Origin: an uncultured delta proteobacterium | GTDB lineage: Bacteria > Myxococcota_A > Polyangia > Polyangiales > Polyangiaceae | Assembly: GCA_903870415.1 (NCBI GenBank) | Contig: CAIQDA010000094.1 | Coordinates: forward strand, 1-62,290 | DNA length: 62,290 nt | Direction: 5' to 3' | In this document: piece by piece, positions 1 through 62,290 of the stretch | How positions within the stretch are numbered: the first letter of the stretch is position 1 | How the letters are laid out: the number at the start of each line of letters is the position of its first letter | The notes under the pieces: model-generated | The model's database searches: none | What the model was told of the DNA's origin: nothing | What the model saw: the letters and a program-made list of their open reading frames with translations, nothing else | Position numbers and translations under genes: made by a program

Positions 1-894
1 CTCGGCACGAACACGGCCATGCTGCTCGTCGTCGAAGCGTCCGCGGACGGCACGCGGCGAGTCCTCGTGGACCGGGAGCTCTACCCCCGCCTCGGTGAAG
101 GACTCGACGAAGCAGGCTGCCTCTCCGGTGCCGCCCGCGAACGAACGCTCAAGGCGGTGCGGGCCCTGGCGGACGAGGCGCGGTGTTACGACACACAGAC
201 GCTTTCCCTCGTGGGAACTTCGGCACTTCGTGACGGTGACAAGGACGGCTCGCTCCTCGCGGAGCTTCGCGCGATCGTGCCATCTTCCCGCGTCATCGAC
301 GGCGCGGAGGAGGCCCGTTTGACAACTTCGGGAGCGCTCGCGGTGACCGGCGTGCGCGGCGCGTTCGTGTGTATCGATGTAGGCGGAGGCAGTACCGAGG
401 TCGTTTTTGGTGAGACCGCTCCGGCGACGCACGCCTTTGAAGTGCGCTTCGCCGCGTCGCTCCCTCTCGGCAGCGTGCGCTTGCACGGGCGCCACGCCGA
501 GGCCGACGAGCCGTTTCTCGAAGCGTATGGCGATGCGCGCACCCTGCTTTTTGACGCACTTCCTTGCATGTCCGTCGATAGCCACACGGTTATTGCCGTC
601 GCAGGTTCGGCCGCAACGGTCGGCGCCCTCGCGCTTATGGCCCGCGACGAGGCGTGGCACGAAGGAGCACGCATCGGCACACGCGAGGTCGATGCGGTGG
701 TTGAACGCCTCGTGCTCACAAGCGAAGACGATCGCGCAGCGATGCACCCGTGGCTCGCTCAACGCGCCGACGTTGCCCCCTACGGCGCGATTGTCCTTCA
801 GGCCGTCCTGCATCATCTCGCGGTGCGTGAACTCGTCGTGAGCACCGCAGGCGTCCGGTGGGGCCTCGCCATCGACCTTCTCGACGGCGGCTGA
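1..894 (+). CDS. Ppx/GppA-family phosphatase (exopolyphosphatase / pppGpp phosphohydrolase-like), 5' end cut by window edge
   Basis: Frame 1 is open from nt 1 (LGTNTAMLLVVE...), so the ASKHA phosphate-1 motif sits at the window edge. A second motif, CIDVGGGSTEVVF, follows. GC3 is high. The listed ATG at 19 is internal. Confidence 0.8.
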   Translation, partial: LGTNTAMLLVVEASADGTRRVLVDRELYPRLGEGLDEAGCLSGAARERTLKAVRALADEARCYDTQTLSLVGTSALRDGDKDGSLLAELRAIVPSSRVIDGAEEARLTTSGALAVTGVRGAFVCIDVGGGSTEVVFGETAPATHAFEVRFAASLPLGSVRLHGRHAEADEPFLEAYGDARTLLFDALPCMSVDSHTVIAVAGSAATVGALALMARDEAWHEGARIGTREVDAVVERLVLTSEDDRAAMHPWLAQRADVAPYGAIVLQAVLHHLAVRELVVSTAGVRWGLAIDLLDGG

Positions 895-967
895 AAGCGT
901 CGCGGAACTCCTTGCATTCGCCAGCGATTCGCTCAATGCTTCGCGTACGAATCATTGAGGTTACGCC

Positions 968-2137
968 ATGCCGACACCGTTTCGCGAAGAGCACGAACAA
1001 TTCCGCAAGACCGTCCGAGCCTTCGCCGAGAAGGAGCTGAGGCCACAGGTCGACGCATGGGAGGAGGCGGGCGTGTTCCCTCGCTCGGTGTTCGAGCGGG
1101 CCGGTGAACTCGGCATCCTCGGTGCGCATTACCCGGAAGCGGTGGGCGGCGCGGGCGGTGACTTTTGGTTCAGCGTTGTGAAGAGCGAAGAGCTTCCACG
1201 CTGCAACTCCGGGGGCACGGCGCTCGGCCTCCTCGTTCAGTCGGACATGGCGACGCCCGCCATTGCGGACTTGGGCACGAAGGAGCAACACGAGGAATTT
1301 CTCATGCCGGCGCTTCGCGGCGAGAAGATCGCGTGCCTCGGTGTTTCGGAGCCGGACGCAGGCTCGGACGTCGCGGGCATCAAGACGTGGGCGCGTCGCG
1401 ACGGCGACGACTACATCGTCAACGGGTCCAAGACCTACATCACGAACGGCTCGCGTGCGGACTTCATCACGCTTCTCGTGAAGACGAATCCGGAGGCCGG
1501 TGCGCACGGCTGCTCGTTCTTCCTCGTGCCCACCGCCACGAAGGGCTTCGGCATTTCGAAGAAGCTGAACAAGCTTGGCAACCTCGCGAGCGACACCGCG
1601 GAGCTTCACTTCGAGGACATGCGCGTGCCGAGCCGCTACCTTCTTGGCGAGGAAAACATGGGGTTTATGTACCTCATGCAGAACTTCCAGACCGAGCGAC
1701 TCATCGGCTCCACGAGCGCCCTCTCCGGCTCGCAGATCATGCTCGACGAGGCCATTCAGTACGCGCGCGATCGCAAGATCATGGGCAAGCCCCTCATCAA
1801 GCGCGAGTACTGGCAGCAGACCATCGCCGGCCTCCAGACGAAGATCGAGGCCGCTCGCTCGCTCTGCTACCGCGCCGCCGCGGACTACCAGCATGAGAAG
1901 TACGAACTGAAGCAGCCGCTCTCGATGGAGACCGTCAAACTCATCTCCATGTGCAAGGTCTTCGTCGGCGACGTCACGACCGAGGTGATGGACCAAGCCC
2001 TGCAAATTCACGGGGGAGCGGGCTACATCGAAGAGTACCCAATCGCGCGGGCGTGGCGTGACCATCGGCTCTTCCGCATCGGCGGAGGGACAACAGAAAC
2101 CATGCGCTACTACGTAGCCAAACTCATGGGGTTGTAG
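968..2137 (+). CDS. Acyl-CoA dehydrogenase
   Basis: 389 aa. Typical ACAD blocks: CLGVSEPDAGSDVAGIKT, YIVNGSKTYITNG, QIHGGAGYIEEYPIARAWRD. ATG at 968. Confidence 0.9.
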   Translation: MPTPFREEHEQFRKTVRAFAEKELRPQVDAWEEAGVFPRSVFERAGELGILGAHYPEAVGGAGGDFWFSVVKSEELPRCNSGGTALGLLVQSDMATPAIADLGTKEQHEEFLMPALRGEKIACLGVSEPDAGSDVAGIKTWARRDGDDYIVNGSKTYITNGSRADFITLLVKTNPEAGAHGCSFFLVPTATKGFGISKKLNKLGNLASDTAELHFEDMRVPSRYLLGEENMGFMYLMQNFQTERLIGSTSALSGSQIMLDEAIQYARDRKIMGKPLIKREYWQQTIAGLQTKIEAARSLCYRAAADYQHEKYELKQPLSMETVKLISMCKVFVGDVTTEVMDQALQIHGGAGYIEEYPIARAWRDHRLFRIGGGTTETMRYYVAKLMGL

Positions 2138-2190
2138 CGGCGAAGGCTGCGGGCGGCTGCACGCCACGAATCGTCGGTCGCAGGCTCCTC

Positions 2191-2209
2191 GCAATACAGA
2201 GAGTATTGC
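2191..2209. other. AT-rich perfect palindrome GCAATAC-N5-GTATTGC in the 328-nt gap between the ACAD and SDR genes
   Basis: Read directly: gcaatac agaga gtattgc. It lies 54 nt after the ACAD stop and has no adjacent T-tract. Confidence 0.3.
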
Positions 2210-2465
2210 TGCGGGCCGCTCCCTAGCTTCTTGGCGTTCGCTCGCCCTTGCTCCGCCGTTCGGTTTTGTTTTTTGGGCGCTCTTTGGCGCGCGAGCGTGC
2301 GTCGTCACTTTGGTGATTCGCGCGAACGCTGACGAAGGCGGGAGAGTTGGCCATTTGCTGGAGATTCGCTCGTCGGCGACGCGGGCGCGAACTCTTCGCG
2401 AAGGAAGCTCCGAACGCTTTGTCGCTTTGCGTCATCCTACGTGAAACTTACGTTCGAGGCCCTTC

Positions 2466-3575
2466 ATGCACCGCGCTCCTTTTGAATCTTCCCTCGTCGG
2501 CATCACAGGAGCCACGGGCTTCGTCGGCATGTTTCACCTCGCATGCCGTGTGCGCGCGGGCCTCCCCACACGTGTTCTCGTGCGCGGGTCGCACCCGTGG
2601 GCCAAGAGCCCTCCGCCGCATGTAGAGGTCGTGGTCGGTGACCTCGACGACAAAGCGGCGCTCGCTCAATTTGCTCAGGGAATTTCCGCCTGTTTTCACT
2701 ACGCCGCGCGCGCCTCGTTTCGCGCGAAGGAAGCGCAGCTCGCGCACATCAACGTGCAAGGCACAAAGAACGTGGTCGAGGCGTGCACCGTCGCGAACGT
2801 GCCGCGCTTTCTCATGTGCTCCACCGTGAGCACCATGATCCGCGCGGCCAAACTCGACGACGTCGACGAGAGCGTCTTGCCCGTCGACAGCAACCCCGAC
2901 GCCTATGGTCGCTCGAAGGTGGCCGCCGAGAAGGTCGCGCTCGCAGGCCATGCTGGCACCGTTGTCGTGCGTCCGCCCTGGGTTTGGGGCCCTGGCGACA
3001 CCAACAACCTCCCCACGGTGCTCAGGCCCGCCCTCCAAGGCGTCTACCGCATGGTCGACCACGGCGTGCGTCGCGGCGAACAGATTCACGTGAGTACCTT
3101 CGTGCGCGAGAACGAAGCCCTCGTATGCACGGAGGCTTCCCGAGGTCATACGTATTTCGCCACGGACAAAGTCGCACGCCGCTTCCGCGACTTCGCCGAG
3201 TTGCTCTTGCGCGCGGCGAAACTGCCGATGGTGACCCAGTCGATTCCAGGCTGGCTCATCCCCATTTTGTTTCGCCTCGACGGTCCACTTTTCCAGGGAA
3301 AACTCAGGCTTTCACCTGCCACGGCGGTCCTCGCTCGTTTTGAGCAAACCTACTCGGACAAGGCGCTTCGCACGCTCGTCGGCGACCTCGAGGTGATGGA
3401 CGACGCCGGCTTCGAAGCCGAACTCGCCGCATGGCTCAAGGACATGGGCGGAGCAAAACGCGTCGTGCGCGGCCGCAAGCAAGGCGCCGACGAAGAACTC
3501 GTGGCGATGATCTGGCAGTGGCTCCTTGAGAAGAGCGACAGCGTCAAGGGCGTGGCAAACGCCATGAGCGCTTAA
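2466..3575 (+). CDS. NAD-dependent epimerase/dehydratase (extended SDR, 3-beta-HSD-like)
   Basis: N-terminal Rossmann motif GITGATGFVG and catalytic YxxxK (AYGRSKVAAE). 369 aa. Confidence 0.8.
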   Translation: MHRAPFESSLVGITGATGFVGMFHLACRVRAGLPTRVLVRGSHPWAKSPPPHVEVVVGDLDDKAALAQFAQGISACFHYAARASFRAKEAQLAHINVQGTKNVVEACTVANVPRFLMCSTVSTMIRAAKLDDVDESVLPVDSNPDAYGRSKVAAEKVALAGHAGTVVVRPPWVWGPGDTNNLPTVLRPALQGVYRMVDHGVRRGEQIHVSTFVRENEALVCTEASRGHTYFATDKVARRFRDFAELLLRAAKLPMVTQSIPGWLIPILFRLDGPLFQGKLRLSPATAVLARFEQTYSDKALRTLVGDLEVMDDAGFEAELAAWLKDMGGAKRVVRGRKQGADEELVAMIWQWLLEKSDSVKGVANAMSA

Positions 3576-3603
3576 CGCGCCTTCGCGGGTCAGAAACGGG
3601 GCG

Positions 3604-4692
3604 TCAGCCCTTGAGGCGATCGCGGCAAAAACCGAGATTCGCCTCGATGCGCGGCCTGTCGGCACTTGGGGCGAGGCCCGCGAGGAGCTTCTCGCTGGCG
3701 ACACGCGCTTCGTCGTAGCTGCCCACCCAGAACGCCGCGACAGACACCTCGTCGAGCGCACGCCACGCGTAAACGCTGTCGTCGATGAAGAGCAGATCGT
3801 TCGGACGCGCGATGGAGGCCGCGGCGCGCGCACACACGAGCGCGGTGCCGAATCGCTTGAGCTTTCGGCAAAGGGCCGCCGCCGCATGGAGGGGCTCGGC
3901 CCGTGTCGGACGCCGGTCAAATGCACGCAAATAACCGTCGAGCGCCGCTTCGCTCTTGCCGAGACTCTCGTGCATCGCCGCCACTTGGTACTGCGCGTAC
4001 CACGCCTCTTCTTCGAACCCGCCCATGGTCGAGCGTTGCATGTAGAATGCAAGTGCACGGTCAGGCCGCCCCCCATCTCGGTAGCTTTGCGCCAGGTAGA
4101 ACATGTAGCGAGCGTTGTTCGGAGCGTCGATGAGCGCGCTTTCGAGGACCGCGGCGTCGCGAAGGTACTTCGTCGTTCCCTCACGGTTACGTGCCGAGTC
4201 GGAGAGAGAACGCACGTGCCAACCCGGCAGGACCGTCGCCGAAAAGCCCGCGCCGCATTCGAGGAACTCGTGAAGCACCCCCTCCCAGCGCCAGGGTTTT
4301 TCCAAGTTGACGATGCCAACGCGCCCGAACGAGAAGGCCTCTCCCACGTGAATGGTGAGGTGATGAGCGTCGACTTTTGGGTCCGGCTTCGGGGCCCCCG
4401 CATCAACCGAGAGCACGTCGTCCGCGTCGAGAAAGAGCGCATGCCCGCCGCCGGGCTTGGCGAAGTTCAGGGCCTCGGTACGATTATGTGCAAAATGCAC
4501 CCATGGTCGCTCGTGCAACTCGCCAGGCACGTCCGCAAGAAGCTCCCGAATGCGCGCTTGGGTGCCGTCGGTCGAACCCGTGTCGACGATGCACCACCTG
4601 GTAATATGCGGCTTCGCAGCCTTGAGGCAGCGCTCGATGACGTGCGCTTCGTTCTTCACGATCATGTTGAGGCAAAGACCACTCGAGCTCAT
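3604..4692 (-). CDS. Family-2 glycosyltransferase with C-terminal TPR-like region
   Basis: LNMIVKNEAHVIERCL...CIVDTGSTDGT and LFLDADD (DxD) GT-A motifs. The C-terminal half is helical and repeat-like (YLAQSYRDGGRPDRALAFY...). Confidence 0.7.
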   Translation of the reverse strand: MSSSGLCLNMIVKNEAHVIERCLKAAKPHITRWCIVDTGSTDGTQARIRELLADVPGELHERPWVHFAHNRTEALNFAKPGGGHALFLDADDVLSVDAGAPKPDPKVDAHHLTIHVGEAFSFGRVGIVNLEKPWRWEGVLHEFLECGAGFSATVLPGWHVRSLSDSARNREGTTKYLRDAAVLESALIDAPNNARYMFYLAQSYRDGGRPDRALAFYMQRSTMGGFEEEAWYAQYQVAAMHESLGKSEAALDGYLRAFDRRPTRAEPLHAAAALCRKLKRFGTALVCARAAASIARPNDLLFIDDSVYAWRALDEVSVAAFWVGSYDEARVASEKLLAGLAPSADRPRIEANLGFCRDRLKG

Positions 4693-4817
4693 GCCGTGAA
4701 CGGTACCACAACGAACGGACCGTCAAAAGCCACGGAAAGTGACGGGGGCTTACCTCATCTATTTCGCGGCTGTTCGCTTCCAACGCTTGAGCCGATACGC
4801 GCGTGTATCGACGGTCG

Positions 4818-5711
4818 TCAGGCGCGCGCCGTCAGCACAAACCCTGCGAGAACGATGGCCACGGTGCCCGCGAGTTCACGCAGGCCGAAGGGCTCGCCGA
4901 ACATCACCGCACCGGCGACGCGCGTGAAAAGCACGCCGCTGTAACCGAGGACGGAGACGCGCGACGCCAGGTCGAGCGTGTAGGCCCGGGTCATCATGAG
5001 CTGCGCCACGCCCCCGCACATGCCTGCGCCGATGAGGATGCCGATCGTCGAAAGCGCTGGAAAAGACCAGCCCGGCGCCGCAAGCGCTCCGAGCACCACG
5101 AGGCCGACCAGGTGAAAGAAGAAGGCGATCGATTCGGGCGCTTCGCCGTGACTCGCCAGGCGCAGGGCCATCATCGCGCACGCGGCGCAGAGCGAACTGC
5201 TCGTCGCCGCGGCCACAAGATCGGGCGCGCTTTCGAACGTCGGTTTCGCCACGACGAGCACCCCGGCAAAGGCGATCGCGAGCGCCACGCCCACGCGCGG
5301 ACGGAAGCGCTCACGCAAGACGAGCGGCGCGAGCACGGCCACGAAGAACGGGCTCGTGGCGAAGAGCGTCGACGCGTCTCCCAGGGAAATCGCTGGCGAA
5401 TGAATCGTATAGAACGTCCCTATAGCGGAGAGCGTTCCGAAGCCGGCGCGTGCGAAGAGGAGGCGCTTGTCCCGTGGACGCAACGAAACGCCCCGCAACG
5501 ACGCCACCGCGGCCGCGATGAGAAGCCCCCCGAGGAAGCGAAAGACCGCGAGCTCTTGCCAACGCGCCGAGTTCGCTTCGGACCGTGCGAGCACGCCCAT
5601 GCACGCGAAACCGAGCTGCGCGCCGATCATCCACAAGGCCGCGCGCACTCGCTCGCTCCGCGGAATCGGCGGCGGCGTAAGCACCTCGGGAACCAGGACC
5701 TCGGACGACAC
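4818..5711 (-). CDS. EamA/DMT-family transporter
   Basis: 297 aa with about 10 hydrophobic segments in a two-repeat layout typical of EamA proteins. GTG start. Confidence 0.7.
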   Translation of the reverse strand: MSSEVLVPEVLTPPPIPRSERVRAALWMIGAQLGFACMGVLARSEANSARWQELAVFRFLGGLLIAAAVASLRGVSLRPRDKRLLFARAGFGTLSAIGTFYTIHSPAISLGDASTLFATSPFFVAVLAPLVLRERFRPRVGVALAIAFAGVLVVAKPTFESAPDLVAAATSSSLCAACAMMALRLASHGEAPESIAFFFHLVGLVVLGALAAPGWSFPALSTIGILIGAGMCGGVAQLMMTRAYTLDLASRVSVLGYSGVLFTRVAGAVMFGEPFGLRELAGTVAIVLAGFVLTARA

Positions 5712-5753
5712 GGCCCTTGGCTCTTGCAGCCAAAAAGCCTAGAAACAAGAGCC

Positions 5754-6002
5754 GTGACGCGAAAAGGTGACGCCCCGAAACTAGCGGCGAGCTCGCCACG
5801 TCGCAGGCTGCGCTTTCCGATCGTCGTCTTTCTGCGCGTCGTCGTGCTCGGGGCCGCCGGAATCATCGCGAGCCTCATCGCCATCGAGCGCGCACACGAG
5901 AAGGCCGCCGAGAAAGCGCGAGCCGCTGTCGAACTCAAAGCCCACGCGCGAGAAGAGCGACTCCTCGACGCCCCAACCCTCGAACCGGAATCGCCTCCAT
6001 GA
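5754..6002 (+). CDS. Small single-pass membrane protein (hypothetical)
   Basis: In-frame GTG at 5754. One TM segment (IVVFLRVVVLGAAGIIASLIAI) followed by a charged helix. Its stop overlaps the next ATG (ATGA at 5999-6002). Confidence 0.35.
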   Translation: MTRKGDAPKLAASSPRRRLRFPIVVFLRVVVLGAAGIIASLIAIERAHEKAAEKARAAVELKAHAREERLLDAPTLEPESPP

Positions 6003-6694
6003 GCCAAGATATGCCCCTCAACGACCTCGGCCACGGCGCGTGGATCGCCCGCAATTCGCTGAGCATGATGCCCGGCGTCGCCCTGCCTCTCACGATGACC
6101 GTGCTGCGCGATTCGGACGGAGGACTCCTCATCGTCTCGCCGGTCGCGGATGTCGACGAGTGGGGTCCGGCGCTCGACGCGCTTGGGCCGGTGCGCACCG
6201 TCGTTGCACCGAACGGGTTTCACCACCTCTTCGCCAAGGCCGCGTTTGAGCGTTACCCCGCCGCCGCCCTCGTCGCCTCCGGCGCTCTCACGCGCAAGCG
6301 ACCCGACTTTCCCGCCACGACGCGCTGGCTCACGGGCGAGGCCCGCATCGAGATCGCTGGAGGAATTGCAGCACTTCCGGTGCTCGGGATGAAGCCCGTG
6401 CAGGAGTGGGTTTTTCTCCACGAGGCAAGCGGCACCCTCGTCGTGACGGACCTTCTCTTCAACATTCTCGCGCCCTCGTTTGGCCTTGGCCTCGTGCAGC
6501 GCGCCTTTGGCACTTACAAGAAGCTCGCGGTCAGCAGACTCTTCGTCCGAGGTCGCCGAGATCGCGACGCATACGAGCGGAGCCTGCGCGTCATTGAGGC
6601 CTTGCCCTTTGACCGCCTCGTGATGGCCCATGGCGAGCCCATTCTTTCGGGCGCGAAGGCGCGTGTGGCCGAGGCGTTGCGCCGCTCTCCTTGA
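5999..6694 (+). CDS. DUF4336-like (metallo-beta-lactamase-fold-like) protein
   Basis: 231 aa. VVAPNGFHHLF and LVVTDLLFNI blocks resemble DUF4336 as I recall it. Not verified. Confidence 0.55.
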   Translation: MSQDMPLNDLGHGAWIARNSLSMMPGVALPLTMTVLRDSDGGLLIVSPVADVDEWGPALDALGPVRTVVAPNGFHHLFAKAAFERYPAAALVASGALTRKRPDFPATTRWLTGEARIEIAGGIAALPVLGMKPVQEWVFLHEASGTLVVTDLLFNILAPSFGLGLVQRAFGTYKKLAVSRLFVRGRRDRDAYERSLRVIEALPFDRLVMAHGEPILSGAKARVAEALRRSP

Positions 6695-6754
6695 GGATTC
6701 CCCGCGCGACCGTTGCGCCCCACCGGGCGCGTGGTAGCGCGCGATCGTCTGCGC

Positions 6755-7411
6755 ATGGCCAAGGAAGACACGCTCGTCATTCACGAGATCTACGCAAGCA
6801 TCCAGGGCGAATCGACCTTCGCCGGGGTGCCGTGCACCTTCGTGCGCACGACGGGCTGCAACCTGCGCTGCTCGTGGTGCGACACGACGCAAGCCTTCAA
6901 AGGCGGCACGCGCATGCGCCGCGCGGACGTGCTCGAAAAGGCCCTCGCCTTTGACACGCCTTTCGTCGAGCTCACCGGCGGCGAACCCCTGCTCCAGCCC
7001 GGCGTCTTGCCGCTCATGAGCGAGCTCTGCGACGCGGGGCGCACCGTGCTCATTGAGACGAGCGGCGAAGCGGACATCGCAAAGGTCGACCCGCGCGTGC
7101 ATCGCATCATGGACTTGAAAGCGCCGCTCTCTGGCGAATCGCACCGAAACAGGCTCTCGAACCTGGAGCTTCTCACGGCCAACGACGAGCTCAAGTTCGT
7201 GCTCGCCGGCCGCGAGGACTACGAGTGGATGCGCATGATGATCGCGACGCACAGCCTCGCCTCGCGCGTCCCCACGCTTTTGGCGAGCACGGTCTTCGGG
7301 CGTCTTGCTGCCCGCCACCTCGTCGACTGGGTGCTTGAAGATAAGCTTCCCGTGCGCGTCCAACTCCAGATGCACAAGTACATCTGGGCTCCCGAAACAC
7401 AGGGCGTTTGA
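6755..7411 (+). CDS. queE: 7-carboxy-7-deazaguanine synthase (radical SAM)
   Basis: IYASIQGESTFAGVPCTFVRTTGCNLRCSWCDT (CX3CX2C cluster) and ELTGGEPLLQ. I prefer the start at MAKEDTL (6755) over the listed upstream start at 6713. Confidence 0.9.
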   Translation: MAKEDTLVIHEIYASIQGESTFAGVPCTFVRTTGCNLRCSWCDTTQAFKGGTRMRRADVLEKALAFDTPFVELTGGEPLLQPGVLPLMSELCDAGRTVLIETSGEADIAKVDPRVHRIMDLKAPLSGESHRNRLSNLELLTANDELKFVLAGREDYEWMRMMIATHSLASRVPTLLASTVFGRLAARHLVDWVLEDKLPVRVQLQMHKYIWAPETQGV

Positions 7412-7412
7412 C

Positions 7413-7943
7413 GTGACCCTCGCGGCGCCTTCGCCCGCGTGCCTCGACACGACGGACGCGATTCTGCTCGACGGAGGCAACAGCGTCTGCGGCGCATCTC
7501 GGGCGCATTTTCCCTCGGAGTTGCGCGACGGGTTCCTTGCCATTTGCGTCGCATTCGTCATCGTGTTCCTTCGTCAGCGGCGCATGCGAGAGGCCTTGGG
7601 TCTTCTCCTCGTCACGGCCGCGGTGCCCGGCCTCGTCGCGATCTTCGAAGACCGCGCGGATGCGCCTTCGAAGCGCCGGTGGCTCGCCGTCGATGTGCAC
7701 GACGCCCTTGAGCCGCTCCTCGACCCCTCGTCGCCGCCAACGACTCCGGCACGCCTCGTGCGCAACGACGATGGACCGTTCGCTCCGCTCTTCTTTTACG
7801 CGCACCCGGTGCACACGCTCCCGCAAGACGGCGACGCGAAAGGCCAGGAAATCGTCGACGTTCGCGAGGGCCCGCTGCGTTACGGCTGCGATCGCGACAG
7901 CACCACAAAGGCCCTCGTCTGCGGCAAGGGGTACGACGAGTGA
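7413..7943 (+). CDS. Hypothetical protein with one TM segment
   Basis: GTG at 7413, 1 nt after the queE stop. High GC3. One hydrophobic segment (FLAICVAFVIVFL). Its stop overlaps the next start (ATGA at 7940-7943). Confidence 0.45.
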   Translation: MTLAAPSPACLDTTDAILLDGGNSVCGASRAHFPSELRDGFLAICVAFVIVFLRQRRMREALGLLLVTAAVPGLVAIFEDRADAPSKRRWLAVDVHDALEPLLDPSSPPTTPARLVRNDDGPFAPLFFYAHPVHTLPQDGDAKGQEIVDVREGPLRYGCDRDSTTKALVCGKGYDE

Positions 7944-9241
7944 TGGGCCTCGCACGCTCCCTTGCGGGTCTCGCGACCGCGCACCTTGTCGGCACCGCCC
8001 TGCTGTCGGCAGCCTCGATCGCCCGAGGCACGGCACCTCGTGTCGCCATCGCGTCCCACGCGCTCTCGGCCACGTCGGCGCTCTTCACGGCGGCCCTCGT
8101 CTACGCGGCCTCGCTGGGTGCCTCGGGCCTTCCGATCGCCGCAGCGCTCCTCGCCGCGCTGGCCTTCGACGAGCACCGCGAGCCTGTTTTTGCTGCGTTT
8201 CCGCGGACGTGGGCTGCAGGCCTTGTGGCGCTTGCGGCGGTGGTGCTCTGGCGGCCCATGACGCCCACGTGCTGGGACGAGTTCGTGTGGCTCGGCAAAG
8301 CCCGCCTTGAGAGCGAGGGTTTCGGCACCGGCGTACGCCTCTCCTTGGACCCGCACGCGCACCTCACGCCCCAAGGTTACCCCACACTGTGGCCCGCGGC
8401 GGCAGGCTGGTTCGCCATCGGTGCCGACGACCTTGAGACCCTCACCGCCGGTGCGTCGCTGGTCGTGGTGCTCGCGTGCGGAACGTTCGTTGAGGCATTG
8501 GTGCATTCTGCATCCACCAGCCGAACGCGTGTCTTTTTGCTGCCCATCGGCATCGCAGTCGGAGCGCCGCTCGTGCTCGTGCATTTGCGCAGCACCTACG
8601 TCGACTTGCCTCTCGGACTCCTTGGCGCGTCGCTCTTTCTGACGCTCGCGCGCGAGGCTCCATCCACCGCGTCGGTCGCGACCTTTGCCGTGGTCCTCGC
8701 GGGCATGAAGGACGAGGGAGTCGCGCACCTCGCGGGTGCCGTTGTGGGTGCAGCCGTGGTGCATGGGCGCGTGCGAGGTCTTCCGCGGGCGTTCGCCTTC
8801 GCCGCCGCTTCCGGTGCGGTCGCGCTTGTGACCTGGCAGCTTGCGCTCTCGGCCCATGCCGTGGCGCGCGACCATGGTAACTTTCAGCCAGCTTTTTCCT
8901 GGTTTTCGTCCCTCGCGCGCCTCGGCTTCGCGCACGCAACGGAGCTCACGAGTTGGGGCGCGTTTTGGCCTGCGGTCGTCGTGAGCGTGGCGTTTTCGTG
9001 GCGTACACATGGGCCCCATCGCCTTGCGCGCGGCCTTGCCGTGGCCCTTGCGATCAACGCGCTCTTCGTGGTCGCGATGCTCGTCTGTGGTCCTCCGCGG
9101 GTGCGTGCGTTCGCCGAAAACGGCACCCTCGTGAACCGCGTGCTCGTGCAGTTCTGGCCTCTCGCGGCGGCGCTGCTCTTGCTCTCCGGCGCGCCCGATG
9201 ACGAACGCGCGGCGACCGAGACGGCTGGCGAGAGTCCGTAA
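7940..9241 (+). CDS. Polytopic integral membrane protein (hypothetical)
   Basis: 433 aa with about 10-12 hydrophobic segments. I recognise no catalytic motif. Confidence 0.6.
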   Translation: MMGLARSLAGLATAHLVGTALLSAASIARGTAPRVAIASHALSATSALFTAALVYAASLGASGLPIAAALLAALAFDEHREPVFAAFPRTWAAGLVALAAVVLWRPMTPTCWDEFVWLGKARLESEGFGTGVRLSLDPHAHLTPQGYPTLWPAAAGWFAIGADDLETLTAGASLVVVLACGTFVEALVHSASTSRTRVFLLPIGIAVGAPLVLVHLRSTYVDLPLGLLGASLFLTLAREAPSTASVATFAVVLAGMKDEGVAHLAGAVVGAAVVHGRVRGLPRAFAFAAASGAVALVTWQLALSAHAVARDHGNFQPAFSWFSSLARLGFAHATELTSWGAFWPAVVVSVAFSWRTHGPHRLARGLAVALAINALFVVAMLVCGPPRVRAFAENGTLVNRVLVQFWPLAAALLLLSGAPDDERAATETAGESP

Positions 9242-9352
9242 GACCACCGTTCTTTGGCCCGGACCTGCGCCGATGCGTACGCTCGCGCTGAGTCGACGCG
9301 CGTTCGCCAAAGCAACGCACCGTTGACGTTTATTTTTCCTGGAGATTTCCTC

Positions 9353-9943
9353 ATGAAGCCGTTCCTCATTCACTCCGTCGCCCTCGCCGCCGTCCTCGCC
9401 ACCTCGCCTGCCATGGCCGACGCCAAGCCGGACGCATCAGGCCCGAGCGACGAAGGGACAATGGGCGCGGCACCCGCCGCCAAGAGCCGCAGCTACGGCG
9501 TGTTCGTGAATCCCTTCGCCATCGCGCAAGGTAGCTACGGCGCCGAGTTCGACCTCAAGCTCAATTCGGTGACGACGCTGAACCTTGGCGCGGCGTATTA
9601 TATGAGTTCGGATGATACCGGAAAATATACCGGCTTCAGCGGCAGCGCGGGCACCCAGTTTTTCCCTTTCACGTCGGCATTTGAAGGGTTTTATGCCTTT
9701 CCTCGCGTGGAATTCGCGGCGCTTTCCTACAAATACACGAACAGCGCCAACGCAGACGCAAACTCGTCCGCCTTCGGCGCGGGCGCTACGCTCGGATACC
9801 AGTGGGCCTGGGACATGGGCCTCGCGGTGCGCGTCGGCGCCGGTGCGATGTATTACAGCGCCTCGGCATCCTCCGGCTCCGCGAGTAATGCATACGACGG
9901 CGTGCTGCCCGCGATCGACCTGACGCTCGGCTACGTCTTCTGA
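9353..9943 (+). CDS. Small outer-membrane beta-barrel-like protein
   Basis: GGAG 7 nt upstream of ATG 9353. Signal peptide MKPFLIHSVALAAVLATSPAMA. Alternating aromatic and Gly-rich strands, and a C-terminal ...LTLGYVF ending in Phe. Confidence 0.6.
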   Translation: MKPFLIHSVALAAVLATSPAMADAKPDASGPSDEGTMGAAPAAKSRSYGVFVNPFAIAQGSYGAEFDLKLNSVTTLNLGAAYYMSSDDTGKYTGFSGSAGTQFFPFTSAFEGFYAFPRVEFAALSYKYTNSANADANSSAFGAGATLGYQWAWDMGLAVRVGAGAMYYSASASSGSASNAYDGVLPAIDLTLGYVF

Positions 9944-10011
9944 TCAGAAGCCCGCACAAGGATGGCGGTTCGGCGCAACCACGAGCGAAGCGTTGCTGCT
10001 AGCCGCGCCGC

Positions 10012-10356
10012 ATGAGCGATCTTCCTCACTGCCCGAGTTGCCGGTCCACGCTGACCTACGAAGACGGGGCGCTGCTCGTGTGCCCGGAATGCGCGCACGA
10101 GTGGTCGCCCGGCGTGGCGGAAACGGCAGTCCTCGCAGGCACCCTCGTCGTGCGCGATGCGAACGGAAACGTGCTCGCCGATGGCGACTCGGTGGTCCTC
10201 GTGAAGGACTTGAAGGTGAAGGGCGCGACGAGCTCCCTCAAGGTCGGCACCAAGGTGAAGGGCATCCGGTTGGTCGAGGGCGACCACAACATCGACTGCC
10301 GAATCGACGGGTTCGGCGCGATGCAGTTGAAGTCCGAATTCGTGAAGAAATCCTGA
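10012..10356 (+). CDS. phnA: PhnA/YjdM zinc-ribbon protein
   Basis: Near-colinear with E. coli PhnA as recalled: [10 protein letters not shown]...CPEC...KDLKVKG...[28 protein letters not shown]. Confidence 0.9.
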
Positions 10357-10380
10357 TCGTCTGTCGATGGGCGCGCGTCG

Positions 10381-10932
10381 TTACTTCGGCTCGCAAAGCG
10401 GCCCGAGGGCCTCGAGCACCTGAGCGAGGCGCAGGATGCCTGGCGGCGCCGGAACACACCCGGGGTCTGTGCATGCAGTCTGCACGGTGATTTGATGGAG
10501 GCCCGCGTCGGCCGGTTGAAAGTAACCGTCCCAGTCCATGGTGCCGACGAGGACTTGGAACCACGGCCCGGTGCGCGACGCGTCGCTGAACACCGAACTG
10601 GTCGCGAGCAACGCGCTCCGCACTTGCGCGTCCGCGAGCGCCTCGTTGATCACCTGCACGCTCACCGCTCCGCAAACCGGGAGCGTTGCGGTGCAGGAAT
10701 ACGTCTCGTTGAGTCCCTTGTTGTACGCGCGCTGCACCACCGACGCGCACGGCGTGACGCGCTGGTAACGGTAAGCTCCGCCCACGACGAGGTGAGCGCT
10801 CACGCACGCGGATTCGTTGCACACCGCGGCGTCGCCTTGGCCAAGGGGCGGGCCTGACGGAGCGGCCGTGCACGCGAGCACGGCGACGAGCGGGCAGACA
10901 CAGACGAGGAAAAGACACGAGGCGTTCTTCAC
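10381..10932 (-). CDS. Cys-containing lipoprotein (hypothetical)
   Basis: GTG start. Signal peptide with lipobox (LVAVLAC). 183 aa. Confidence 0.55.
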   Translation of the reverse strand: MKNASCLFLVCVCPLVAVLACTAAPSGPPLGQGDAAVCNESACVSAHLVVGGAYRYQRVTPCASVVQRAYNKGLNETYSCTATLPVCGAVSVQVINEALADAQVRSALLATSSVFSDASRTGPWFQVLVGTMDWDGYFQPADAGLHQITVQTACTDPGCVPAPPGILRLAQVLEALGPLCEPK

Positions 10933-11035
10933 ACAACGAAGCTGCCACCGCCCGCGCTTCGTACAACCGTAGGCGACCGCGCAATGGTGCGCTTTCCCGC
11001 CTCGCTTTGACGCGGCATTTCAGCCGCCCGAGAGC

Positions 11036-12844
11036 TCACCGCGACGAGGTCACCCGCAACACTTCGTCGATGGTCGTCTCGCCGGCGGCTGCCTTGGCTG
11101 CACCGCATTCGCGCAAGAGTCGAAGCCCTTCGCCTCGCGCGATTCGTTCAAGGACGCTCGCAGGCTCCGCACGCTCAAGAGCCTCGCGCACCGCGACGCT
11201 CATCGTGAGCATCTCGACGACGCTGCTGCGGCCCTGGTAGCCCGTCTGGCGGCATCGCTCACAGCCTTTGCCGTGACGAAACCCTGGACCTGCGCTCAGT
11301 TTGAGCAACGCGAGTTTGTCGGCGGGAGGAGCCTCCACCTCGGTGCAGTATGCACACAACCCGCGCACGAGCCTCTGCGCGAGCACGCCCAAAAGACAGC
11401 CGGACAGGAGGAATCGCTCCACGCCCAAGTCCAAGAGGCGCGTCACGGCCTCGGCCGCCGAGTTCGTGTGCACCGTTGCAAAGACCAGGTGACCGGTGAG
11501 CGCTGCTTGCACGGCGGCAACCGCGGTCTCGCGATCGCGAATTTCACCGACCATGATGACGTCTGGATCTTGCCGGAGCACGTGTCGCAAAGCCTCGGCA
11601 AAATCCAGGTCAATCTTCGGTTGAACCTGAATCTGATTGAACGCTTCGTGCACAACCTCGATGGGGTCTTCGATGGTCGTGACGTTCACCCCAGGCTGCG
11701 CAATGGCCCGGAGCGCAGCGTACAGCGTGGTCGTCTTGCCGCTGCCCGTGGGCCCTGTCACGAGCACAAGGCCGTGGGGCTCGGCGATCCACTTTTCCAT
11801 CGTGCGAAGATCGCGATCGGGAAACCCGAGCTCGCCCAAGGTCTGCACCGCGACCTCCGGGTCGAACACCCGAAGGACGACCTTTTCGCCGAACGCCGTG
11901 GGCACCGTCGACACGCGCAGTTCGACCTCACTGCCGCCGCGCTTGGTCTTGATGCGGCCGTCCTGTGGCTTGCGTTTTTCCGCAATATCCATGCGCGCGA
12001 GCATCTTCAAACGCGAGGTCATGGGCACCGACGCCGCGCGCGGAATCGTGTGCACCGGGTGCAATACGCCGTCTATACGAAGTCTTACGAGAGCTCCGTC
12101 GCGCTTCGGCTCCAAATGGATGTCGCTCGCGCGCTGATCGAACGCGTAGCGAAGAAGGTAATCGACCGCCGCAACGACGGGACGCTCGTCCGCCTGAACC
12201 TCACGCGCGTTCGACGACAGCGCAACGAGTTGCTCGAAGTTCGCGAGAACGTTCGCCTCACCTGCCGCCGTCGCCGCCGCCACACTCTTCGAAAAACCGA
12301 ACGTGTGCTCGAGGGCTCGCAACAGAGGTCGCCGCGCCGCAAGCACGGAAATCACGGGCGATCCGACGATGCGCTGAAGCTCTGCGAGCAAGTCTTGATC
12401 GAACGGATTGGCGAAGGCCACCACGAGCGATGCGGCCCGCCACTCAAGGGGCAGGACGGCGTGGCGCATGGCGAAGGGCGCCGATAGAAACTTCGTCACG
12501 AGCTGCGCGTCGAGCTTCAGCGGGTCGATGCGTCGATGCTCGATTCCGAAACGCGGAGCCACCGCCTCCACGATCGCCTCGTCGTCAACCACGCGCCCCG
12601 CATGACCTGGCCACGGAAGCTCCGCTGCCGCCACGATGTCGATGGGTCCGGCGACCACGGTGGTACGGCTCGCATCCGAGAGTATTCGCAGGACTTTCGC
12701 ACGAAGCGCGCTCTCCCGCACAACCACGTCTTGGGCCCGCGCCGCGTCCACGAGACCCGCCGCCATGAGCTCGGTCAGAAGCGTCGGCAGGTCGAAGGCG
12801 CGAGGTGCAGACTGCACAGATACGCGATTGCCGTCGGGGACCAT
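11036..12844 (-). CDS. GspE/PilB-family secretion ATPase with N-terminal T2SSE_N-like domain
   Basis: Walker [18 protein letters not shown], Asp/His boxes, and a CxxC...CxxC Zn motif (CAYC...CERC). I prefer the start at MVPDGN (12844), which has GGAGG upstream. The ORF track extends to 12910. Confidence 0.85.
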
Positions 12845-13050
12845 GCGCGGGATCTTACCTCCGTTTCGCGACGTCTCGTGGCGGCGCATCGACCCGCAAC
12901 GGCAATCCATCCGTGCTCTTCGGCGAAAAGGTGTTACGGGCCTGCCCTAGCTCCGTCGGGTCTGCTGCGGTTTTTCGTACCTCCAGGCCTCGCTCCTCCC
13001 GCCGACGACGGCCGCGCCACGTACGGCGCTCGGCGGGTACGCACAGAAGA

Positions 13051-14400
<1,350 letters not shown>

Positions 14401-14411
14401 GGCAAAACTCC

Positions 14412-14954
14412 ATGGCCCCGCGCGCAACGGTCTACAAGGCCCAACTCCAAATCGCGGACATGGATCGGCACTACTACGCCGATCATCCGCTCACGATCGC
14501 GTGCCATCCGTCCGAGACCGAAGAGCGGCTCATGATCCGCGTGCTCGCGTTCGCGCTCAACGCGAGCGAACACCTGACGTTCGGAAAGGGGCTCTCGGAC
14601 GACGACGAGCCCGACCTGTGGGCCAAAGACCTCACGGGAATCATCGAGCTCTGGATCGAACTCGGTCAGCCCGAAGAGAAGGCCATTCTGCGTGCATGTG
14701 GACGATCCGCAAAGGTCATCGTCTACGCGCACGTGGCGAACGCTGCGGCGTGGTGGGCCGGCGTCGAGGGGAAACTTTCGCGAGCGAAAAACCTTGCAGT
14801 CTACGCGATCGCCCCCGAATCGAAGGCCGCACTCGGTGCCCTCGCGGCACGGTCGATGGACCTGCAGTGCACGGTCCAAGACGGCGACGTATGGATCCGC
14901 ACTTCGACGGAATCGGTGCAGGTTGCCTTGATCACGCTGCGCGCACCGAACTAA
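14412..14954 (+). CDS. yaeQ: YaeQ-family protein (PD-(D/E)XK-like fold)
   Basis: Colinear with E. coli YaeQ as recalled: ATVYKAQLQIADMDR...HPSETEERLMIRVLAF...DDDEPDLW...IELWIELG. Confidence 0.9.
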   Translation: MAPRATVYKAQLQIADMDRHYYADHPLTIACHPSETEERLMIRVLAFALNASEHLTFGKGLSDDDEPDLWAKDLTGIIELWIELGQPEEKAILRACGRSAKVIVYAHVANAAAWWAGVEGKLSRAKNLAVYAIAPESKAALGALAARSMDLQCTVQDGDVWIRTSTESVQVALITLRAPN

Positions 14955-15005
14955 CGCCGACCTGTCTCGTGCTGCGGCCCCACCGTTGGGCTGGGCTTCC
15001 AAAAG

Positions 15006-15046
15006 GAAAAACCCCGTGTCGCTCGCTGAGCCACCGGGGTTTTTTC
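15006..15046. terminator. Bidirectional intrinsic terminator between convergent yaeQ and GT2 genes
   Basis: GAAAAACCCCG - 17-nt loop - CGGGGTTTTTTC. The arms extend into the A-run and T-run, so a U-tract is available on both strands. Confidence 0.7.
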
Positions 15047-15063
15047 TTGTCGTTCAGGCTCGC

Positions 15064-16551
15064 TCAGCGCGTGAGCCAGCGTCCGTCTTTGAGCGTCATG
15101 AACGAGTAGGGGAAGATCCACTGGAGGCCGATGAACGCCCAGAACGCGTAGCCGACGCCGTAGATGAAGTCCGTGCCGCGCTCGGAGCGGAGCGCATACA
15201 GCGACTGGATAAGGGCTCCAACACCGAGGGTCACAGCAGCGCGTGCGAGGTCGACGGGTTGCGCCACGAAGTGCCGGGCCATGAGAGCGAACGCGAAGTA
15301 CGAGGCGGGGTACTGGATGAGTTCGAGGAGAATCTCGAAGGTCGGCCACCAGCGGTCTTGCTTGCGCCACGAGGTGCCGAGGATCGGAAGCATCACGAAA
15401 CCCTCGCGGATGTTGCCGCGCTCCCAGCGAAGCATCATGCGCGTGATGCGCTTGAAGTCCGTTGGCATGATGGTGCGAACAACTGCGTTCGCTTGGTACA
15501 CCGCGCGGTAGCCGCAGCGGAGAAGCCACGTGTTGAGCGCGCGGTCCTCACCGATGGTGCACGCCTCGCCGAGGAAGGTCTGCGTCGACCAGCTCTCGAG
15601 CACTTGGCGGATACCTGTCGTGCGGTAGGCCGAGAGAGCGCCCGGCGTGCACAGCACTGCGCCGAAGCGCGACTGGGCTGCACGAAGGAGGTCGAAGGTG
15701 ACGAAGAAGCGGGCCGAGAGCAGGCGCGTGAAGAGGTTCTCGTAACGATTGAGCACGAGGACTTTGCCTGCGACCGCGTGAATACGCTCGTCGAGAAGCA
15801 TTGGCGCCACGATGTTGCGGAGCGCGTCGGACTCAAGCTGCGAATCGCTGTCGACGGTGACGACAAAGTCGCCGGTGGCGCGCTCAAAACCCGTGCGAAG
15901 GGCCTCACGCTTGCCGCCGTTCTTGGCTTGCTTGATGGCGATGACGCGACCTGGGAAGGCGCGGGCAACGGCCTGAATGTGCTCCCACGTATCGTCGGTC
16001 GAACCGTCGTCGATCGCGAGGATTTCGAGGCGGTCGGCTGGGTAGCGGTTTTCAATGGCGCTCAAAAGCGACACGCGCACCATGGCACCCTCGTTGTACG
16101 CCGGGACGACCACCGTGAGCTTCGGAAGCTGCGCGTCGGACGGAGCCTGCACCGGGCGGTATCGCACGGCGAAGTACAGCGAGAGGACGAAGTACGCCAT
16201 CGCGCCGAGTCCCGAGAGCTGCCACACGAGCGCCGTCGGCGAGCTGAAGTCGAACCGTGGCGACTCGACGAAAAGCGGGTTTCGGTTGCGCGCGAAGGCG
16301 ACCGCGACCGCGGCCAGCAGGCAGAGCACGATGCTCCCCTTCGCAAAGAAGTCGAACCAGCGATTGCGTCGAGACTCGGAGGACGTGCCCGGGATGGCGA
16401 CGTGAATCACCGAGCGAAGGGCGGCCGTCTTCAGGGGAAGCGGCGTAACGCCCCTGTAGGGAAGGGGCTCTTCCATACGCAGGGCAGGGGTGCCGGAATC
16501 CACAAGGGACCCGGGGGTGTAACAAACCGAGGAAAAGGTGACCTCAGACAT
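15064..16551 (-). CDS. Processive membrane GT2 synthase of the hyaluronan-synthase / NodC / chitin-synthase type
   Basis: TVVVPAYNEG, AIDDGSTD, TVDSDS (DxD), GEDRALN, and a QxxRW-type motif MMLRWERGNIRE. TM segments flank the catalytic domain. 495 aa. Confidence 0.8.
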   Translation of the reverse strand: MSEVTFSSVCYTPGSLVDSGTPALRMEEPLPYRGVTPLPLKTAALRSVIHVAIPGTSSESRRNRWFDFFAKGSIVLCLLAAVAVAFARNRNPLFVESPRFDFSSPTALVWQLSGLGAMAYFVLSLYFAVRYRPVQAPSDAQLPKLTVVVPAYNEGAMVRVSLLSAIENRYPADRLEILAIDDGSTDDTWEHIQAVARAFPGRVIAIKQAKNGGKREALRTGFERATGDFVVTVDSDSQLESDALRNIVAPMLLDERIHAVAGKVLVLNRYENLFTRLLSARFFVTFDLLRAAQSRFGAVLCTPGALSAYRTTGIRQVLESWSTQTFLGEACTIGEDRALNTWLLRCGYRAVYQANAVVRTIMPTDFKRITRMMLRWERGNIREGFVMLPILGTSWRKQDRWWPTFEILLELIQYPASYFAFALMARHFVAQPVDLARAAVTLGVGALIQSLYALRSERGTDFIYGVGYAFWAFIGLQWIFPYSFMTLKDGRWLTR

Positions 16552-16642
16552 GGCGGCAGGGGTGAGACGCCAAGACGATGGCGGCTATTCAACGGCGTCG
16601 CCGATTTGCACAACTCCAGGCGAAGAACAACTTCGGCGGGCT

Positions 16643-16662
16643 CTTTCGGCACCTTTCGGCAC
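16643..16662. repeat. Perfect 2 x 10-bp tandem direct repeat CTTTCGGCAC
   Basis: Read directly in the 135-nt gap between the PIG-L stop and the GT2 start. Confidence 0.9.
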
Positions 16663-16686
16663 GCTCGCCCGCGCGGATGGCTGAAC

Positions 16687-18003
16687 CTACGGAACGCCTG
16701 CGCAGCTCGGGTCTTCGGAAATCACCGGCGGCGAAGCGAACGAGACCAGCCGACGCCCAAACGGACCGGCGTCGTCCGACAGGTCCAGGGTCGCAGCGCC
16801 GCGACCTTCAGGCACCCAAAAAACCCTGGTGACGCCCAGGCGAACGCCCTCGAAGCGACGCGTGAGCCGCTCGACCGGTGAGAAGTGGTGCAGCAAGATT
16901 TCGGACCCCGCGTCGCCCTTGTCCCGAAGGCAAAGTCGGTCGAATTCCCCCGCGGCATCGATGCGCAACCCCACGCCAGGGCGAAGCGAAACGGAGGTCG
17001 CCGCCGGCCACGCACGACGACCACGTCCGCGCGCGTCGATAGGAGGCTCGCTCGAAACGCGCGAATCGAAACAGCGGCGAGGTGCAGCGTCCGTGCAGTG
17101 AAAGGGGCTGCGGAAAAAAACCTCGTCGGAGCGAACGAAGGACTGAAGCCAGCTCGTTTCAGGCGCAGGCCCAAGCTGGGACGCATACGCGCCAAGGAGG
17201 CGGCTCATCAAACCGGGCGGCGAGTCGCTCCATTGGACACGCAGGTCGGGCACGTACCCCGCGAGCGCGCCCGGAAGCGGTGGCGTGGGGGCCATGGGCT
17301 GTCGTTCGCCCCGTGGACTTCCCGCGCGTGCGGGAGAGGGCCAGTCGTCACCGGAGTGGACCACGGAGAGGAGAACCTCGGGCTCCGCAATCGAGGCTTT
17401 TTCCAAGGCTCGGTACACGTAGCGGCCCGTAGCGGCGTGGTCCGGATGATCGTCCGAAAGGTGCGCGGTCACGATGCGACGCGGCCGGTAGCGGTCGAAA
17501 AGCCAGGCAAGGTCGGTGACCAGCGCATCGAGCTGATACGGGCTTTCATGACCCATACGCTGCATAGCCACCGTCTGCGTCGCGTCTTCCGCCATCGCGT
17601 AAGTGCCCGTGGCCTCCACGCACACCCCCGCGGCGTCGAGGCGCTTCGTGGGGGCGAGAGGCACGCGTCCGAGGCGATCAAGCGCGCCGTCTGGATAGCC
17701 GAGAAAGTGCACGCGTTGATGCTCAACACCCGCCATCGCAAGGGCATGAAGCGACTCGCGCTCGCGCACAAAGCCGCTTGTTCGACAGCCCCCATCGCCG
17801 TTCGTGAGGACCGCCACCACCACCGACTCGCCTCGAGCTCGCGCCTGCGCGATGAGAGCGCCGGCCATGATGACCTCGTCGTCCGGGTGCGTCGCGACGA
17901 CGAGAAGATCAACGCCCTCGAAAGCCGGCGAATGCGCGTGGCACGAGCCGACACTCGCGGCGGCCACGAGTCCGCAGAGGGCAATGGCTAGTTGTTTGGA
18001 CAC
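16687..18003 (-). CDS. PIG-L/LmbE-family (CAZy CE14-type) N-acetylglucosaminyl deacetylase, lipoprotein, with about 180-aa C-terminal domain of unknown function
   Basis: VVATHPDDEVIMAG and SDDHPDHAATG metal/catalytic motifs. I prefer GTG at 18003, which gives VSKQLAIALCGLVAAASVGSC (signal peptide plus Cys). The ORF track extends to 18147. Confidence 0.75.
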   Translation of the reverse strand: MSKQLAIALCGLVAAASVGSCHAHSPAFEGVDLLVVATHPDDEVIMAGALIAQARARGESVVVAVLTNGDGGCRTSGFVRERESLHALAMAGVEHQRVHFLGYPDGALDRLGRVPLAPTKRLDAAGVCVEATGTYAMAEDATQTVAMQRMGHESPYQLDALVTDLAWLFDRYRPRRIVTAHLSDDHPDHAATGRYVYRALEKASIAEPEVLLSVVHSGDDWPSPARAGSPRGERQPMAPTPPLPGALAGYVPDLRVQWSDSPPGLMSRLLGAYASQLGPAPETSWLQSFVRSDEVFFRSPFHCTDAAPRRCFDSRVSSEPPIDARGRGRRAWPAATSVSLRPGVGLRIDAAGEFDRLCLRDKGDAGSEILLHHFSPVERLTRRFEGVRLGVTRVFWVPEGRGAATLDLSDDAGPFGRRLVSFASPPVISEDPSCAGVP

Positions 18004-18431
18004 TCGCTCGCGCAGCTCGCGGTGATGCAATCGCCAAGGCCCTGCGTCGCCGCTTTGCACGTGTCGGTTGCGCCGGTGAGGCAGCCAAATGCGCACGTCG
18101 TGTCGGAGCTCGCGCAAGCGCAAATGCAGGAATACATGGCTTGGCACGCGCCGCCGTACTTGCTCGGGTCCGTGCCAAACGTCGCCTGGAGCTGGGTCTT
18201 GCAGTGCGCCACTTCACAGGCGACACACGCTTGCGGATCGGGCGTTCCCGCCGACGCGCCCGCGCACACAACCTGCGAGCCGCCGATGTCGGTCGTTCCA
18301 CCTGCCGCAGCGCCGCCGTCAGCCGTTCCGCCATCGGACGTGGTGCCGGACGCGGTGCCGGACGTGGTGCCGGAGCTCGAAGCACAAGCGGCGGTGAAAG
18401 CGGCGAGGAGGAGAACCGAAAACATGCGCAT
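17988..18431 (-). CDS. Cys-rich secreted lipoprotein (147 aa)
   Basis: MRMFSVLLLAAFTAAC lipobox, a Gly/Thr/Ser linker, then a domain with about 14 Cys (CVACEVAHC...CICAC...). Its 3' end overlaps the PIG-L start by 16 nt. Confidence 0.6.
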   Translation of the reverse strand: MRMFSVLLLAAFTAACASSSGTTSGTASGTTSDGGTADGGAAAGGTTDIGGSQVVCAGASAGTPDPQACVACEVAHCKTQLQATFGTDPSKYGGACQAMYSCICACASSDTTCAFGCLTGATDTCKAATQGLGDCITASCASECPNN

Positions 18432-18463
18432 CAAACGCACGGTACCCCGCCCCGCCCGCCTCT

Positions 18464-19669
18464 TCAATCGCGCCACATCCCGACGGAGCCGCCGACGAAG
18501 CGGAAGCCCTTGTTGAAGTCGACGCCGAGCATTTTTCCACGCGAAAGCCTGACGAGGCAAAGAAGCGGCGCGGGCATGCCGCCCGGCTCGTCGCGAAGAA
18601 GCATGACCCGCACTTCGGCCTTCACCGTGCCACCGTCGGGTGCCTCGAAGGCATTCGCGTAGGTGATCTTTTCTTGCAGAATCCATCCACTTCGCTCGCC
18701 CACGGGAATCGCGTCGATGTCCGCTTGCGTGGGGTCGAGGATGACGCCCGCGCCCGCGAACGAGAAGAGCGGCTTCAGAACGTAGTCCCCCAGATTCCCT
18801 GGAATTTCCGAGACTTCATGAAGAAACGTCGCCTTGGGAACGGCGCGGTGGTTCACGTACGGAAGCGCGTACTTGGACCAGATCCAGTACCAGTTCGGGT
18901 GCGACGCCCACTCCACGTCGAGGTCGTCACCCCAAGCGAAGGGAGCGTTCAGGCCCTTCTTTTCGAGCTCGTCGAAGACCACCCGGTTGTAGATGCGCCT
19001 TACACGGACCCGCTCGCCGCTCGCATCGCGGCGGTAGAGGTTGCGCCCCTCGCGCTCGAGCTTGGTGATGCAGCACGACTCGACGCCGAAGAAGAGCCGC
19101 GTGGTCACGAAATCCGGGACGGTCTTCTGCTCCTCGGGCTCCACGTCGACGAGCACGACTTCGCGTGGATCATGGTCGCCCACGATCACGCGTCGCATTT
19201 GCTCAACAGCCTCGGCGCGCGTCTTTCCGTTGAACGGCGTCCACGGTCCTTCGAGCTCGGGAAACGCGTTGAGCTCGTCGGTCCACGCGCCGGCCATGAG
19301 CGTCATCATCGCGTAGAGCGACGGAAACGCCTGAAGCTCGACCACCCTGCCCTCGAATGTTCCGTCGGCATTCTCGACGACCGCGAAATCGACTTGGGCA
19401 CAGTCCGGCAGCGCGGGCTCACCGCGCACGTTGAAACGCTCGGGAACCGCTCCGCGCAGCTTCTCGAGGAGCGCCGGATCCGCGAGCTGTTCGACGATGG
19501 CGCTCGCGCTCGTGAACAAGAACTCGCGAAGCTCCTTCGAGATGAAAAACGGAGTCTCCGCGAGCTGGAACGGAATCGGCCCGACCTGATTCTCGAGACG
19601 CGTGCGGTACGAGGCGAAGAGTTCTTCGCTCCAGCGGGCATTGAAGAGAGCGCGTTCAGGCCGATTCAT
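18464..19669 (-). CDS. ATP-grasp-superfamily-like amidoligase (circularly permuted / glutathionylspermidine-synthetase-like); function unknown
   Basis: GAGGA before ATG 19669. QVDFAVVENADG...VVELQAFPS, RIYNRVVFDEL and YVLKPLFSFAGAGVIL blocks resemble CP-ATP-grasp proteins as recalled. Not verified. Confidence 0.45.
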   Translation of the reverse strand: MNRPERALFNARWSEELFASYRTRLENQVGPIPFQLAETPFFISKELREFLFTSASAIVEQLADPALLEKLRGAVPERFNVRGEPALPDCAQVDFAVVENADGTFEGRVVELQAFPSLYAMMTLMAGAWTDELNAFPELEGPWTPFNGKTRAEAVEQMRRVIVGDHDPREVVLVDVEPEEQKTVPDFVTTRLFFGVESCCITKLEREGRNLYRRDASGERVRVRRIYNRVVFDELEKKGLNAPFAWGDDLDVEWASHPNWYWIWSKYALPYVNHRAVPKATFLHEVSEIPGNLGDYVLKPLFSFAGAGVILDPTQADIDAIPVGERSGWILQEKITYANAFEAPDGGTVKAEVRVMLLRDEPGGMPAPLLCLVRLSRGKMLGVDFNKGFRFVGGSVGMWRD

Positions 19670-19700
19670 GGGTTCCTCGTGGACTCGCGGAAAGCGCGCA

Positions 19701-20903
19701 TCAGTGGTTTGGCTTGGCCGGCGCGGGAAGGACCGCGCTGATTTCGCCAGCGAATTTCCGCACAACAGCGTCACGCCGTACGCACATCTCTTCGTGGGTG
19801 TCGGCGACGACGACGAGACCCGCGTGGTAGTTTTCTTTCACTTCGTACGCGATGCCTTCGACGCCGAGTTTCTTGTAATCTACAGATTCCGTACGCGAGA
19901 GCGTGTTGATGAGCGCGCCCTGTTTGCGGAAGCCTGTCGGCGCGGTCCACGATTCGCCGCGCAGATGCGCGACCTCGAGTTCGGCCCAACCGGCCCACGG
20001 ATTGATGCCGCGAGTGCACTCGATGAGCTCCGCGATGTGCACGCCGCCGACCCTGGCGCCGGCCTCAAGAAAGTGAAACTCGCCCGACGCGCTCTTGATG
20101 TACTCGGCGTGGCACGAGCCGCGCTTCAGGCCGAGCGTCGGAATGAGCTTCTCGTTGAGCGCGAGCAGCGCGGTCTCATCGGCCGAACCCTCCGGCAACG
20201 TGAACGACGTGTAGATGCCGCCGCCGTGGGCCACCGTGAAGGGAGGCGTGCCGCACTGATGCGCCGCTGCGAACACGATGCGACCGTCGTCGACGAGGCT
20301 GTCCACGTGAAACACGTCGCCAGGCAGGAAACGCTCGAGCAGAAAGAACGAACGCTTGTCGCCTTGGCCGCGAAGAATGTCCCAAAGCTGCTGCTGGTTG
20401 TGAACCTTCGTGATGCCGACGGCGGACGCTTCCGAGCGTGGCTTGTGCATCCAGGGAGCGGGAACGCGCTCGCAAAACCGTGCGACCTCGTCGTCATGAA
20501 AAAGGCCCGTGAAATCCGGAACGGGAAGCCCCGCATCGCGCGCCGTGGTGCGCATGGCGAGCTTGTCGCGGAAGTTGCGGGCCGTCGAATCGCCCATGCC
20601 CGGCATGCGCAAGTGCTCGCGGATCATCGCTGCGGTTTCGACGTCGAAATCGTCAAGGGCCGCCACCGCATCGAAGGGCACGCTGCGCGACAAGTAGCTG
20701 ACCGTGTTGATCCAGTCTTCGCGCTTCGGTGCGTCGTGAAGGGCGAACACGTCCTGAAGCGAACCGCGCGGCCAAGGCTGCCGCAGCAGTTTTGCGAGCG
20801 TGAGCAGATACACTTTCGCGCCCTTCGCGGCCGCTTCGATCATGAAACGGTCGCCCTTGAAGTAGGACGCAATGCAGAGAATCGTCGGGGCTTCGTTTGC
20901 CAT
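19701..20903 (-). CDS. ATP-grasp carboxylate-amine ligase
   Basis: 400 aa. Pre-ATP-grasp N-terminus, KPRSEASAVGITKV, LLERFLPGDVFHVD, and FLEAGARVGG (E-x-x-x-R-x-G-G). Confidence 0.75.
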   Translation of the reverse strand: MANEAPTILCIASYFKGDRFMIEAAAKGAKVYLLTLAKLLRQPWPRGSLQDVFALHDAPKREDWINTVSYLSRSVPFDAVAALDDFDVETAAMIREHLRMPGMGDSTARNFRDKLAMRTTARDAGLPVPDFTGLFHDDEVARFCERVPAPWMHKPRSEASAVGITKVHNQQQLWDILRGQGDKRSFFLLERFLPGDVFHVDSLVDDGRIVFAAAHQCGTPPFTVAHGGGIYTSFTLPEGSADETALLALNEKLIPTLGLKRGSCHAEYIKSASGEFHFLEAGARVGGVHIAELIECTRGINPWAGWAELEVAHLRGESWTAPTGFRKQGALINTLSRTESVDYKKLGVEGIAYEVKENYHAGLVVVADTHEEMCVRRDAVVRKFAGEISAVLPAPAKPNH

Positions 20904-20920
20904 GGCTTGCCTTGTTGCTC

Positions 20921-22687
20921 TCAGTGAATCGGCTCGGTGCCGTGGAAGTTGTCGTAGTGGGCGATGGAGATGGTTCGACCGTCGGCCCAGCTTTCGCTCT
21001 TCGGCCCGAGCAGGTCGCGCGCGGCCTCGGAGAGAGGCCCCACCATGCGAAGCGCAAGCAGCTCGTCGACGTAACGGGCTCTCAAATCAAGGCCGTGAAA
21101 ACGGTGACCGCGGCGCACGCTCGCGCGAAACGGCTGGGCGCGCTGACGTGCCCACGCAAGCGCTTTGAGCGACGCGCGGTAGCCGTCAATTGCTGTGAGT
21201 TCGTCGCCTGGCGCGAGCCCCGCTTCGTAGGCGGGCGAGCCCTCGAGAACCTGCGCGACCACAAGCGAACCTTTGGGCTCAAGGAGAAAACCAAGGCGCG
21301 CGCGCGGCTTGCGCTCAACTTCGAACCCGAGGCTCTGGAGCGCGACCAACGTCTCAAGCGTTGCTGGCCGCCGCACCTTGCGCGCCACCCATCCCTCGAG
21401 CGCGGGAAAGCGCGCCTCGAGAAACGCTGCGAAGGCCGCGGTGTCGAAGCCGGGCTTGTTTTCGTATGCGTGATAAAATTCGGAAAACAACGCATCGAGC
21501 GACGAGCGGAACCGCGTGCGCAGAAGCGCGTCGAGCTCGAAGGCCACGAGCATTCCGCCGTCGTAGTAGTCGAGGGTCGCATTCCACGCGCCAGCCCAAC
21601 GCGTGTGATTCAAGAACGTGGCGAGCGACGAGTCGACGAGGGTCGTGTGCCGGTAAGCGGGGCGCACCGTGTGGTGCACGGAGAACGAGACCATGTTCTC
21701 GAGAAAGCGCGACGGCTCCATGAGGCCCGCGCGCACGAGAAGGAAGAACTCGTAATACCTTGTCACTCCCTCACACAGCCATAGCGCATCCGTGTACGAG
21801 CCCTCGGTTCGCGAAGGCTCACGGTACGCGTCGGGCCTGAGTCGCCACACATTCCACGCGTGAAAAAGTTCGTGCGCCGCAACGCGAAGCGCGCAGAAAC
21901 GCGCCTCTTCGTCGATGAAGGCGTCCTCGCCGATGGCGATCATGGTGCCGTGCGCGTGCTCAAGACCCCAGTGGTCGCGCGGGTCGAAGGAGATGATCCA
22001 CGTGTAGCGCTCGAACGGGAATGACCCGAACAGATCGTGGCAAGCCTCGGCGATGCGCACGAGCTCGTCGACGAAGCCTTCGACCTCGGCTTCAAACCCG
22101 ATCGCCTGTTGGCAAAAGACGTGTTCGAAACGGCACCCGCGCACCTGGCGAACGATGACCGTGGGCTCGCCGACAACCATGGGCGTGTCGAGCCATGCTT
22201 CGAACGAAGCAAAGCGATGGACGCGCGGATCTCGCGTCTTTTCCTCGACGCCGGCCACAAGAAGTTGACGTCCGTCGCCCACGTCGACCACGACGTCGAC
22301 GGGGCCGCGCCACTCGGCGGGCACAGGAAATGCGGTCGGCAAAAGGATGCCGCCGTCGTCGCGAAGAATTCCCGCGAGCTCGCCCCACGAGGCGTCGCGC
22401 GCTTGAACCGTCGCGGAGAAAAACACTGTCGAGAGGGTGCCGCCCGCAGGCGCGAGAATGCGAAAACGGCTCAGGCCTTCGCGTTCGATCACGAGCGGAG
22501 TTCCGTCGCCGCCCATCGCGGCGAGCGCGTAGAGGTCGCGGCCATAACGAAGGAACGCGTACGCTCCGGCGACCCACGTGGGCACCTCGAGAAGAAGCTC
22601 GGACACCTCGTTGAGGTCGTGCAGGTCGAGCGAAAGCTGCACCGCGCCCTGCCGGTCGACGCGCACGCGATAGAGGGGAGTTTCCAA
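20921..22687 (-). CDS. M61-family metallopeptidase (glycyl-aminopeptidase-like) with C-terminal PDZ domain
   Basis: AAHELFHAWNV (HExxH), the downstream EGVTRYYE, and PDZ (GSPAYEAGLAPGDELTAIDG). I prefer TTG at 22687, with GGAG 9 nt upstream and 1 nt after the preceding stop. The ORF track extends to 22795. Confidence 0.8.
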   Translation of the reverse strand: METPLYRVRVDRQGAVQLSLDLHDLNEVSELLLEVPTWVAGAYAFLRYGRDLYALAAMGGDGTPLVIEREGLSRFRILAPAGGTLSTVFFSATVQARDASWGELAGILRDDGGILLPTAFPVPAEWRGPVDVVVDVGDGRQLLVAGVEEKTRDPRVHRFASFEAWLDTPMVVGEPTVIVRQVRGCRFEHVFCQQAIGFEAEVEGFVDELVRIAEACHDLFGSFPFERYTWIISFDPRDHWGLEHAHGTMIAIGEDAFIDEEARFCALRVAAHELFHAWNVWRLRPDAYREPSRTEGSYTDALWLCEGVTRYYEFFLLVRAGLMEPSRFLENMVSFSVHHTVRPAYRHTTLVDSSLATFLNHTRWAGAWNATLDYYDGGMLVAFELDALLRTRFRSSLDALFSEFYHAYENKPGFDTAAFAAFLEARFPALEGWVARKVRRPATLETLVALQSLGFEVERKPRARLGFLLEPKGSLVVAQVLEGSPAYEAGLAPGDELTAIDGYRASLKALAWARQRAQPFRASVRRGHRFHGLDLRARYVDELLALRMVGPLSEAARDLLGPKSESWADGRTISIAHYDNFHGTEPIH

Positions 22688-22688
22688 C

Positions 22689-23447
22689 CTAAAACGCTCC
22701 CGCGACGGAAAAACCGAGCCCCATCGGCGCGATTGAAATCGCACGTGAGTCGCTCGTCGAGGCCGCAGGAACAGCTCCGCTCGCCGCTCGCGCAATGGAC
22801 CAGTTCTCTTCGAGGATGGAGACTTGACCCGGCAACTTCGCGAGCATCAACGCACGGACGGCAGCAGCCGCGGCACCGGCTCCGAAGCTGGCTCCGCGCA
22901 CCAAGCGCGACGTGGGCGAATCGCTCTCGGAGAGCGCTTCGTTCACCGCGAATCCCAAGAACAACGCGGACACGACACCCGACGTCCACGCGCCGACATC
23001 GCGCGCACTGCGCTCTTCCCGTGCGGCGATTTTCAACGTCACGTCGACGCGGTGCAACCGGTCAGGATCGCTTGGCGCACCCGGAATCGCGCGAACCTCT
23101 TCGGCCAAACGTTCAACGGGGTCGCTGCCAAAAAACGCGAACGGCGCCGACGCGAGCGTGATGATGCCCGAGCCAAGAAGCGCATACCCGGCCGCGCGTC
23201 CGCTCGTGTCGGTGCTCGGCGTTCCGTCAAGAACGGCCTGGCCACAAGCGGCCAACGCCGCACCAGCCACGAGGCCACCAACGGCTTGAATGCGACGCTC
23301 AACGCCTGCCCGCGAGGCTGCGTTCTCGATCATGGCGTCGAGGGATGGACCTTCGGCGAAGGCCGGCCCTGCGGCGACGAAGACGAGAGCGGCAGCCCGC
23401 GCGGACAGACGAGCGATCACGCGATCACCAGCCCTGTAGACGCTCAC
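22689..23447 (-). CDS. Hypothetical membrane/secreted protein
   Basis: Ala/Gly-rich with about 4 hydrophobic segments. Alternative GTG at 23420 gives the signal-like VIARLSARAAALVFVAAGPAFA and removes the 23-nt overlap with the esterase gene. Confidence 0.5.
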   Translation of the reverse strand: MSVYRAGDRVIARLSARAAALVFVAAGPAFAEGPSLDAMIENAASRAGVERRIQAVGGLVAGAALAACGQAVLDGTPSTDTSGRAAGYALLGSGIITLASAPFAFFGSDPVERLAEEVRAIPGAPSDPDRLHRVDVTLKIAAREERSARDVGAWTSGVVSALFLGFAVNEALSESDSPTSRLVRGASFGAGAAAAAVRALMLAKLPGQVSILEENWSIARAASGAVPAASTSDSRAISIAPMGLGFSVAGAF

Positions 23448-24249
23448 CGACGACGAGCGGGAGCATGCGACGCCACCAAACCCAGTCGTGGTTCACGTCC
23501 CAGCCCCAAACGTCGAGGTTGCACGGAATGCCCTTCGCCGCGAGCTTCGAGGCGAAGCGGCGCGAGGCGTCGGGAAGTTCGTAGTCGCCCTGACCGGTCA
23601 GGATGTTGATCTGCGTGTGGTTTCGCAGCAGATCAAGACCGTGGCTCTCGGGCAACTGGGGGACGTACACCCCAGGGTTGTTGTAGTATACATTGTCGTC
23701 CGAATACCCCTTGAGGTAGTAGTCGCCGAGCTCGTAGAAGCCGCTCATCGCGATGAGCGAGTCGAACATGTCCGGGCGACGGAAGACGGCGTTGGCGGCG
23801 TGGAACGCACCGAAGCTCGCGCCTGCGGTGCCGATACGCGCGTTCGGATTGCCGAGTTCGCGCCGGATGTGCGGAACGACTTCTTCTTCGATGTAGCCGC
23901 TGAAGAGCGCCTGACGGCGGGCCTTCTCGGGTACCGGCACATCACGCTTCATCCACGAAATGTCGTTGATGGTGTTGATGCAGAATACAGAGATTCTTCG
24001 GTCGTGGATCAAGTGCTCGATGGCCTTGATCAGGAAGAAGCGCTCGCAGTCGTACAGGTCGCTCTGGGCCGTCGGAAAGAGGAGAAGGGCGCGGCCCCAA
24101 TTACCGTACCGCACGATGGGCATGTGCATCCCCAGGCGCGGGGAGTGCCAGCCGAACTCTTGTTTCGGTGTCGATGGATCGATGAATTGCACAGTCTCAC
24201 CTCGGTGAAGGCGGCAGAATACGCGAGCCAGCGGAAAGCGCGTGTCCAT
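23425..24249 (-). CDS. Alpha/beta-hydrolase 'putative esterase' family protein
   Basis: GxSxG nucleophile elbow (GASFGAF). General resemblance to esterase D / enterochelin-esterase-type proteins. I prefer the start at MDTRF (24249). Confidence 0.65.
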   Translation of the reverse strand: MDTRFPLARVFCRLHRGETVQFIDPSTPKQEFGWHSPRLGMHMPIVRYGNWGRALLLFPTAQSDLYDCERFFLIKAIEHLIHDRRISVFCINTINDISWMKRDVPVPEKARRQALFSGYIEEEVVPHIRRELGNPNARIGTAGASFGAFHAANAVFRRPDMFDSLIAMSGFYELGDYYLKGYSDDNVYYNNPGVYVPQLPESHGLDLLRNHTQINILTGQGDYELPDASRRFASKLAAKGIPCNLDVWGWDVNHDWVWWRRMLPLVVGERLQGW

Positions 24250-24349
24250 TCGATAGGTTGCACGCAAAAGGTCCGAGGCGAAAACGTCTTGCCCAGCGTC
24301 TCCCCCGCATTCCCTTGCTGGGGCGCGCGCGTGCGCTCGTTTGAGCGCG

Positions 24350-24847
24350 TCAGCCTTCGTCGCTTTGGGGGTCGACGATCGGAACGTGGAAGCACGCAAG
24401 TCTTTCGGTCACTGCGGCGCGAAGGGCTTCGTCGTCGGCGGTCGCGGGCAACTCGAATGGAGAGCCGTCGAACTGCACGAGCACGACGCGGGAGCCGTCG
24501 AGAAACGCGCCGCGAAGCTCTGCGAAGTACGCGGTGTGAACCCGCGGCATACCGAGCGCGTTCGAGGTCCGCGCGGTGATGCGATCGTCGTCCACCACGA
24601 CTCCGGCAAGACGACCGCGAGCCCATGTGCCGGCGCCCGTGACGATGAGCAACGCGCCAAAGATCTTCGGAGCAAGCGCGTCCGGGTTGCCGCGAAGCAA
24701 GCGCGCCACGCTCGGCGACACGAGCCCTCGATCGGCGAGCAACACGAGAACCCCGACCGATGCGAAGAGCAGAAACCACGCGAGCGAGAGGAGCTGCGCA
24801 TAGAGCGGCGCGTGCAGATGACGGCGCTTGAACGTGGCCCCGGTCAC
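24350..24847 (-). CDS. Membrane protein, two TM segments plus soluble (PH-like?) C-terminal domain
   Basis: 165 aa. LLSLAWFLLFASVGVLVLL and IFGALLIVTGAG segments. The GTG start overlaps the upstream stop (GTGA at 24844-24847). Confidence 0.55.
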   Translation of the reverse strand: MTGATFKRRHLHAPLYAQLLSLAWFLLFASVGVLVLLADRGLVSPSVARLLRGNPDALAPKIFGALLIVTGAGTWARGRLAGVVVDDDRITARTSNALGMPRVHTAYFAELRGAFLDGSRVVLVQFDGSPFELPATADDEALRAAVTERLACFHVPIVDPQSDEG

Positions 24848-26193
24848 GTGGGCCTTACGCTTGTTCGGTTTTCATCGCGCTTCGCTTCGCGGCGCTCCTC
24901 GCGCAAGAGAGCGATTTCGCTCTTCGACGGGTTGACGATGAAGAGGCCGTGGTCGGCGTCAACGAGCGCCAAGTCACCGTCCGACGCCCAGCGAAAGACG
25001 CCGGTGACGTCGATGAGCGACGGCTTGCCGAGCAGCTCAAGCAGCACTTTCGTGCGCGGACCTTGCGCGCGTTCGCTGAGGACGAAGGCCACGGGTTCCG
25101 CATGCGCCGAGACCAGCAAGTCGAAGACACCGATGTTGTCCCCAACGAGAACCGCCTTCGATGGCACCCGCGCACGAGGGTCTTCGGCGGCGATCATGAC
25201 GAGCGCGTCGCAAAGATCTTCGATGTCTTTTGCACGCTCTTCGAGGAACGAATCGCGCGCGAACGCCGTGGCTGCACGTGTCGCCAAACGGGCCACGGAC
25301 AAGAGCGCTTTCGCGATGGGTTCGCCCTTCGCAACCTCGTCGAGAGCCACGTCACGCAACCGCGCGTCGGACAGAATCAGCGCGTAGGTTTCGAGGAATG
25401 CCGCGCCCTCGGTGAGGGAGAGTTCACGCGCGCGGCCCTGCCACCTTGTCACGAGGCGCGCAGCGTCGTCGAACGCGGTCTTCAACCGCTTTGCTTCGTC
25501 TTTCGCCGAGGCTTCCACTTTGCGTTTCGGCGCGTGCGCGGCCGGACGCCGCATCGCCGCCATGGCCCCCATGACGCGACCAAGCACGACAGGGCGCCCC
25601 GTCAACGTCACTTTGCGCGTGCCCCCGCCGGCACTGCGCGTCGCCGCTCGCTCACGCTGCCTGTCGATGAGCTCCGCCTGACGAACATACCCCGCGACGA
25701 TGGATCCGATCGCGCACGCGAGTTCCACGTCGGCTTTCGCGAACGCAGGTGCTTCGCGCTGAACGACGATGGCGCCAAGCGCTCCGTTCTTTCCAAGAAT
25801 CGGGACCGCGAGGAAGGCCGGGTAGCGCTCTTCGCCAAGGGTTCCAAAGTGCTTGTAGGCTGCATGCGATTGCGCGAGCTCGGCGGAGATCGGCCTCAAG
25901 TACTCAACGGCCTTTCCCGTGATGCCCTCGCCAACGTTGAGGCGCACCTGGCCGATGGCCTTCGAGGTGAACCCCACGTTGCCGCGCATGACGAGCTCTT
26001 GCCCGTCGCCTTCGACGAGGTAGACCGAGCAAACGGCTGCACCGAAAAGCTTGGCGAAGCGTCGCGGCAAATCGTCGAGCAAGCGCACGAGCGGCATCGG
26101 CGTCGCCGCGAACGACAAGAGTTCGAGGAGCTCGTCGAGGCGCGCATCCCCTTTGGCGTAGACGTGCGGCACACTCTCCGAAGGCCCGTTCAT
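24844..26193 (-). CDS. GAF domain + PTS Enzyme-I N-terminal region (PtsP-like) lacking the PEP-binding C-terminal domain
   Basis: GAF block (GEGITGKAV...FLAVPIL). EI-N blocks FLETYALILSDARLRDVALDEV and FLEERAKDIEDL match E. coli PtsP as recalled. The protein ends after the swivel-domain region at 449 aa. Confidence 0.7.
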   Translation of the reverse strand: MNGPSESVPHVYAKGDARLDELLELLSFAATPMPLVRLLDDLPRRFAKLFGAAVCSVYLVEGDGQELVMRGNVGFTSKAIGQVRLNVGEGITGKAVEYLRPISAELAQSHAAYKHFGTLGEERYPAFLAVPILGKNGALGAIVVQREAPAFAKADVELACAIGSIVAGYVRQAELIDRQRERAATRSAGGGTRKVTLTGRPVVLGRVMGAMAAMRRPAAHAPKRKVEASAKDEAKRLKTAFDDAARLVTRWQGRARELSLTEGAAFLETYALILSDARLRDVALDEVAKGEPIAKALLSVARLATRAATAFARDSFLEERAKDIEDLCDALVMIAAEDPRARVPSKAVLVGDNIGVFDLLVSAHAEPVAFVLSERAQGPRTKVLLELLGKPSLIDVTGVFRWASDGDLALVDADHGLFIVNPSKSEIALLREERREAKRDENRTSVRPT

Positions 26194-26322
26194 GGGGCCG
26201 AACTAGGCGGATTCGCCCGCGCTTCGCAACCCGCCTGGCAACGGAAACGCCTTCGCCGCCGCGCTCGCGTGCACGCGTCCACGCCTTGCGCGTACGCCTC
26301 ATGGGCGCTAGCGGGCCGGCGT

Positions 26323-26757
26323 ATGGGTCACGTTTTTCCTTCTCCCGAGTGGGTGGCCGCTTACCGCGACGCAATCAACGCGAGCGAGGGCTACCGCCGC
26401 GCCGGACGCGATTGGACACACGGTGTGGTGGCGATGGTGGTGAAGGGCGACCCGGCGCTCGGCGTTGAGAAAGACCTCGCCATGATGCTCGACGTGCACC
26501 AAGGCGAATGCCGATCCGCGTCGCTCGTCGATGGCAGCGAGTCGGCGTCGGCCGCGTTCGTGATCGTCAGCGATTACCCTCGCTGGAAGAGCGTCTTGCT
26601 TCGTGAGGTCGATCCGACCAAGGCGATGATGCAAGGCAAACTTCGGCTGACGAAGGGCCACATGCCGACGATGATCAAGTTCGTGCAGGCATCGAAGGAG
26701 CTCGTCGACGCCGCAGGCAACGTGGCGACCGTGTTCCGCGACGCCGCGGCCGTCTGA
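26323..26757 (+). CDS. SCP2 sterol-carrier-like domain protein
   Basis: 144 aa. DPTKAMMQGKLRLTKGHMPTMIKF is the typical SCP2 C-terminal block. ATG at 26323. Confidence 0.75.
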   Translation: MGHVFPSPEWVAAYRDAINASEGYRRAGRDWTHGVVAMVVKGDPALGVEKDLAMMLDVHQGECRSASLVDGSESASAAFVIVSDYPRWKSVLLREVDPTKAMMQGKLRLTKGHMPTMIKFVQASKELVDAAGNVATVFRDAAAV

Positions 26758-26767
26758 GCCGAGAGCC

Positions 26768-27658
26768 TTGACCGTCACCGTCCCCCCCGTGCGCCTTCGC
26801 GTTCGCCGCGGCGGGCTTGTCGGGTTCGCGGAAGAATTCGTCGAGCGCATGGAAACCCATCGCACGATGGAGCGCGCGGGCAGCCTCGCCTTCGATCTTT
26901 TTCTCAGCCTTTTGCCTCTCCTTGCGTTCGGCGGTTGGGCACTCGTGCACTACGCGGGGCCCGAGCTTCGGCAGCACGCGAACGAGGCGCTCGTGCGGCT
27001 TGCGCCCGGCGGTGCAGGCGAGCTCGTCGATGCGCAACTGGAGCTGCTCGACGCGTCCGGTCGCGCGCTGGCTCCTGCGTCGCTCGTGGCCTTCGTGTGG
27101 TCCGCATCGGCAGGGCTTCATACGCTTTTGGCCGCGCTGCGTGCCATTCACGGGTCGGCGCCGTTGCCCTGGTGGAACGTGCGTGCGCGGGCCCTCGCCT
27201 TCGTGGTCTTGAGCGCGGCGGCGGGCCCCCTCGCGGCGTTCGTGCTCACGCGCGCCAGTGCCATTCCCATCGTCGGCGTTCGCGACCTCGCGCGCTTTGC
27301 GTCGGCGATTTTTCTGAGGTCGAGCGCACTCGTGTCTGCTTTTTTCCTCGTCGCGGTGTTTCTCGCGGGGGCTCATCGCGTGGCCCTTTCGCACGCAACG
27401 CGATGGCGCGCGTCGTTTCTCGGGGCCGCGCTTTGGTGCGGCGCATCGTTCGCCTTCGCGCGCTACGTCTCGGTGCTCGGGCGTTACTCGGTCTTCTACG
27501 GAAGCCTCGCGAGCGTCGTGTTGCTGCTCCTGTGGATTTGGCTGAGCGCCCTCACGATGCTCGTCTCCGCGGAGTTCGATGCGGCCGTTCGGTCGTGGCG
27601 CAGGGGCGAGCGGCGCTCCGTCGGCATCCATGACGCGCCGAGTCGTACCGACGCGTGA
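26768..27658 (+). CDS. YihY/BrkB-family membrane protein
   Basis: AGSLAFDLFLSLLPLLAF and YGSLASVVLLLLWIWLSALTMLVSAEF blocks. TTG start as listed. Confidence 0.75.
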   Translation: MTVTVPPVRLRVRRGGLVGFAEEFVERMETHRTMERAGSLAFDLFLSLLPLLAFGGWALVHYAGPELRQHANEALVRLAPGGAGELVDAQLELLDASGRALAPASLVAFVWSASAGLHTLLAALRAIHGSAPLPWWNVRARALAFVVLSAAAGPLAAFVLTRASAIPIVGVRDLARFASAIFLRSSALVSAFFLVAVFLAGAHRVALSHATRWRASFLGAALWCGASFAFARYVSVLGRYSVFYGSLASVVLLLLWIWLSALTMLVSAEFDAAVRSWRRGERRSVGIHDAPSRTDA

Positions 27659-27767
27659 TACGCAGGTATTTTCCGTGATACACGCCTTTTCGCTGGTGGT
27701 TCTTAGCGACGGCCAAAAAAAGATCTTGACGTGATACGCGGTGATGCTACGTAACACGGTGTGACAC
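27654..27767 (+). promoter_or_regulatory. Repeat-containing putative promoter/operator region: 3 x CGTGATAC plus two degenerate copies, with TTGACG / TACGTA -35/-10-like hexamers
   Basis: CGTGATAC at 27654, 27674 and 27730. GGTGATGC at 27740 and GTGACAC at 27761. TTGACG at 27726-27731 and TACGTA at 27748-27753 are 16 nt apart. There is no SD before the GTG at 27761. Confidence 0.4.
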
Positions 27768-28270
27768 ACGAGCCATCCACCCCCGCCTTCGAGCCCGTCG
27801 ACGACGCTGAGAACACGTCCGAGGACGGCGTCGCTCCGTCACGACCGGGCGCGGAAGAGCGCAAGGAGCGGGTCCTCCACACGCGCGTTCCCGCGGTGCT
27901 CGAACGTGAGCTCAAGCGCTTCGCGGCGAACCTTCGCGTGCCGGTGTCGAACCTCGTCCGCGCCATCCTCGAAGACGCCGTGAACGTCGCCGATCGCGCC
28001 ACCGTCAACGTGGAGAACCAGCTTCTCTCGGCGGTGAAGCAGCTCGAAGTCGAGCGCGAGCGCCTCAAGAAGAAGGTGCTCTCGAACCCTCTCGAACACG
28101 CCGTCGCCTTCCAGTCCGTCACGTTGACGAAGCCCGCGACCTGCGCGCGTTGCCAATGCGACCTTCCGAAGGGCACCACGGCCCAGCTTGTCATCAGCGC
28201 TGAACCCACCGCGGATCGGCTCTTTGCTTGCACACCTTGCGCGGCGAATTCCTCGTCCGACGAAGACTGA
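27761..28270 (+). CDS. Ribbon-helix-helix (CopG/Arc/MetJ-like) DNA-binding protein with C-terminal CxxC...CxxC zinc ribbon
   Basis: RVLHTRVPAVLERELKRFAANLRVPVSNLVRAILEDAV fits a strand-helix-helix pattern. The C-terminus has CARCQC...CTPC. Confidence 0.55.
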   Translation: MTHEPSTPAFEPVDDAENTSEDGVAPSRPGAEERKERVLHTRVPAVLERELKRFAANLRVPVSNLVRAILEDAVNVADRATVNVENQLLSAVKQLEVERERLKKKVLSNPLEHAVAFQSVTLTKPATCARCQCDLPKGTTAQLVISAEPTADRLFACTPCAANSSSDED

Positions 28271-28305
28271 CTCATAACCATATCCCATATATAAGAGGTA
28301 ATCCC

Positions 28306-28539
28306 ATGTCTGAAGTAAACGCCACCGTCGAAACCCCGTCCACCGTCGAAGCCGCGCCTGCGCAGACGCCGAACGGCACCCAGGTCGAGTCGCTCGTGAG
28401 CAAGCTCAAGGACGTGGGGATTGCCTGGGCATCGATCGGCATCGAGTCCGGCAAGGTCGCCCTCGAGTCGACCTCGAAGGCCCTCGCAGAGACCGCCAAG
28501 TCGCTCGACGAGCTCGCGAACAAGCTCAAGCAGTCCTGA
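28306..28539 (+). CDS. Small (77 aa) amphipathic-helix protein, hypothetical
   Basis: AAGAGG 7 nt upstream of ATG 28306, within an unusually AT-rich 35-nt spacer. The listed ORF start at 28228 lies upstream of the RBS. Confidence 0.55.
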   Translation: MSEVNATVETPSTVEAAPAQTPNGTQVESLVSKLKDVGIAWASIGIESGKVALESTSKALAETAKSLDELANKLKQS

Positions 28540-28565
28540 CCTCTCGCCTCGCGAGAAACGTTTAC

Positions 28566-28600
28566 GAGGCCTCCGCTTGGCGGCCTCCCCGCTTTCTTCT
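28566..28600 (+). terminator. Weak candidate intrinsic terminator
   Basis: GAGGCC - 10-nt loop - GGCCTC, followed by the interrupted T-rich cccgctttcttctt. Confidence 0.3.
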
Positions 28601-28788
28601 TGGCTTGATTCCTTGGCTTCGCCGTTGCCGCCGCCACCGATGGCGTCCTCGGTTTTCGAGAGTCTTATTCGCTCTCCCAGCGTGACCCCGGGCGGCGCGG
28701 CGATCCTCCGCTCCTCCCCCAAACCGTGCCCCCGGGGTTGCATCTGGTTTCCGCGGAAATTCGCAGCGGTTCTGCTATTCTCTCGCGC

Positions 28789-29439
28789 GTGCAACCGTCG
28801 CTTGTTCTCCATGGTTACTGGCGCTCGTCGTCCGCATACCGGGTCCGCATCGCTCTCGAACTCAAGGGGCTCCGCTATCGGCAGGAGCCTGTGAACCTGC
28901 TTCACGGCGAGCACGTGAGCGACACGCATCGCGCGCGCAATCCTTCGGGATACGTGCCCGCGCTCGATGTGGAAGGCGCCACCCTCGTCGAGTCGGTGGC
29001 CATTCTCGAGTGGCTCGAGGAGGCTTTTCCATCGCCTGCGCTCTTGCCTCACGCGCTCCTTGATCGCGCCCATGTGCGCGCGCTCGTCGAGATCATCAAC
29101 GCGGGCACGCAGCCGCTCCAAAACCTGTGGGTGCTCAAGCAGCTCTTTCCAGGCGACGCGGACCAGGCGGCGAAAATGGCGTGGGCACGTCAGGTCATGG
29201 GCAAGGGTCTTGGCGCCTTCGAAGAACTCCTCGCGCGACGTGACGCCGGAGCTCCCTTTTGCTTCGGCACCCACCCCACCTACGCCGACGTCATGCTCGT
29301 GCCGCAGCTCTACAACGCCCGGCGCTTTGGAGTTGATCTCGAGCCTTTTCCAAGGATTCGCCGCGCGGAAGTCGCGTGCGCGGAGCTTGACGCCTTCAAG
29401 CGCGCCCACCCGGACGTGCAGCCCGACGCCAAGCCGTGA
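28789..29439 (+). CDS. maiA: Maleylacetoacetate isomerase (zeta-class GST)
   Basis: LHGYWRSSSAYRVRIALELKG zeta-GST signature. GTG at 28789 is preferred over the listed 28726. Confidence 0.85.
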   Translation: MQPSLVLHGYWRSSSAYRVRIALELKGLRYRQEPVNLLHGEHVSDTHRARNPSGYVPALDVEGATLVESVAILEWLEEAFPSPALLPHALLDRAHVRALVEIINAGTQPLQNLWVLKQLFPGDADQAAKMAWARQVMGKGLGAFEELLARRDAGAPFCFGTHPTYADVMLVPQLYNARRFGVDLEPFPRIRRAEVACAELDAFKRAHPDVQPDAKP

Positions 29440-30947
29440 CCCTGCGGCGGAAGACCTTCGCGTTCGCTCTCGCCGTTGCGCACGTCGCTTATGCCGACGA
29501 CGTTGCGGACGACGAGTCGCGCATCGAAGGTCCTTCGCCCGCGCCAACCGAAGGGGACGCCGCGGCAATCGCGAGCGAAGCCCGAACGCTTTACACGCTC
29601 GAGGGTGTCGACGTTCGCGGCAACGAGCGCACACTCTCGCGCGTCATCTACGCGCTGATTCCATGGGCTCCCGGCGATCGCATCGACCCGGAAGATCGCA
29701 GGCTTTTGCGTGCCCGCTATCGGCTCTTGGCCACGGGGTATTTTCGCGATGTGGAGCTGTCGTTGCGGCGCGGTTCGAAGCGCGGGCGCGTCGTCCTCGT
29801 TTGCGAAGTGCGCGAGAGAAACACGCTCATCGTCGAGAGCCTCGTGGCGGGCGTCGGCGCTCGAGCGAGCAGCGATGGCACCACCTCGCCCATCGGACCT
29901 TTTGGCGGCGTCGAGCTCGTCGAAAGCAACCTGGCGGGCACGGGCGTACTTTTCGGGGCCGCCGCGGCACTGGCGAACCATCAACACGCGCTTCGCCTGC
30001 GCGTCGGGGAGCGCGGTCTTTTGGCGTCGGGCGTCGATTTCGAAGCGAGTTTCCTCACGGCCGCACACGAAGAGTCCTTCGGTGCCCGCAAGGTCCTCGT
30101 GTCATCGCCCGAGGGAACAGCGCCGACGTCGCATGCAGTCTACACCTATGGTCGCATCGGCGGATCGCTCCGAGCCTCGATGCGCATGGATGCCGATTGG
30201 ACTCTTCATGGCACGTACCGCGCCGAGCTTCTCGATGCGCCCGAAGGACCCTCGTTCGCGAGCGAGCTCCTCAACGGTGAACGCACGCCAATTGCGACGC
30301 ATCTGCTGCCACGCGCGAGCACGCTCGGGGTCGTTGGAGTCTCGGCGATTTACGACAGTCGCGACAATCCCGCGGTGCCTTCGCGCGGCATCCTTGCGCG
30401 CATCGGGACCGACGTCGCCGCAACGCCCACCGGCAGCGACTACCCTTACGCGAAGGTCGAAGCGCGCCTCACCCGGTGGTTTGCGCTTCCTTGGCGCGGC
30501 GACACGCTTCGCCTCAACGCATTCGGCGGCGTCGTCTCCGGGTCCGCGCCGCTCTTTGAACGCTTCAACGTCGGCGACCTCAGCGACCTCTTGCCCGATC
30601 GGGTCCTCGGACTGACGGTCGATCAGCGACCCGCACCCAACCTGCTCGGCACACGCATCGGAGGCAACCGCTGGGGCACCGTCGCCGCCAAGCTCGACGT
30701 TGACTACGCGTTTCGCCTTTACCGCGGCGGCTCCTCCATCGAGTCGGTCGACCTCTACGTCGGCGCGGGTGCGTACTGGCTCGACGACCCGGCGCAGCTC
30801 CTCGCCTCGGCGCATCCTCCCGTCGATCGCTCCTGGCCCATCGACCTTACGTTCGACGCGGGCATCCGCATGGTCTCGAACGTGGGCGTTTTCGGCTTCG
30901 GCGTGTCGAATTGGCTCGGACTTTTTCCGACCGAGTTGCGCCCATGA
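29436..30947 (+). CDS. Omp85/BamA-TamA-family outer-membrane protein (POTRA + beta-barrel)
   Basis: Signal peptide, a POTRA-like block (GVDVRGNERTLSRVI...PGDRID...L..TGYFRDVEL), and Gly/aromatic-rich barrel strands. The GTG start overlaps the maiA stop (GTGA). Confidence 0.7.
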   Translation: MTLRRKTFAFALAVAHVAYADDVADDESRIEGPSPAPTEGDAAAIASEARTLYTLEGVDVRGNERTLSRVIYALIPWAPGDRIDPEDRRLLRARYRLLATGYFRDVELSLRRGSKRGRVVLVCEVRERNTLIVESLVAGVGARASSDGTTSPIGPFGGVELVESNLAGTGVLFGAAAALANHQHALRLRVGERGLLASGVDFEASFLTAAHEESFGARKVLVSSPEGTAPTSHAVYTYGRIGGSLRASMRMDADWTLHGTYRAELLDAPEGPSFASELLNGERTPIATHLLPRASTLGVVGVSAIYDSRDNPAVPSRGILARIGTDVAATPTGSDYPYAKVEARLTRWFALPWRGDTLRLNAFGGVVSGSAPLFERFNVGDLSDLLPDRVLGLTVDQRPAPNLLGTRIGGNRWGTVAAKLDVDYAFRLYRGGSSIESVDLYVGAGAYWLDDPAQLLASAHPPVDRSWPIDLTFDAGIRMVSNVGVFGFGVSNWLGLFPTELRP

Positions 30948-31591
30948 GAGCCTTCACTCGAACGCTCGCCGGTGTCGCGGCCATCATCCTGACCACGTCG
31001 CTTCGCGCACGTGCCGACGATCCCCCGCCCCCCGCCAAGTGGACGCGACGCCCCTTGGTGGCGGTCGCAAATGACAAGGGCCTTCGCGTCTCCGTTGCGT
31101 TTCGCGAGCTCCTCACCTCCCCCGTCAGCGAGAAGCTCGCCAACGGACTGCTGCACACGCTCACGCTTCGCGTCGCGATTCACGACGAGAGCGACGGTCG
31201 ACTCGTGGCCGCATCGGCGCGCACTTGCCGGGTCCGTTTCGATCTTTGGGACGAGGTCTACCGGGTGCAAATCGACGCGCCAGGAGATGCGCGCAACCTT
31301 GCGTTTCTCGCGGTGGACGGCGTCGCTCGTCAATGCGCAGAGCTCCGCGAGTTCGCCATTCCGATGCGCGCGCCATTGCTTGCAGGACGCAGCTATTTTG
31401 TTTCCGTGCGCGCGGACGTGAACCCGGCCGACCCCGAAATGATCGAGCACTTGCGGCGTTGGGTCACCGGTGCGTCGCCTTCGCGCACGGGCGGTGATGC
31501 GCTCTTCGGATCGGTCATGGGGCTCTTCGTTCGCGACTTCGCGAAGAGCGAACGCACCATCATGTTTCGAGGAGCACCGTTCGCCCAATGA
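30944..31591 (+). CDS. Periplasmic protein, DUF4390-like (hypothetical)
   Basis: Signal peptide MRAFTRTLAGVAAIILTTSLRARA. ATGA overlaps on both sides. The DUF4390 resemblance is from memory only. Confidence 0.5.
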   Translation: MRAFTRTLAGVAAIILTTSLRARADDPPPPAKWTRRPLVAVANDKGLRVSVAFRELLTSPVSEKLANGLLHTLTLRVAIHDESDGRLVAASARTCRVRFDLWDEVYRVQIDAPGDARNLAFLAVDGVARQCAELREFAIPMRAPLLAGRSYFVSVRADVNPADPEMIEHLRRWVTGASPSRTGGDALFGSVMGLFVRDFAKSERTIMFRGAPFAQ

Positions 31592-33585
31592 CGGCGCTCG
31601 CTCTTCTTGTGCAGCAGAAACTCGCCACGCTGCCGCGCGAGCCGGGCGTGTACCTCTTTCGCGACCGCGATGGACGCGTGCTCTACGTCGGCAAAGCCAA
31701 GAGCCTTCGCAGCCGCGTACGCAGCTATTTTGCTGAAAGTGGAGGCGATGGACGCTTCTTCATTCCGCTGCTTCCCGAGCTCATCGCGGACCTCGAAACC
31801 GTCGTCGTTGGTTCCGAAAAAGAAGCGCTGATTCTCGAGAACGAGCTCATCAAGCAGCACCTTCCACGCTTCAACGTGAAGCTGCGAGACGACAAGACTT
31901 ACCTTTCGCTCAAGCTCACGGTGGGTCATGCGTGGCCGAGGCTCCTCGTCATTCGGCGCGACGACGGATCGCCTGGGCCGGTGTTTGGTCCCTTCGACTC
32001 GGCGACCGCGGCTCGGCGCACTCTCCACGTCGTCAACAAGCACTTCCAACTGCGCACGTGCTCGGACGCGGACTTCGCCAATCGCCAGCGCCCGTGCCTG
32101 CAGCATCAAATCAAGCGCTGCCCCGCTCCGTGCGTGCTCGCCGTCGACGCGAGCTGGTACGCGACCCAAGTGCGCCTCGTGACGCTGTTTCTGGAGAACC
32201 GGCACGAAGAGTTGCGAAGCACCGTCGATGCGCAAATGCGTCACGCGGCGAGCACCTTTCAGTTCGAGCTCGCGGCGGTGTACCGCGATCAACTCCGAGC
32301 GATCGACCGTGTTCAGGAAGAGCAGCGCATCGTGAGCGACGACCCCGCGGATCGGGACGTCATCGGACTGCACCGCGATGGCGAGCGCATCGAACTTGCA
32401 CACCTGCGCGTGCGCTCGGGGCGCCTCGTGGACGTGCGGACCATCTCTGGCGTGCAAGCCGTTTTCGACGACGAGGCATTGCTTGCAGCCTACATCCTTC
32501 GAACCTACCTGCAGCACGACGTGGTTGGTGACGACGAGGCCGATGGTGATGGGGACGACGCCCAAACGCAGGCGCCGGCCATCGACGAAGAACCGACACG
32601 CCCGCCGAACGCCGCGCTGCCGCAAGGAATGATTCCTGAAGAGATTGTCGTGCCCGTCGAGCCCGAAGGAAAAGAGGCGCTCGAGGCGCAGCTCAAACGC
32701 GCCAGTGGCCACAAGGTCACGTTGCTTGTTCCGAAGCGCGGGCCGAAGGTCGACTTGCTCAAGCTCGCCATGGACAACGCGACCCACGCGTTTTCGGAAA
32801 AGCGGCGCTCCGTGGACGACGTCGAGGCTCGTCTCGCCAAGCTTCAACAGCTCCTGCGGTTGCCCTCGCTGCCAAGGCGCGTCGAATGTTGCGACATCTC
32901 GCATCTCGGCGGTGGCGACACGGTGGGCGCGGTGGTGGCGTTCCTCGACGCGGCTCCCGACAAGAGCCGCTACCGAACCTTTCATGTGCGCGACGACGTG
33001 GTCGAGCGGCGCGGCGGTGACGATTACGGCGCGATGTACGAGGTCCTGTCGCGGCGCTTTCGCCGAGGTCGAACCGCACGCACGACCTCGGACGATGAGT
33101 CCGCGTGGAACCTTCCCGACCTCTTCGTCGTCGATGGAGGGCGCGGACAAGTGGGCGTCGCCGTAGCGGCCGCGCGCGACCTCGGGCTCCACGATTTGCC
33201 CATTGTGGGCCTCGCGAAAGAACGCGACCTCACGTCCGGCGATCGCGTCGTCGACAGGCTCTACCTGCCGGGCCAAAAGAACGCGATTGAGCTCCGGTCC
33301 CACGCGGCGGTCTTGGGTTTTCTCGCTCATTTGCGCGACGAAGCTCACCGATTCTCAAACCGCGCGCGCGAGCGTCTCGGCAAAGTTCGACGCTTCCATT
33401 CGGCCCTCGACGACGTGAAGGGCGTCGGCGGCGAGACAAAAAAGAGACTCGTCGAACGCTTCGGTTCCGTGCGCGGCATTCTTCAAGCCAGCGACGCGGA
33501 ACTCGGCGCGGTCGAGGGAATGGGCGCAAAGCAAGTCGCGGCCATCCGACTCGGGCTTGCGACCGCCGTCCTCCGAGATGGATAA
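31588..33585 (+). CDS. uvrC: Excinuclease ABC subunit C
   Basis: GIY-YIG N-terminus (PGVYLFRD..GRVLYVGKAKSLRSRVRSYF), a UVR domain, and a C-terminal endonuclease / (HhH)2 region. 665 aa. Confidence 0.95.
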   Translation: MTALALLVQQKLATLPREPGVYLFRDRDGRVLYVGKAKSLRSRVRSYFAESGGDGRFFIPLLPELIADLETVVVGSEKEALILENELIKQHLPRFNVKLRDDKTYLSLKLTVGHAWPRLLVIRRDDGSPGPVFGPFDSATAARRTLHVVNKHFQLRTCSDADFANRQRPCLQHQIKRCPAPCVLAVDASWYATQVRLVTLFLENRHEELRSTVDAQMRHAASTFQFELAAVYRDQLRAIDRVQEEQRIVSDDPADRDVIGLHRDGERIELAHLRVRSGRLVDVRTISGVQAVFDDEALLAAYILRTYLQHDVVGDDEADGDGDDAQTQAPAIDEEPTRPPNAALPQGMIPEEIVVPVEPEGKEALEAQLKRASGHKVTLLVPKRGPKVDLLKLAMDNATHAFSEKRRSVDDVEARLAKLQQLLRLPSLPRRVECCDISHLGGGDTVGAVVAFLDAAPDKSRYRTFHVRDDVVERRGGDDYGAMYEVLSRRFRRGRTARTTSDDESAWNLPDLFVVDGGRGQVGVAVAAARDLGLHDLPIVGLAKERDLTSGDRVVDRLYLPGQKNAIELRSHAAVLGFLAHLRDEAHRFSNRARERLGKVRRFHSALDDVKGVGGETKKRLVERFGSVRGILQASDAELGAVEGMGAKQVAAIRLGLATAVLRDG

Positions 33586-33739
33586 GCCGTTCCCCAGTTG
33601 GCCCGGTTTCGTCTACCTGCGATGGACGAATTCACGCTGAGCGAAACCGGCGACGCCAGGAGTTCAACGAGCCACGCCGCGATGGCACCCTTTCCTGATT
33701 CGCGTGCTAGGACCTTGGGCCGCACGCGTGAGAAGCACC

Positions 33740-36118
33740 ATGAGCCCGATTTCGCCTATGTCTCGGTCCCCCTGGGGCCGCAAAGTCGCCACCGCGTCTG
33801 TCATCGCTGGAGCCCTCGTCGGCTTCGGCTGCCTGAGCCGCCCCATTGCGGAAGTGCAGCCGGAGGTAAGTGCGACGATCTTCTCCAAGATCAACTTGAA
33901 GGGCGTCGATAAAGTCGACCTTCTGTTCGCGATCGACAACTCGGCCTCCATGGCCGACAAACAAGCCATCCTCGGCGTCGCCGTGCCGAAGCTTGTGGGT
34001 CGCCTCGTCAACCCGCTTTGCAAGAAAGAGCTCGGCACCGGTGACACGGTCGGGTCTTCGGACCGCGGCGATTGCACGACGCTGGCCGCCGGCGACGAGT
34101 CGATTCGCGCGGAGTTTCCCGCGGTGAAGGACTTGCACGTCGGCATCGTGAGCTCCTCGATGGGCTCGCGCGGCGGGTACGCGGCCTGCAAGCCGAAGGA
34201 CCCAAGCCAGTTTCCGTTTCAGCGCCACACGGACGACCGCGGTCACCTGCTCTACCGCACCAAGGGTTCGAGCTCGGACCGTGACGGAACGCCCGACGAC
34301 AAGGCGGCGGCAAACGGCGGCTTCCTTGCATTCTACAACAAGACCGACAAGCCCTCTGTCGACGCAGCGCCGCTGTCGAACTCGACGGACTTCGTCACGC
34401 GCTTCACGTCCATGATCACCGGCGTGCAAGAGTACGGCTGCGGCTTCGAGGCCCAGCTTGAGAGCGTCTACCGCTTCCTCTTTCAGCCCGATCCGTACAC
34501 AAGCTTCAAGGTCTCGGTCGACCCGACGAACGGCGCCGAATCCATCGCCCTCGACGGCGTCGACGCGGACATCTTGCTCCAGCGCAAGAAGTTCCTTCGC
34601 CCCGACTCCCTCGTTGCAGTCGTCATGGTCACCGACGAGAACGACTCGACGGCGGACCCCCTCGCGGCCGAGGTCGTGAACAACACGGGCTACCAGTGGG
34701 GTTACTGGTTCTTCGACTACGGCTACGCCGCGGACCCGCCGCAGGCTGCGCCGCTCAAGAACAACCGTGGCTACACGCCGCGCGGCACGTCCGCCTGCGA
34801 CACGGACCCCATGTCCGTTGGCTGCACGAGCTGCCGTGCGAACCCAAGCGACACCGCGTGCGGCGGAAGCGCCAACGCCCGCGTGCCCGACGGCGACCTT
34901 CCGAACGAGCGCTGGTTCCAGCCCAAGCGCCGCTTCGGTTACGATCCGCAGTTCCCGATCCAGCGCTACGTCGACGGCTACCAGAGCTCCAAGCTCCCGA
35001 ACCGCACCACCGAGCACTCGCGCGCCAACCAGTACCGCACCGACGACGCGGCCAAGTCGTGCACGAACCCCGTGTTCGCCGCCGAGCTTCCGGACCCAAC
35101 GGGCCTCGATCTGAACGCCGAGCTCAATGGCAAACTCTGCACGCTCCCAACCGGAACGCGTGACAAGAACCTCGTCATCTTCTCGCTCATCGGCGGCGTG
35201 CCTTGGCAGCTGCTCTCGACGACCACGGACCCAGCCACCGCGAAGCTGAAGGACAAGCTCACGAGCAGCGACTGGACGACCATCCTCGGCTCGGACCCGC
35301 TGAACTTCAAGTTCGATGGCGCCGACCCGCACATGATCGAGTCGATGAGCGCGCGCCCGAGCTTGCCGCCCGCGAACACCGCAGGCAACGGCACCGATGC
35401 CATTCACGGCCGCGAGTACAACACCGCGAACAGTGACTTGCAGTATGCATGCACCTTCAATCTGCCGACGCCGAAGAACTGCGGCGCGACCGACCTGTGC
35501 GACTGCAACAGCGCGGACAAGAACCCGCCGCTCTGCAACGGCACCTCGCAGATCAAGGCGAAGGCGTACCCGACCATCCGCGAACTCTCGCTGGCGCGTG
35601 CCCTCTCCGCGAGCGAGCAGTCCGTCGTCGCCTCCATCTGCCCGATCACGTTGAGCGGCGATCAGAACAGCGCGACCTACGGCTACAACCCTGCCGCGGA
35701 AGCCATCGTCAACCGCCTCAAGCAAGGTCTCGGCGGCCAATGCCTGCCGCGCCCGCTGATGGTCGATACGGCGACGAACCAGGCGCCTTGCCTCATCATC
35801 GAGACGCGCGCGGAGACCCTCGACTCGGGCACCAAGTGCGCGGACGTCGATCGCATCGACCTCGACCCCGCCGTCCTCGCCCGCGTTCGCACGGGCCAGA
35901 CCGCCGAAGAAAAGACGAAGCTCGTCTGCGGCATCAAGCAGATCACCGACGTGAACACCGCCAACTCGTGCCTCACGAGCCCCGACGCCGGCTGGTGCTA
36001 CGTCACCGGCGCAAAGGCCCGCGAAGCCTCGAACTGCGCGCAGGATTACGCCATCAAGTTCTCGCAACGAGGACTCCCGAAGGGCGAGGTTCAGCTCACC
36101 TGCATCCTGCGCAACTGA
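33740..36118 (+). CDS. Large Cys-rich lipoprotein with N-terminal VWA/MIDAS-like motif
   Basis: Lipobox LVGFGC. DLLFAIDNSASM (DxSxS MIDAS-like). About 26 Cys spread through 792 aa. Confidence 0.65.
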   Translation: MSPISPMSRSPWGRKVATASVIAGALVGFGCLSRPIAEVQPEVSATIFSKINLKGVDKVDLLFAIDNSASMADKQAILGVAVPKLVGRLVNPLCKKELGTGDTVGSSDRGDCTTLAAGDESIRAEFPAVKDLHVGIVSSSMGSRGGYAACKPKDPSQFPFQRHTDDRGHLLYRTKGSSSDRDGTPDDKAAANGGFLAFYNKTDKPSVDAAPLSNSTDFVTRFTSMITGVQEYGCGFEAQLESVYRFLFQPDPYTSFKVSVDPTNGAESIALDGVDADILLQRKKFLRPDSLVAVVMVTDENDSTADPLAAEVVNNTGYQWGYWFFDYGYAADPPQAAPLKNNRGYTPRGTSACDTDPMSVGCTSCRANPSDTACGGSANARVPDGDLPNERWFQPKRRFGYDPQFPIQRYVDGYQSSKLPNRTTEHSRANQYRTDDAAKSCTNPVFAAELPDPTGLDLNAELNGKLCTLPTGTRDKNLVIFSLIGGVPWQLLSTTTDPATAKLKDKLTSSDWTTILGSDPLNFKFDGADPHMIESMSARPSLPPANTAGNGTDAIHGREYNTANSDLQYACTFNLPTPKNCGATDLCDCNSADKNPPLCNGTSQIKAKAYPTIRELSLARALSASEQSVVASICPITLSGDQNSATYGYNPAAEAIVNRLKQGLGGQCLPRPLMVDTATNQAPCLIIETRAETLDSGTKCADVDRIDLDPAVLARVRTGQTAEEKTKLVCGIKQITDVNTANSCLTSPDAGWCYVTGAKAREASNCAQDYAIKFSQRGLPKGEVQLTCILRN

Positions 36119-36144
36119 GTCACACAGGCCGCCTCGATGCGAAG

Positions 36145-36178
36145 AAGGGCTCCTCGAAAGGGGGGCCCTTTTTCTTTG
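36145..36178 (+). terminator. Intrinsic terminator after the large lipoprotein gene
   Basis: AAGGGC - 14-nt loop (with an internal CC/GG pair) - GCCCTT, followed by TTTTCTTT. Confidence 0.6.
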
Positions 36179-36295
36179 CCGCGGGTACACCACCGCGAAT
36201 AGGCGCATGTACTCTACACGCACACGGGAGCGTTCGGAGCCACTGCGCCGCGTGCGTGCAAAGGTGTGTGAAGCCCCGGTGAAAGGCGCGTTGAT

Positions 36296-37336
36296 TTACG
36301 CGCGTGTGGAGCCGTCGCCGTTCTTGTCGCGCGTGTTTTGCCAATCGACCATCCAGCCGGGGTACTCGGGCGGCAACGCGCTCACCTCGTCGAGCCTGCG
36401 CAACTCGTCTTCGCTGAGCACGACCTTCGTCGAGGCGAGGTTGTCGACAAGCTGCTCTTGCGTGCGAGCGCCGATGATGACGCTCGTCACGAAGGGCTTG
36501 TGGAGAACGTACGCGAGCGCGATCTGCGCGACGCTTACGCCGTGCTCGAGGGCGATGGGACGCATGACTTCGATGCATCCGAAAGCTCGCCCCTTGTCCA
36601 CGATTGGAAAGTCGAACGAGGCGCGCCGCGACCCTTCCGGGCCCTTCTCGCCGGCTGCGAATTTGCCGCTCAAAAGCCCGCCCGCGAGCGGAGACCACGG
36701 GAGAATCGCGAGACCTTCTTCGCGAGCAAGGGGAACCACCTCGCGCTCAATTTCGCGTGAGGCAATCGAGTAATACATTTGCGCGGAGACGAACCGCGGC
36801 AGCCCCATGCGTTCGGCGATCGCCAGCGCCTTCATCGCGGTCCATGCGGGCAAATTGCAAAACCCTACGTAACGAACCTTGCCTGCGCGGACGACGTCCC
36901 CGAGCGCGTCGAGCGTCTCCTCGAGCGGCGTCGCCACGTCAACGCCGTGAATCTGAAAGAGGTCCACGTGGTCGGTCTTGAGCCGCCGCAAACTCTCGTC
37001 GATCGACGCGAGCACGTGCTTGCGCGAGAGCCCCACGTCGTTGGGCCCCGGTCCCATGCGGCCCCGAACCTTCGTCGCGAGCACGAGCGAATGGCGCGCG
37101 AGACCGAGCTTGCCGATCGCTTCGCCGACGAGTTTCTCGCTTTCGCCCTCGTGGTAAACGTTCGCCGTGTCGATGAAGTTCACGCCCGCGTCAACGGCGC
37201 TGCGAAGTTGCTCGACGACCGGGTCGAGACCGAGGTCACCCATGATGGCCCAAAAGCCTTTGCCTCCGTACGTCATGGTGCCGAGGCACACTTCCGAAAC
37301 GAAGAGTCCCGTTCGACCGAGCTTGTGAAAACGCAT
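36296..37336 (-). CDS. Aldo/keto reductase
   Basis: MRFHKLGRTGLFVSEVCLGTMTYG, FIDTANVYHEGESE, DLFQIHG. I prefer the start at 37336; the listed ORF extends upstream to 37588. Confidence 0.9.
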   Translation of the reverse strand: MRFHKLGRTGLFVSEVCLGTMTYGGKGFWAIMGDLGLDPVVEQLRSAVDAGVNFIDTANVYHEGESEKLVGEAIGKLGLARHSLVLATKVRGRMGPGPNDVGLSRKHVLASIDESLRRLKTDHVDLFQIHGVDVATPLEETLDALGDVVRAGKVRYVGFCNLPAWTAMKALAIAERMGLPRFVSAQMYYSIASREIEREVVPLAREEGLAILPWSPLAGGLLSGKFAAGEKGPEGSRRASFDFPIVDKGRAFGCIEVMRPIALEHGVSVAQIALAYVLHKPFVTSVIIGARTQEQLVDNLASTKVVLSEDELRRLDEVSALPPEYPGWMVDWQNTRDKNGDGSTRA

Positions 37337-37445
37337 GCAAACCTCACGGACCTCGCATCGGCTGCGACAGTGCGCCGAGCGGCCCGATGGACGATGAGCG
37401 CAGCCTCCCGCCAAGTCAACGCGGTGCGCGTAAGCGAAGGCCGCG

Positions 37446-38768
37446 TTACGCGCCGGTGATGAGCGTGAGCGCCTTGGTGGACCGAAGAACGATGCCCGGC
37501 TGTCCCGCGTAAACCGCCACGCCTTCTCCCGAATCGGGCACGTCGAACGACCACAAGCTCTTCGCTCGGCGCCCCTGCAGGCCGCCAACCGATTGCGTAT
37601 CGAGCGCCGTGAGCGTCACGATCCCCGCGGCCTTCTCGCGAAGGACCACGAGCGCGTCGTCGGTGCCAAAGCAGAGGCTCGTTCCTCGCGCGCCGAGGAG
37701 CACACCGTCCGGCGCACCCGCACCATTCGGTAGTTTGAGCGCAAGGCCCCACGCCAAACCGCCGACGACATTCGGCTGCAAAAAAAGCTGACCGCTCGGC
37801 ATGCGCACCGCGCGAAATCCCGAAAACGTTCGCGATGGCGCGCCGCCCATGCGGGCCACGTGACGCTGTCGCACCACCGACGTCGCGCGATCGATCGTGA
37901 GCGCTTCGACGAGAAGTTCGCCCTCGGTGTCCGAGGCAAGCGCGGCGAACGCGCAGGTCACCGACGACTCGCCGCCTACGACCGTCGTCGCAGCCGACGT
38001 ATGCTCGAGGGAAGACCTGAACCAGATTCCTTCCGCTGGAGCGCTTGAGCCGCGCGACCCGTCCGAACCTCCCCCAACTTCGGCAACGCCCATGCGCTGC
38101 GCCCCTGGAGCTGTGGGCGGCGGCCCGTCGATGCCCGGCACAGGAATGATCAGGTATTCGCCTGATATTGCGCAATCGCGTGGCGGCCCGCCTCGGTCGC
38201 CCGCAGCGAGCCCTGTATCGTGCGCACGCAGCGATCCGCGTCGCGAAGGAAGGTCGACCCAACCGAAGCGTCGCGAACGCTCCGCCCCGAGCTCGACCTC
38301 GAAGGCCACCCGGTCATCGCTTGGAGCCCACATGTCGAGGACGTCGTCTTCAAGACCTGTCGTCACGAGCGGCAACACCGTGCGCCGTTGCGGCCGGAGC
38401 GAATCGCGTTCGAGCGCGTAGTGGTACGGTGCCACGGCATCACCGGCGACCGCCACGTGAACGGAGCGAGGCCCCACTGCGAGCGCGCCCACGGGAGCGG
38501 GGTCAGGCAATCTCCTCGAGACGCGCTCTTTGCCCGTCTTGCCGTCCACGAGATGAACCATCGCATGCGTCCAACCGGGCGGACCCGGCGGCATGGTGAC
38601 GACGACGATGAGGTCGCCCACCGTGCGCACTTGATCGACTCGACCGCCGTGACTCGGACGCCATGACCAGGCCACCTTTGGTTTCCAATCGGCCACGGTG
38701 CCGCGCACGAAACGCGACCCGAGCAAGTCGACTCGGCGGTGCGTCCAGTCGCTCGAAAGCGCGCTCAT
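37446..38768 (-). CDS. Hypothetical protein (440 aa), translationally coupled to glmS
   Basis: The ATG at 38768 overlaps the glmS stop (ATGA). High GC3. No recognisable motif. Beta-rich composition. Confidence 0.55.
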   Translation of the reverse strand: MSALSSDWTHRRVDLLGSRFVRGTVADWKPKVAWSWRPSHGGRVDQVRTVGDLIVVVTMPPGPPGWTHAMVHLVDGKTGKERVSRRLPDPAPVGALAVGPRSVHVAVAGDAVAPYHYALERDSLRPQRRTVLPLVTTGLEDDVLDMWAPSDDRVAFEVELGAERSRRFGWVDLPSRRGSLRAHDTGLAAGDRGGPPRDCAISGEYLIIPVPGIDGPPPTAPGAQRMGVAEVGGGSDGSRGSSAPAEGIWFRSSLEHTSAATTVVGGESSVTCAFAALASDTEGELLVEALTIDRATSVVRQRHVARMGGAPSRTFSGFRAVRMPSGQLFLQPNVVGGLAWGLALKLPNGAGAPDGVLLGARGTSLCFGTDDALVVLREKAAGIVTLTALDTQSVGGLQGRRAKSLWSFDVPDSGEGVAVYAGQPGIVLRSTKALTLITGA

Positions 38769-40633
38769 TCGACGGTCACCGTCTTGGCGAGATTGCGAGG
38801 CTGATCGACGTCGGTGCCCTTGAGATCGGCCATATGATACGCGAGCAATTGCAGGGGAATCACCGTCACCAAGTGCACGACCTCTGGTGCGCATGCGGGC
38901 ACTGTCACGAGGTCGCCGTCGTGCTTGGCCACAAGGCTCGCAAGCTCTTCGTCGCCCTTCGTTCCGACGGCGATGATCTGCCCCTCGCGCGCCCGCACCT
39001 CTTGAAGGTTCGACGCGGTCTTCTCGAAGTGATCGTCGCGCGGACACACCACCACGACCGGCATCGCATCGTCGATGAGCGCAATGGGTCCGTGCTTCAT
39101 CTCGCCGGCCGCGTAGCCTTCCGCGTGGACGTAGCTGATCTCCTTCACCTTCAACGCGCCCTCGAGCGCGATGGGAAAGCCGATGCCTCGTCCGAGAAAC
39201 AGCATGTCGCGGGCCTTCAGATGGCGCTTGGCGAGGAGCCGCAACGACGCGTCGTCTTCGAGCGCTTCACGCATGAGGGCCGGCACGTGAGCCAGGGCGC
39301 CGAGAACGAATTTGGCGCGCTCCGGCGAGAGCGTGCCGCGACGACGGCCGAGCCACACGGCGAAGAGAAGGAGCGCCGCGAGCTGCGTGGTGAAACACTT
39401 CGTTGAGGCGACGCCAATTTCCGGGCCCGCATGCGTGTAGAATGCACCATCAGCCGCGCGAGGAATCGCGCTGTCGAGAACGTTCGCAATCGCGAGGACC
39501 CGCGCGCCGCCTGCACGCGCAGCCTTCACCGCGGCAAGGGTGTCCGAGGTCTCGCCGGATTGACTCACGGCGATGACGAGATCGCGCGGCGTGAAGACCG
39601 GGTCGCGGTAACGAACCTCGCTCCCGATCTCAACGGTCGAGGGAACCCGCGCGAGGGCTTCGACCCAGTAGCGGCCCGCCATCGCCGCGTGAGCGCTCGT
39701 CCCGCAAGCCACGAAATAGACGCGATCAATACTCGTTGCGACGCTGTCGTCGAGGCCGAGTTCTTGCGACACCACATCGCCGCCCGCAAGATCGATACGC
39801 CCTCGAAGCGTGTCCTCGATCGCACGCGGCTGCTCGTGGATCTCCTTGAGCATGAAGTGTTTGAATCCGCCCTTCTCGGCTTGAGCGGGCGACCAGTCGA
39901 TGCGCTTGGTGGGGCGAACGACGGGCTGGCCGGCGACGGTTCGGAGGCGCGCGTCGAAGGTGAACGCGCCGTCTTTCTCCGTGCGTCGGAGCACGACCAT
40001 CTCGCCGTCTTCGAGGAAGATGACGTCACGCGTGGTCGATAGAATCGCTGGAATATCGCTCGCCGCAATGAGCTCGCCGTCGCCAATGCCCAAGACGAGT
40101 GGCGACTGATCTTTCGCGAGCACGACCACGTCGGGCTCGGTCTTCGAGATGACCGCGATGGCGTATGCGCCGGTCACGAGACGCAGAGACGACGCGACGG
40201 CTTCTTCGAGCGACGGCGACCCTGCCGCGAGCGCGCGAGCGACGAGGTGCGCGACGATCTCCGTGTCCGTGTCGCTGGCGAAGCGAACCCCGGCTGCCTC
40301 GAGCTCGTGACGCAACGCCACGTGGTTTTCGATGATTCCGTTGTGCACGACCGCGACCGGCCCCGAAACGTGCGGGTGCGCATTCGCCTCGCTCGGACGA
40401 CCATGCGTTGCCCATCGCGTGTGGCCGATGCCGACCGTTCCCTTCAGGGGCGTCCGAGCAAGCGCCGCGTCGAGGTTCGACAATTTGCCGACCGCGCGCA
40501 CGACGGCGACTTCACCACCGGCATGAACTGCGATCCCTGCCGAGTCGTAGCCGCGGTACTCCAGCTTTCGGAGGCCCTCCACGAGCACGGGACTGGCAGC
40601 ACGGGTTCCAACGAAGGCAACGATTCCACACAT
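38765..40633 (-). CDS. glmS: Glutamine--fructose-6-phosphate aminotransferase
   Basis: MCGIVAFVG N-terminal nucleophile, two SIS domains, and the C-terminal ...KTVTVE. Confidence 0.95.
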   Translation of the reverse strand: MCGIVAFVGTRAASPVLVEGLRKLEYRGYDSAGIAVHAGGEVAVVRAVGKLSNLDAALARTPLKGTVGIGHTRWATHGRPSEANAHPHVSGPVAVVHNGIIENHVALRHELEAAGVRFASDTDTEIVAHLVARALAAGSPSLEEAVASSLRLVTGAYAIAVISKTEPDVVVLAKDQSPLVLGIGDGELIAASDIPAILSTTRDVIFLEDGEMVVLRRTEKDGAFTFDARLRTVAGQPVVRPTKRIDWSPAQAEKGGFKHFMLKEIHEQPRAIEDTLRGRIDLAGGDVVSQELGLDDSVATSIDRVYFVACGTSAHAAMAGRYWVEALARVPSTVEIGSEVRYRDPVFTPRDLVIAVSQSGETSDTLAAVKAARAGGARVLAIANVLDSAIPRAADGAFYTHAGPEIGVASTKCFTTQLAALLLFAVWLGRRRGTLSPERAKFVLGALAHVPALMREALEDDASLRLLAKRHLKARDMLFLGRGIGFPIALEGALKVKEISYVHAEGYAAGEMKHGPIALIDDAMPVVVVCPRDDHFEKTASNLQEVRAREGQIIAVGTKGDEELASLVAKHDGDLVTVPACAPEVVHLVTVIPLQLLAYHMADLKGTDVDQPRNLAKTVTVE

Positions 40634-40643
40634 GGCTCACGAG

Positions 40644-40683
40644 CGACTTGGGGTGTGACGGTGCCTCAGGTACCGTCAAGTCG
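40644..40683 (-). other. Interrupted 6+6-bp hairpin in the glmS 5' leader / divergent promoter region
   Basis: CGACTT-(7-nt bulge)-GACGGT - 9-nt loop - ACCGTC-AAGTCG, 11-50 nt upstream of the glmS ATG. Confidence 0.3.
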
Positions 40684-40728
40684 CGGCACGACGCTAATCG
40701 ACCGCGCGGGAAGGGCAATCGAGTCGCG

Positions 40729-43700
40729 ATGGGGATCTTGCGTAAGGGGCGACAACCACGCGCCCGTTGGTTGCCGGCTCTTTGGGTTCGTCGGATGGCC
40801 TGCGCGCTGCTTACGGCGGTGGTCGTCGCGCTTGCGCCAGCATCGGCCCTGGCCGGTGAACTGGTGTTCGACGGTTCGGCTCACGCCGTAAACGCCAGCG
40901 ATTCTCTGGACCTTCTCATCGTGAACGGTCCGGACAGGCCGCTCGAAAACGTCCTCTTGAACCTCGACGCCTTCGAGCCTCTCGCGGCAAAAGGCACGAC
41001 GCGACCCCCGAGCCTTGGGGACGAAACGTACTGGCTCCACGGCGTTCTGCGAAACGCCACGGACAAAGCGCAGCGCCTGTACCTCGTGCACCAGTTCGGC
41101 ACGACGGACCGGGTGAACTTCTACCGGCGCACGCCGCAGGGCTGGACCGTTACGAAAAGCGGAGACCACGTTCCCGCCGAGGATCGCGAAGTCTACGGCC
41201 CTCTCCCGTCGGGCACGGTGGACCTCAACCCTGGCGAAACACAGGAGTTCGCCATCGAGCTTCGTACCGTGTCTGCGGTGCTGCTGAAGTTCAAGGTCGT
41301 CGACGCGATCGGGCTCACGCAGGGGGTCATCAGCCACGCGGGCGGCGTTTTCGTGTTGTGCGGGTTTCTCTTGGCCCTTGCACTCTACAACCTTTCGCTT
41401 TTTCGCGGCACGCGCGACACGCTCTTCCTCTTCTACAGCGGCGCGGTGTTCTTCCAAGCGCTCACGTGGATCATGACGTCCGGCGTGCATTCGATGCTCG
41501 GAGCGGGTTCCGTCACACTCGTCGATGGCGGGGTGAACGCATTCCCGTTCATCAGCCTCGCGTTCGCGATTGCGTTTGGTCGACGGTACACGACCGTGCA
41601 TGTGCATGCGCCGCGCATTGATCGCATGCTCCACGGGGCGCAATGGCTGCTTGCGGCGTGGGGCGCCGTTGTTCCCTTCTTCTTTCGTCGTGCGGACGTC
41701 ATCGGGTCCGCGCCGATGCTTGCGGTCTTGCTAACCAGCCTCACGCTCGCCATCGCGTACATCTCCTTTGGTGGCGGCGGCTTCTACGCGCGCAACTACC
41801 TCTCCGGAACGTCGATGCTTCTCGCCGGAAGCGTTCTCTATATTCTGACCGTTCGCGGTGTACTGCCTGAGTTTCCGCTCGTTCTGCAGGCGCCATACAT
41901 CGGCAGCGCCCTCGATGCGCTCATCCTGAGTGCGGGCCTCGCCGAGCGCGTGCGTCGCTTGAGTGAAGAGGCCGCGGAGAGCCGGGATCTGGCGCTCAGC
42001 GCCGCGCGATCACGCCTCGAAGCGCAAGAGAAGGTCACCAAAGAAATCCAGCGCCTCGACCAGCTCAAGGACCTCTTTCTCGCGACCACGTCGCACGAAC
42101 TTCGCACGCCCATCAACGGCATGGTCGGCCTCGCGGACGCGCTGCTCGACGGTTACGCGGGGCCCCTCGCGCCACGCGCAGAAAAGAACCTCCGCATCAT
42201 CGTGGAGAGCGGGCGACGCCTTGCGGGACTCGTGAACGACATTCTCGATTACACGCGCCTGCGCCACGCGGAGCTCGTGATGGAGAAGCGCAAGACGTCG
42301 CTCACGAAGGTCGTCGACGCGGTGCTCGACCTGCAACGACCCGAAGCGCTTCGGAAGGGCCTCTCGCTGACGCACGACGTGGAGGGCTCGATCGTGGTCT
42401 TCGCCGACGACGGTCGACTGCAACAAATTCTTCACAACCTCGTCGGCAACGCGATCAAGTTCACGGCCGACGGCTCGGTGTCGGTGCACGCGCGCGTAGA
42501 GGGCCTGCGCACCGTCGTGGAAGTCAGCGACACGGGCCCCGGTGTTCCAGAGGCCGCGCGCCTTGGCATTTTCGATCCGTTCGACCAGGGAAACGCCGAC
42601 GCGAAGGTCGCCCGACGAGGCGCGGGACTCGGCCTTGCTATCGCGCGCCAGCTCGCGGAAGCGCACGGTGGCCGCATGGAATACGCGACGGGTGCCGAGG
42701 GCGGCTCGGTGTTTCGATTCGATCTCGAGACGTCGCTACAAGTCGCTGCCGCACCGGGCGCCGTCGAAGGCGCTCCCTCGTCGTCCGCGACGATCCCCGC
42801 CTCGCTTCCCTTCGTTCCTCGCGTGGCCGATCCGCGGCGCGAGACCATCTTGATCGTCGACGACGATGAGGTGAATCGCCACGTGCTCGTGCAGCAACTT
42901 TCGCGCGCCGGGCTCGCGGTCGACGAGTGCGAAGGAGGCGCCCAAGCGGTCGAACGCATTCTCTCCGACAATTGCCCGGCCCTCGTGCTTCTCGACGTCA
43001 TGATGCCCGACCTCAGCGGCTTCGACGTCCTTGACCGCGTGCGCCCGCACCGCAACTCGACGGACTTGCCGATCGTGCTTCTCACGGCGCTCACCCGCGA
43101 GAGCGACATCATCGATGGCTTTCGCCACGGAGCGAACGACTACCTGACCAAGCCCTTCACGCGCGAAGAGCTCCTCGTGCGCATCGGCCATCACTTGTCG
43201 CTTCGCCGCTTTTCGGTCGAGACAATCGAAGCGCGCCGACGGCTCGAGCGCGAACTGGAAGAACGCGGGCGCCTTGAGGGAACGGTCGAGGAACTGCGCG
43301 TTCGTCACGTCCGTGCAGAGAGCGATCTCGAGGTCGTCCTTGAGGCAAAGCAGGCGGTCGAGGTCGAACGTGCGGAGGCGCAGCGTCAGCTTATCCAAGC
43401 GGAGAAGATGGCCTCCCTCGGTCAAATGGTCGCAAGCGTCGCCCACGAGATCGACAACCCGCTCAACTACGTCGGCGGTGCTGTCGCCATCTGCCAAAGG
43501 CGCCTGGGAGCCATCCGCGTGGCGTTGGGGGAAGCGAGCGCCGCACCCTGCTCCGCCGCGATCGCCACGCCCATGAACGACATCGATCGCTTCCTCGTCA
43601 TCATCGACGATGGCGTGCACCGACTCTCGGAGGTCACCCGAGCCATGCGCAACTACGGCCGCATGGACGACGAACGAACGGACCACGTGGACCTCAGTTC

Positions 43701-44169
43701 CGTCATTCGAGAGGCTCTCGTCATTGTCGGCGCGCGCACCCGACCCTTCGACTTGCGCACGGAATTCGGCGACGTACCGCCCATGAGCTGCCACCGAAGT
43801 CACATCGGCCAAGTCGTTCTCAACCTCGTGGTGAACGCCGCCGACGCTCTTGGCACCCGCGACCGCGGTGACTCGCACAACCAGGGAATCATCTGCCTTC
43901 GGACGGGTCTCACGGACGACGGCGCAAGCGTTCGCATCGTCGTCGAAGACGATGGACCCGGGGTTCCGGACGACAAGGTCGCGGCCATCATGCGCCCGTT
44001 CTTCACGACGAAGCCCGCAGGCAAAGGCACGGGGCTCGGGCTTGCAATCTGCACGCGTATTGCGGAAGAGCACGGAGGAACTCTCACGCTCGACCGCTCG
44101 CCGGAGTTCGGCGGCGCGCGCTTCACGCTCACCGTTCCTCGGAGCCTGACCCCGACTGCGCTCGCGTAG
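40729..44169 (+). CDS. 7TMR-DISM receptor hybrid histidine kinase with kinase-receiver-kinase architecture
   Basis: Signal peptide, an extracellular domain of about 170 aa, and 7 TM segments. H-box FLATTSHELRTPING and G-box GAGLGLAIARQLAEAHGG. REC (ILIVDDDEVN...LLDVMMPDLSG...DYLTKPF). A second H-box (MVASVAHEIDNPLNY) with a second ATPase (GKGTGLGLAICTRIAEEHGG). Confidence 0.85.
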   Translation: MGILRKGRQPRARWLPALWVRRMACALLTAVVVALAPASALAGELVFDGSAHAVNASDSLDLLIVNGPDRPLENVLLNLDAFEPLAAKGTTRPPSLGDETYWLHGVLRNATDKAQRLYLVHQFGTTDRVNFYRRTPQGWTVTKSGDHVPAEDREVYGPLPSGTVDLNPGETQEFAIELRTVSAVLLKFKVVDAIGLTQGVISHAGGVFVLCGFLLALALYNLSLFRGTRDTLFLFYSGAVFFQALTWIMTSGVHSMLGAGSVTLVDGGVNAFPFISLAFAIAFGRRYTTVHVHAPRIDRMLHGAQWLLAAWGAVVPFFFRRADVIGSAPMLAVLLTSLTLAIAYISFGGGGFYARNYLSGTSMLLAGSVLYILTVRGVLPEFPLVLQAPYIGSALDALILSAGLAERVRRLSEEAAESRDLALSAARSRLEAQEKVTKEIQRLDQLKDLFLATTSHELRTPINGMVGLADALLDGYAGPLAPRAEKNLRIIVESGRRLAGLVNDILDYTRLRHAELVMEKRKTSLTKVVDAVLDLQRPEALRKGLSLTHDVEGSIVVFADDGRLQQILHNLVGNAIKFTADGSVSVHARVEGLRTVVEVSDTGPGVPEAARLGIFDPFDQGNADAKVARRGAGLGLAIARQLAEAHGGRMEYATGAEGGSVFRFDLETSLQVAAAPGAVEGAPSSSATIPASLPFVPRVADPRRETILIVDDDEVNRHVLVQQLSRAGLAVDECEGGAQAVERILSDNCPALVLLDVMMPDLSGFDVLDRVRPHRNSTDLPIVLLTALTRESDIIDGFRHGANDYLTKPFTREELLVRIGHHLSLRRFSVETIEARRRLERELEERGRLEGTVEELRVRHVRAESDLEVVLEAKQAVEVERAEAQRQLIQAEKMASLGQMVASVAHEIDNPLNYVGGAVAICQRRLGAIRVALGEASAAPCSAAIATPMNDIDRFLVIIDDGVHRLSEVTRAMRNYGRMDDERTDHVDLSSVIREALVIVGARTRPFDLRTEFGDVPPMSCHRSHIGQVVLNLVVNAADALGTRDRGDSHNQGIICLRTGLTDDGASVRIVVEDDGPGVPDDKVAAIMRPFFTTKPAGKGTGLGLAICTRIAEEHGGTLTLDRSPEFGGARFTLTVPRSLTPTALA

Positions 44170-44244
44170 AACTTCGCGGCGAAACCATGGTCGCGCCCGC
44201 GAGAGCCTCGCGCGACTTTCCTCGAGCCCTGCTAGCGAGCGCTC

Positions 44245-44682
44245 ATGGCGGCGACCTCCCTCGTTCCCCTCGACCCTGCGAAGACGCGCTCGACGGTGAG
44301 CGTGCGCGTTCGCTTCGATGAAACCGATGCCATGCGCATCGTTCACCACGGGCGCTACCTAGGCTTTCTCGAAATCGCGCGAGTTGAATGGCTGCGCAAA
44401 CGCAACGCGCGCTACGTCGACTGGGCCGCAATGGGGCGCCACTTGGCCGTGGTCGAAGCCAGCTGCAAGTACATGCAGTCCGCACGCTTCGATGACGTTC
44501 TCGACGTTGAGGTCGACCTCGTGGAGCTGCGCGCGGCGTCGCTCCGTTTCGCGTACACGATTCGCCGCGACGGCGTGATCATCACCGAGGGCATGACGCG
44601 ACATGCGTGCGTCGACGACGACGGGAAACTGTGCCGCCTCGACGACGACATGTTCGCGGTTCTGCGAGGCGGCGAAGCCTGA
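44245..44682 (+). CDS. 4HBT/YbgC-type acyl-CoA thioesterase
   Basis: VRVRFDETDAMRIVHHGRYLGFLEIARVEWL hotdog-fold signature. 145 aa. Confidence 0.85.
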   Translation: MAATSLVPLDPAKTRSTVSVRVRFDETDAMRIVHHGRYLGFLEIARVEWLRKRNARYVDWAAMGRHLAVVEASCKYMQSARFDDVLDVEVDLVELRAASLRFAYTIRRDGVIITEGMTRHACVDDDGKLCRLDDDMFAVLRGGEA

Positions 44683-44700
44683 AAGGCTGCAAGCGACCCC

Positions 44701-46740
44701 TCACATGGGGCGCATGGAACTCTCGTCGATGCGCCGCATCGCTTCGAGGAGCAGCATTTCCGTGGGCGTGTGAATGCGCGCGAGGCCCGGCTTGAACGCC
44801 GCGTCGAACGTGAACTCGCCGTCGCGAAGGCGCACGAGCGCGATGACGGCGTCGTCGCCATAACGGTCACCGAAAAAGCCGTCCACGATGGCGCCGAGAC
44901 TGAAGTGGATTTCACCCGTCGCGCGCGTCGACCGGACCAGCAGCCGCCCAGTCTTTCGCGACTGAATCAGCGTTTGAATCACGTCCGGCAACTCGATGTC
45001 TTGGAGCCGCCCGCGAAGAGCTGCGCCGCCTCGGCCTCGCACCGCCTCGAGCGACTGCTTCAAGCGCTCGAACAGTGCACCGGGCGCCAAGCTCTTCGGC
45101 GCCACGTCAAGCGGGCTCAACGTCCCGAGACGCTCGACGACCGAACGCTCAAGCGCTCGGCCCAGCGCGGCGAAGGGAATCCGCGCACCCAAGTGGCCGG
45201 CTTGCAAGTCGGCGAGAAACGACCACGGACCGTCGTCGACGTCGATGAGCACGAGCTCGAAGCGCGCGTCCGTAAGCGCCACGCGCGCCGCGTCGACACT
45301 GCTGACCACCTTCGGACGAAAGCCCGCTTCGAGCGCCCCCACGCGAAGGAGATACGCATCGTCCGGCGACGGATCCACGATGAGAAGCTCGGTCCAATTG
45401 GGGGTCAGCTGCGAGCGCACGAGGGGAGCGAGAACCGCTTGCGTGAGCGCGTCGACCACGATCGGATCGTAGACCGCGTCACGCAAGGTCGCGACGACGC
45501 CTGCGGCTTCTTCGGGCGAGAGGCGTCGGCGGTAGGGATTCGCTTCGTTCTCGGTCAGGTCGGCGTAAGCGTCGGCAACGGCAAGGAGCCTCGCGCCGAG
45601 AGGAATTTCTCGCCCGCGTTGACCGAGAGGGAACCCGCGCCCGTCGAAGCGTTCGTACATATGTTGAAGTGCCGCGCTCACTTCGAGCGGCAGTTTCGAA
45701 CCTTCGAAGAGTCGAATCGGATTGGCGTACACCTTCTTCGCGGCGGCCGCGTAGTCCGGGTATTGCGCCACATTGAAGCTCGACAAGTGCCCAATGCTCG
45801 CCTTGCCGATGTCGTGAAACAGCGCCGCAAGTTCCACCGCTTGGGTCGTCGCCATCGGTGCGGTGACGCGCTCGGCGAGAAGGCGGACGACTCGCGCAAC
45901 GTGGTGCGCATGATCAGGGTTCGCTTGCCCTTCACGCCCGTCGAAGAAGCCAACCACGCGCGCGATGACATCGCGAAAACCGTCGAGACCCCGCGAGCCC
46001 ACGAGGGCTGTCGAGTTGGGAATCGAGCTGAGCGCGCCCATGGACCCGAGCGTTGGCGACGAGCCGAACACCGATGGCGGCCGCTCGGACATGCGTTGCC
46101 GCGGAGGCGTCTGAATGGGCTCGGTGGGCGGCGGAATCGACGTCGGCCTGTCCGCCGATGGACGAACGGACTCGCCCATGAACGCGCCGTAACTGGCCTC
46201 CGCCGACCGCGAAAAGGTCTCACGCTCGAGCAGCGCGAACGCGTGAACGTCGCCCCCGTAGAGACGCGCGATCATCGCCTTTGCCGCCGCCGGTCGCACC
46301 ACGAGCGCTCGCACCTCACGTGCCGAAACGGCGACGCGCAGACCATGAAGCAACGCCGCGTCGTCCGCGTCGGGCATGACGACCGTGAGCACGCCACTCT
46401 CCAAGTCGAACGTCACCGGGCACACCAAATGCTGCTCGGCGTACTTGCGCGGCACCATGTCCGCCACCTTGCTATCCGGCGCGAAAGTCGCGAGGCGCTC
46501 GGTGCTCGCGTAGCGCGTTCGATACAGCGTCGCGAGGGACCGCAAAAGCGGAACCTCTTCGGACATCGCAAGCTCGAGAATGACGTCCTCGATGCGCGAG
46601 CCCGTGCGTTGATGATGCGCAAGAGCGGCCTGCACTTGCGAAGCGCTGAGCACTTGCTCGCGCTGCAAATGATCCAAGATCCGCTTCAGCCCATGTGCAG
46701 AGTGCAGCAATATTCCCCCGACCGCCGGGAAGCGTAGCAC
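44701..46740 (-). CDS. Multidomain signalling protein: T2SSE_N(MshEN)-like + HD-GYP-type phosphohydrolase + REC-like + DUF4388
   Basis: N-terminal T2SSE_N-like region (ILDHLQREQVLSASQVQAALAHHQ...VPRKYAEQHLVCPV). HD domain (HAHHVARV...ALFHDIGK...ERFDGRGFPLG...LAVADAYADLT). REC-like region (LLIVDPSPDD...LVLIDVDD). DUF4388 (LQDIELPDVIQTLIQSRKTGRLLV). Confidence 0.75.
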   Translation of the reverse strand: MLRFPAVGGILLHSAHGLKRILDHLQREQVLSASQVQAALAHHQRTGSRIEDVILELAMSEEVPLLRSLATLYRTRYASTERLATFAPDSKVADMVPRKYAEQHLVCPVTFDLESGVLTVVMPDADDAALLHGLRVAVSAREVRALVVRPAAAKAMIARLYGGDVHAFALLERETFSRSAEASYGAFMGESVRPSADRPTSIPPPTEPIQTPPRQRMSERPPSVFGSSPTLGSMGALSSIPNSTALVGSRGLDGFRDVIARVVGFFDGREGQANPDHAHHVARVVRLLAERVTAPMATTQAVELAALFHDIGKASIGHLSSFNVAQYPDYAAAAKKVYANPIRLFEGSKLPLEVSAALQHMYERFDGRGFPLGQRGREIPLGARLLAVADAYADLTENEANPYRRRLSPEEAAGVVATLRDAVYDPIVVDALTQAVLAPLVRSQLTPNWTELLIVDPSPDDAYLLRVGALEAGFRPKVVSSVDAARVALTDARFELVLIDVDDGPWSFLADLQAGHLGARIPFAALGRALERSVVERLGTLSPLDVAPKSLAPGALFERLKQSLEAVRGRGGAALRGRLQDIELPDVIQTLIQSRKTGRLLVRSTRATGEIHFSLGAIVDGFFGDRYGDDAVIALVRLRDGEFTFDAAFKPGLARIHTPTEMLLLEAMRRIDESSMRPM

Positions 46741-46804
46741 CCGCGCACGAACATCGTCACTTCAGCCGTCGAAGGCTCCGCGTGCCGTTACGCGTCAATT
46801 CGGG

Positions 46805-47446
46805 TCACGCCGACGAGGCGAGATGCTCGCGGAGGCGACTGACGATGAGTTCGAGCGCGACGCGGTTCGTGCCGCCCTCGGGCACGATGACGTCGGCAAA
46901 ACGCTTCGATGGCTCGACGAATGCAAGATGCATGGGCCGCACGGACTCGTAATATTGCGCGCGAACCTGCGCGAACGAGCGTCCGCGCTCCTCGAGATCG
47001 CGACGAATGCGCCGCATCAGTCGAATGTCGGCGTCCGTGTCGACAAAGACCTTCAAGTCGAATCGCGCCCGCATTTCGGGCAGTGCGAGCGCCAGAATGC
47101 CTTCAACAATCACGACCGGCGCCGGGTCGAGATGCACGCTTTCCGCTTTGCGCCCGTGGCCTGCGAAGTCGTAGTTCGGACGCTCGACCGAACGCCCCGC
47201 AACGAGCTCGTCGATGTGATGCTGAAGGAGCTCGAACTCGATGGCGTCCGGGTGGTCGTAATTGACCTTCGCACGCTCCGCGAGCGGCAATTCGCTGCGA
47301 TCGCGGTAGTAGTGGTCCTGCTCAAGGGTGACGCTGGCGCCGGACGGGAGCGCCTGGCCGATGGCGCGTGCCACGGTGGTTTTTCCCGAACCAGAACCAC
47401 CGGCAACGGCGACGACGAAGGGCTTGTTGGCGCGGGCTTCGGACAT
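46805..47446 (-). CDS. udk: Uridine kinase
   Basis: VAVAGGSGSGKTT P-loop, QDHYYRD, NYDHPDA, VIVEGI. I prefer the start at MSEARANK (47446). Confidence 0.9.
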   Translation of the reverse strand: MSEARANKPFVVAVAGGSGSGKTTVARAIGQALPSGASVTLEQDHYYRDRSELPLAERAKVNYDHPDAIEFELLQHHIDELVAGRSVERPNYDFAGHGRKAESVHLDPAPVVIVEGILALALPEMRARFDLKVFVDTDADIRLMRRIRRDLEERGRSFAQVRAQYYESVRPMHLAFVEPSKRFADVIVPEGGTNRVALELIVSRLREHLASSA

Positions 47447-47448
47447 GG

Positions 47449-48528
47449 CTAGCGAAGGCGTGACGAGGAGAGTGCGGCGGCGAGCGCGTCGATGGCGGGC
47501 GGTGGCGCAACCGAGGTCCACGCTTCACCGTCGACGTTTCGGCCGGTAAGGACGCAAAGCACGTCTCCGCCTCGGAGGCCAGCGGGGAGCCCGCGCAGAA
47601 TCGGCACAAGCGCGGTCGCGGCGCTGCCCTCAATCGTCTGACGCAGCTCGGCCTTCGCGAACTTCATCGCCGCGGCAATGGCGTCCTCAGTAACGACGAA
47701 GATGCCCGCAAGGGCCGCGCGCGCTCGTTCGAAGGCGCCTTGAGCGATGCCCCCTTCGAGGCCCTCGGCCACGGTGCGGGTCCGCGGCACGAAGCGCTCG
47801 ATGGCCCGCCCGTCGACGAGCGACTTTGCCATCACCGGCGACACCTCGCTTTGAACGCCGTACACGCGACGCACGTCACCGAGGCTCTCTTCCGCCTCGT
47901 GAACGAACGCCCACGCGAGGCCCGTTGCCAAGCCGCCACCACCGAAGGGTGCGAGCACCACGTCGGGCACACCGTCGAGCGCGTCGACGATTTCGAATCC
48001 GAGCGACACGCCGTTTCCGATGACGACGCGCTCGTCGTCGTAGGCGGAGACGAAGCGTGCATGATGCACACGTGCGAGCTTTTTAGCATGCGCCTCGGCG
48101 TCGTCGTACGAGCCATTGACCTCGACGAGCGTGGCTCCGTAACGCGCAATGCGGTCTTTCTTTTTTCCAGGCGCCGTGATGGGCACGACCACCGTCGCAT
48201 CAACGCCGAGGTGATCCGCCGCGAACGCGATACCCGCGCCATGATTGCCTGCGGACGCTGTGACGACCGCAACGCCATCGGCCTTCGCTGCGGCGGTCGC
48301 GAGCAGCGCTCCGCGTACTTTGAAACTACCTGTAGCCTGCAGATGTTCGTAGCCGAGCCACACGCGCGTCGCCCCGCTCGCGTCGGCAAAAGCGTCCAGC
48401 GACTCGCCTCGAAACACCGCGCATCGCCGGACGCCCATCGAGCAAAAACGCTCGTGAAAACCGCGCGCCTCGTCGAGCGGCGGCGGGGGCCGTCGGGGCA
48501 CGTCGGGAGGTACGGGCACAAGCCGCAT
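47449..48528 (-). CDS. PLP-dependent serine/threonine dehydratase-family enzyme
   Basis: LQATGSFKVRGA (PLP lysine) and ASAGNHGAGIAFAA. Confidence 0.8.
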   Translation of the reverse strand: MRLVPVPPDVPRRPPPPLDEARGFHERFCSMGVRRCAVFRGESLDAFADASGATRVWLGYEHLQATGSFKVRGALLATAAAKADGVAVVTASAGNHGAGIAFAADHLGVDATVVVPITAPGKKKDRIARYGATLVEVNGSYDDAEAHAKKLARVHHARFVSAYDDERVVIGNGVSLGFEIVDALDGVPDVVLAPFGGGGLATGLAWAFVHEAEESLGDVRRVYGVQSEVSPVMAKSLVDGRAIERFVPRTRTVAEGLEGGIAQGAFERARAALAGIFVVTEDAIAAAMKFAKAELRQTIEGSAATALVPILRGLPAGLRGGDVLCVLTGRNVDGEAWTSVAPPPAIDALAAALSSSRLR

Positions 48529-48568
48529 GGAACGTCATACGGCGCGTTCCGGAGCGGAATGAACGCGA

Positions 48569-49843
48569 TCAGGTGCGCGGGCGAAGAACTTCGATGCCGC
48601 TCATGTAGGGAACGAGGCGCTTCGGAATCGTGACCGACCCGTCGGCGTTCTGATGGTTCTCGAGGAGCGGAATGAGGATGCGCGGGCTCGCGATGGCGGT
48701 GTTGTTGAGCGTGTAAACGTAGGCGAGCTGGCCGTCTGGCTGCCGCACGCGAACGTTCGAGCGTCGCGCTTGAAAATCGCCGAGCGTCGAGCACGAGTGG
48801 GTCTCCGCGTAGGCCTGACGACCGGGCATCCACGACTCGACCTCGTGCTTGCGCGTCTGGCCAAGGCCAATCTCGCCGGTGCAGGCGAGGCACACGCGAT
48901 AGGGAATTTCGAGGGCTTCAAGGATCGACTCGGCGTTGCCGAGGAGCTGATAATGCTCACGCTCCGCGAGTTCCTCGTCGGGAAGGCAGAAGACCACCTG
49001 CTCGACCTTCGTGAACTGGTGCACGCGGTAGACGCCCTTGGTGTCCTTGCCGTGAGCCCCGGCTTCGCGACGAAAGCACGGTGACAGGCCCGCGTAACGA
49101 ATGGGCAGCTTTGCCGCGTCGAGGACCTGATTGGCGTGGAGCGAAACCAGCGCGACTTCGCTCGTGCCCACCAAGAAAAGGTCGTCCGCCGGAATCGCGT
49201 AGGTTTCCTCTTTGCCGAGCGGAAAGAAGCCCGTGCCCACGAGGGCGCTCTCCCGCACGATGACCGGCGGCAAAACGAGTTCGAGTCCGCGGCTGCGCAA
49301 AATGTCGACCGCGAGACGCGTGACCGCGAGTTCGAGCAACGCGCCGTCGCCCTTCAGCGCGTACGACCGTCCGCCCGCAAAGTTTCGCGGTCCGTCCCAG
49401 TCGATGAGGCCCAGGGAACCCATGAGGTCCACGTGGTCTTTCGGGGTGAAGTCGAAGGTGCGCGGCTGGCCGACTTTGCGAATTTCGACGTTGTCGGCCT
49501 CGCCTTTTCCGACGGGCACATCGGGCCTCGGAAGCGACGGAACCCGAAGCATCAAGTCGTCGAAACGCGCCTGAATCGCTGCAAGTTCGGGCTCAAGCCG
49601 CTCGATTTCCGCGCGAACGCCTTTCGCCTCGTCAATGAGCGCAGCCTTCTCTTCCTTCGGCACTTTCGGAATCTGCGCCGCAAGCTGGTTCTTCTTGCTG
49701 CGCTGCGTTTCGAGCACCTGAAGGGCTTCACGGCGAACGCGGTCGGCCTCGAGCAGCGCGTCGAGGTCCACGTCGCAACGCTTGTTCACGATGGCAGAAC
49801 GCACCGCGTCCTGATTCTGGCGGATAAAAGCGATGTCCAGCAT
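48569..49843 (-). CDS. serS: Seryl-tRNA synthetase
   Basis: MLDIAFIRQNQDAV... coiled-coil arm and class-II motifs (FRREAG..GKDTKG..RVHQF.KVE). The start at 49843 gives 424 aa; the listed ORF start at 50299 is an upstream extension. Confidence 0.95.
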   Translation of the reverse strand: MLDIAFIRQNQDAVRSAIVNKRCDVDLDALLEADRVRREALQVLETQRSKKNQLAAQIPKVPKEEKAALIDEAKGVRAEIERLEPELAAIQARFDDLMLRVPSLPRPDVPVGKGEADNVEIRKVGQPRTFDFTPKDHVDLMGSLGLIDWDGPRNFAGGRSYALKGDGALLELAVTRLAVDILRSRGLELVLPPVIVRESALVGTGFFPLGKEETYAIPADDLFLVGTSEVALVSLHANQVLDAAKLPIRYAGLSPCFRREAGAHGKDTKGVYRVHQFTKVEQVVFCLPDEELAEREHYQLLGNAESILEALEIPYRVCLACTGEIGLGQTRKHEVESWMPGRQAYAETHSCSTLGDFQARRSNVRVRQPDGQLAYVYTLNNTAIASPRILIPLLENHQNADGSVTIPKRLVPYMSGIEVLRPRT

Positions 49844-49982
49844 GGGCGGCGCAACGTGCCCGAGGCTCTGCGCGGTTGCAACGGCGACGGCCCGCACCCG
49901 CGGCGATAATCTTTCCGCGCGCCCCATTAACTCTGAAGGATGGAGTGTCGCATCGCTTTCAGAAGAGAACGGTGACTGGGCG

Positions 49983-52900
49983 ATGGGTAGTGGGGCTTGG
50001 AACGTGCGCCGCGTGTGGGGGTGGCTTTTCGCTGCCTTCGTGCTGCTGGTTTTTGCCCCAGCTAAAGCGCAGGCCGCAGGCACCATCGCCGTTGACGAGG
50101 CCTTTGCTTCGGCGAACATCGGCGACCACGCGGACGTGTTTATTGCGCCCAAAGGCACCGATCCGCAGGGCATCGCGGCGGTTCGGGCACTGCCGTTCGC
50201 CCCCAGCACGGGGCTGAACCTCGGGTTCCGCGAAGAGGTCGTGTGGCTTCGCGTCCCCATCGACGTGCGCCTCGCGCGCCCCGAGCCGCTCTTTCTCATC
50301 TTCCATTACACGAACCTCGACGATCTCTCGCTCTTCCTCGAGCAGCCCGACGGCTCGGTGCTTGAGCAATCTTCCGGTGATCGGCTCGCGCTTTCCGATC
50401 GCCCCGTCAAGTCGCATGAGCTTGGGTTCCGGTTCTTTCCGCAGCCAGGCCGGAGCACCGCGTACATCCGCGTGAAGTCCGAAAGTTCCCTTCGGCTCCG
50501 GTCGACGCTCTTCACTGGGGCGAGCTACGTCGAAGCCGAGGCGCACGAGCGGACGATCCTCGGAATCTACGCCGGTTTCGGCATCCTCATCGTCCTCTAC
50601 AATCTCTTCGTCTTCTTCAGCACCGGGGACTTCAACTTCCTGCGGTACTGCCTGCTCATCGGCATGTACGTCGGCGTCGACCTCGCGATTCGCGGGCTCA
50701 CGTCGTTCTATCTGTACCCAGACTCGCCGACGCTCGCGAACATCATCGTTCCCGACGCGATGTTCCCCACGCTCTCGGTGGGCCTCTGGTTCGCGCTCCG
50801 CTTTCTCAGTCCGCGATCGAGCAAGAGCGGTCTCCAGCAGGAGTTTCCCCGCCTCTACCGCCTCGGTGAGGTCTTCGCGTGGGTGCTCCTCCTCGGGCCG
50901 TTGACCCACTTCGCGTTCGGCTACCGCGTCGCGGTGAACTTCGCGACGGAAGCCATTCCGCTGTGGGCCATCTACCTCATCGTCGTTGGCAGCGTGCTCG
51001 CGCATCGCGGGTTCCGTCCCGCGAAGTTCTTCTTGATGGCGTGGAGTTCGCTCCTGCTCGGCGTCTCGACGACGGCGTTTGCGACCCGCGGCATCATCCC
51101 GACGACCGTCCTCACGAGCTACGCGGGCATGATCGGCGCGTCGGTGCAGATGGTGCTGCTCTCGTTCGGTCTCGCCGACCGCATCAACTTTTTGCAGACC
51201 GAAGTCGGTCGCCAAGAGAAGCTCACGTTCGAGGCCACGAAGCGCGCGCTTGAAGAGCAAGAGCGCATGAACGTGCTCAAGGACGAGTTCCTGGCGAACA
51301 CCTCGCACGAGCTTCGCACCCCCCTAAACGGCATCATCGGCCTCGCGGAAATGCTCGAAGAAGAGCCCCAGTTCGACGGGCGAGCGAAAGCGAATTTGCG
51401 CATGATCGCCTCGAGCGGGCGACGCTTGGCGAACCTCGTCAACGACATCCTCGACTTCTCGAAGTTGAAGAAGAACGAGCTCGTGCTTCAGAAGGCGCGC
51501 ACGGACGTCGGGCCCATCGTGGACACGGTCATCGGCCTCACACGGACCATCGTCGGGAAGAAGCCCGTCACCGTCATCAACAACGTCCCCGCGGACTTGG
51601 GAGCGGTCTACGGCGATGCGAATCGCATCCAGCAGATCCTTTTCAACCTCGTCGGCAACGCGCTCAAGTTCACCGACGCGGGCACGGTCACCATCGCCGC
51701 GAGCGCGACCGATGTGGACGTGAGCATCTCCGTCAAGGACACGGGCATCGGCATTTCGGAAGAGGCGATGGGGCGCATCTTCGAGTCGTTCGAACAAGGC
51801 GACGGAAGCACGGCGCGCAAGTACGGCGGAACGGGCCTCGGCCTCGCGGTCACCCGTCAACTCGTCGAAGCGCATAGCGGTGAAATCCTCGTGGAGTCCC
51901 AGGTCGGCCACGGTTCGCGTTTCACCGTGACCTTGCCGCGTTCGACCTCGACGCTCGAGACCCTTCCGGCATCCGAAGCGCAAGCGGCCCTCGCAGCCCG
52001 CGTACGCCCGGCGTCGACCACGTTGCGCGTGGCCCCAAAGACGCCATCGTTCGCCCCGAACGCCGCGGCAACGGTCAGCGTGCCACCACCGGCCCAAGCC
52101 CCGCGCGTGAACGTCGACACCAGCAAAGGACGCGTCCTTGTCGTCGACGACGAGCCCGTCAACCGCGAGGTGCTTTTGCAGCTCCTCACGCAGCGCGGCT
52201 ACATCGTCGACCAAGCGGAAGACGGCATCGAAGGCATCGCCAAGATCAAAGACGGAGCCCTTCCGGACATCGTTCTCCTCGACGTGATGATGCCCGGCAA
52301 GAGCGGCTACGAGGTCCTCGACGAGGTGCGCAAGACCTTCGACAAAGAGACGCTGCCCATTCTGCTTTTGACTGCGAAAACCCAGGAGAAAGACCTGGCC
52401 GAAGGTTTCAAGCGCGGGGCGAACGACTACGTCACCAAGCCCTTCTCGCGCCTCGAACTCGAAGCGCGTGTGCAGCACCACCTCACGGTCTCGCGCCAAT
52501 CGCGCCGGTTGGCGTCGGAGCTCGCGGAGCGTGTGCGTCTTGAAGGCACGAACGAGGCGCTCAAGTTCCAACATGCCTCGGCACGCGCGAATCTCGACGC
52601 CATCGCGCAAGAGCGCGAAGCCCTCGTTGCCGAACTCGACGAGGCGCAAAAGCAACTCGTGCAGGCCGAAAAGATGGCCTCGCTTGGGCAGCAGGTATCG
52701 GGCATCGCGCACGAGATCGGCAACCCGCTGAACTACATTTCAGGCAGCGCGCAACTCATGGGCCTTGAGATCATGGACCTCGAAGAGAAGTGTCCGGGCG
52801 AGAGCGCCGTCGCCCACTTCGATCGCATCCGTGAGCACCTCACGGACATGGAGACAGGCTGCGAGAAGATCCGCGAAATCAGCCAAGCCATGCGCAACTA

Positions 52901-53456
52901 CAGCCGCCTTGACGATGTCGCGACGCCGGACATCGACCTCGTCGAAGTGGCGAAAGAAGCGCTCGTCATTCTCGATGGCAAAGCGCGCGGCATCACGCTC
53001 ACGATGCGCGACTCGCAGGTGCCGACCATCACCTGCCACCGAAGCCACGTGGGGCAAGTGATCATGAACCTCGTCGGCAACGCCATCGACGCGCTTCAAG
53101 AGCGACGCGACAACGAAGGCGTCGAGTCCTGCGGACGCATCGCGGTCGAGCTTCGACCGAGCGACTCCGATGGCACCGACGGCGTCGAAATTTGCGTCGA
53201 TGACGACGGACCCGGAGTTCCGAAGGCGATTCGCGCGAAGATCCTCGAGCCGTTTTTCACCACCAAGCCCGCGGGCAAAGGCACCGGCCTCGGCCTCGCG
53301 ATCACCTCGAAGATCGTGCAGCAACACGGCGGACGCATCTCCATCGAGACCAGCGACTCGCTCGGTGGCGCGAGCTTCCGCGTCTGGTTGCCGCTCACGC
53401 CGATTACACAAGCCTCCGAAGATGCGTCCGGCCTCCACGGCATGTTCGACGACTGA
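49983..53456 (+). CDS. Second 7TMR-DISM hybrid histidine kinase, paralog of 40729-44169, with the same kinase-receiver-kinase architecture
   Basis: Same block order as the first: FLANTSHELRTPLNG, GTGLGLAVTRQLVEAHSG, REC (VLVVDDEPVN...LLDVMMPGKSG...DYVTKPF), second H-box VSGIAHEIGNPLNY, GKGTGLGLAITSKIVQQHGG. Confidence 0.85.
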   Translation: MGSGAWNVRRVWGWLFAAFVLLVFAPAKAQAAGTIAVDEAFASANIGDHADVFIAPKGTDPQGIAAVRALPFAPSTGLNLGFREEVVWLRVPIDVRLARPEPLFLIFHYTNLDDLSLFLEQPDGSVLEQSSGDRLALSDRPVKSHELGFRFFPQPGRSTAYIRVKSESSLRLRSTLFTGASYVEAEAHERTILGIYAGFGILIVLYNLFVFFSTGDFNFLRYCLLIGMYVGVDLAIRGLTSFYLYPDSPTLANIIVPDAMFPTLSVGLWFALRFLSPRSSKSGLQQEFPRLYRLGEVFAWVLLLGPLTHFAFGYRVAVNFATEAIPLWAIYLIVVGSVLAHRGFRPAKFFLMAWSSLLLGVSTTAFATRGIIPTTVLTSYAGMIGASVQMVLLSFGLADRINFLQTEVGRQEKLTFEATKRALEEQERMNVLKDEFLANTSHELRTPLNGIIGLAEMLEEEPQFDGRAKANLRMIASSGRRLANLVNDILDFSKLKKNELVLQKARTDVGPIVDTVIGLTRTIVGKKPVTVINNVPADLGAVYGDANRIQQILFNLVGNALKFTDAGTVTIAASATDVDVSISVKDTGIGISEEAMGRIFESFEQGDGSTARKYGGTGLGLAVTRQLVEAHSGEILVESQVGHGSRFTVTLPRSTSTLETLPASEAQAALAARVRPASTTLRVAPKTPSFAPNAAATVSVPPPAQAPRVNVDTSKGRVLVVDDEPVNREVLLQLLTQRGYIVDQAEDGIEGIAKIKDGALPDIVLLDVMMPGKSGYEVLDEVRKTFDKETLPILLLTAKTQEKDLAEGFKRGANDYVTKPFSRLELEARVQHHLTVSRQSRRLASELAERVRLEGTNEALKFQHASARANLDAIAQEREALVAELDEAQKQLVQAEKMASLGQQVSGIAHEIGNPLNYISGSAQLMGLEIMDLEEKCPGESAVAHFDRIREHLTDMETGCEKIREISQAMRNYSRLDDVATPDIDLVEVAKEALVILDGKARGITLTMRDSQVPTITCHRSHVGQVIMNLVGNAIDALQERRDNEGVESCGRIAVELRPSDSDGTDGVEICVDDDGPGVPKAIRAKILEPFFTTKPAGKGTGLGLAITSKIVQQHGGRISIETSDSLGGASFRVWLPLTPITQASEDASGLHGMFDD

Positions 53457-53490
53457 GCGCGGCCACGGAGCTGCTACGCCACAGCAATCC

Positions 53491-54408
53491 ATGAGCTCAC
53501 TTTCTGCGTTTTCGGGCGTCGGTGCCTTCGGGGTCACCTGCTTGCTGCTCGCGGGCTGTTCGCGAACGAACGACGCCTCAGCGGTGCGAGGACCCGTGCA
53601 GGATGCAGGCAGTTCGTCGTGCCCCACTCCAGGGGCGCCCACGGTGCTTGCGCGCGTGGCGAGTCCAGCCATCGTCGAGGCGAGCGGCCTTGCGGCGAGC
53701 TTGCGCTTCGAGGGCGTCTTTTGGACCCACAACGACAGCGGTGATTCCGCGCGCATCTTCGCGCTCACTCGCACGGGCACGGTCGCAGCTGAAATTGCGC
53801 TCGAGGGCGTCACGGCCACGGACATCGAAGACATCGCGGTCGCACCCTGCGCCGAGGGCTCGTGCATCTTCGTTGCCGACACGGGCGACAACGCCGAGGG
53901 ACGCTCGGAGGTCGCGATCCATCGCCTTCCCGAACCCCACACGCTCACGAGCGGAACCGCGCGGGTTTCCACGATTCGCTTCCATTACGAAGACCGTCCG
54001 CACAACGCCGAAAGCCTTCTCGCGGACCCGACCGGCGAGCTCTACGTGCTGACGAAAGAGAAGCTCGGCCCGAGCACGCTCTTCGCCGTTCCAACGTCCG
54101 GAGACGTGGCGCACGCCGTGGCAAAGATCACCCCGCCCCTTGGCTCGAACCTCTTCACCGCAGCGTCCGTCGCGCGTGACGGGACGATGGTTGCACTCCG
54201 CACGTACACGCACGCGTTTCTCTACCCCGTCTTGCCGGACGAGTCGCTTTCGGTCGCGCTCCAGCGCCCGCCCTGCGTCGTACCGCCCCCGGGCGAGCCC
54301 CAGGGCGAAGCTGTCGCGTTCACGCCGGATCGATCGGCGCTGCTCTTTCTCAGCGAAGGAAACGCGGTTCCGCTTTACGAGGTCTCGCTCACGTCCTCGT
54401 CACGCTGA
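53491..54408 (+). CDS. Lipoprotein, beta-propeller-like (hypothetical)
   Basis: Lipobox LLLAGC. Blocks EASGLA...FWTHNDSGD and IFVADTGDN. Starts 34 nt after the kinase stop. Confidence 0.55.
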   Translation: MSSLSAFSGVGAFGVTCLLLAGCSRTNDASAVRGPVQDAGSSSCPTPGAPTVLARVASPAIVEASGLAASLRFEGVFWTHNDSGDSARIFALTRTGTVAAEIALEGVTATDIEDIAVAPCAEGSCIFVADTGDNAEGRSEVAIHRLPEPHTLTSGTARVSTIRFHYEDRPHNAESLLADPTGELYVLTKEKLGPSTLFAVPTSGDVAHAVAKITPPLGSNLFTAASVARDGTMVALRTYTHAFLYPVLPDESLSVALQRPPCVVPPPGEPQGEAVAFTPDRSALLFLSEGNAVPLYEVSLTSSSR

Positions 54409-55682
54409 CCGAGTGCGGACGCGGGAAGGCCCTCCCAACGCGCGAGCACGACTGTGGCCGTTGCGTTGCCGATGACGTTCGCGGCTGACCGCGCCATGTC
54501 CATGAGCTCGTCGACCGCGAGGAGCATGGCCACACCCGCCTCACCGGGAATGCGAAAGCCATCGCACGTGGACGCAATGATCACGAGGGTCGCGCGCGGC
54601 ACACCGGCCACGCCCTTCGACGCGAGGATAAACGTACCCATCATCGCGAACTCTTCGGTGAGCGTGAGGTTTGCACCCGACGCCTGCGCAATGGCCATCG
54701 AGGCGAGCGCCAAGTAAAGCGTCGAACCGTCGAGGTTGAACGAATACCCCGCAGGAAGCACGAAGGCCGCCACGGGTTTCGGCACGCCAAAACGCACGAG
54801 CGCATCGAGGAGCTTGGGCAACGCCGCTTCGCTCGACGCGGTGGAGAACGCGGTCAAGACCGGGTCGCGGATGGTCGCTGCGAATCGCAACATGGGCACG
54901 CGCGCGACCGTGAGCACGGGCACGAGAACGAGCAGGATGAAGACCGCCAACGCGACGTAGAGGCTCGACACAAGAGCGGCGTAGCGCGCGAGCAAGTGAG
55001 CGCCCGCCCCCCACCCGCCGGCCTGCCCATCATGGGACGACGCCATGTGACTCACGTTCGACGCCATCGCGCCGAAGACGCCGAGCGGTGTGAACGTCAT
55101 AATGATTTCGGTATACCGAAACATGACGTGGGCAAGTCCATCGACAAAACGAACCACAGGCAGGCCGTGATCGCCCGAGCGCCGCAACGCAACCGCGAAG
55201 ATCGTCGCGAAGACGACAAGCGGGAGCACGTCGCCTTCCGCGGCGTGACGCAGGCCATTCTCTGGAAACGCATGGAGCAGAATCTCCCAACCACCCTTCG
55301 CGGCGCTCGCCTTCACGGGTCCGGCCGCCGCAAGGTCGAGCGGGAGCCCGACGCCCGGGGACACGAGGTGCGCGACGCCAAGGCCGATGAAGAGCGCGAG
55401 CGTTGTGACGACCTCGAAGTAAACGAAGGCGCGCGCACCGAGGCGCCCGAGGCCACCGGTGGAGCCCACCTGAACCATGCCCGACACGAGGGTCGCAAAC
55501 ACGATGGGCGCGACCACGCTCTTGACGAGCCGCAAGAACGCCTTCGAGAGAAAGCGAAAGAGTTCGTACGCAAACGGGTGTGAGTCCTGCGGGAGGAAGC
55601 CTCCGAGCACGACGCCGGCGACGAGACCGAGGAAAATAAGCCGCGTGCCCATGCCAGCGCCTGCGGTCGACCTTGACGACAT
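54375..55682 (-). CDS. Dicarboxylate/amino acid:cation symporter (DAACS; GltP/DctA-like)
   Basis: LVKSVVAPIVFATLV, SSEAALP, GVPRATLVII blocks. An alternative start lies at 55652. Confidence 0.85.
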   Translation of the reverse strand: MSSRSTAGAGMGTRLIFLGLVAGVVLGGFLPQDSHPFAYELFRFLSKAFLRLVKSVVAPIVFATLVSGMVQVGSTGGLGRLGARAFVYFEVVTTLALFIGLGVAHLVSPGVGLPLDLAAAGPVKASAAKGGWEILLHAFPENGLRHAAEGDVLPLVVFATIFAVALRRSGDHGLPVVRFVDGLAHVMFRYTEIIMTFTPLGVFGAMASNVSHMASSHDGQAGGWGAGAHLLARYAALVSSLYVALAVFILLVLVPVLTVARVPMLRFAATIRDPVLTAFSTASSEAALPKLLDALVRFGVPKPVAAFVLPAGYSFNLDGSTLYLALASMAIAQASGANLTLTEEFAMMGTFILASKGVAGVPRATLVIIASTCDGFRIPGEAGVAMLLAVDELMDMARSAANVIGNATATVVLARWEGLPASALGQRDEDVSETS

Positions 55683-55771
55683 GGTGGCGACGTTACCATC
55701 AACACGCCTGCGCCGAATCGCCTCGGCGTGCGTTTCGAAGCGGTTCCGATCCGCGCTATGGTCCCCGCACC

Positions 55772-58700
55772 ATGCGCTCCCCTGCGAAGCTTCGTTTCAG
55801 CCTTGTGCTCGCCGCCGCCGCGGCTGCGAGTTTGCTCAGCGTTCGAGGTCTGCGCTCCGGCGCTCCGTTCTGGACGGGTTTTCCGCCGCAAGAGGCCTTC
55901 GCCGCCGCGTCGAGTGGCGCAAAGAAGGGCCCTTATGATCTCACGCAGCTGCGGGTGATCAGCGAGGTGCTGCGGGCCATCAACGAGCGCTACGTCGATC
56001 CGAAACGCGTCCGTCCGCAAGAGATGCTTCGGGGCGCGCTCGACTTCGTGCAACGCGACGTGGCGCAGGTGCTTGTGACTTACGACGAGGGCAACACCGT
56101 CGCGCACATCAAAGCGGACACGCAGGAGCAAAGCTTCCGCCTCGACGACGTTGTCGCGCCTTGGGACGTCGCCGCGCGCCTCCGTGAGGTGTTTGCTTTT
56201 CTCCAGAAGTCCCTCGAGGGCTCGGACGTGGACCTTCGCGAGGTCGAGTACGCCGCATCAAACGGCATGCTGCATACGCTGGACCCGCACAGCATGCTGC
56301 TGACGCCCGAGCAGCACCGCGACATGAAGGTTCAGACGCGTGGCCAGTTCGGCGGCCTCGGTATCGTCATCTCGATCCGCGATCAGCAGCTCACCGTGAT
56401 GAACCCCATGCCCGGCACGCCCGCGCATCGCTCGGGTATCCGTCGCTACGATCGCATCACGCGCATCGACAACGAGTCGACGACGAACCTTGGACTCAAC
56501 GAAGCGGTGTCGCGCTTGCGTGGCGTGCCGAACACGAAAGTCACCGTGTGGGTTCACCGTGAGGGGCCCGAGGGTTGGGAGGGCTCGAAGGCTTTCGAAC
56601 TCACGCGTGAAGTCATCCGCGTGAAGTCCATCGACTCGAAGCTTCTCGAAGGCAACGTCGCCTACGTGCGACTGAAAACCTTCATGGCCGCGTCGCTGTC
56701 GACCGACATGATGAAGGCCCTTGAGGAGATGAGACGCCAGGGCCCGCTGAAAGGCGTCGTGCTCGATCTGCGCGGCAACGGCGGAGGCCTCCTCGATCAA
56801 GCCGTGCGAATCGTCGACGCGTTCGTCGCCGAGGGCCCCATCCTCGCGACCGTAGGCAAGGCCGAGGGCCGCGACGAGCACGCCGCGCGCCGCGAAGGCA
56901 CGGAACCGAATTACCCGCTCGTGGTCCTCGTCGACGGTGAGTCCGCGAGCGCTTCTGAAATTGTCACGGGCGCTCTGAAGAACCACGACCGCGCCATCAT
57001 CGTGGGCACGACGACGTTCGGAAAAGGAAGCGTTCAGGCCGTGCTTGAGGACATGCCCGACGACACGGCGCTCAAGGTCACGACGGCGCAGTACCTCACG
57101 GAGCCTGGCGACGTTTCGATCCAAGGCGTCGGCGTGATGCCCGACATCGAGCTCGACCCGATGACCGTGGACCCCATCGAGATGGACCTCGTCGGAAAGC
57201 ACGAACAACTTCGCGAGCGCGACCTTTCGCGCCGCCTCGTCTCGTCGCGAACCCGCGGCGAAGAAAAGCCCTTCGATGTCCTTCGTTACGTCTTCCCTCT
57301 TCGCGACCGCCTCGAGCTCCGCGAACGCGGTTTCGAAGACGATGGCGTACGCGTGGACTTTCCCATTCGCTTCGCACGTGATCTCGTCTCGCGCCTGCCC
57401 TCGGGCTCGCGCACAATGCAGCTGCAGAGTGCAAAGACTTTCCTCGATCAAGTTCGAGGCCGTGAGGTCGCGTCCCTCGCGGACGAGCTGAAGAAGATCG
57501 CCATCGATTGGAGCGATGCGCCGGCCAACCTCTCGGCGGTCGCCCCGCCCGAGCCACCTCTTGGCGTCGACGTCACCGTCGAAACGAGCGCGCCGTCGAA
57601 CGAGGTTCGCGCGGGCGAGGCCGCGGACCTGCGCGTGACCGTGACCAACAAGAGCCGGGACCACCTTCACCGCGTCTTCGCGGTCACGAAGTCCGACGCG
57701 TATTACTTCAACGAACGCGAGCTCGTGTTCGGGCACCTCAAGCCCGGCGAGAGCAAAACGGTCAACGTGCCGCTCGGCGTTTGCACCGTCGAGGGTCGCA
57801 AGCCCGGGTCGAGCGCGGCCCTTCCGCAGGACCTCCCGCGCACGTGCCGCGTTCCAAAGGACGCTCTCTCGCGCGCCGACGGCGTGGTCGTGCACTTCGA
57901 GGAGGCCCGCGGTCACGCACCTTCGGACAGCACGATCCGCGTGACGACGAAGGCCCTCGATCGCCCTGTATTTGCCTACGAATGGGCCGTCATCGACGAC
58001 CGGCGTGGCAACGGCGACGGGCGCATTCAAAAAGGCGAAGCGCTCACCATGGCGCTCACGGTGCGCAACGTCGGCAAGGGTGCGAGCCACGACGCGCAAG
58101 CGAACTTGCGTAACCTCAGCGGCGACGGGCTTCTCCTTCGCGATGCGCGCTTTGACCTGAGCAACCTCAAGCCCGACGAGGCACGGCGCTTCGCGTTCAC
58201 CTTCGACGTGGACCCGCAGCTCGAGGGCAAAGAGGCGCGCATGGAGCTCGTCATTACGGACACGGAGCTTCGCGAAAGCGTCGCCGAACGCATCACGCTT
58301 CCCGTGGAGCCGCCGGCGGAACTGACGCCGGTGCGTGGGGCCTTCGATGCCGCGCGTCCCGTAAGCTTGCGTTCTACACCTTCCAACGACGCGCACGTTC
58401 TCGGACTCATGCCCGCGAAATCAAACGCGCTCATCGTGGGCACGACCGGCGCGTTCTGGAAGGTCGCGCTCGACGGAACGCGCTTTGCGTTCGTGCGCAA
58501 AGACGAAGGCACCGATTCGCCGAAGCCCGGGGTTCCGGTTCAACCGCTTCCGCCGGTTCTTCATGGACCGCCGTCGATCGAGCTTTCGATTCCCGCCCTC
58601 GTCGTGCGTGAGGACCATCTGTCGCTTTCAGGAAGCGCGACGGACGCGCGCGGGCTTGTGGACGCGTTCATCTTCGTGGGCGGACGCAAGGTATTCTACG

Positions 58701-58921
58701 CGTCCAACAAGAAGGGCACGAACGACAACTCGCTCGCGTTCTCCGCGACGCTGCCGCTCAAGGCCGGCGCGAACGTCGTCACCATCGTCGCACGCCACAG
58801 CCAGGAAACCACCACGCGGCGAGCTTTTGTCATTCGCCGCGACGGCGCGAGCGGAGAGCTTCTCGCCACCCAAAAGCGCACCGGCGACCTCGATGCGATC
58901 GATGAAGAGGGCGACGAATGA
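55772..58921 (+). CDS. S41 C-terminal-processing peptidase with PDZ domain and about 550-aa C-terminal extension of CARDB-like beta-sandwich repeats
   Basis: PDZ (GGLGIVISIRDQ...GTPAHRSGIRRYDRI). S41 core (LDLRGNGGGLL, GESASASEIVTGAL, TTFGKGSVQ). Repeats GEAADLRVTVTNKSRD... and GEALTMALTVRNVGKG.... Confidence 0.8.
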   Translation: MRSPAKLRFSLVLAAAAAASLLSVRGLRSGAPFWTGFPPQEAFAAASSGAKKGPYDLTQLRVISEVLRAINERYVDPKRVRPQEMLRGALDFVQRDVAQVLVTYDEGNTVAHIKADTQEQSFRLDDVVAPWDVAARLREVFAFLQKSLEGSDVDLREVEYAASNGMLHTLDPHSMLLTPEQHRDMKVQTRGQFGGLGIVISIRDQQLTVMNPMPGTPAHRSGIRRYDRITRIDNESTTNLGLNEAVSRLRGVPNTKVTVWVHREGPEGWEGSKAFELTREVIRVKSIDSKLLEGNVAYVRLKTFMAASLSTDMMKALEEMRRQGPLKGVVLDLRGNGGGLLDQAVRIVDAFVAEGPILATVGKAEGRDEHAARREGTEPNYPLVVLVDGESASASEIVTGALKNHDRAIIVGTTTFGKGSVQAVLEDMPDDTALKVTTAQYLTEPGDVSIQGVGVMPDIELDPMTVDPIEMDLVGKHEQLRERDLSRRLVSSRTRGEEKPFDVLRYVFPLRDRLELRERGFEDDGVRVDFPIRFARDLVSRLPSGSRTMQLQSAKTFLDQVRGREVASLADELKKIAIDWSDAPANLSAVAPPEPPLGVDVTVETSAPSNEVRAGEAADLRVTVTNKSRDHLHRVFAVTKSDAYYFNERELVFGHLKPGESKTVNVPLGVCTVEGRKPGSSAALPQDLPRTCRVPKDALSRADGVVVHFEEARGHAPSDSTIRVTTKALDRPVFAYEWAVIDDRRGNGDGRIQKGEALTMALTVRNVGKGASHDAQANLRNLSGDGLLLRDARFDLSNLKPDEARRFAFTFDVDPQLEGKEARMELVITDTELRESVAERITLPVEPPAELTPVRGAFDAARPVSLRSTPSNDAHVLGLMPAKSNALIVGTTGAFWKVALDGTRFAFVRKDEGTDSPKPGVPVQPLPPVLHGPPSIELSIPALVVREDHLSLSGSATDARGLVDAFIFVGGRKVFYASNKKGTNDNSLAFSATLPLKAGANVVTIVARHSQETTTRRAFVIRRDGASGELLATQKRTGDLDAIDEEGDE

Positions 58922-59673
58922 GTCACGCTTCTTCGCCGAGCGCGATTCGACTCCACGTGAACATCGATCACGTGGCGACCGTTCGCAACGCCCGCGGCAC
59001 CGCCTACCCGTGCCCGGTCGAAGCCGCCGTGGTCTGCATGGCGAGCGGCGCCGACGGCATCACCGCGCACTTGCGCGAAGACCGGCGACACATTCGAGAC
59101 GAAGACGTGCGACGGCTTCGCGAACGTATTTCTGGCACCTTCAACCTCGAAATGGCCGCGACCGACGAGATGGTGGCCATCGCCATCGCGACGAAGCCTG
59201 ACATCGTCACCCTCGTTCCCGAACGTCGCGAAGAACGCACGACCGAGGGCGGTCTCGACGTCATCGGTGGCGGCGCAGCGTTGCGCGCCCGGGTCGAGTC
59301 GTTGGTGCGCGCAGGCGTTCCCGTGTCACTCTTCATTGCGCCGAGCGAGGACCAGCTTCGCGCGAGCGCGGCCATCGGTGCCACGCAAGTCGAGTTCCAT
59401 ACAGGGGAATACGCGAACCTCACAGGGGCTGCGCAAGCTCTTGAGCTCCAGCGCATTGCCTCGGTTTGCACGTTGACGAAGACGCTCGGCCTTCAGGTTG
59501 CGCTTGGCCACGGCATCACGCTCGCGAACGTGGGGGCGCTTGCGAAACTCCCCGAAGTGCACGAGTTCAACATCGGCCATGCGCTCATCGGGGACGCGAT
59601 CTTTCTCTCGCTCGCCGGTGCGGTGCGTTCCTATCGCGGCGCACTCGATGCGGCGCGCAGCTCCGACGCATGA
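58918..59673 (+). CDS. pdxJ: Pyridoxine 5'-phosphate synthase
   Basis: LHVNIDHVATVRNARG, ITAHLREDRRHI, EFHTG. ATGA overlap with the upstream gene. Confidence 0.95.
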   Translation: MSHASSPSAIRLHVNIDHVATVRNARGTAYPCPVEAAVVCMASGADGITAHLREDRRHIRDEDVRRLRERISGTFNLEMAATDEMVAIAIATKPDIVTLVPERREERTTEGGLDVIGGGAALRARVESLVRAGVPVSLFIAPSEDQLRASAAIGATQVEFHTGEYANLTGAAQALELQRIASVCTLTKTLGLQVALGHGITLANVGALAKLPEVHEFNIGHALIGDAIFLSLAGAVRSYRGALDAARSSDA

Positions 59674-60050
59674 TTCTTGCGGTCGGCATCGACGTCGCCT
59701 CCATCGACCGAATGCAATCGGCGGTGACGCGTCATGGTGAGCGTTTCATTGCGCGACTCTTCTCTCCCGAAGAGCGCGCGTTTTTTTCTGCGCGTGAAGG
59801 TCGCGCTCTCTTTGCCACGCTCGCGGGTCGCTTCGCTGCAAAGGAGGCATGGTCGAAATGCCTCGATGGTGCACGCGGCATCCCGTGGCACGACGTGCTC
59901 GTGGTCGCCGATCGATCCGGCCGCCCACGCATCGAGGTGCGTGGTCAAGCGGCTCTTCGCTGTGCGACAATGGGCGTGGCGCGGACGCATCTCTCCATCA
60001 CGCATGATGCAGGGGTGGCCGCAGCGGTCGTCGTGCTCGAAGGGAACTAA
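59670..60050 (+). CDS. acpS: Holo-[acyl-carrier-protein] synthase
   Basis: MILAVGIDVASIDR...FAAKEAWSKC...SITHD. ATGA overlap with pdxJ. Confidence 0.9.
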   Translation: MILAVGIDVASIDRMQSAVTRHGERFIARLFSPEERAFFSAREGRALFATLAGRFAAKEAWSKCLDGARGIPWHDVLVVADRSGRPRIEVRGQAALRCATMGVARTHLSITHDAGVAAAVVVLEGN

Positions 60051-60055
60051 GTCTC

Positions 60056-61597
60056 GTGCAACCGATTCTCTCCAGGATGCAGCTTCGCCGTTACGACGAG
60101 GAGGCCGTGCGTCACGGCATCCCTTCGATTGTCCTCATGGAAAACGCGGCCCGCGGGGCGGCGGAGATCCTTGATCGAGACATCCTCGCCCAGCGCGGCG
60201 GGTTGCGTGGAAAGTGCATCCATATTTTGGTCGGCCCCGGCAACAACGGCGGCGACGGTCTTGCTCTTGCTCGTCACGTGCTTGCGCGCGGCGCCAAGCC
60301 GTTCGTACATGTGGCCGTCGACCCCACGACGATTCAGGGCACCGCGCAGACGATGCTCGACGCGTGGACGGCGTTCGGCGGCTCCGTTCGACTCCTTGGC
60401 TCGCGACCAAGTTTCGGCGACGACCCGACCGCGGACGACATCGTTGTCGACGCGCTCGTGGGCACGGGCCTGCAGCGTGACCTTGAGGGGCGTGTTCGTG
60501 AAGCCGCAGCGCTCGTCGATTCGCACCCGGGTCTTCGCATCGCTCTCGACCTTCCGAGCGGTCTCGACGCCGACACGGGACGCGTTCGGGGCTTTGCGCC
60601 GCACGTGGACCATACGCTGACGTTCGCCGCGCTGAAGACAGGCCTGCTCACGGGTGAAGGCGTGCTTCACGCGGGGCGCGTTCATCTCGTGGACCTCGGC
60701 GTCCCGGCGTCGCTCTTCGGCATGATCGGCACCTCCGGTGAACTCTTCGAACAGTGCGACGTGCCGCCGCTCCTCAGGCGCCGTACGGTCGATACGCACA
60801 AGGTTCGCGAGGGCCACGCGCTCGTGCTCGCCGGGTCTCCTGGCAAGACCGGCGCGGCCATGCTCACGGCGCGCGGCGTCCTTCGAACCGGCGCAGGTTT
60901 GTGTAGTCTGCACACCGATCCCCTCGCCTTGCCGAGCATGGAGGGTCGCTTGCCCGAGCTCATGGTCGAGGCCCTTGCGCCAACCATGGGCGTCAGCGAC
61001 TTTGACTCGCTCATCTCAGGAAAACACGCGGTCATCATTGGACCCGGCCTCGGTGTGGGCGGACGCACCGGCGAGCTCCTCGAGCACCTCTTCGCCCGTT
61101 ACGCCGCGCCCATCGTCGTCGACGCGGACGCGATCACCACGCTCAGTCGCCGACCCGACCTCGCCGCCAACGTTCCTCCGCACGCCATTCTCACTCCGCA
61201 CGCCGGTGAGGCCGCGCGCATGCTCGACGCCACCGCCGAAGAGATCGACGCCGACCGCTTCGGTGCGCTCCAAAACCTCGTCACGCTCACGCGCTGCACG
61301 GTGCTCCTCAAGGGCGCGCGCACCCTCATCGGCTCACCGGGTCGCGCTCCTCAGGCCATCGCGACCGGGTCTTCCGCGTTGGCGATCGGAGGGTCCGGCG
61401 ACGTGCTCGCAGGAATCATCGGAGCTCTCTGCTTGAAGCTCGAGCCCTTCGACGCTGCGCGCGTGGGCGCGGCCATCCACGGTCTCGCGGCCGATCGATT
61501 CACCGCCGAGACCGGCAGCGACCGCGGACTCTTGCCCTCGGAACTCGCCGACAGCCTGCCTCGACTCTTCGGCGAACTCTTGCCGCGTCTACGCTGA
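60056..61597 (+). CDS. nnr: Bifunctional NAD(P)H-hydrate repair enzyme (epimerase + ADP-dependent dehydratase)
   Basis: YjeF_N block (LVGPGNNGGDGL) and C-terminal kinase-fold blocks (GPGLG, GSGDVLAGIIGAL). GTG start. Confidence 0.9.
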   Translation: MQPILSRMQLRRYDEEAVRHGIPSIVLMENAARGAAEILDRDILAQRGGLRGKCIHILVGPGNNGGDGLALARHVLARGAKPFVHVAVDPTTIQGTAQTMLDAWTAFGGSVRLLGSRPSFGDDPTADDIVVDALVGTGLQRDLEGRVREAAALVDSHPGLRIALDLPSGLDADTGRVRGFAPHVDHTLTFAALKTGLLTGEGVLHAGRVHLVDLGVPASLFGMIGTSGELFEQCDVPPLLRRRTVDTHKVREGHALVLAGSPGKTGAAMLTARGVLRTGAGLCSLHTDPLALPSMEGRLPELMVEALAPTMGVSDFDSLISGKHAVIIGPGLGVGGRTGELLEHLFARYAAPIVVDADAITTLSRRPDLAANVPPHAILTPHAGEAARMLDATAEEIDADRFGALQNLVTLTRCTVLLKGARTLIGSPGRAPQAIATGSSALAIGGSGDVLAGIIGALCLKLEPFDAARVGAAIHGLAADRFTAETGSDRGLLPSELADSLPRLFGELLPRLR

Positions 61598-61615
61598 ACG
61601 CGCTGCTCTAGTCGC

Positions 61616-62173
61616 TTACGCGGACGTGCGCGTCGGGTTCCAAGGAACGTCAGCGCGCCCGGCCGCGTGGTTTGCAAAGCGCGCCATGACGAAGAGCAAG
61701 TCGCTCAGTCGGTTCAGGTACTGGACGACTGCAGGCCGCGTCGGCGTGTCGTCGAGCGCATGAATCGCGCGCTCGGCACGACGGCACACGGTGCGCGCAA
61801 GATGCAACATCGCCGCGGCCTTGGTGCCGCCCGGAAGAACGAACGTCGTCAGTGGCGCGAGGCGCGGATCGAGCGCGTCGATAAGCTCCTCGAGCCGGCA
61901 AACGTCCGACTCGTCGAGAAGGCGCAAGCGAAGCTTCTCTTCTTTTCCAGGGACGCATGCGAGCTCGGCGCCAAGCGTGAAAAGGTCTCCCTGAATCGAC
62001 GCGAGCGCAGCGTGAACCTCGTCGCCCAACGGCTCCGTCGCCGCGAGGCCCAGGCACGCGTTTAGCTCGTCGACCGTGCCGTAAGCCTCGACGCGCGTGG
62101 AGGCTTTGCGCACGCGGCCGCCGCCAAAAAGGCCTGTCGTTCCGTCGTCCCCGGTCTTCGTGTAGATCTTCAT
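61616..62173 (-). CDS. PduO-type ATP:cob(I)alamin adenosyltransferase
   Basis: MKIYTKTGDDGTTGL...RVEAYGTVDELN signature. 185 aa. Confidence 0.9.
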   Translation of the reverse strand: MKIYTKTGDDGTTGLFGGGRVRKASTRVEAYGTVDELNACLGLAATEPLGDEVHAALASIQGDLFTLGAELACVPGKEEKLRLRLLDESDVCRLEELIDALDPRLAPLTTFVLPGGTKAAAMLHLARTVCRRAERAIHALDDTPTRPAVVQYLNRLSDLLFVMARFANHAAGRADVPWNPTRTSA

Positions 62174-62290
62174 CGCGGCGTGATTCGTAGCAGCAGCGCG
62201 CGCGCGCGGCGTTCGTGTTTGAACGCGACCGAGCGTCTTTTTTCGTTCGGAATCGTCGCCGCGGCCACCTTGACCGCAAGGCAGTTCTGC
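62170..62290 (-). CDS. Possible 3' end of an upstream minus-strand gene (partial, unknown product)
   Basis: A minus-strand frame is open from the window edge (...AFKHERRARALLLRITPR*). It ends in a TGA that overlaps the adenosyltransferase ATG (ATGA). GC3 is moderately high. Confidence 0.25.
   Translation of the reverse strand, partial: QNCLAVKVAAATIPNEKRRSVAFKHERRARALLLRITPR

Follow-up and report, generated by a model that had tools for sequence, protein, structure and literature searches.

The window, by which we mean the whole 62,290-nt stretch that we analysed, carries on its minus strand a run of co-directional genes; all features below lie on that strand unless stated otherwise. An earlier note had described this run as an array of eight genes. 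These eight are present in the order given there, and all seven junction distances were reproduced from the ORFs and their most plausible starts; however, the array does not begin with them but extends two genes further upstream. Its first gene, encoding a GAF and PEP-utilisers_N protein (24844-26193), overlaps a 165-aa hydrophobic ORF (24350-24847) by 4 nt, and a 100-nt gap then leads to the eight: an esterase (23425-24249, or from a GTG at 24192), a membrane ORF (22689 to 23447 or 23420), an M61 zinc aminopeptidase (20921-22687), an L-amino-acid-ligase-type (Lal) ATP-grasp enzyme (19701-20903), a 401-aa ligase designated P4 (18464-19669), a 147-aa Cys-rich lipoprotein (17988-18431), a PIG-L/LmbE (CE14) de-N-acetylase (16687-18003) and a processive GT2 of the hyaluronan-synthase/NodC/chitin-synthase type (15064-16551). 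We refer to the first five, with P4 as anchor, as Module A (24249-18464) and to the last three as Module B (18431-15064). The esterase and membrane ORF overlap by 23 nt if the latter starts at 23447, or are separated by 4 nt if it starts at 23420. Gaps of 1, 17 and 31 nt follow between the membrane ORF, M61, Lal and P4; P4 and the lipoprotein gene are 32 nt apart, the lipoprotein and PIG-L genes overlap by 16 nt, and a 135-nt spacer (16552-16686) precedes GT2. Beyond GT2, between it and the convergent YaeQ gene, lies the bidirectional intrinsic terminator that had been proposed (15006-15046), a hairpin of -25.6 kcal/mol (z = -5.5; 0 of 200 shuffles equally stable) flanked by A6 and T5 runs. 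There was no strong terminator in the array interior and no convincing one in the P4-lipoprotein gap, and the eight genes may well be co-transcribed in this lineage.

Compared with the relative L001, third-codon-position substitutions predominate in 10 of 10 co-directional ORFs (dN/dS 0.07-0.38), and all ten are real genes under purifying selection. In the same comparison constraint falls into two tiers, the esterase, Lal and P4 having a dN/dS near 0.1 and the envelope proteins one of 0.2-0.4, an observation that we count in favour of two modules. The GAF gene (dN/dS 0.07) matches Pfam GAF_2 and PEP-utilisers_N and aligns to NCBIfam PRK11061 over model positions 16-407 of 748, resembling the N-terminal half of PtsP/EI-Ntr with the C-terminal PEP-binding domain absent. 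L001, L091 and the P0126 contig also carry it upstream, but it was found near P4 in 0 of 62 other species and is a lineage-specific neighbour outside both modules. The 165-aa ORF has a counterpart in L001 (54% identity, dN/dS 0.38) and matched nothing in Pfam or NCBIfam.

The esterase product is an alpha/beta-hydrolase, esterase/peptidase S9-like, with a GASFG nucleophile motif, dN/dS of 0.09 and two weak family matches (PF00756 at 2e-6, Peptidase_S9 at 3e-6). Because tblastn alignments to its homologues begin at GTG 24192, this codon is probably the true start, giving a protein of 255 aa. The membrane ORF (243-252 aa) has a signal peptide and hydrophobic segments, lacks family matches and turned up in close relatives alone, where it is 58% identical. 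It is fast-evolving, and its dN/dS of 0.23 against L001 marks it as a real gene; other Myxococcota (L003, L007, L008) have a 332-aa RimK-like ATP-grasp in its slot. M61 matches Peptidase_M61 (88.9 bits), M61_N and, at its C-terminus, PDZ, as well as PDB 4fgm at 1e-29, and contains the HELFH motif. Lal consists of ATP-grasp_4 and ATPgrasp_N domains with the motif EAGARVGG (dN/dS 0.11), has more than 4000 homologues, including one in Pendulispora, and finds its best solved relatives among L-amino-acid ligases (4wd3 at 4e-17, and 3vot).

P4 has no Pfam match even at E = 1, none in NCBIfam and no PDB sequence match, yet its homologues number at least 7934, in 278 clusters at 50% identity (E <= 1e-30), and thus form a large family without a curated Pfam or NCBIfam model. 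In Foldseek searches its AF2 model (pLDDT 91.4) matched 1m0w, 3n6x, YgiC (7uk8), human GS, Cp1B (9cjn) and GspS (2io7) best, at E of 6e-13 to 3e-10, and TryS as well, with a probability of 1.0 and TM-scores around 0.5-0.65 at just 10-18% identity. P4 is thus predicted to be an ATP-grasp ligase with a glutathione-synthetase/glutathionylspermidine-synthetase-type fold. The residues invariant among its homologues are K299, E352, R354, D384 and N386, and we infer that this Lys, Glu/Arg and D-x-N sit at the ATP- and Mg-binding places of ATP-grasp enzymes. Profile searches upheld the enzyme families named previously, except that the ATP-grasp nature of P4 comes from structure prediction. The catalytic motifs DSDS, GEDR, HPDDE, HPDH, HELFH, GASFG and EAGARVGG are likewise all read in the translations.

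The gene neighbourhoods of P4 were compared over 62 species-representative loci in which 6 kb or more lay upstream of the P4 homologue, counting neighbours within 8 kb. Frequent neighbours are a RimK-like ATP-grasp (32 loci), GCS2 (29), the esterase (26) and a GATase-like protein (22), and rarer ones are an M29 peptidase (8), Lal (3) and M61 (2). GT2, PIG-L, the lipoprotein, the membrane ORF and the GAF gene were each found at 0 of 62; these counts support the separation of the modules at the level of gene neighbourhoods. In many phyla the canonical cassette reads esterase, RimK-like ATP-grasp, YbdK/GCS2 carboxylate-amine ligase, gamma-glutamyl-peptidase-like amidotransferase (or M29) and P4. 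Its GCS2 member reaches 543 bits with the NCBIfam model for carboxylate-amine ligases, and its GATase-like member matches gamma-glutamyl peptidase 1 by profile, with the Cys-His-Glu triad intact. Myxococcota have M61 and the Lal-type ATP-grasp in place of GCS2 and of the amidotransferase or M29. Five of their loci (L003, L005, L007, L008, L013) show (esterase-ATP-grasp)-M61-Lal-P4, with M61 adjoining the ATP-grasp and P4, and without GT2 or PIG-L; the three closest to the window after its syntenic relatives (L003, L007, L008) keep esterase-M61-ATP-grasp-P4 and also lack the lipoprotein. Pendulispora brunnea has esterase-ATP-grasp-Lal-P4. Ligase, peptidase and esterase genes are therefore a genuine, recurrent functional set around P4 homologues, as had been suspected, and in Module A we see the Myxococcota form of a cross-phylum cassette, its second ligase and its peptidase displaced by the non-orthologous Lal and M61. 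The window's Module A has no RimK-like ATP-grasp, GCS2 or GATase, so its product is possibly not that of the canonical cassette. A literature search found no publication mentioning the M61/ATP-grasp/P4 set.

Several known systems come close to Module A or its enzymes. P4 shares its predicted fold with the clade of eukaryotic-type GS, GspS, YgiC-YjfC and fungal Cp1B, although it has no detectable sequence membership in it, and its context of esterase, further ligases and peptidase differs from gshA/gshB and gss. The enzymes of this clade characterised so far join the carboxylate of a small molecule to an amine by way of an acyl-phosphate. Lal resembles the L-amino acid ligases RizA (4wd3), BL00235 (3vot) and BacD in its ATP-grasp_4 and ATPgrasp_N domains; the match is distant, at 4e-17 at best, and the characterised enzymes, unlike Lal, are not known to be encoded beside genes for an M61 peptidase or for a GS-like ligase. 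Amidoligase neighbourhoods combining ATP-grasp and COOH-NH2 (GCS2/YbdK) ligases with peptidases were reportedly catalogued by Iyer, Abhiman, Burroughs and Aravind (Mol Biosyst 2009; cited in PMC4431377), and such neighbourhoods resemble Module A in their enzyme types and in having several ATP-dependent amide ligases and hydrolases, with no NRPS.

Alternatively, Module A could modify a protein, its ligases adding amino-acid tails to a C-terminus or side chain and M61-PDZ and the hydrolase removing them. RimK adds such tails to ribosomal protein S6, a RimK-family-like ATP-grasp belongs to the canonical cassette, and the cassette has no transporter or precursor gene. PDZ domains often bind C-terminal peptides, and M61 bears one; however, a PDZ domain is usual in the M61 family. 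The structural neighbours of P4 (GS, GspS, TryS and Cp1B, with YgiC uncharacterised) are small-molecule ligases, the nearest solved relatives of Lal produce free dipeptides, and one member of a Module A ligase family is fused to a sodium:solute symporter. No conserved candidate target gene was found in the neighbourhood. We regard protein modification as unlikely and favour a small metabolite as the product of Module A.

Module B differs from Module A in predicted cellular location. The earlier note had cautioned that topology might separate a secreted from a cytoplasmic set, and this caution was borne out: the lipoprotein and PIG-L carry lipoprotein-type signals and GT2 is a membrane protein, while esterase, M61, Lal and P4 have no export signal. 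The lipoprotein (signal MRMFSVLLLAAFTAAC) has no credible family match and is confined to close relatives, with 45-51% identity (dN/dS 0.38). PIG-L, for which the public gene call starts at TTG 18030, scores 89 bits in Pfam, and its HPDDE and HPDH motifs are invariant or nearly so in the homologue alignment. A lipobox-like signal (…AAASVGSC), together with N-terminal Cys-containing signals that recur in homologues, predicts an exported, lipoprotein-anchored deacetylase. In Foldseek, its AF2 model (pLDDT 83.6) matched TT1542, BshB, MshB and diacetylchitobiose deacetylase with values between 1e-9 and 1e-7, and the beta-sandwich domain at its C-terminus gave just a weak galectin-like match. GT2 matches Glyco_tranf_2_3 (103 bits) and has DDGS, DSDS and GEDR motifs. 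It is closest to hyaluronan synthases (7sp7 at 3e-32), its alignment to CvHAS spanning residues 207-477 and thus including the C-terminal membrane (channel) region. The "LRWERG" read previously belongs to a non-canonical form of QxxRW: the sequence is MMLRW, with Met replacing Gln. The spacer upstream of GT2 is conserved in relatives, aligning at 85% column identity between the window, L001 and L091, while synonymous sites in the flanking genes differ at 46-60%. It has no Rfam or sigma-70 consensus match, and its conservation suggests a candidate promoter or 5' leader of the synthase gene's own and makes a separate control region possible.

The pairing of GT2 with PIG-L recurs without ligase genes in two to three different gene arrangements, PIG-L homologues (39-45% identity) lying within 7 kb of GT2 orthologues (41-55%) at L087, L088 and L090. 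The link is not obligatory, since GT2 is missing from the surroundings of one PIG-L homologue (L089), and nine GT2 loci of the same clade, all with complete flanks, lack a PIG-L gene within 10 kb. Like PgaABCD/IcaADBC and NodC/NodB, Module B combines a processive membrane GT2 with a de-N-acetylase, which here too would act on a GlcNAc product, and its deacetylase is predicted to be extracytoplasmic, as in Pga and Ica. It differs in that this enzyme is CE14 rather than CE4, GT2 scores 129 bits against the PgaC model (cut-off 422) and 172 against the NodC model (cut-off 550), and a PgaA-like porin, PgaD/IcaD and NodA were not found nearby; nor was any outer-membrane export partner seen.

PIG-L shares its fold and zinc/catalytic motifs with MshB, BshB and diacetylchitobiose deacetylase, and the order glycosyltransferase, deacetylase, ligase superficially fits a mycothiol- or bacillithiol-type pathway to a low-molecular-weight thiol, a logic raised in the earlier note. 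These known CE14 enzymes work in the cytoplasm, on small GlcNAc conjugates. PIG-L, in contrast, has a lipoprotein signal, the extra C-terminal domain and a polymer-synthase partner. Although its best NCBIfam matches are BshB1 (52.7 bits), BshB2 (30.4) and MshB (26.2), these are weak and far under the family cut-offs of 182-224 bits. The glycosyltransferase is a membrane polymerase-type GT2 and not a GT4 MshA/BshA, the ligases are ATP-grasp enzymes with no MshC- or BshC-like member, and the three functions are not co-conserved (0 of 62 species). The family tests thus contradict a thiol pathway, which we find scarcely credible.

The earlier note had joined all eight genes in one pathway, in which amino acids or peptides would be ligated to, and trimmed from, a hexosamine glycan or glycoconjugate that had lost some of its N-acetyl groups. 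The genes are closely spaced, and de-N-acetylation would yield free amines, the type of nucleophile that ATP-grasp ligases use; however, with the deacetylase exported and the ATP-dependent ligases cytoplasmic, amine and ligases would be in separate compartments. All eight genes occur together only in L001, L002, L091 and the P0126 contig. In these four very close relatives P4 is at least 80% identical, and the order of the eight is kept despite PIG-L and lipoprotein identities of 44-59%. Synteny there extends to the flanking housekeeping genes (BrkB, SCP2, YaeQ, DEAD-helicase and T2SS-ATPase), and retention of the eight is therefore not gene-specific. The nearest non-syntenic Myxococcota loci lack GT2 and PIG-L. 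With neither gene near P4 in any of the 62 species, and the pair found elsewhere without ligases, we consider one pathway quite improbable; the note itself had named orthologues dispersed in related genomes as grounds for rejecting it.

Together this suggests that the array probably joins two modules of independent function that lie side by side only in this lineage. Counting against separation are the 32-nt P4-lipoprotein gap and an adjacency kept though PIG-L diverged to 47% identity; since that gap holds no convincing terminator and the adjacency has outlasted the divergence, co-transcription and even functional coupling of the modules are possible in this lineage. We hypothesize that Module A is a cytoplasmic amide-ligase/trimming cassette, in which the two ATP-grasp enzymes would form successive ATP-dependent amide bonds via acyl-phosphate intermediates, building a small peptide-like or amide metabolite that the aminopeptidase and the alpha/beta-hydrolase may trim, deprotect or turn over. 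In Module B, which we place at the cell envelope, GT2 would polymerise a GlcNAc-containing glycan from a UDP-sugar and move it across the inner membrane, and the exported PIG-L would partly de-N-acetylate it in the periplasm, following the logic of PgaC/PgaB, IcaA/IcaB and NodC/NodB with a CE14 enzyme replacing CE4.

The earlier note described eight minus-strand ORFs packed into 15064-24249, and we reproduced all eight along with every junction between them: an overlap of 23 nt (or, alternatively, a gap of 4 nt), gaps of 1, 17, 31 and 32 nt, an overlap of 16 nt and a gap of 135 nt. Profile searches confirmed the enzyme families that had been named; the ATP-grasp gene product matches ATP-grasp with an ATPgrasp_N domain, and the esterase gene product has a weak esterase/Peptidase_S9 alpha/beta-hydrolase match. 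In comparison with L001, a relative whose P4 (the product of 18464-19669, minus strand) is 87% identical, third-codon-position bias and dN/dS values of 0.07-0.38 indicate that all of the ORFs are real genes, including two without a family match. The esterase probably starts at GTG 24192. The bidirectional terminator proposed at 15006-15046, between the GT2 glycosyltransferase gene and the convergent YaeQ gene, is fairly described, as the hairpin has a folding energy of -25.6 kcal/mol (z = -5.5) and sits between runs of A and T. Our terminator scan found no enrichment of terminator-like sites over shuffles and missed this hairpin because its loop is too long. No sigma-70 consensus site was found in the promoter scan. 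An Rfam scan of 14000-27000 for riboswitches and leaders, such as a c-di-GMP riboswitch upstream of the synthase, returned only a sub-threshold match to RT-3 RNA (21379-21539, plus strand, antisense inside the M61 gene), which we judged to be due to chance (23 bits against a gathering score of 40.5, E = 0.05).

The co-directional run begins two genes earlier than had been noted, with 26193-24844 and then 24847-24350. The first of these (24844-26193, minus strand) encodes a GAF and PEP-utilisers_N protein that resembles the N-terminal half of PtsP (EI-Ntr) without the C-terminal PEP-binding domain, and the second (24350-24847, minus strand) is a hydrophobic ORF of 165 aa that overlaps the GAF gene by 4 nt. 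Only close relatives have these two genes immediately ahead of the esterase, and the pair may be a lineage-specific regulator.

To examine conservation we turned to gene neighbourhoods, using 80 species-representative loci around P4 homologues, to which loci from exact-protein look-ups were added. Neighbours were scored by tblastn and by clustering of all ORFs, and were counted within 8 kb of P4 in the 62 loci with at least 6 kb of upstream sequence. The GT2, PIG-L deacetylase, Cys-rich lipoprotein, membrane ORF and GAF genes were each found in 0 of these 62 loci, and PIG-L and GT2 pair elsewhere without ligases, so the single pathway joining glycan synthesis to the ligases and peptidase, as the earlier note proposed, is not supported. 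Only close relatives with general synteny keep the whole eight-gene order. The PIG-L subfamily is small (44 matches), its members at 44-59% identity belong to the same lineage, and the three contigs examined from that lineage (L001, L091 and the P0126 contig) keep the entire region, from BrkB/SCP2 and the GAF gene through all eight genes to YaeQ, a DEAD helicase and a T2SS-type ATPase. Retention of the eight genes in close relatives is therefore general synteny as opposed to specific linkage, and the tight packing is adjacency within one lineage. In this lineage the two modules, the ligase/hydrolase genes (module A: esterase, membrane ORF, M61 peptidase, the L-amino-acid-ligase-type ATP-grasp Lal and P4) and the glycan genes (module B: lipoprotein, PIG-L and GT2), may still be co-transcribed or functionally coupled.

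The center of module A is P4, which had been called ATP-grasp-like. It has no Pfam match even at E = 1 and no credible NCBIfam match, and a profile of its family found nothing better than E = 0.15 among PDB sequences. With sequence searches giving nothing useful, structure prediction and Foldseek alone placed the protein. The AlphaFold model, built with 15 homologues, is confident (pLDDT 91.4) and yielded 21 Foldseek matches at E <= 1e-3. Twenty of these are glutathione synthetase (GS) or GS-like proteins, glutathionylspermidine synthetase (GspS), trypanothione synthetases, E. coli YgiC, the putative GspS 3n6x, or Cp1B, the E-64 pathway ligase; the GS-type matches comprise glutathione synthetases of the eukaryotic type, a homoglutathione synthetase from a plant and GS-like effectors from nematodes. 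The weakest of the 21 (3k1t, 1.5e-5) carries the annotation of a putative gamma-glutamylcysteine synthetase. Two of the 21 are Methylobacillus structural-genomics proteins, annotated as a putative glutathionylspermidine synthase and a putative gamma-glutamylcysteine synthetase. In the homologue alignment the invariant residues include the Lys in VLKPLFSFAG, E352/R354 and D384-x-N386, which fit the ATP-grasp nucleotide- and metal-binding positions as we infer the mapping. From the fold matches and the invariant residues, P4 is best described as a predicted GS/GspS-type ATP-grasp amide ligase of an uncurated family, and the earlier call was right in kind.

The family is large. A word-indexed search gave at least 7934 significant homologues among 8000 scored candidates, most of them about 55% identical, and an exhaustive search of 1.84 billion representatives gave 278 clusters at E <= 1e-30. 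Identity is about 55% across Myxococcota and 38-50% in other phyla. Several of the distant family members (P0322, P0333, P0348 and P0355) have an N-terminal signal peptide and an extension of 150-190 aa, which would put their ATP-grasp-like domain outside the cytoplasm.

Within 8 kb of P4, a RimK-like ATP-grasp of about 330 aa occurs in 32 of the 62 loci, a YbdK/GCS2 carboxylate-amine ligase in 29, an esterase in 26, a GATase-like protein in 22, an M29 aminopeptidase in 8, a Lal-type ATP-grasp in 3 and M61 in 2. Counted by species, a second ligase lies near P4 in 36/62 and a peptidase in 31/62. We defined a cassette as P4 with an esterase, at least one further ligase and a peptidase, all lying within about 5 kb in co-directional or divergent orientation, and the window holds one in its esterase, M61, Lal and P4 genes. 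The canonical order, esterase - ATP-grasp - GCS2 - GATase-like or M29 - P4, was seen in Eremiobacterota, Acidobacteriota, Gemmatimonadota, Planctomycetota and Bacteroidota, the last including Pedobacter caeni and Spirosoma terrae. Against the carboxylate-amine ligase model of NCBIfam, the GCS2 of Pedobacter reaches 543 bits. The profile of the 330-aa protein matches D-Ala-D-Ala ligases and biotin carboxylases, which marks it by sequence as a genuine ATP-grasp, and the best solved relatives of the GATase-like profile include plant gamma-glutamyl peptidase 1, with the Cys-His-Glu triad kept.

Myxococcota carry a different order, esterase - ATP-grasp - M61 - Lal-type ATP-grasp - P4 (L003, L007 and L008), with shorter forms in L005 and L013 and the arrangement esterase - ATP-grasp - Lal - P4 in Pendulispora brunnea. 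Just downstream, on the strand opposite to P4, a GCS2 - ATP-grasp - GATase-like trio is present in L003 (13032-16301), L007 (11210-14465) and L011 (12192-15233). L003 and L007 thus hold the canonical and the Myxococcota-type enzyme sets at one locus, and L011 does not, being without M61 and Lal. The RimK-like ATP-grasp between GCS2 and the GATase-like gene in these three trios is a second copy. The esterase and P4 stay constant while one ligase is exchanged for another and one peptidase for another, which is the hallmark of non-orthologous displacement within a single functional system.

The window cassette is a reduced form of this system. The RimK-like ATP-grasp is absent from the window, the GCS2 and GATase-like genes are absent throughout the 62 kb, and a fast-evolving membrane protein occupies the slot usual for the RimK-like enzyme. 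We considered whether this membrane ORF (22689-23447) is a degraded remnant of that ATP-grasp and rejected the idea, as no similarity to the enzyme was found and the ORF is under purifying selection.

The esterase, M61, Lal and P4 proteins have no export signals and evolve slowly, with dN/dS of about 0.1 for three of them. Lal (19701-20903, minus strand) scores 28.1 bits on ATP-grasp_4 (cut-off 27) and 26.1 on ATPgrasp_N, just under the cut-off of 27; its solved relatives 4wd3 (4e-17) and 3vot (5e-10) support an ATP-grasp core with a Lal-type N-terminal domain. The M61 protein scores 88.9 bits on PF05299 (cut-off 22), 29.1 on PF17899 (cut-off 23) and 31.8 on PDZ_6, and its HExxH motif reads HELFH. 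Lal-type ATP-grasp enzymes couple free amino acids, and those of the GS/GspS type join a peptide carboxylate to an amine or amino acid. Based on this chemistry, we propose that successive ATP-dependent ligations by Lal and P4 would produce a small peptide-like or amide metabolite, which the M61 aminopeptidase and the alpha/beta-hydrolase might then trim, deprotect or recycle. Tailing of protein C termini in the manner of RimK remains a rival account of module A; the fusion of a sodium:solute symporter to the P4 domain in P0310 is compatible with a small-molecule substrate.

If the product is a small metabolite, glutathione metabolism offers a counterpart for each canonical component: gamma-glutamylcysteine ligase for YbdK/GCS2, the glutathione-synthetase fold for P4, gamma-glutamyl peptidase for the GATase-like protein, the S-formylglutathione-hydrolase family for the PF00756 esterase, and a trimming aminopeptidase for M29 or M61. 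A glutathione-like gamma-glutamyl peptide is therefore an attractive guess by inference from these parallels. We speculate, while regarding it as rather unlikely, that the cassette makes a new, widely distributed small peptide, possibly such a gamma-glutamyl compound, with soil Bacteroidota, Acidobacteriota, Eremiobacterota, Gemmatimonadota and Myxococcota as the producers. Under the peptide reading, the window would hold a derived version in which Lal and M61 stand in place of two steps. Module A falls in the general class of NRPS-independent amidoligase clusters. Our literature search found no description of the M61/ATP-grasp/P4 set, the canonical cassette or the P4 family; a 2009 amidoligase survey, outside that search, might contain the cassette.

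In module B, the best-scoring profiles for GT2 (15064-16551) are the NodC and PgaC models and Chitin_synth_2. Its alignment with hyaluronan synthases of Chlorella virus and vertebrates (3e-32) starts in the catalytic core and continues through the C-terminal membrane region. The protein also carries the motifs DDG, DSD and GEDR, and these features mark it as a likely processive, membrane-embedded synthase of the HAS/NodC/chitin-synthase group. To our knowledge, all members of this group use UDP-GlcNAc. The catalytic motifs quoted for the array are present in the translations and conserved in homologues, with one correction: "LRWERG" belongs to QxxRW, the acceptor-site motif, with Met for Gln. 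Residues at about 370-378 read R-M-M-L-R-W, compared with Q-Q-T-R-W in hyaluronan synthase. Across the window, L001, L087, L088, L090 and L093-L109, this Met is invariant in five GT2 orthologues and is seen again in some 15 relatives from metagenomes (~38-49% identity), so Met for Gln defines a GT2 clade. A GlmS-type glucosamine-6-phosphate synthase (GATase_6 and SIS; 38765-40636, minus strand) lies 22 kb from GT2 and is probably a housekeeping gene feeding the UDP-GlcNAc precursor pathway.

The PIG-L model (pLDDT 83.6) matches TT1542, BshB, MshB and archaeal diacetylchitobiose deacetylases. Its extra C-terminal beta-sandwich has weak lectin-like matches only, and we rejected a carbohydrate-binding module there because the galectin- and concanavalin-like matches are too weak (E about 0.01-0.04). 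PIG-L and several homologues have an N-terminal hydrophobic segment ending in a lipobox-like Cys, as does the N terminus of the 147-aa Cys-rich protein encoded upstream. The simplest mechanism would have two steps: the synthase would polymerise a GlcNAc-containing glycan and move it across the inner membrane, and the anchored CE14 enzyme would partially de-N-acetylate it in the periplasm. No outer-membrane export component was found near module B. The 135-nt spacer between PIG-L and GT2 (16552-16686) shows 85% conservation among three relatives and contains invariant blocks, TGTGCAAATCGGC, TTGAATAG and CGTCTCACCC among them, while about half of the synonymous sites in the flanking genes are substituted. 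This difference hints that GT2 has its own promoter or leader; the spacer has no Rfam or sigma-70 consensus match.

Four more distant PIG-L members (39-45% identity) have unrelated gene surroundings: the order is GT2 - 596-aa gene - PIG-L in L088 and PIG-L - sulfatase - 1157-aa AAA_16 protein - GT2 in L087 and L090, while L089 has no GT2 near PIG-L. The GT2s at these loci are orthologues of the window GT2 (41-55% identity), and none of the four loci has a ligase, M61 or esterase gene, so the PIG-L/GT2 pairing recurs independently of module A. Viewed from the GT2 side, none of nine full-flank metagenome loci of the R-M-x-L-R-W clade has a PIG-L within 10 kb, even by profile HMM, and no other partner is conserved among the nine. 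The pairing therefore recurs from the PIG-L side only and is not obligatory from the GT2 side.

The likeness to mycothiol and bacillithiol biosynthesis suggested by the earlier note failed on every defining feature tested. MshA and BshA are soluble GT4 enzymes that act on a small acceptor, whereas the window has a membrane GT2. MshB and BshB are cytoplasmic, whereas the window PIG-L carries a lipoprotein-type signal conserved in homologues and scores 52.7 bits on BshB1 (cut-off 182.5) and 26.2 on MshB (cut-off 224). The window ligases are ATP-grasp enzymes, with no match to the MshC or BshC cysteine ligase among the ten products of the co-directional run. GT2 is of the PgaC/IcaA superfamily and architecture but reaches only 129 bits on TIGR03937 (cut-off 422), and hyaluronan synthase and NodC are closer to it. 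The logic of PgaC/PgaB and IcaA/IcaB is common to module B; however, PgaB and IcaB are CE4 deacetylases, whereas PIG-L is CE14 by Pfam and fold. Neither a PgaA porin/TPR protein nor PgaD/IcaD is among the window neighbours; module B adjoins the ligase cassette at one end, and beyond its other end come YaeQ, a DEAD helicase and a T2SS-type ATPase. The Nod factor core differs as well, as GT2 scores 172 bits on the NodC model (cut-off 550) and profile searches found neither NodA acyltransferase nor NodB (CE4). The PNAG and Nod systems thus follow the same logic as module B, but their deacetylase family and accessory genes are different, and no GT2 and PIG-L polysaccharide system was found in our literature search.

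Several other genes in the window deserve mention. An MshEN protein, a T2SS/T4P-type ATPase (11036-12910, minus strand), lies two genes past GT2, and a protein with HD_5 (HD-GYP-like), MshEN and DUF4388 domains is encoded at 44701-46761 (minus strand); MshEN is a c-di-GMP-binding module. The plus strand encodes, within 10 kb of each other (40336-44169 and 49815-53456), a paralogous pair of 7TMR-DISM-type hybrid histidine kinases, each with 7TMR-DISMED2, 7TM, HisKA, HATPase and receiver domains. Within the window, third-position GC is highest (0.87) in the gene at 33641-36118 (plus strand). Its product, of about 780 aa, contains many cysteines, has no Pfam match and carries an N-terminal signal/lipoprotein-like sequence and a VWA-like DxSxS motif (DNSASM).

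Co-directional tight packing alone over-predicted a shared pathway here. A glycan-plus-peptide super-pathway would, if true, be a new kind of system, and the evidence gives it no support; each of the two modules is an uncharacterised variant of a kind of system already known. Polysaccharide de-N-acetylation is known from CE4 enzymes in PNAG and Nod-factor systems and from the PelA deacetylase in the Pel system, and a HAS/NodC-like synthase working with an exported CE14 deacetylase would, if true, extend it beyond these. For its breadth and conservation, the P4 cassette is the more interesting lead of the two. Its family has thousands of members and no Pfam or NCBIfam model, it anchors a ligase/hydrolase cassette in many soil phyla, and cultured carriers are at hand in Pedobacter caeni DSM 16990, Spirosoma terrae and Pendulispora brunnea. 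Identifying the product of the cassette would give a function to several "hypothetical" families at once.

Follow-up and report, generated by a model that had tools for sequence, protein, structure and literature searches.

What is made, and what is cleaved, where two dissimilar ATP-grasp ligases are encoded beside an aminopeptidase and an esterase? The question is raised by five codirectional genes in the window, the whole 62,290-nucleotide stretch of DNA analyzed here. The genes encode, in order, an esterase, a membrane protein, an M61-PDZ aminopeptidase, and the ligases P2 and P1 (Table 1). The esterase and membrane protein ORFs overlap, and the following junctions measure 1 nt (membrane ORF–M61), 17 nt (M61–P2), and 31 nt (P2–P1), so that no gap exceeds 31 nt. 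The five ORFs of a preliminary description of this DNA were all recovered from the minus strand, with positions equal or close to those it had assigned. The operon contains no regulator or recognizable exporter, and no candidate small ORF is seen in its short gaps.

Table 1. Genes of the ligase–hydrolase operon in the window
Gene or product	Position	Strand	Assignment
P1	18464..19669	(-)	401 aa; unannotated family, predicted circularly permuted ATP-grasp fold (glutathione-synthetase / glutathionylspermidine-synthetase-like)
P2	19701..20903	(-)	400 aa; classical ATP-grasp ligase, predicted L-amino-acid-ligase type
M61 metallo-aminopeptidase, C-terminal PDZ domain	20921..22687	(-)	PF05299, PF17899, PDZ_6
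Small Ala/Gly-rich membrane or exported protein, no family match	22689..23447	(-)	signal-like N terminus and hydrophobic segments
Serine α/β-hydrolase, esterase D / FrmB / feruloyl-esterase type	23425..24249	(-)	PF00756, PF00326

P1 matches nothing in Pfam, NCBIfam, or the PDB sequences, and no sequence similarity to P2 is detectable. Its AlphaFold (AF2) model has a pLDDT of 93 and a pTM of 0.92. A Foldseek search of the PDB with this model returns 17 chains at E <= 0.001, every one of which is a circularly permuted ATP-grasp protein. The matches include 3n6x, glutathione synthetases, YgiC/YjfC, GspS, and Cp1B (E 1.5e-12 to 8e-7, TM-scores 0.5–0.65), whereas classical ATP-grasp enzymes reach E values no better than about 0.4. 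Sequence comparisons agree weakly. Sub-threshold matches to GSP_synth (PF03738) are found in 14 of 37 P1-family members and matches to CP_ATPgrasp_2 in six of the 37. No member attains the Pfam gathering score of GSP_synth (best E 1e-4), and the P1 of the window gives no match to it at E <= 10. By hhalign, the P1 block HPNWYW...YVLKPLFSFAGAGV aligns locally with its counterpart in E. coli YgiC. Based on the model, with weak agreement from sequence, P1 is predicted to be a permuted ATP-grasp relative resembling glutathionylspermidine synthetase. The preliminary description had suspected such a divergent, possibly permuted ligase, and both fold and permutation are supported by the AF2 model. The motifs it quoted are present: VDFAV (residue 93), VELQAF (residue 110), RIYNRVVFDEL, and VLKPLFSFAGAGV (residue 297). 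D94, E111, Q113, K266, K299, E352, R354, and R374 are among the positions invariant across the family, and the residues predicted to bind ATP and Mg are invariant in relatives down to about 30% identity.

P2 matches PF13535 (ATP-grasp_4) with 28.1 bits, above the cut-off of 27, and PF18130 with 26.1 bits. Among solved structures it matches L-amino-acid ligases best (4wd3, E 4e-17; 3vot, E 5e-10), ahead of Ddl. P2 is accordingly classed, by sequence, as a putative ATP-grasp enzyme of the L-amino-acid-ligase type, in keeping with the canonical ATP-grasp ligase first assigned to this ORF. Scored as Ddl, PurK, BacD, DdaF, or cyanophycin synthetase, it falls far below every NCBIfam cut-off and so does not correspond to a known housekeeping ligase such as Ddl.

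The M61 protein scores 88.9 bits against PF05299, also matches PF17899 and PDZ_6, carries HELFH at residue 272, and aligns with 4fgm (E 1e-29). Its gene most likely starts with a TTG at 22687, one base past the stop of the membrane ORF, rather than at 22795. A hydropathy scan detects no signal peptide or hydrophobic N terminus, and the aminopeptidase is apparently cytoplasmic. In the same scan, P1, P2, and the esterase are likewise devoid of a hydrophobic N terminus, and none of the four proteins has a transmembrane segment; ligases and hydrolases therefore probably share one compartment. The esterase contains GASFG at residue 143, and S145, H254, and D255 are invariant. Its AF2 model (pLDDT 91) matches 5vol, 7l0a, 7yvt, 3fcx, and Ag85C in Foldseek (E 1e-13 to 1e-11). 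For the esterase, the start may lie at 24249 or, should an independent call of 236 aa hold, at about 24135. The Pfam matches of these two proteins (PF05299 with PDZ; PF00756) bear out the peptidase and esterase recognized earlier upstream of the ligases. The membrane protein has a signal-like N terminus and four hydrophobic segments, and family searches return no match. Its ORF shows a weaker codon-position signal (GC3 0.71) and has an uncertain start (23447, 23420, or about 23333); 97%-identical contigs still have a gene call of 214 aa for it. L001 has a homolog of 58% identity at this position; in other genomes a RimK-like ATP-grasp gene fills the slot.

The arrangement is conserved beyond the window. 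Esterase, M61, P2, and P1 occur together in eight other species-level genomes with 40–67% protein identity, the order M61–P2–P1 is found in 13 other genomes, P2 immediately precedes P1 in 23, and sub-sets of the genes are conserved in more than 30. The grouping of four genes in the preliminary description thus extends to these eight genomes, but the addition of M61, P2, and the membrane protein is lineage-specific. Esterase and P1 are linked in four different arrangements, distant phyla included. It is highly improbable that an unrelated housekeeping peptidase, an esterase, and two ligases merely came to lie codirectionally side by side, given this synteny and junctions that overlap or almost do so, even though about 43 of the 81 genome loci have P1 without linked partners and neither a product nor a regulator connects the genes.

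A core operon conserved across the P1 family, composed of esterase, a RimK-like ligase, a GCS2 carboxylate-amine ligase, a GATase1-like protein, and P1, is present on Bacteroidota-, Planctomycetota-, and Acidobacteriota-type contigs. The window operon is a rewired form of it: the middle three genes, none of which is found in the window, are swapped for the membrane protein, M61, and P2. The esterase is the commonest partner of P1 in Myxococcota, and the window enzyme matches the esterase profile from the distant operons with E 3e-26. The ligase next to the esterase–P1 pair varies by lineage and is RimK-like (best NCBIfam matches RimK and LysX, sub-threshold; TIGR00768, E 8e-9), L-amino-acid-ligase-like, or, in three loci, PGM1-like. 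In Pendulispora brunnea, esterase, RimK-like ligase, P2, and P1 form a tight operon of four genes. Such swapping is the pattern expected if the product is set by the ligase content. An S8 protease without an obvious N-terminal signal peptide (by eye) is a conserved neighbor in other genomes.

The GATase1-like protein is of about 280 aa, with an intact, invariant Cys-His-Glu triad (C-H-S ... H-P-E). In 52 of 80 distant loci its gene directly precedes P1, often at a distance of only a few bases, and the protein profile weakly matches class-I GATase folds (MetA 2vdj, E 3e-3; 3l7n; GMP and CTP synthase domains). P1 might accordingly act as the synthetase of a glutamine-dependent amidoligase pair, as in CarB/CarA or MurT/GatD, activating a carboxylate that would be converted to a carboxamide with ammonia from the adjacent protein. 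The window enzyme would have to draw on free ammonia or on a glutaminase whose gene lies elsewhere. We consider such an amidoligase improbable. P1 has no nearby GATase1-like gene in the window, L001, or Pendulispora, and in Myxococcota that gene resides in a separate convergent cluster. GATase1-like proteins can just as well be γ-glutamyl hydrolases or acyltransferases, and the best PDB match of the profile is an acyltransferase.

The reading that we favor, with a probability of roughly 0.45, is that one five-gene operon directs, independently of the ribosome and of NRPS, the stepwise ATP-driven synthesis and the hydrolytic turnover of a short peptide or peptide–amine conjugate. In this scheme, whose chemistry, step order, and substrates we infer throughout, P2 would join two amino-acid-like substrates via an acyl-phosphate intermediate. 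P1 would then activate a carboxylate of the intermediate and couple a further amine, possibly an amino acid or polyamine. Breakdown, editing, or recycling of the product or its (thio)ester derivatives would fall to the M61 aminopeptidase and the esterase-D-like hydrolase, and the membrane protein may serve export or localization. The observed folds, motifs, operon structure, and conserved synteny are consistent with such assembly: P1 matches permuted ATP-grasp folds only and keeps its predicted ATP and Mg residues, the nearest solved relatives of P2 form dipeptides, and the genes are tightly spaced and recur together, with P2 and P1 adjacent. The characterized structural neighbors of P1, namely glutathione synthetase, GspS, the peptide–spermidine ligases YgiC/YjfC, and the E-64 ligase Cp1B, all ligate small carboxylates to amines (PMC12568646).

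P1 represents a large, unannotated, and unnamed ligase family, with at least 7,900 proteins and a presence in 389 GTDB species. Myxococcota and Acidobacteriota members are 51–59% identical, and about 130 columns are invariant among 40 sequences. Conservation this unusual would suit core metabolism or a protein partner better than variable secondary metabolism, and was counted against peptide assembly. The same applies to lone P1 genes amid housekeeping genes in about half of the myxobacterial loci, and to the lack of a GATase1-like gene, a regulator, and a recognizable exporter in the window. One member of the family is a fusion with a sodium:solute symporter, an observation counted on the side of peptide assembly.

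RimK/LysX-like and PGM1-like ligases, a PDZ aminopeptidase, and an S8 protease would suit peptide or protein substrates no less than small molecules, which also counts against the scheme. The peptide or peptide-tag system of which the preliminary description spoke is likewise inferred. In a tagging system, the ligases would add residues or an amine to the C terminus or an acidic side chain of a ribosomally synthesized protein or peptide, and the PDZ-bearing M61 protein, the esterase, and elsewhere the S8 protease would remove or process the modification. RimK acts in this manner on ribosomal protein S6, tubulin-tyrosine ligases on tubulin, and PGM1 on peptides. The RimK/LysX affinity of the extra ligase, the PGM1-like ligases adjoining esterase–P1, the seemingly signal-less S8 protease, and the high conservation of P1, which fits a conserved macromolecular substrate, all point in this direction. 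The best Foldseek match of P1, 3n6x (E 1.5e-12), is presumably a circularly permuted ATP-grasp protein of the Anbu-operon type (CP_ATPgrasp_1/2). Tagging was proposed for the Anbu operon (PMC6376114), and YgiC/YjfC work on peptide C termini (PMC12568646). The PDZ domain is a module that binds C-terminal peptides, but it is standard in M61 peptidases (4fgm aligns across it) and hence not specific evidence. The relatives of P2, moreover, use free amino acids, small-molecule metabolism is the usual setting of GCS2, GATase1-like, and esterase-D-like partners, and the short gaps of the window operon offer no small ORF as a candidate substrate. Tagging thus appears rather unlikely.

Peptide assembly can be compared with several known systems. 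The glutathionylspermidine synthetase family (GspS C-domain, YgiC, YjfC; PF03738) shares with P1 the permuted fold (7uk8, E 2e-11; 2io7, E 4e-10; 7uk6, E 1e-9), a size of about 390–400 aa, and the motif block P.W....SK..LP ... YV.KP.FS..G.GV. However, structural identity is 12–18%, P1 carries no CHAP amidase domain, and its genomic partners are entirely different. The putative Mg site of P1 is E-x-Q, in place of what we take to be E-x-N in that family. Eukaryotic-type glutathione synthetases (2hgs/8fbz, human; 1m0w, yeast; 3kaj, soybean hGSHS) also have the permuted fold, and 8fbz gives the highest TM-score of P1 (0.65). Many genomes have a GCS2-family (glutamate-cysteine-ligase-like) gene linked to P1. 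These enzymes, however, are longer (~470 aa) and 12–13% identical, P1 has no Pfam GSH_synth match, and the window has no GCS2 gene.

Anbu-operon-type proteins, to which the weak CP_ATPgrasp_2 matches also point, are like P1 uncharacterized ligases within ligase-plus-hydrolase operons (PMC6376114). No alpha-E, transglutaminase-like, or Anbu gene was found near P1 in the window or in 160 related, neighbor-clustered loci, of which selected neighbors were scanned with Pfam. Compared with stand-alone ATP-grasp peptide pathways (the L-amino-acid ligases RizA and BacD, DdaF of dapdiamide, Cp1B, PGM1), the operon lacks features typical of antibiotic clusters, namely tailoring enzymes, a resistance gene, or an exporter, and P1-family proteins far exceed typical secondary-metabolite enzymes in conservation and breadth of distribution. 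Nevertheless, P2 is most similar to RizA-type ligases, the P1 model matches Cp1B (9cjn, Foldseek E 3e-10), and a ligase resembling PGM1 of pheganomycin takes the place of P2 in some loci. The logic in common is one of successive ATP-grasp ligations without an NRPS.

Five co-directional genes on the minus strand of the window form a compact cluster, in the order esterase, membrane ORF, M61 metallo-aminopeptidase with a PDZ domain, ATP-grasp ligase P2, and the 401-residue protein P1. The esterase stop codon overlaps the start of the membrane ORF, a single base lies between the stop of the membrane ORF and the M61 start, and the M61/P2 and P2/P1 gaps span 17 and 31 nt. The window has a G+C content of 64-67%. 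Relatives of the window are named MAGs of Myxococcota; contigs nearly identical to it (97% at P2) originate from metagenome assemblies. The same five genes were called independently on the 97%-identical contigs, with products of 236, 214, 581, 400, and 401 aa. The coordinates and motifs quoted in the preliminary description are correct, except that the M61 start was trimmed from 22795 to 22687. A scan for promoters and terminators found 0 promoter-like sites, and its terminator-like sites did not exceed background. No Rfam family or tRNA was found anywhere in the window.

Positions of the cluster genes, their neighbors in the window, and gene sets in related loci
Feature	Sequence	Position	Strand	Remark
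Esterase	window	23425-24249	-	ORF
Ala/Gly-rich membrane ORF, 214-252 aa	window	22689 to ~23447	-	ORF
M61 peptidase	window	20921-22687	-	ORF, TTG start
P2	window	19701-20903	-	ORF
P1	window	18464-19669	-	ORF
Cys-rich lipoprotein	window	17988-18430	-	33 nt after P1; also in L001
PIG-L/LmbE-family deacetylase	window	16687 to ~18000	-	signal or lipobox-like N-terminus
NodC/chitin-synthase-like GT2	window	15064-16551	-	TIGR04242 E 2e-50, below cut-off
449-aa GAF + PEP-utilisers_N protein	window	in 24350-26193	-	PtsP (EI-Ntr) profile positions 16-407 of 748
Glutathione S-transferase	window	28726-29439	+	GST_N + GST_C domains; 4.5 kb from cluster
PGM1-like ligase	L015; L021; L025	2164-3732; 7661-9235; 3-1640
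Convergent GCS2/X/C4 cluster	L002-L018, L028, L032, L053, L078	~1-6 kb downstream of P1
Five-gene operon examples	L100; L141	4030-9191; 1169-6220

The fold of P1 was resolved by structure prediction only. Sequence-only searches gave nothing: P1 matches no Pfam (E <= 10) or NCBIfam model, and no PDB sequence either alone (phmmer) or as a 40-sequence family profile. The AF2 model, predicted from a 40-sequence input, has a pLDDT of 93.1 and a pTM of 0.92. A Foldseek search of the PDB with this model retrieves 17 chains at E <= 0.001, all circularly permuted ATP-grasp proteins, with TM scores of 0.48-0.65. The best E value (1.5e-12) belongs to 3n6x, deposited as a 'putative glutathionylspermidine synthase'. 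The other matches include glutathione synthetases from human, yeast, soybean, and nematode (TM up to 0.65), E. coli YgiC, YjfC, and GspS, and the fungal E-64 ligase Cp1B. Classical ATP-grasp enzymes (LysX, PurT, PurK, and Ddl) match the model with E values of only ~0.4-2.

Among 37 diverse P1 relatives, sub-threshold Pfam matches are found to GSP_synth in 14, CP_ATPgrasp_2 in 6, and CP_ATPgrasp_1 in 1. The gathering thresholds of PF03738, PF04174, PF14403, and GSH_synth_ATP are not reached, the best of the 37 relatives giving E values of 1.1e-4 (PF03738) and 1.7e-4 (PF14403), and by score P1 lies outside the named Pfam families. In a local hhalign match between the P1 family and the single YgiC sequence (30% probability), HPNWYWIWSKYALP...YVLKPLFSFAGAGV pairs with YgiC EPAWKSIISNKALLP...YVVKPIFSREGANV, and the K299 block aligns to the VVKP block of YgiC. 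This match is supporting evidence, not proof.

The motifs of P1 run in the order D94, E111-x-Q113, K299-P300, and G306/G308, and those of P2 in the order HKP at residue 152 and the C-terminal acidic HFLEAGAR at residue 277. The acidic strand of P1 precedes K-P...G-x-G, the reverse of the classical order, which fits a permutation. Eight residues, D94, E111, Q113, K266, K299, E352, R354, and R374, are invariant in P1 relatives down to ~30% identity. By inference from the family, D94, E111-x-Q113, K299-P300, and G306/G308 would form the metal and ATP sites. Residues 111-113 on the presumed metal-ligand strand are E-L-Q, and the Gln is invariant across the family; classical and GspS-type ATP-grasp enzymes typically have E-x-N at this position. 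The exclusively permuted Foldseek matches, the weak GSP_synth and CP_ATPgrasp matches, and the motif order together argue that P1 represents a new, unmodelled family within the GSS/GspS-like permuted ATP-grasp branch.

P2 matches PF13535 (ATP-grasp_4) with 28.1 bits against a cut-off of 27 and falls just below the cut-off of PF18130 (ATPgrasp_N; 26.1 versus 27). Its closest solved relatives are the L-amino-acid ligases 4wd3 (E 4e-17) and 3vot (E 5e-10), ahead of D-Ala-D-Ala ligases. A further PDB match is 30vh (E 3e-8). P2 belongs to no named NCBIfam equivalog, the best score being 44 bits against a cut-off of 625 (PRK02186). Assignments as D-Ala-D-Ala ligase or PurK lie far below the NCBIfam cut-offs (Ddl, 35 versus 243 bits), and DdaF (19 versus 840) and BacD (18 versus 850) are likewise below. 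The proximity to L-amino-acid ligases and the scores under all equivalog cut-offs identify P2 as an L-amino-acid-ligase-type ligase and not a housekeeping enzyme.

The peptidase of the window is a typical M61 enzyme. It matches PF05299 (88.9 bits), the N-domain model PF17899 (29.1), and PDZ_6 (31.8), carries HELFH at residue 272, and aligns to 4fgm in the PDB (E 1e-29). The esterase matches PF00756 with 28.1 bits against a cut-off of 22, and also PF00326. It contains GASFG at residue 143, and S145, H254, and D255 are invariant. Its AF2 model (pLDDT 91) is matched by Foldseek to feruloyl esterases, S-formylglutathione hydrolases (esterase D), and antigen 85, with E values of 1e-13 to 1e-11 and TM scores of 0.65-0.69. 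The enzyme belongs to the esterase D/S-formylglutathione hydrolase/feruloyl esterase group, and its substrate may be an ester, a thioester, or an amide. The membrane ORF matches no family; its N-terminus resembles a signal sequence, and four hydrophobic segments are present. By a simple hydropathy scan, P1, P2, M61, and the esterase have neither a hydrophobic N-terminus nor a transmembrane segment.

The P1 family is large, highly conserved, and anonymous. Protein databases contain at least 7,934 relatives, and every named one is labelled 'hypothetical protein'. In a library of 1.84 billion proteins, its members fall into 952 clusters at 50% identity. The family occurs in 389 GTDB species representatives from at least four phyla. 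Neither Pfam nor NCBIfam holds a model for it. A literature search found no description of the family or of the cluster; the amidoligase survey of Iyer et al. 2009 lies outside the scope of that search, and an earlier prediction of a similar neighborhood is possible. Four distant relatives (of P0133, P0137, P0168, P0186, and P0131) carry a signal peptide and an Ala-rich extension of ~150-190 residues before the P1 domain. In these proteins, the ATP-dependent ligase fold would sit outside the cytoplasm. A fusion of the P1 domain with a sodium:solute symporter (PF00474) is present in one relative.

The gene neighborhood of P1 was surveyed by family-specific tblastn and HMM searches in 81 loci, comprising 80 GTDB species and Pendulispora brunnea. 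In 23 of the 81 loci, the gene directly upstream of P1 is P2, and M61-P2-P1 is found in 13. The esterase, M61, P2, and P1 occur together in 8 loci besides the window. In seven of these, identity to the window proteins is 55-59% for P1, 48-53% for P2, 39-43% for M61, and 57-67% for the esterase. That the genes are adjacent merely by chance is very improbable. Most of these loci hold a different gene in the slot of the membrane ORF. Its product of ~330 aa, designated X, has its best matches, all sub-threshold, to RimK/LysX (TIGR00768, E 8e-9) and Ddl. In the cultured P. brunnea (CP089982.1, ~6,264,600-6,268,750), M61 is missing and the esterase, X, P2, and P1 genes make up a tight operon.

The link between the esterase and P1 takes several forms: esterase-P1, P1-esterase, esterase-X-P1, and esterase-X-(M61)-P2-P1. 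In three loci, a PGM1-like ATP-grasp peptide ligase (PF24923 + PF18105) lies directly upstream of esterase-P1 and replaces P2 and M61. In ~20 myxobacterial loci, P1 is adjoined by a convergent cluster of a carboxylate-amine ligase (GCS2; NF010039, above cut-off), an X paralogue, and the GATase1-like protein C4. This cluster is flanked by a divergent S8 protease (subtilase) with no obvious N-terminal signal peptide by eye, and is absent from the window. P1 stands alone in ~43 loci, including Polyangium, Chondromyces, and Minicystis, amid genes for acyl-CoA dehydrogenase, rhomboid protein, ClpA/ClpS, and glycogen phosphorylase.

A metagenome scan seeded with P1 family members of 28-46% identity yielded 80 further loci (L083-L162) of 31-62% G+C. 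Named members in the seeding representative search belong to Spirosomataceae, Leadbetterella (Cytophagales), and Phycisphaerales. The distant loci have in common a co-linear operon of esterase, X, GCS2, C4, and P1, of which we found no description in the literature. C4 is immediately upstream of P1 in 52 of the 80 loci, and GCS2, X, and the esterase are present in 23, 15, and ~12, respectively, many of the contigs being incomplete. C4 is a protein of ~280 aa with invariant C103-H104-S105 and H206-P207-E208. Its profile weakly matches class-I glutamine-amidotransferase folds, namely MetA (2vdj, E 3e-3), 3l7n, and GMP/CTP synthase domains. On this account, P1 and C4 could together form a glutamine-dependent amidoligase in which P1 is the synthetase half; the window is without C4, and for the window this reading is improbable.

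In a six-frame translation of the window, HMMs of C4, GCS2, and X have no match, and the HMM of the distant-operon esterase matches the window esterase (E 3e-26). The window is therefore a derived variant, in which the two ends of the ancestral operon, esterase and P1, are kept and X-GCS2-C4 is replaced by the membrane protein, M61, and P2.

The preliminary description had read the locus as a system of amide-forming ligases paired with hydrolases. The locus is real, and the fold, motifs, and synteny support and extend that reading. Building on the observed folds, catalytic-type motifs, operon structure, and conserved and modular synteny, our main model is that the operon assembles a small peptide by successive ligations and that the hydrolases act on the product (probability about 0.45). 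P2 and P1 would each make an amide bond via an acyl-phosphate intermediate. P2 may join amino-acid-like substrates, as RizA-type L-amino-acid ligases do. P1 may link an amine to the carboxylate group of a small acid or peptide, by analogy with glutathione synthetase, GspS, YgiC/YjfC, and Cp1B. YgiC and YjfC are described as peptide-spermidine ligases (Pederick 2023, as cited in PMC12568646). M61 and the esterase would hydrolyse the ligase product or its derivatives.

The swapping of ligases between lineages (RimK-like, L-amino-acid-ligase-like, and PGM1-like) suggests a small-peptide product whose composition is set by the ligase complement. Such a product is also favored by the symporter fusion of one P1 relative and by the ancestral operon, which includes GCS2 and a GATase1-like protein. 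The RimK/LysX-like and PGM1-like partners could point to ligases that tail a protein or a ribosomal peptide, as could the PDZ domain of M61, the S8 protease near P1 in related loci, and the very high conservation of P1. We consider such tailing unlikely. A wider proposal is tentative and less likely than not. The P1 family may be the signature enzyme of an undiscovered, phylogenetically widespread pathway composed of an esterase-D-like hydrolase, a RimK/GshB-like ligase, a GCS2 glutamate-cysteine-ligase-like enzyme, a GATase1-like hydrolase/glutaminase, and the glutathione-/glutathionylspermidine-synthetase-like P1. In Myxococcota, Acidobacteriota, Bacteroidota, and Planctomycetota, its product would be a peptide similar to glutathione, a peptide amide, or a peptide-polyamine conjugate not described before, such as a new low-molecular-weight thiol. 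The window lineage would have swapped the peptide-building half for an L-amino-acid ligase and M61, giving a different product.

Several other genes surround the cluster. The genes for the lipoprotein, deacetylase, and GT2 (15064-18430) lie directly downstream of P1 on the same strand and look like a chito-oligosaccharide or PNAG-type synthesis/deacetylation module. They accompany P1 only in the closest relatives (L001 and L163) and were rejected as part of the system. On the other side, the 449-aa GAF protein covers only the N-terminal half of PtsP, so that the catalytic domains for PEP utilisation are missing. The gene shares 4 nt at its stop with the start of the next ORF, which encodes 165 aa with two hydrophobic segments, matches no family, and ends ~100 nt upstream of the esterase. 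The glutathione S-transferase gene near the cluster suggests that glutathione, or a thiol like it, is in use in the organism. Other neighbors in the window are of housekeeping type and include PilB-like ATPase, DEAD-box helicase, YaeQ, BrkB/YihY-type, and Omp85-type proteins. UvrC, GlmS, and PdxJ, judged from N-terminal sequence only, are apparently present as well.

The P1 family now has a fold (permuted ATP-grasp), a probable chemistry (acyl-phosphate-mediated amide formation), and a conserved partner set, and a group of anonymous 'hypothetical proteins' becomes a testable pathway. Since the partners resemble every step of glutathione/glutathionylspermidine metabolism, the pathway could supply soil and freshwater bacteria with an abundant peptide metabolite that is not yet known. 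As judged from the ligase swapping between lineages, peptides may be assembled without NRPS in a scheme that is combinatorial by nature and could be exploited for biocatalysis. If the pathway is an ordinary salvage route, the gain is limited to better annotation.

Some known systems can be set aside. The cyanophycin synthetase/cyanophycinase pairing, cited as a precedent in the preliminary description, does not apply: P2 scores 14 bits against a CphA cut-off of 877, and no S51 peptidase is present. A bifunctional GspS/amidase fusion is also excluded, as P1 has 401 residues with no extra domain and no CHAP amidase, and the hydrolases are the separate M61 and alpha/beta-hydrolase proteins. A RiPP or graspetide cluster is unlikely because the 1-31-nt gaps in the window leave no room for a precursor ORF; in related loci, neighbors were clustered from ORFs of at least 60-90 aa, a size that a shorter precursor gene would escape.

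The families closest to P1 are GspS/YgiC/YjfC, the eukaryotic-type glutathione synthetases, and the permuted ATP-grasp protein of the Anbu operon (PMC6376114). P1 has the fold and part of the motifs in common with all three but falls below their sequence models. The locus is not an Anbu operon: no alpha-E, transglutaminase-like, or Anbu (Ntn-hydrolase) gene was found among the window neighbors or among the selected conserved neighbors, a minority of the neighbor clusters, scanned with Pfam in related loci. Glutathione metabolism offers a parallel. The gamma-GCS-like, GshB/RimK-like, and GSS/GspS-like ligases of the ancestral operon each have a counterpart there, as do the gamma-glutamyl-hydrolase-like or glutaminase-like C4 and the S-formylglutathione-hydrolase-like esterase. 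This parallel across all ancestral-operon partners is a lead rather than a finding. Amidoligase operons that pair ATP-grasp ligases with hydrolases are already known; what is new is their centering on the large, nameless P1 family.
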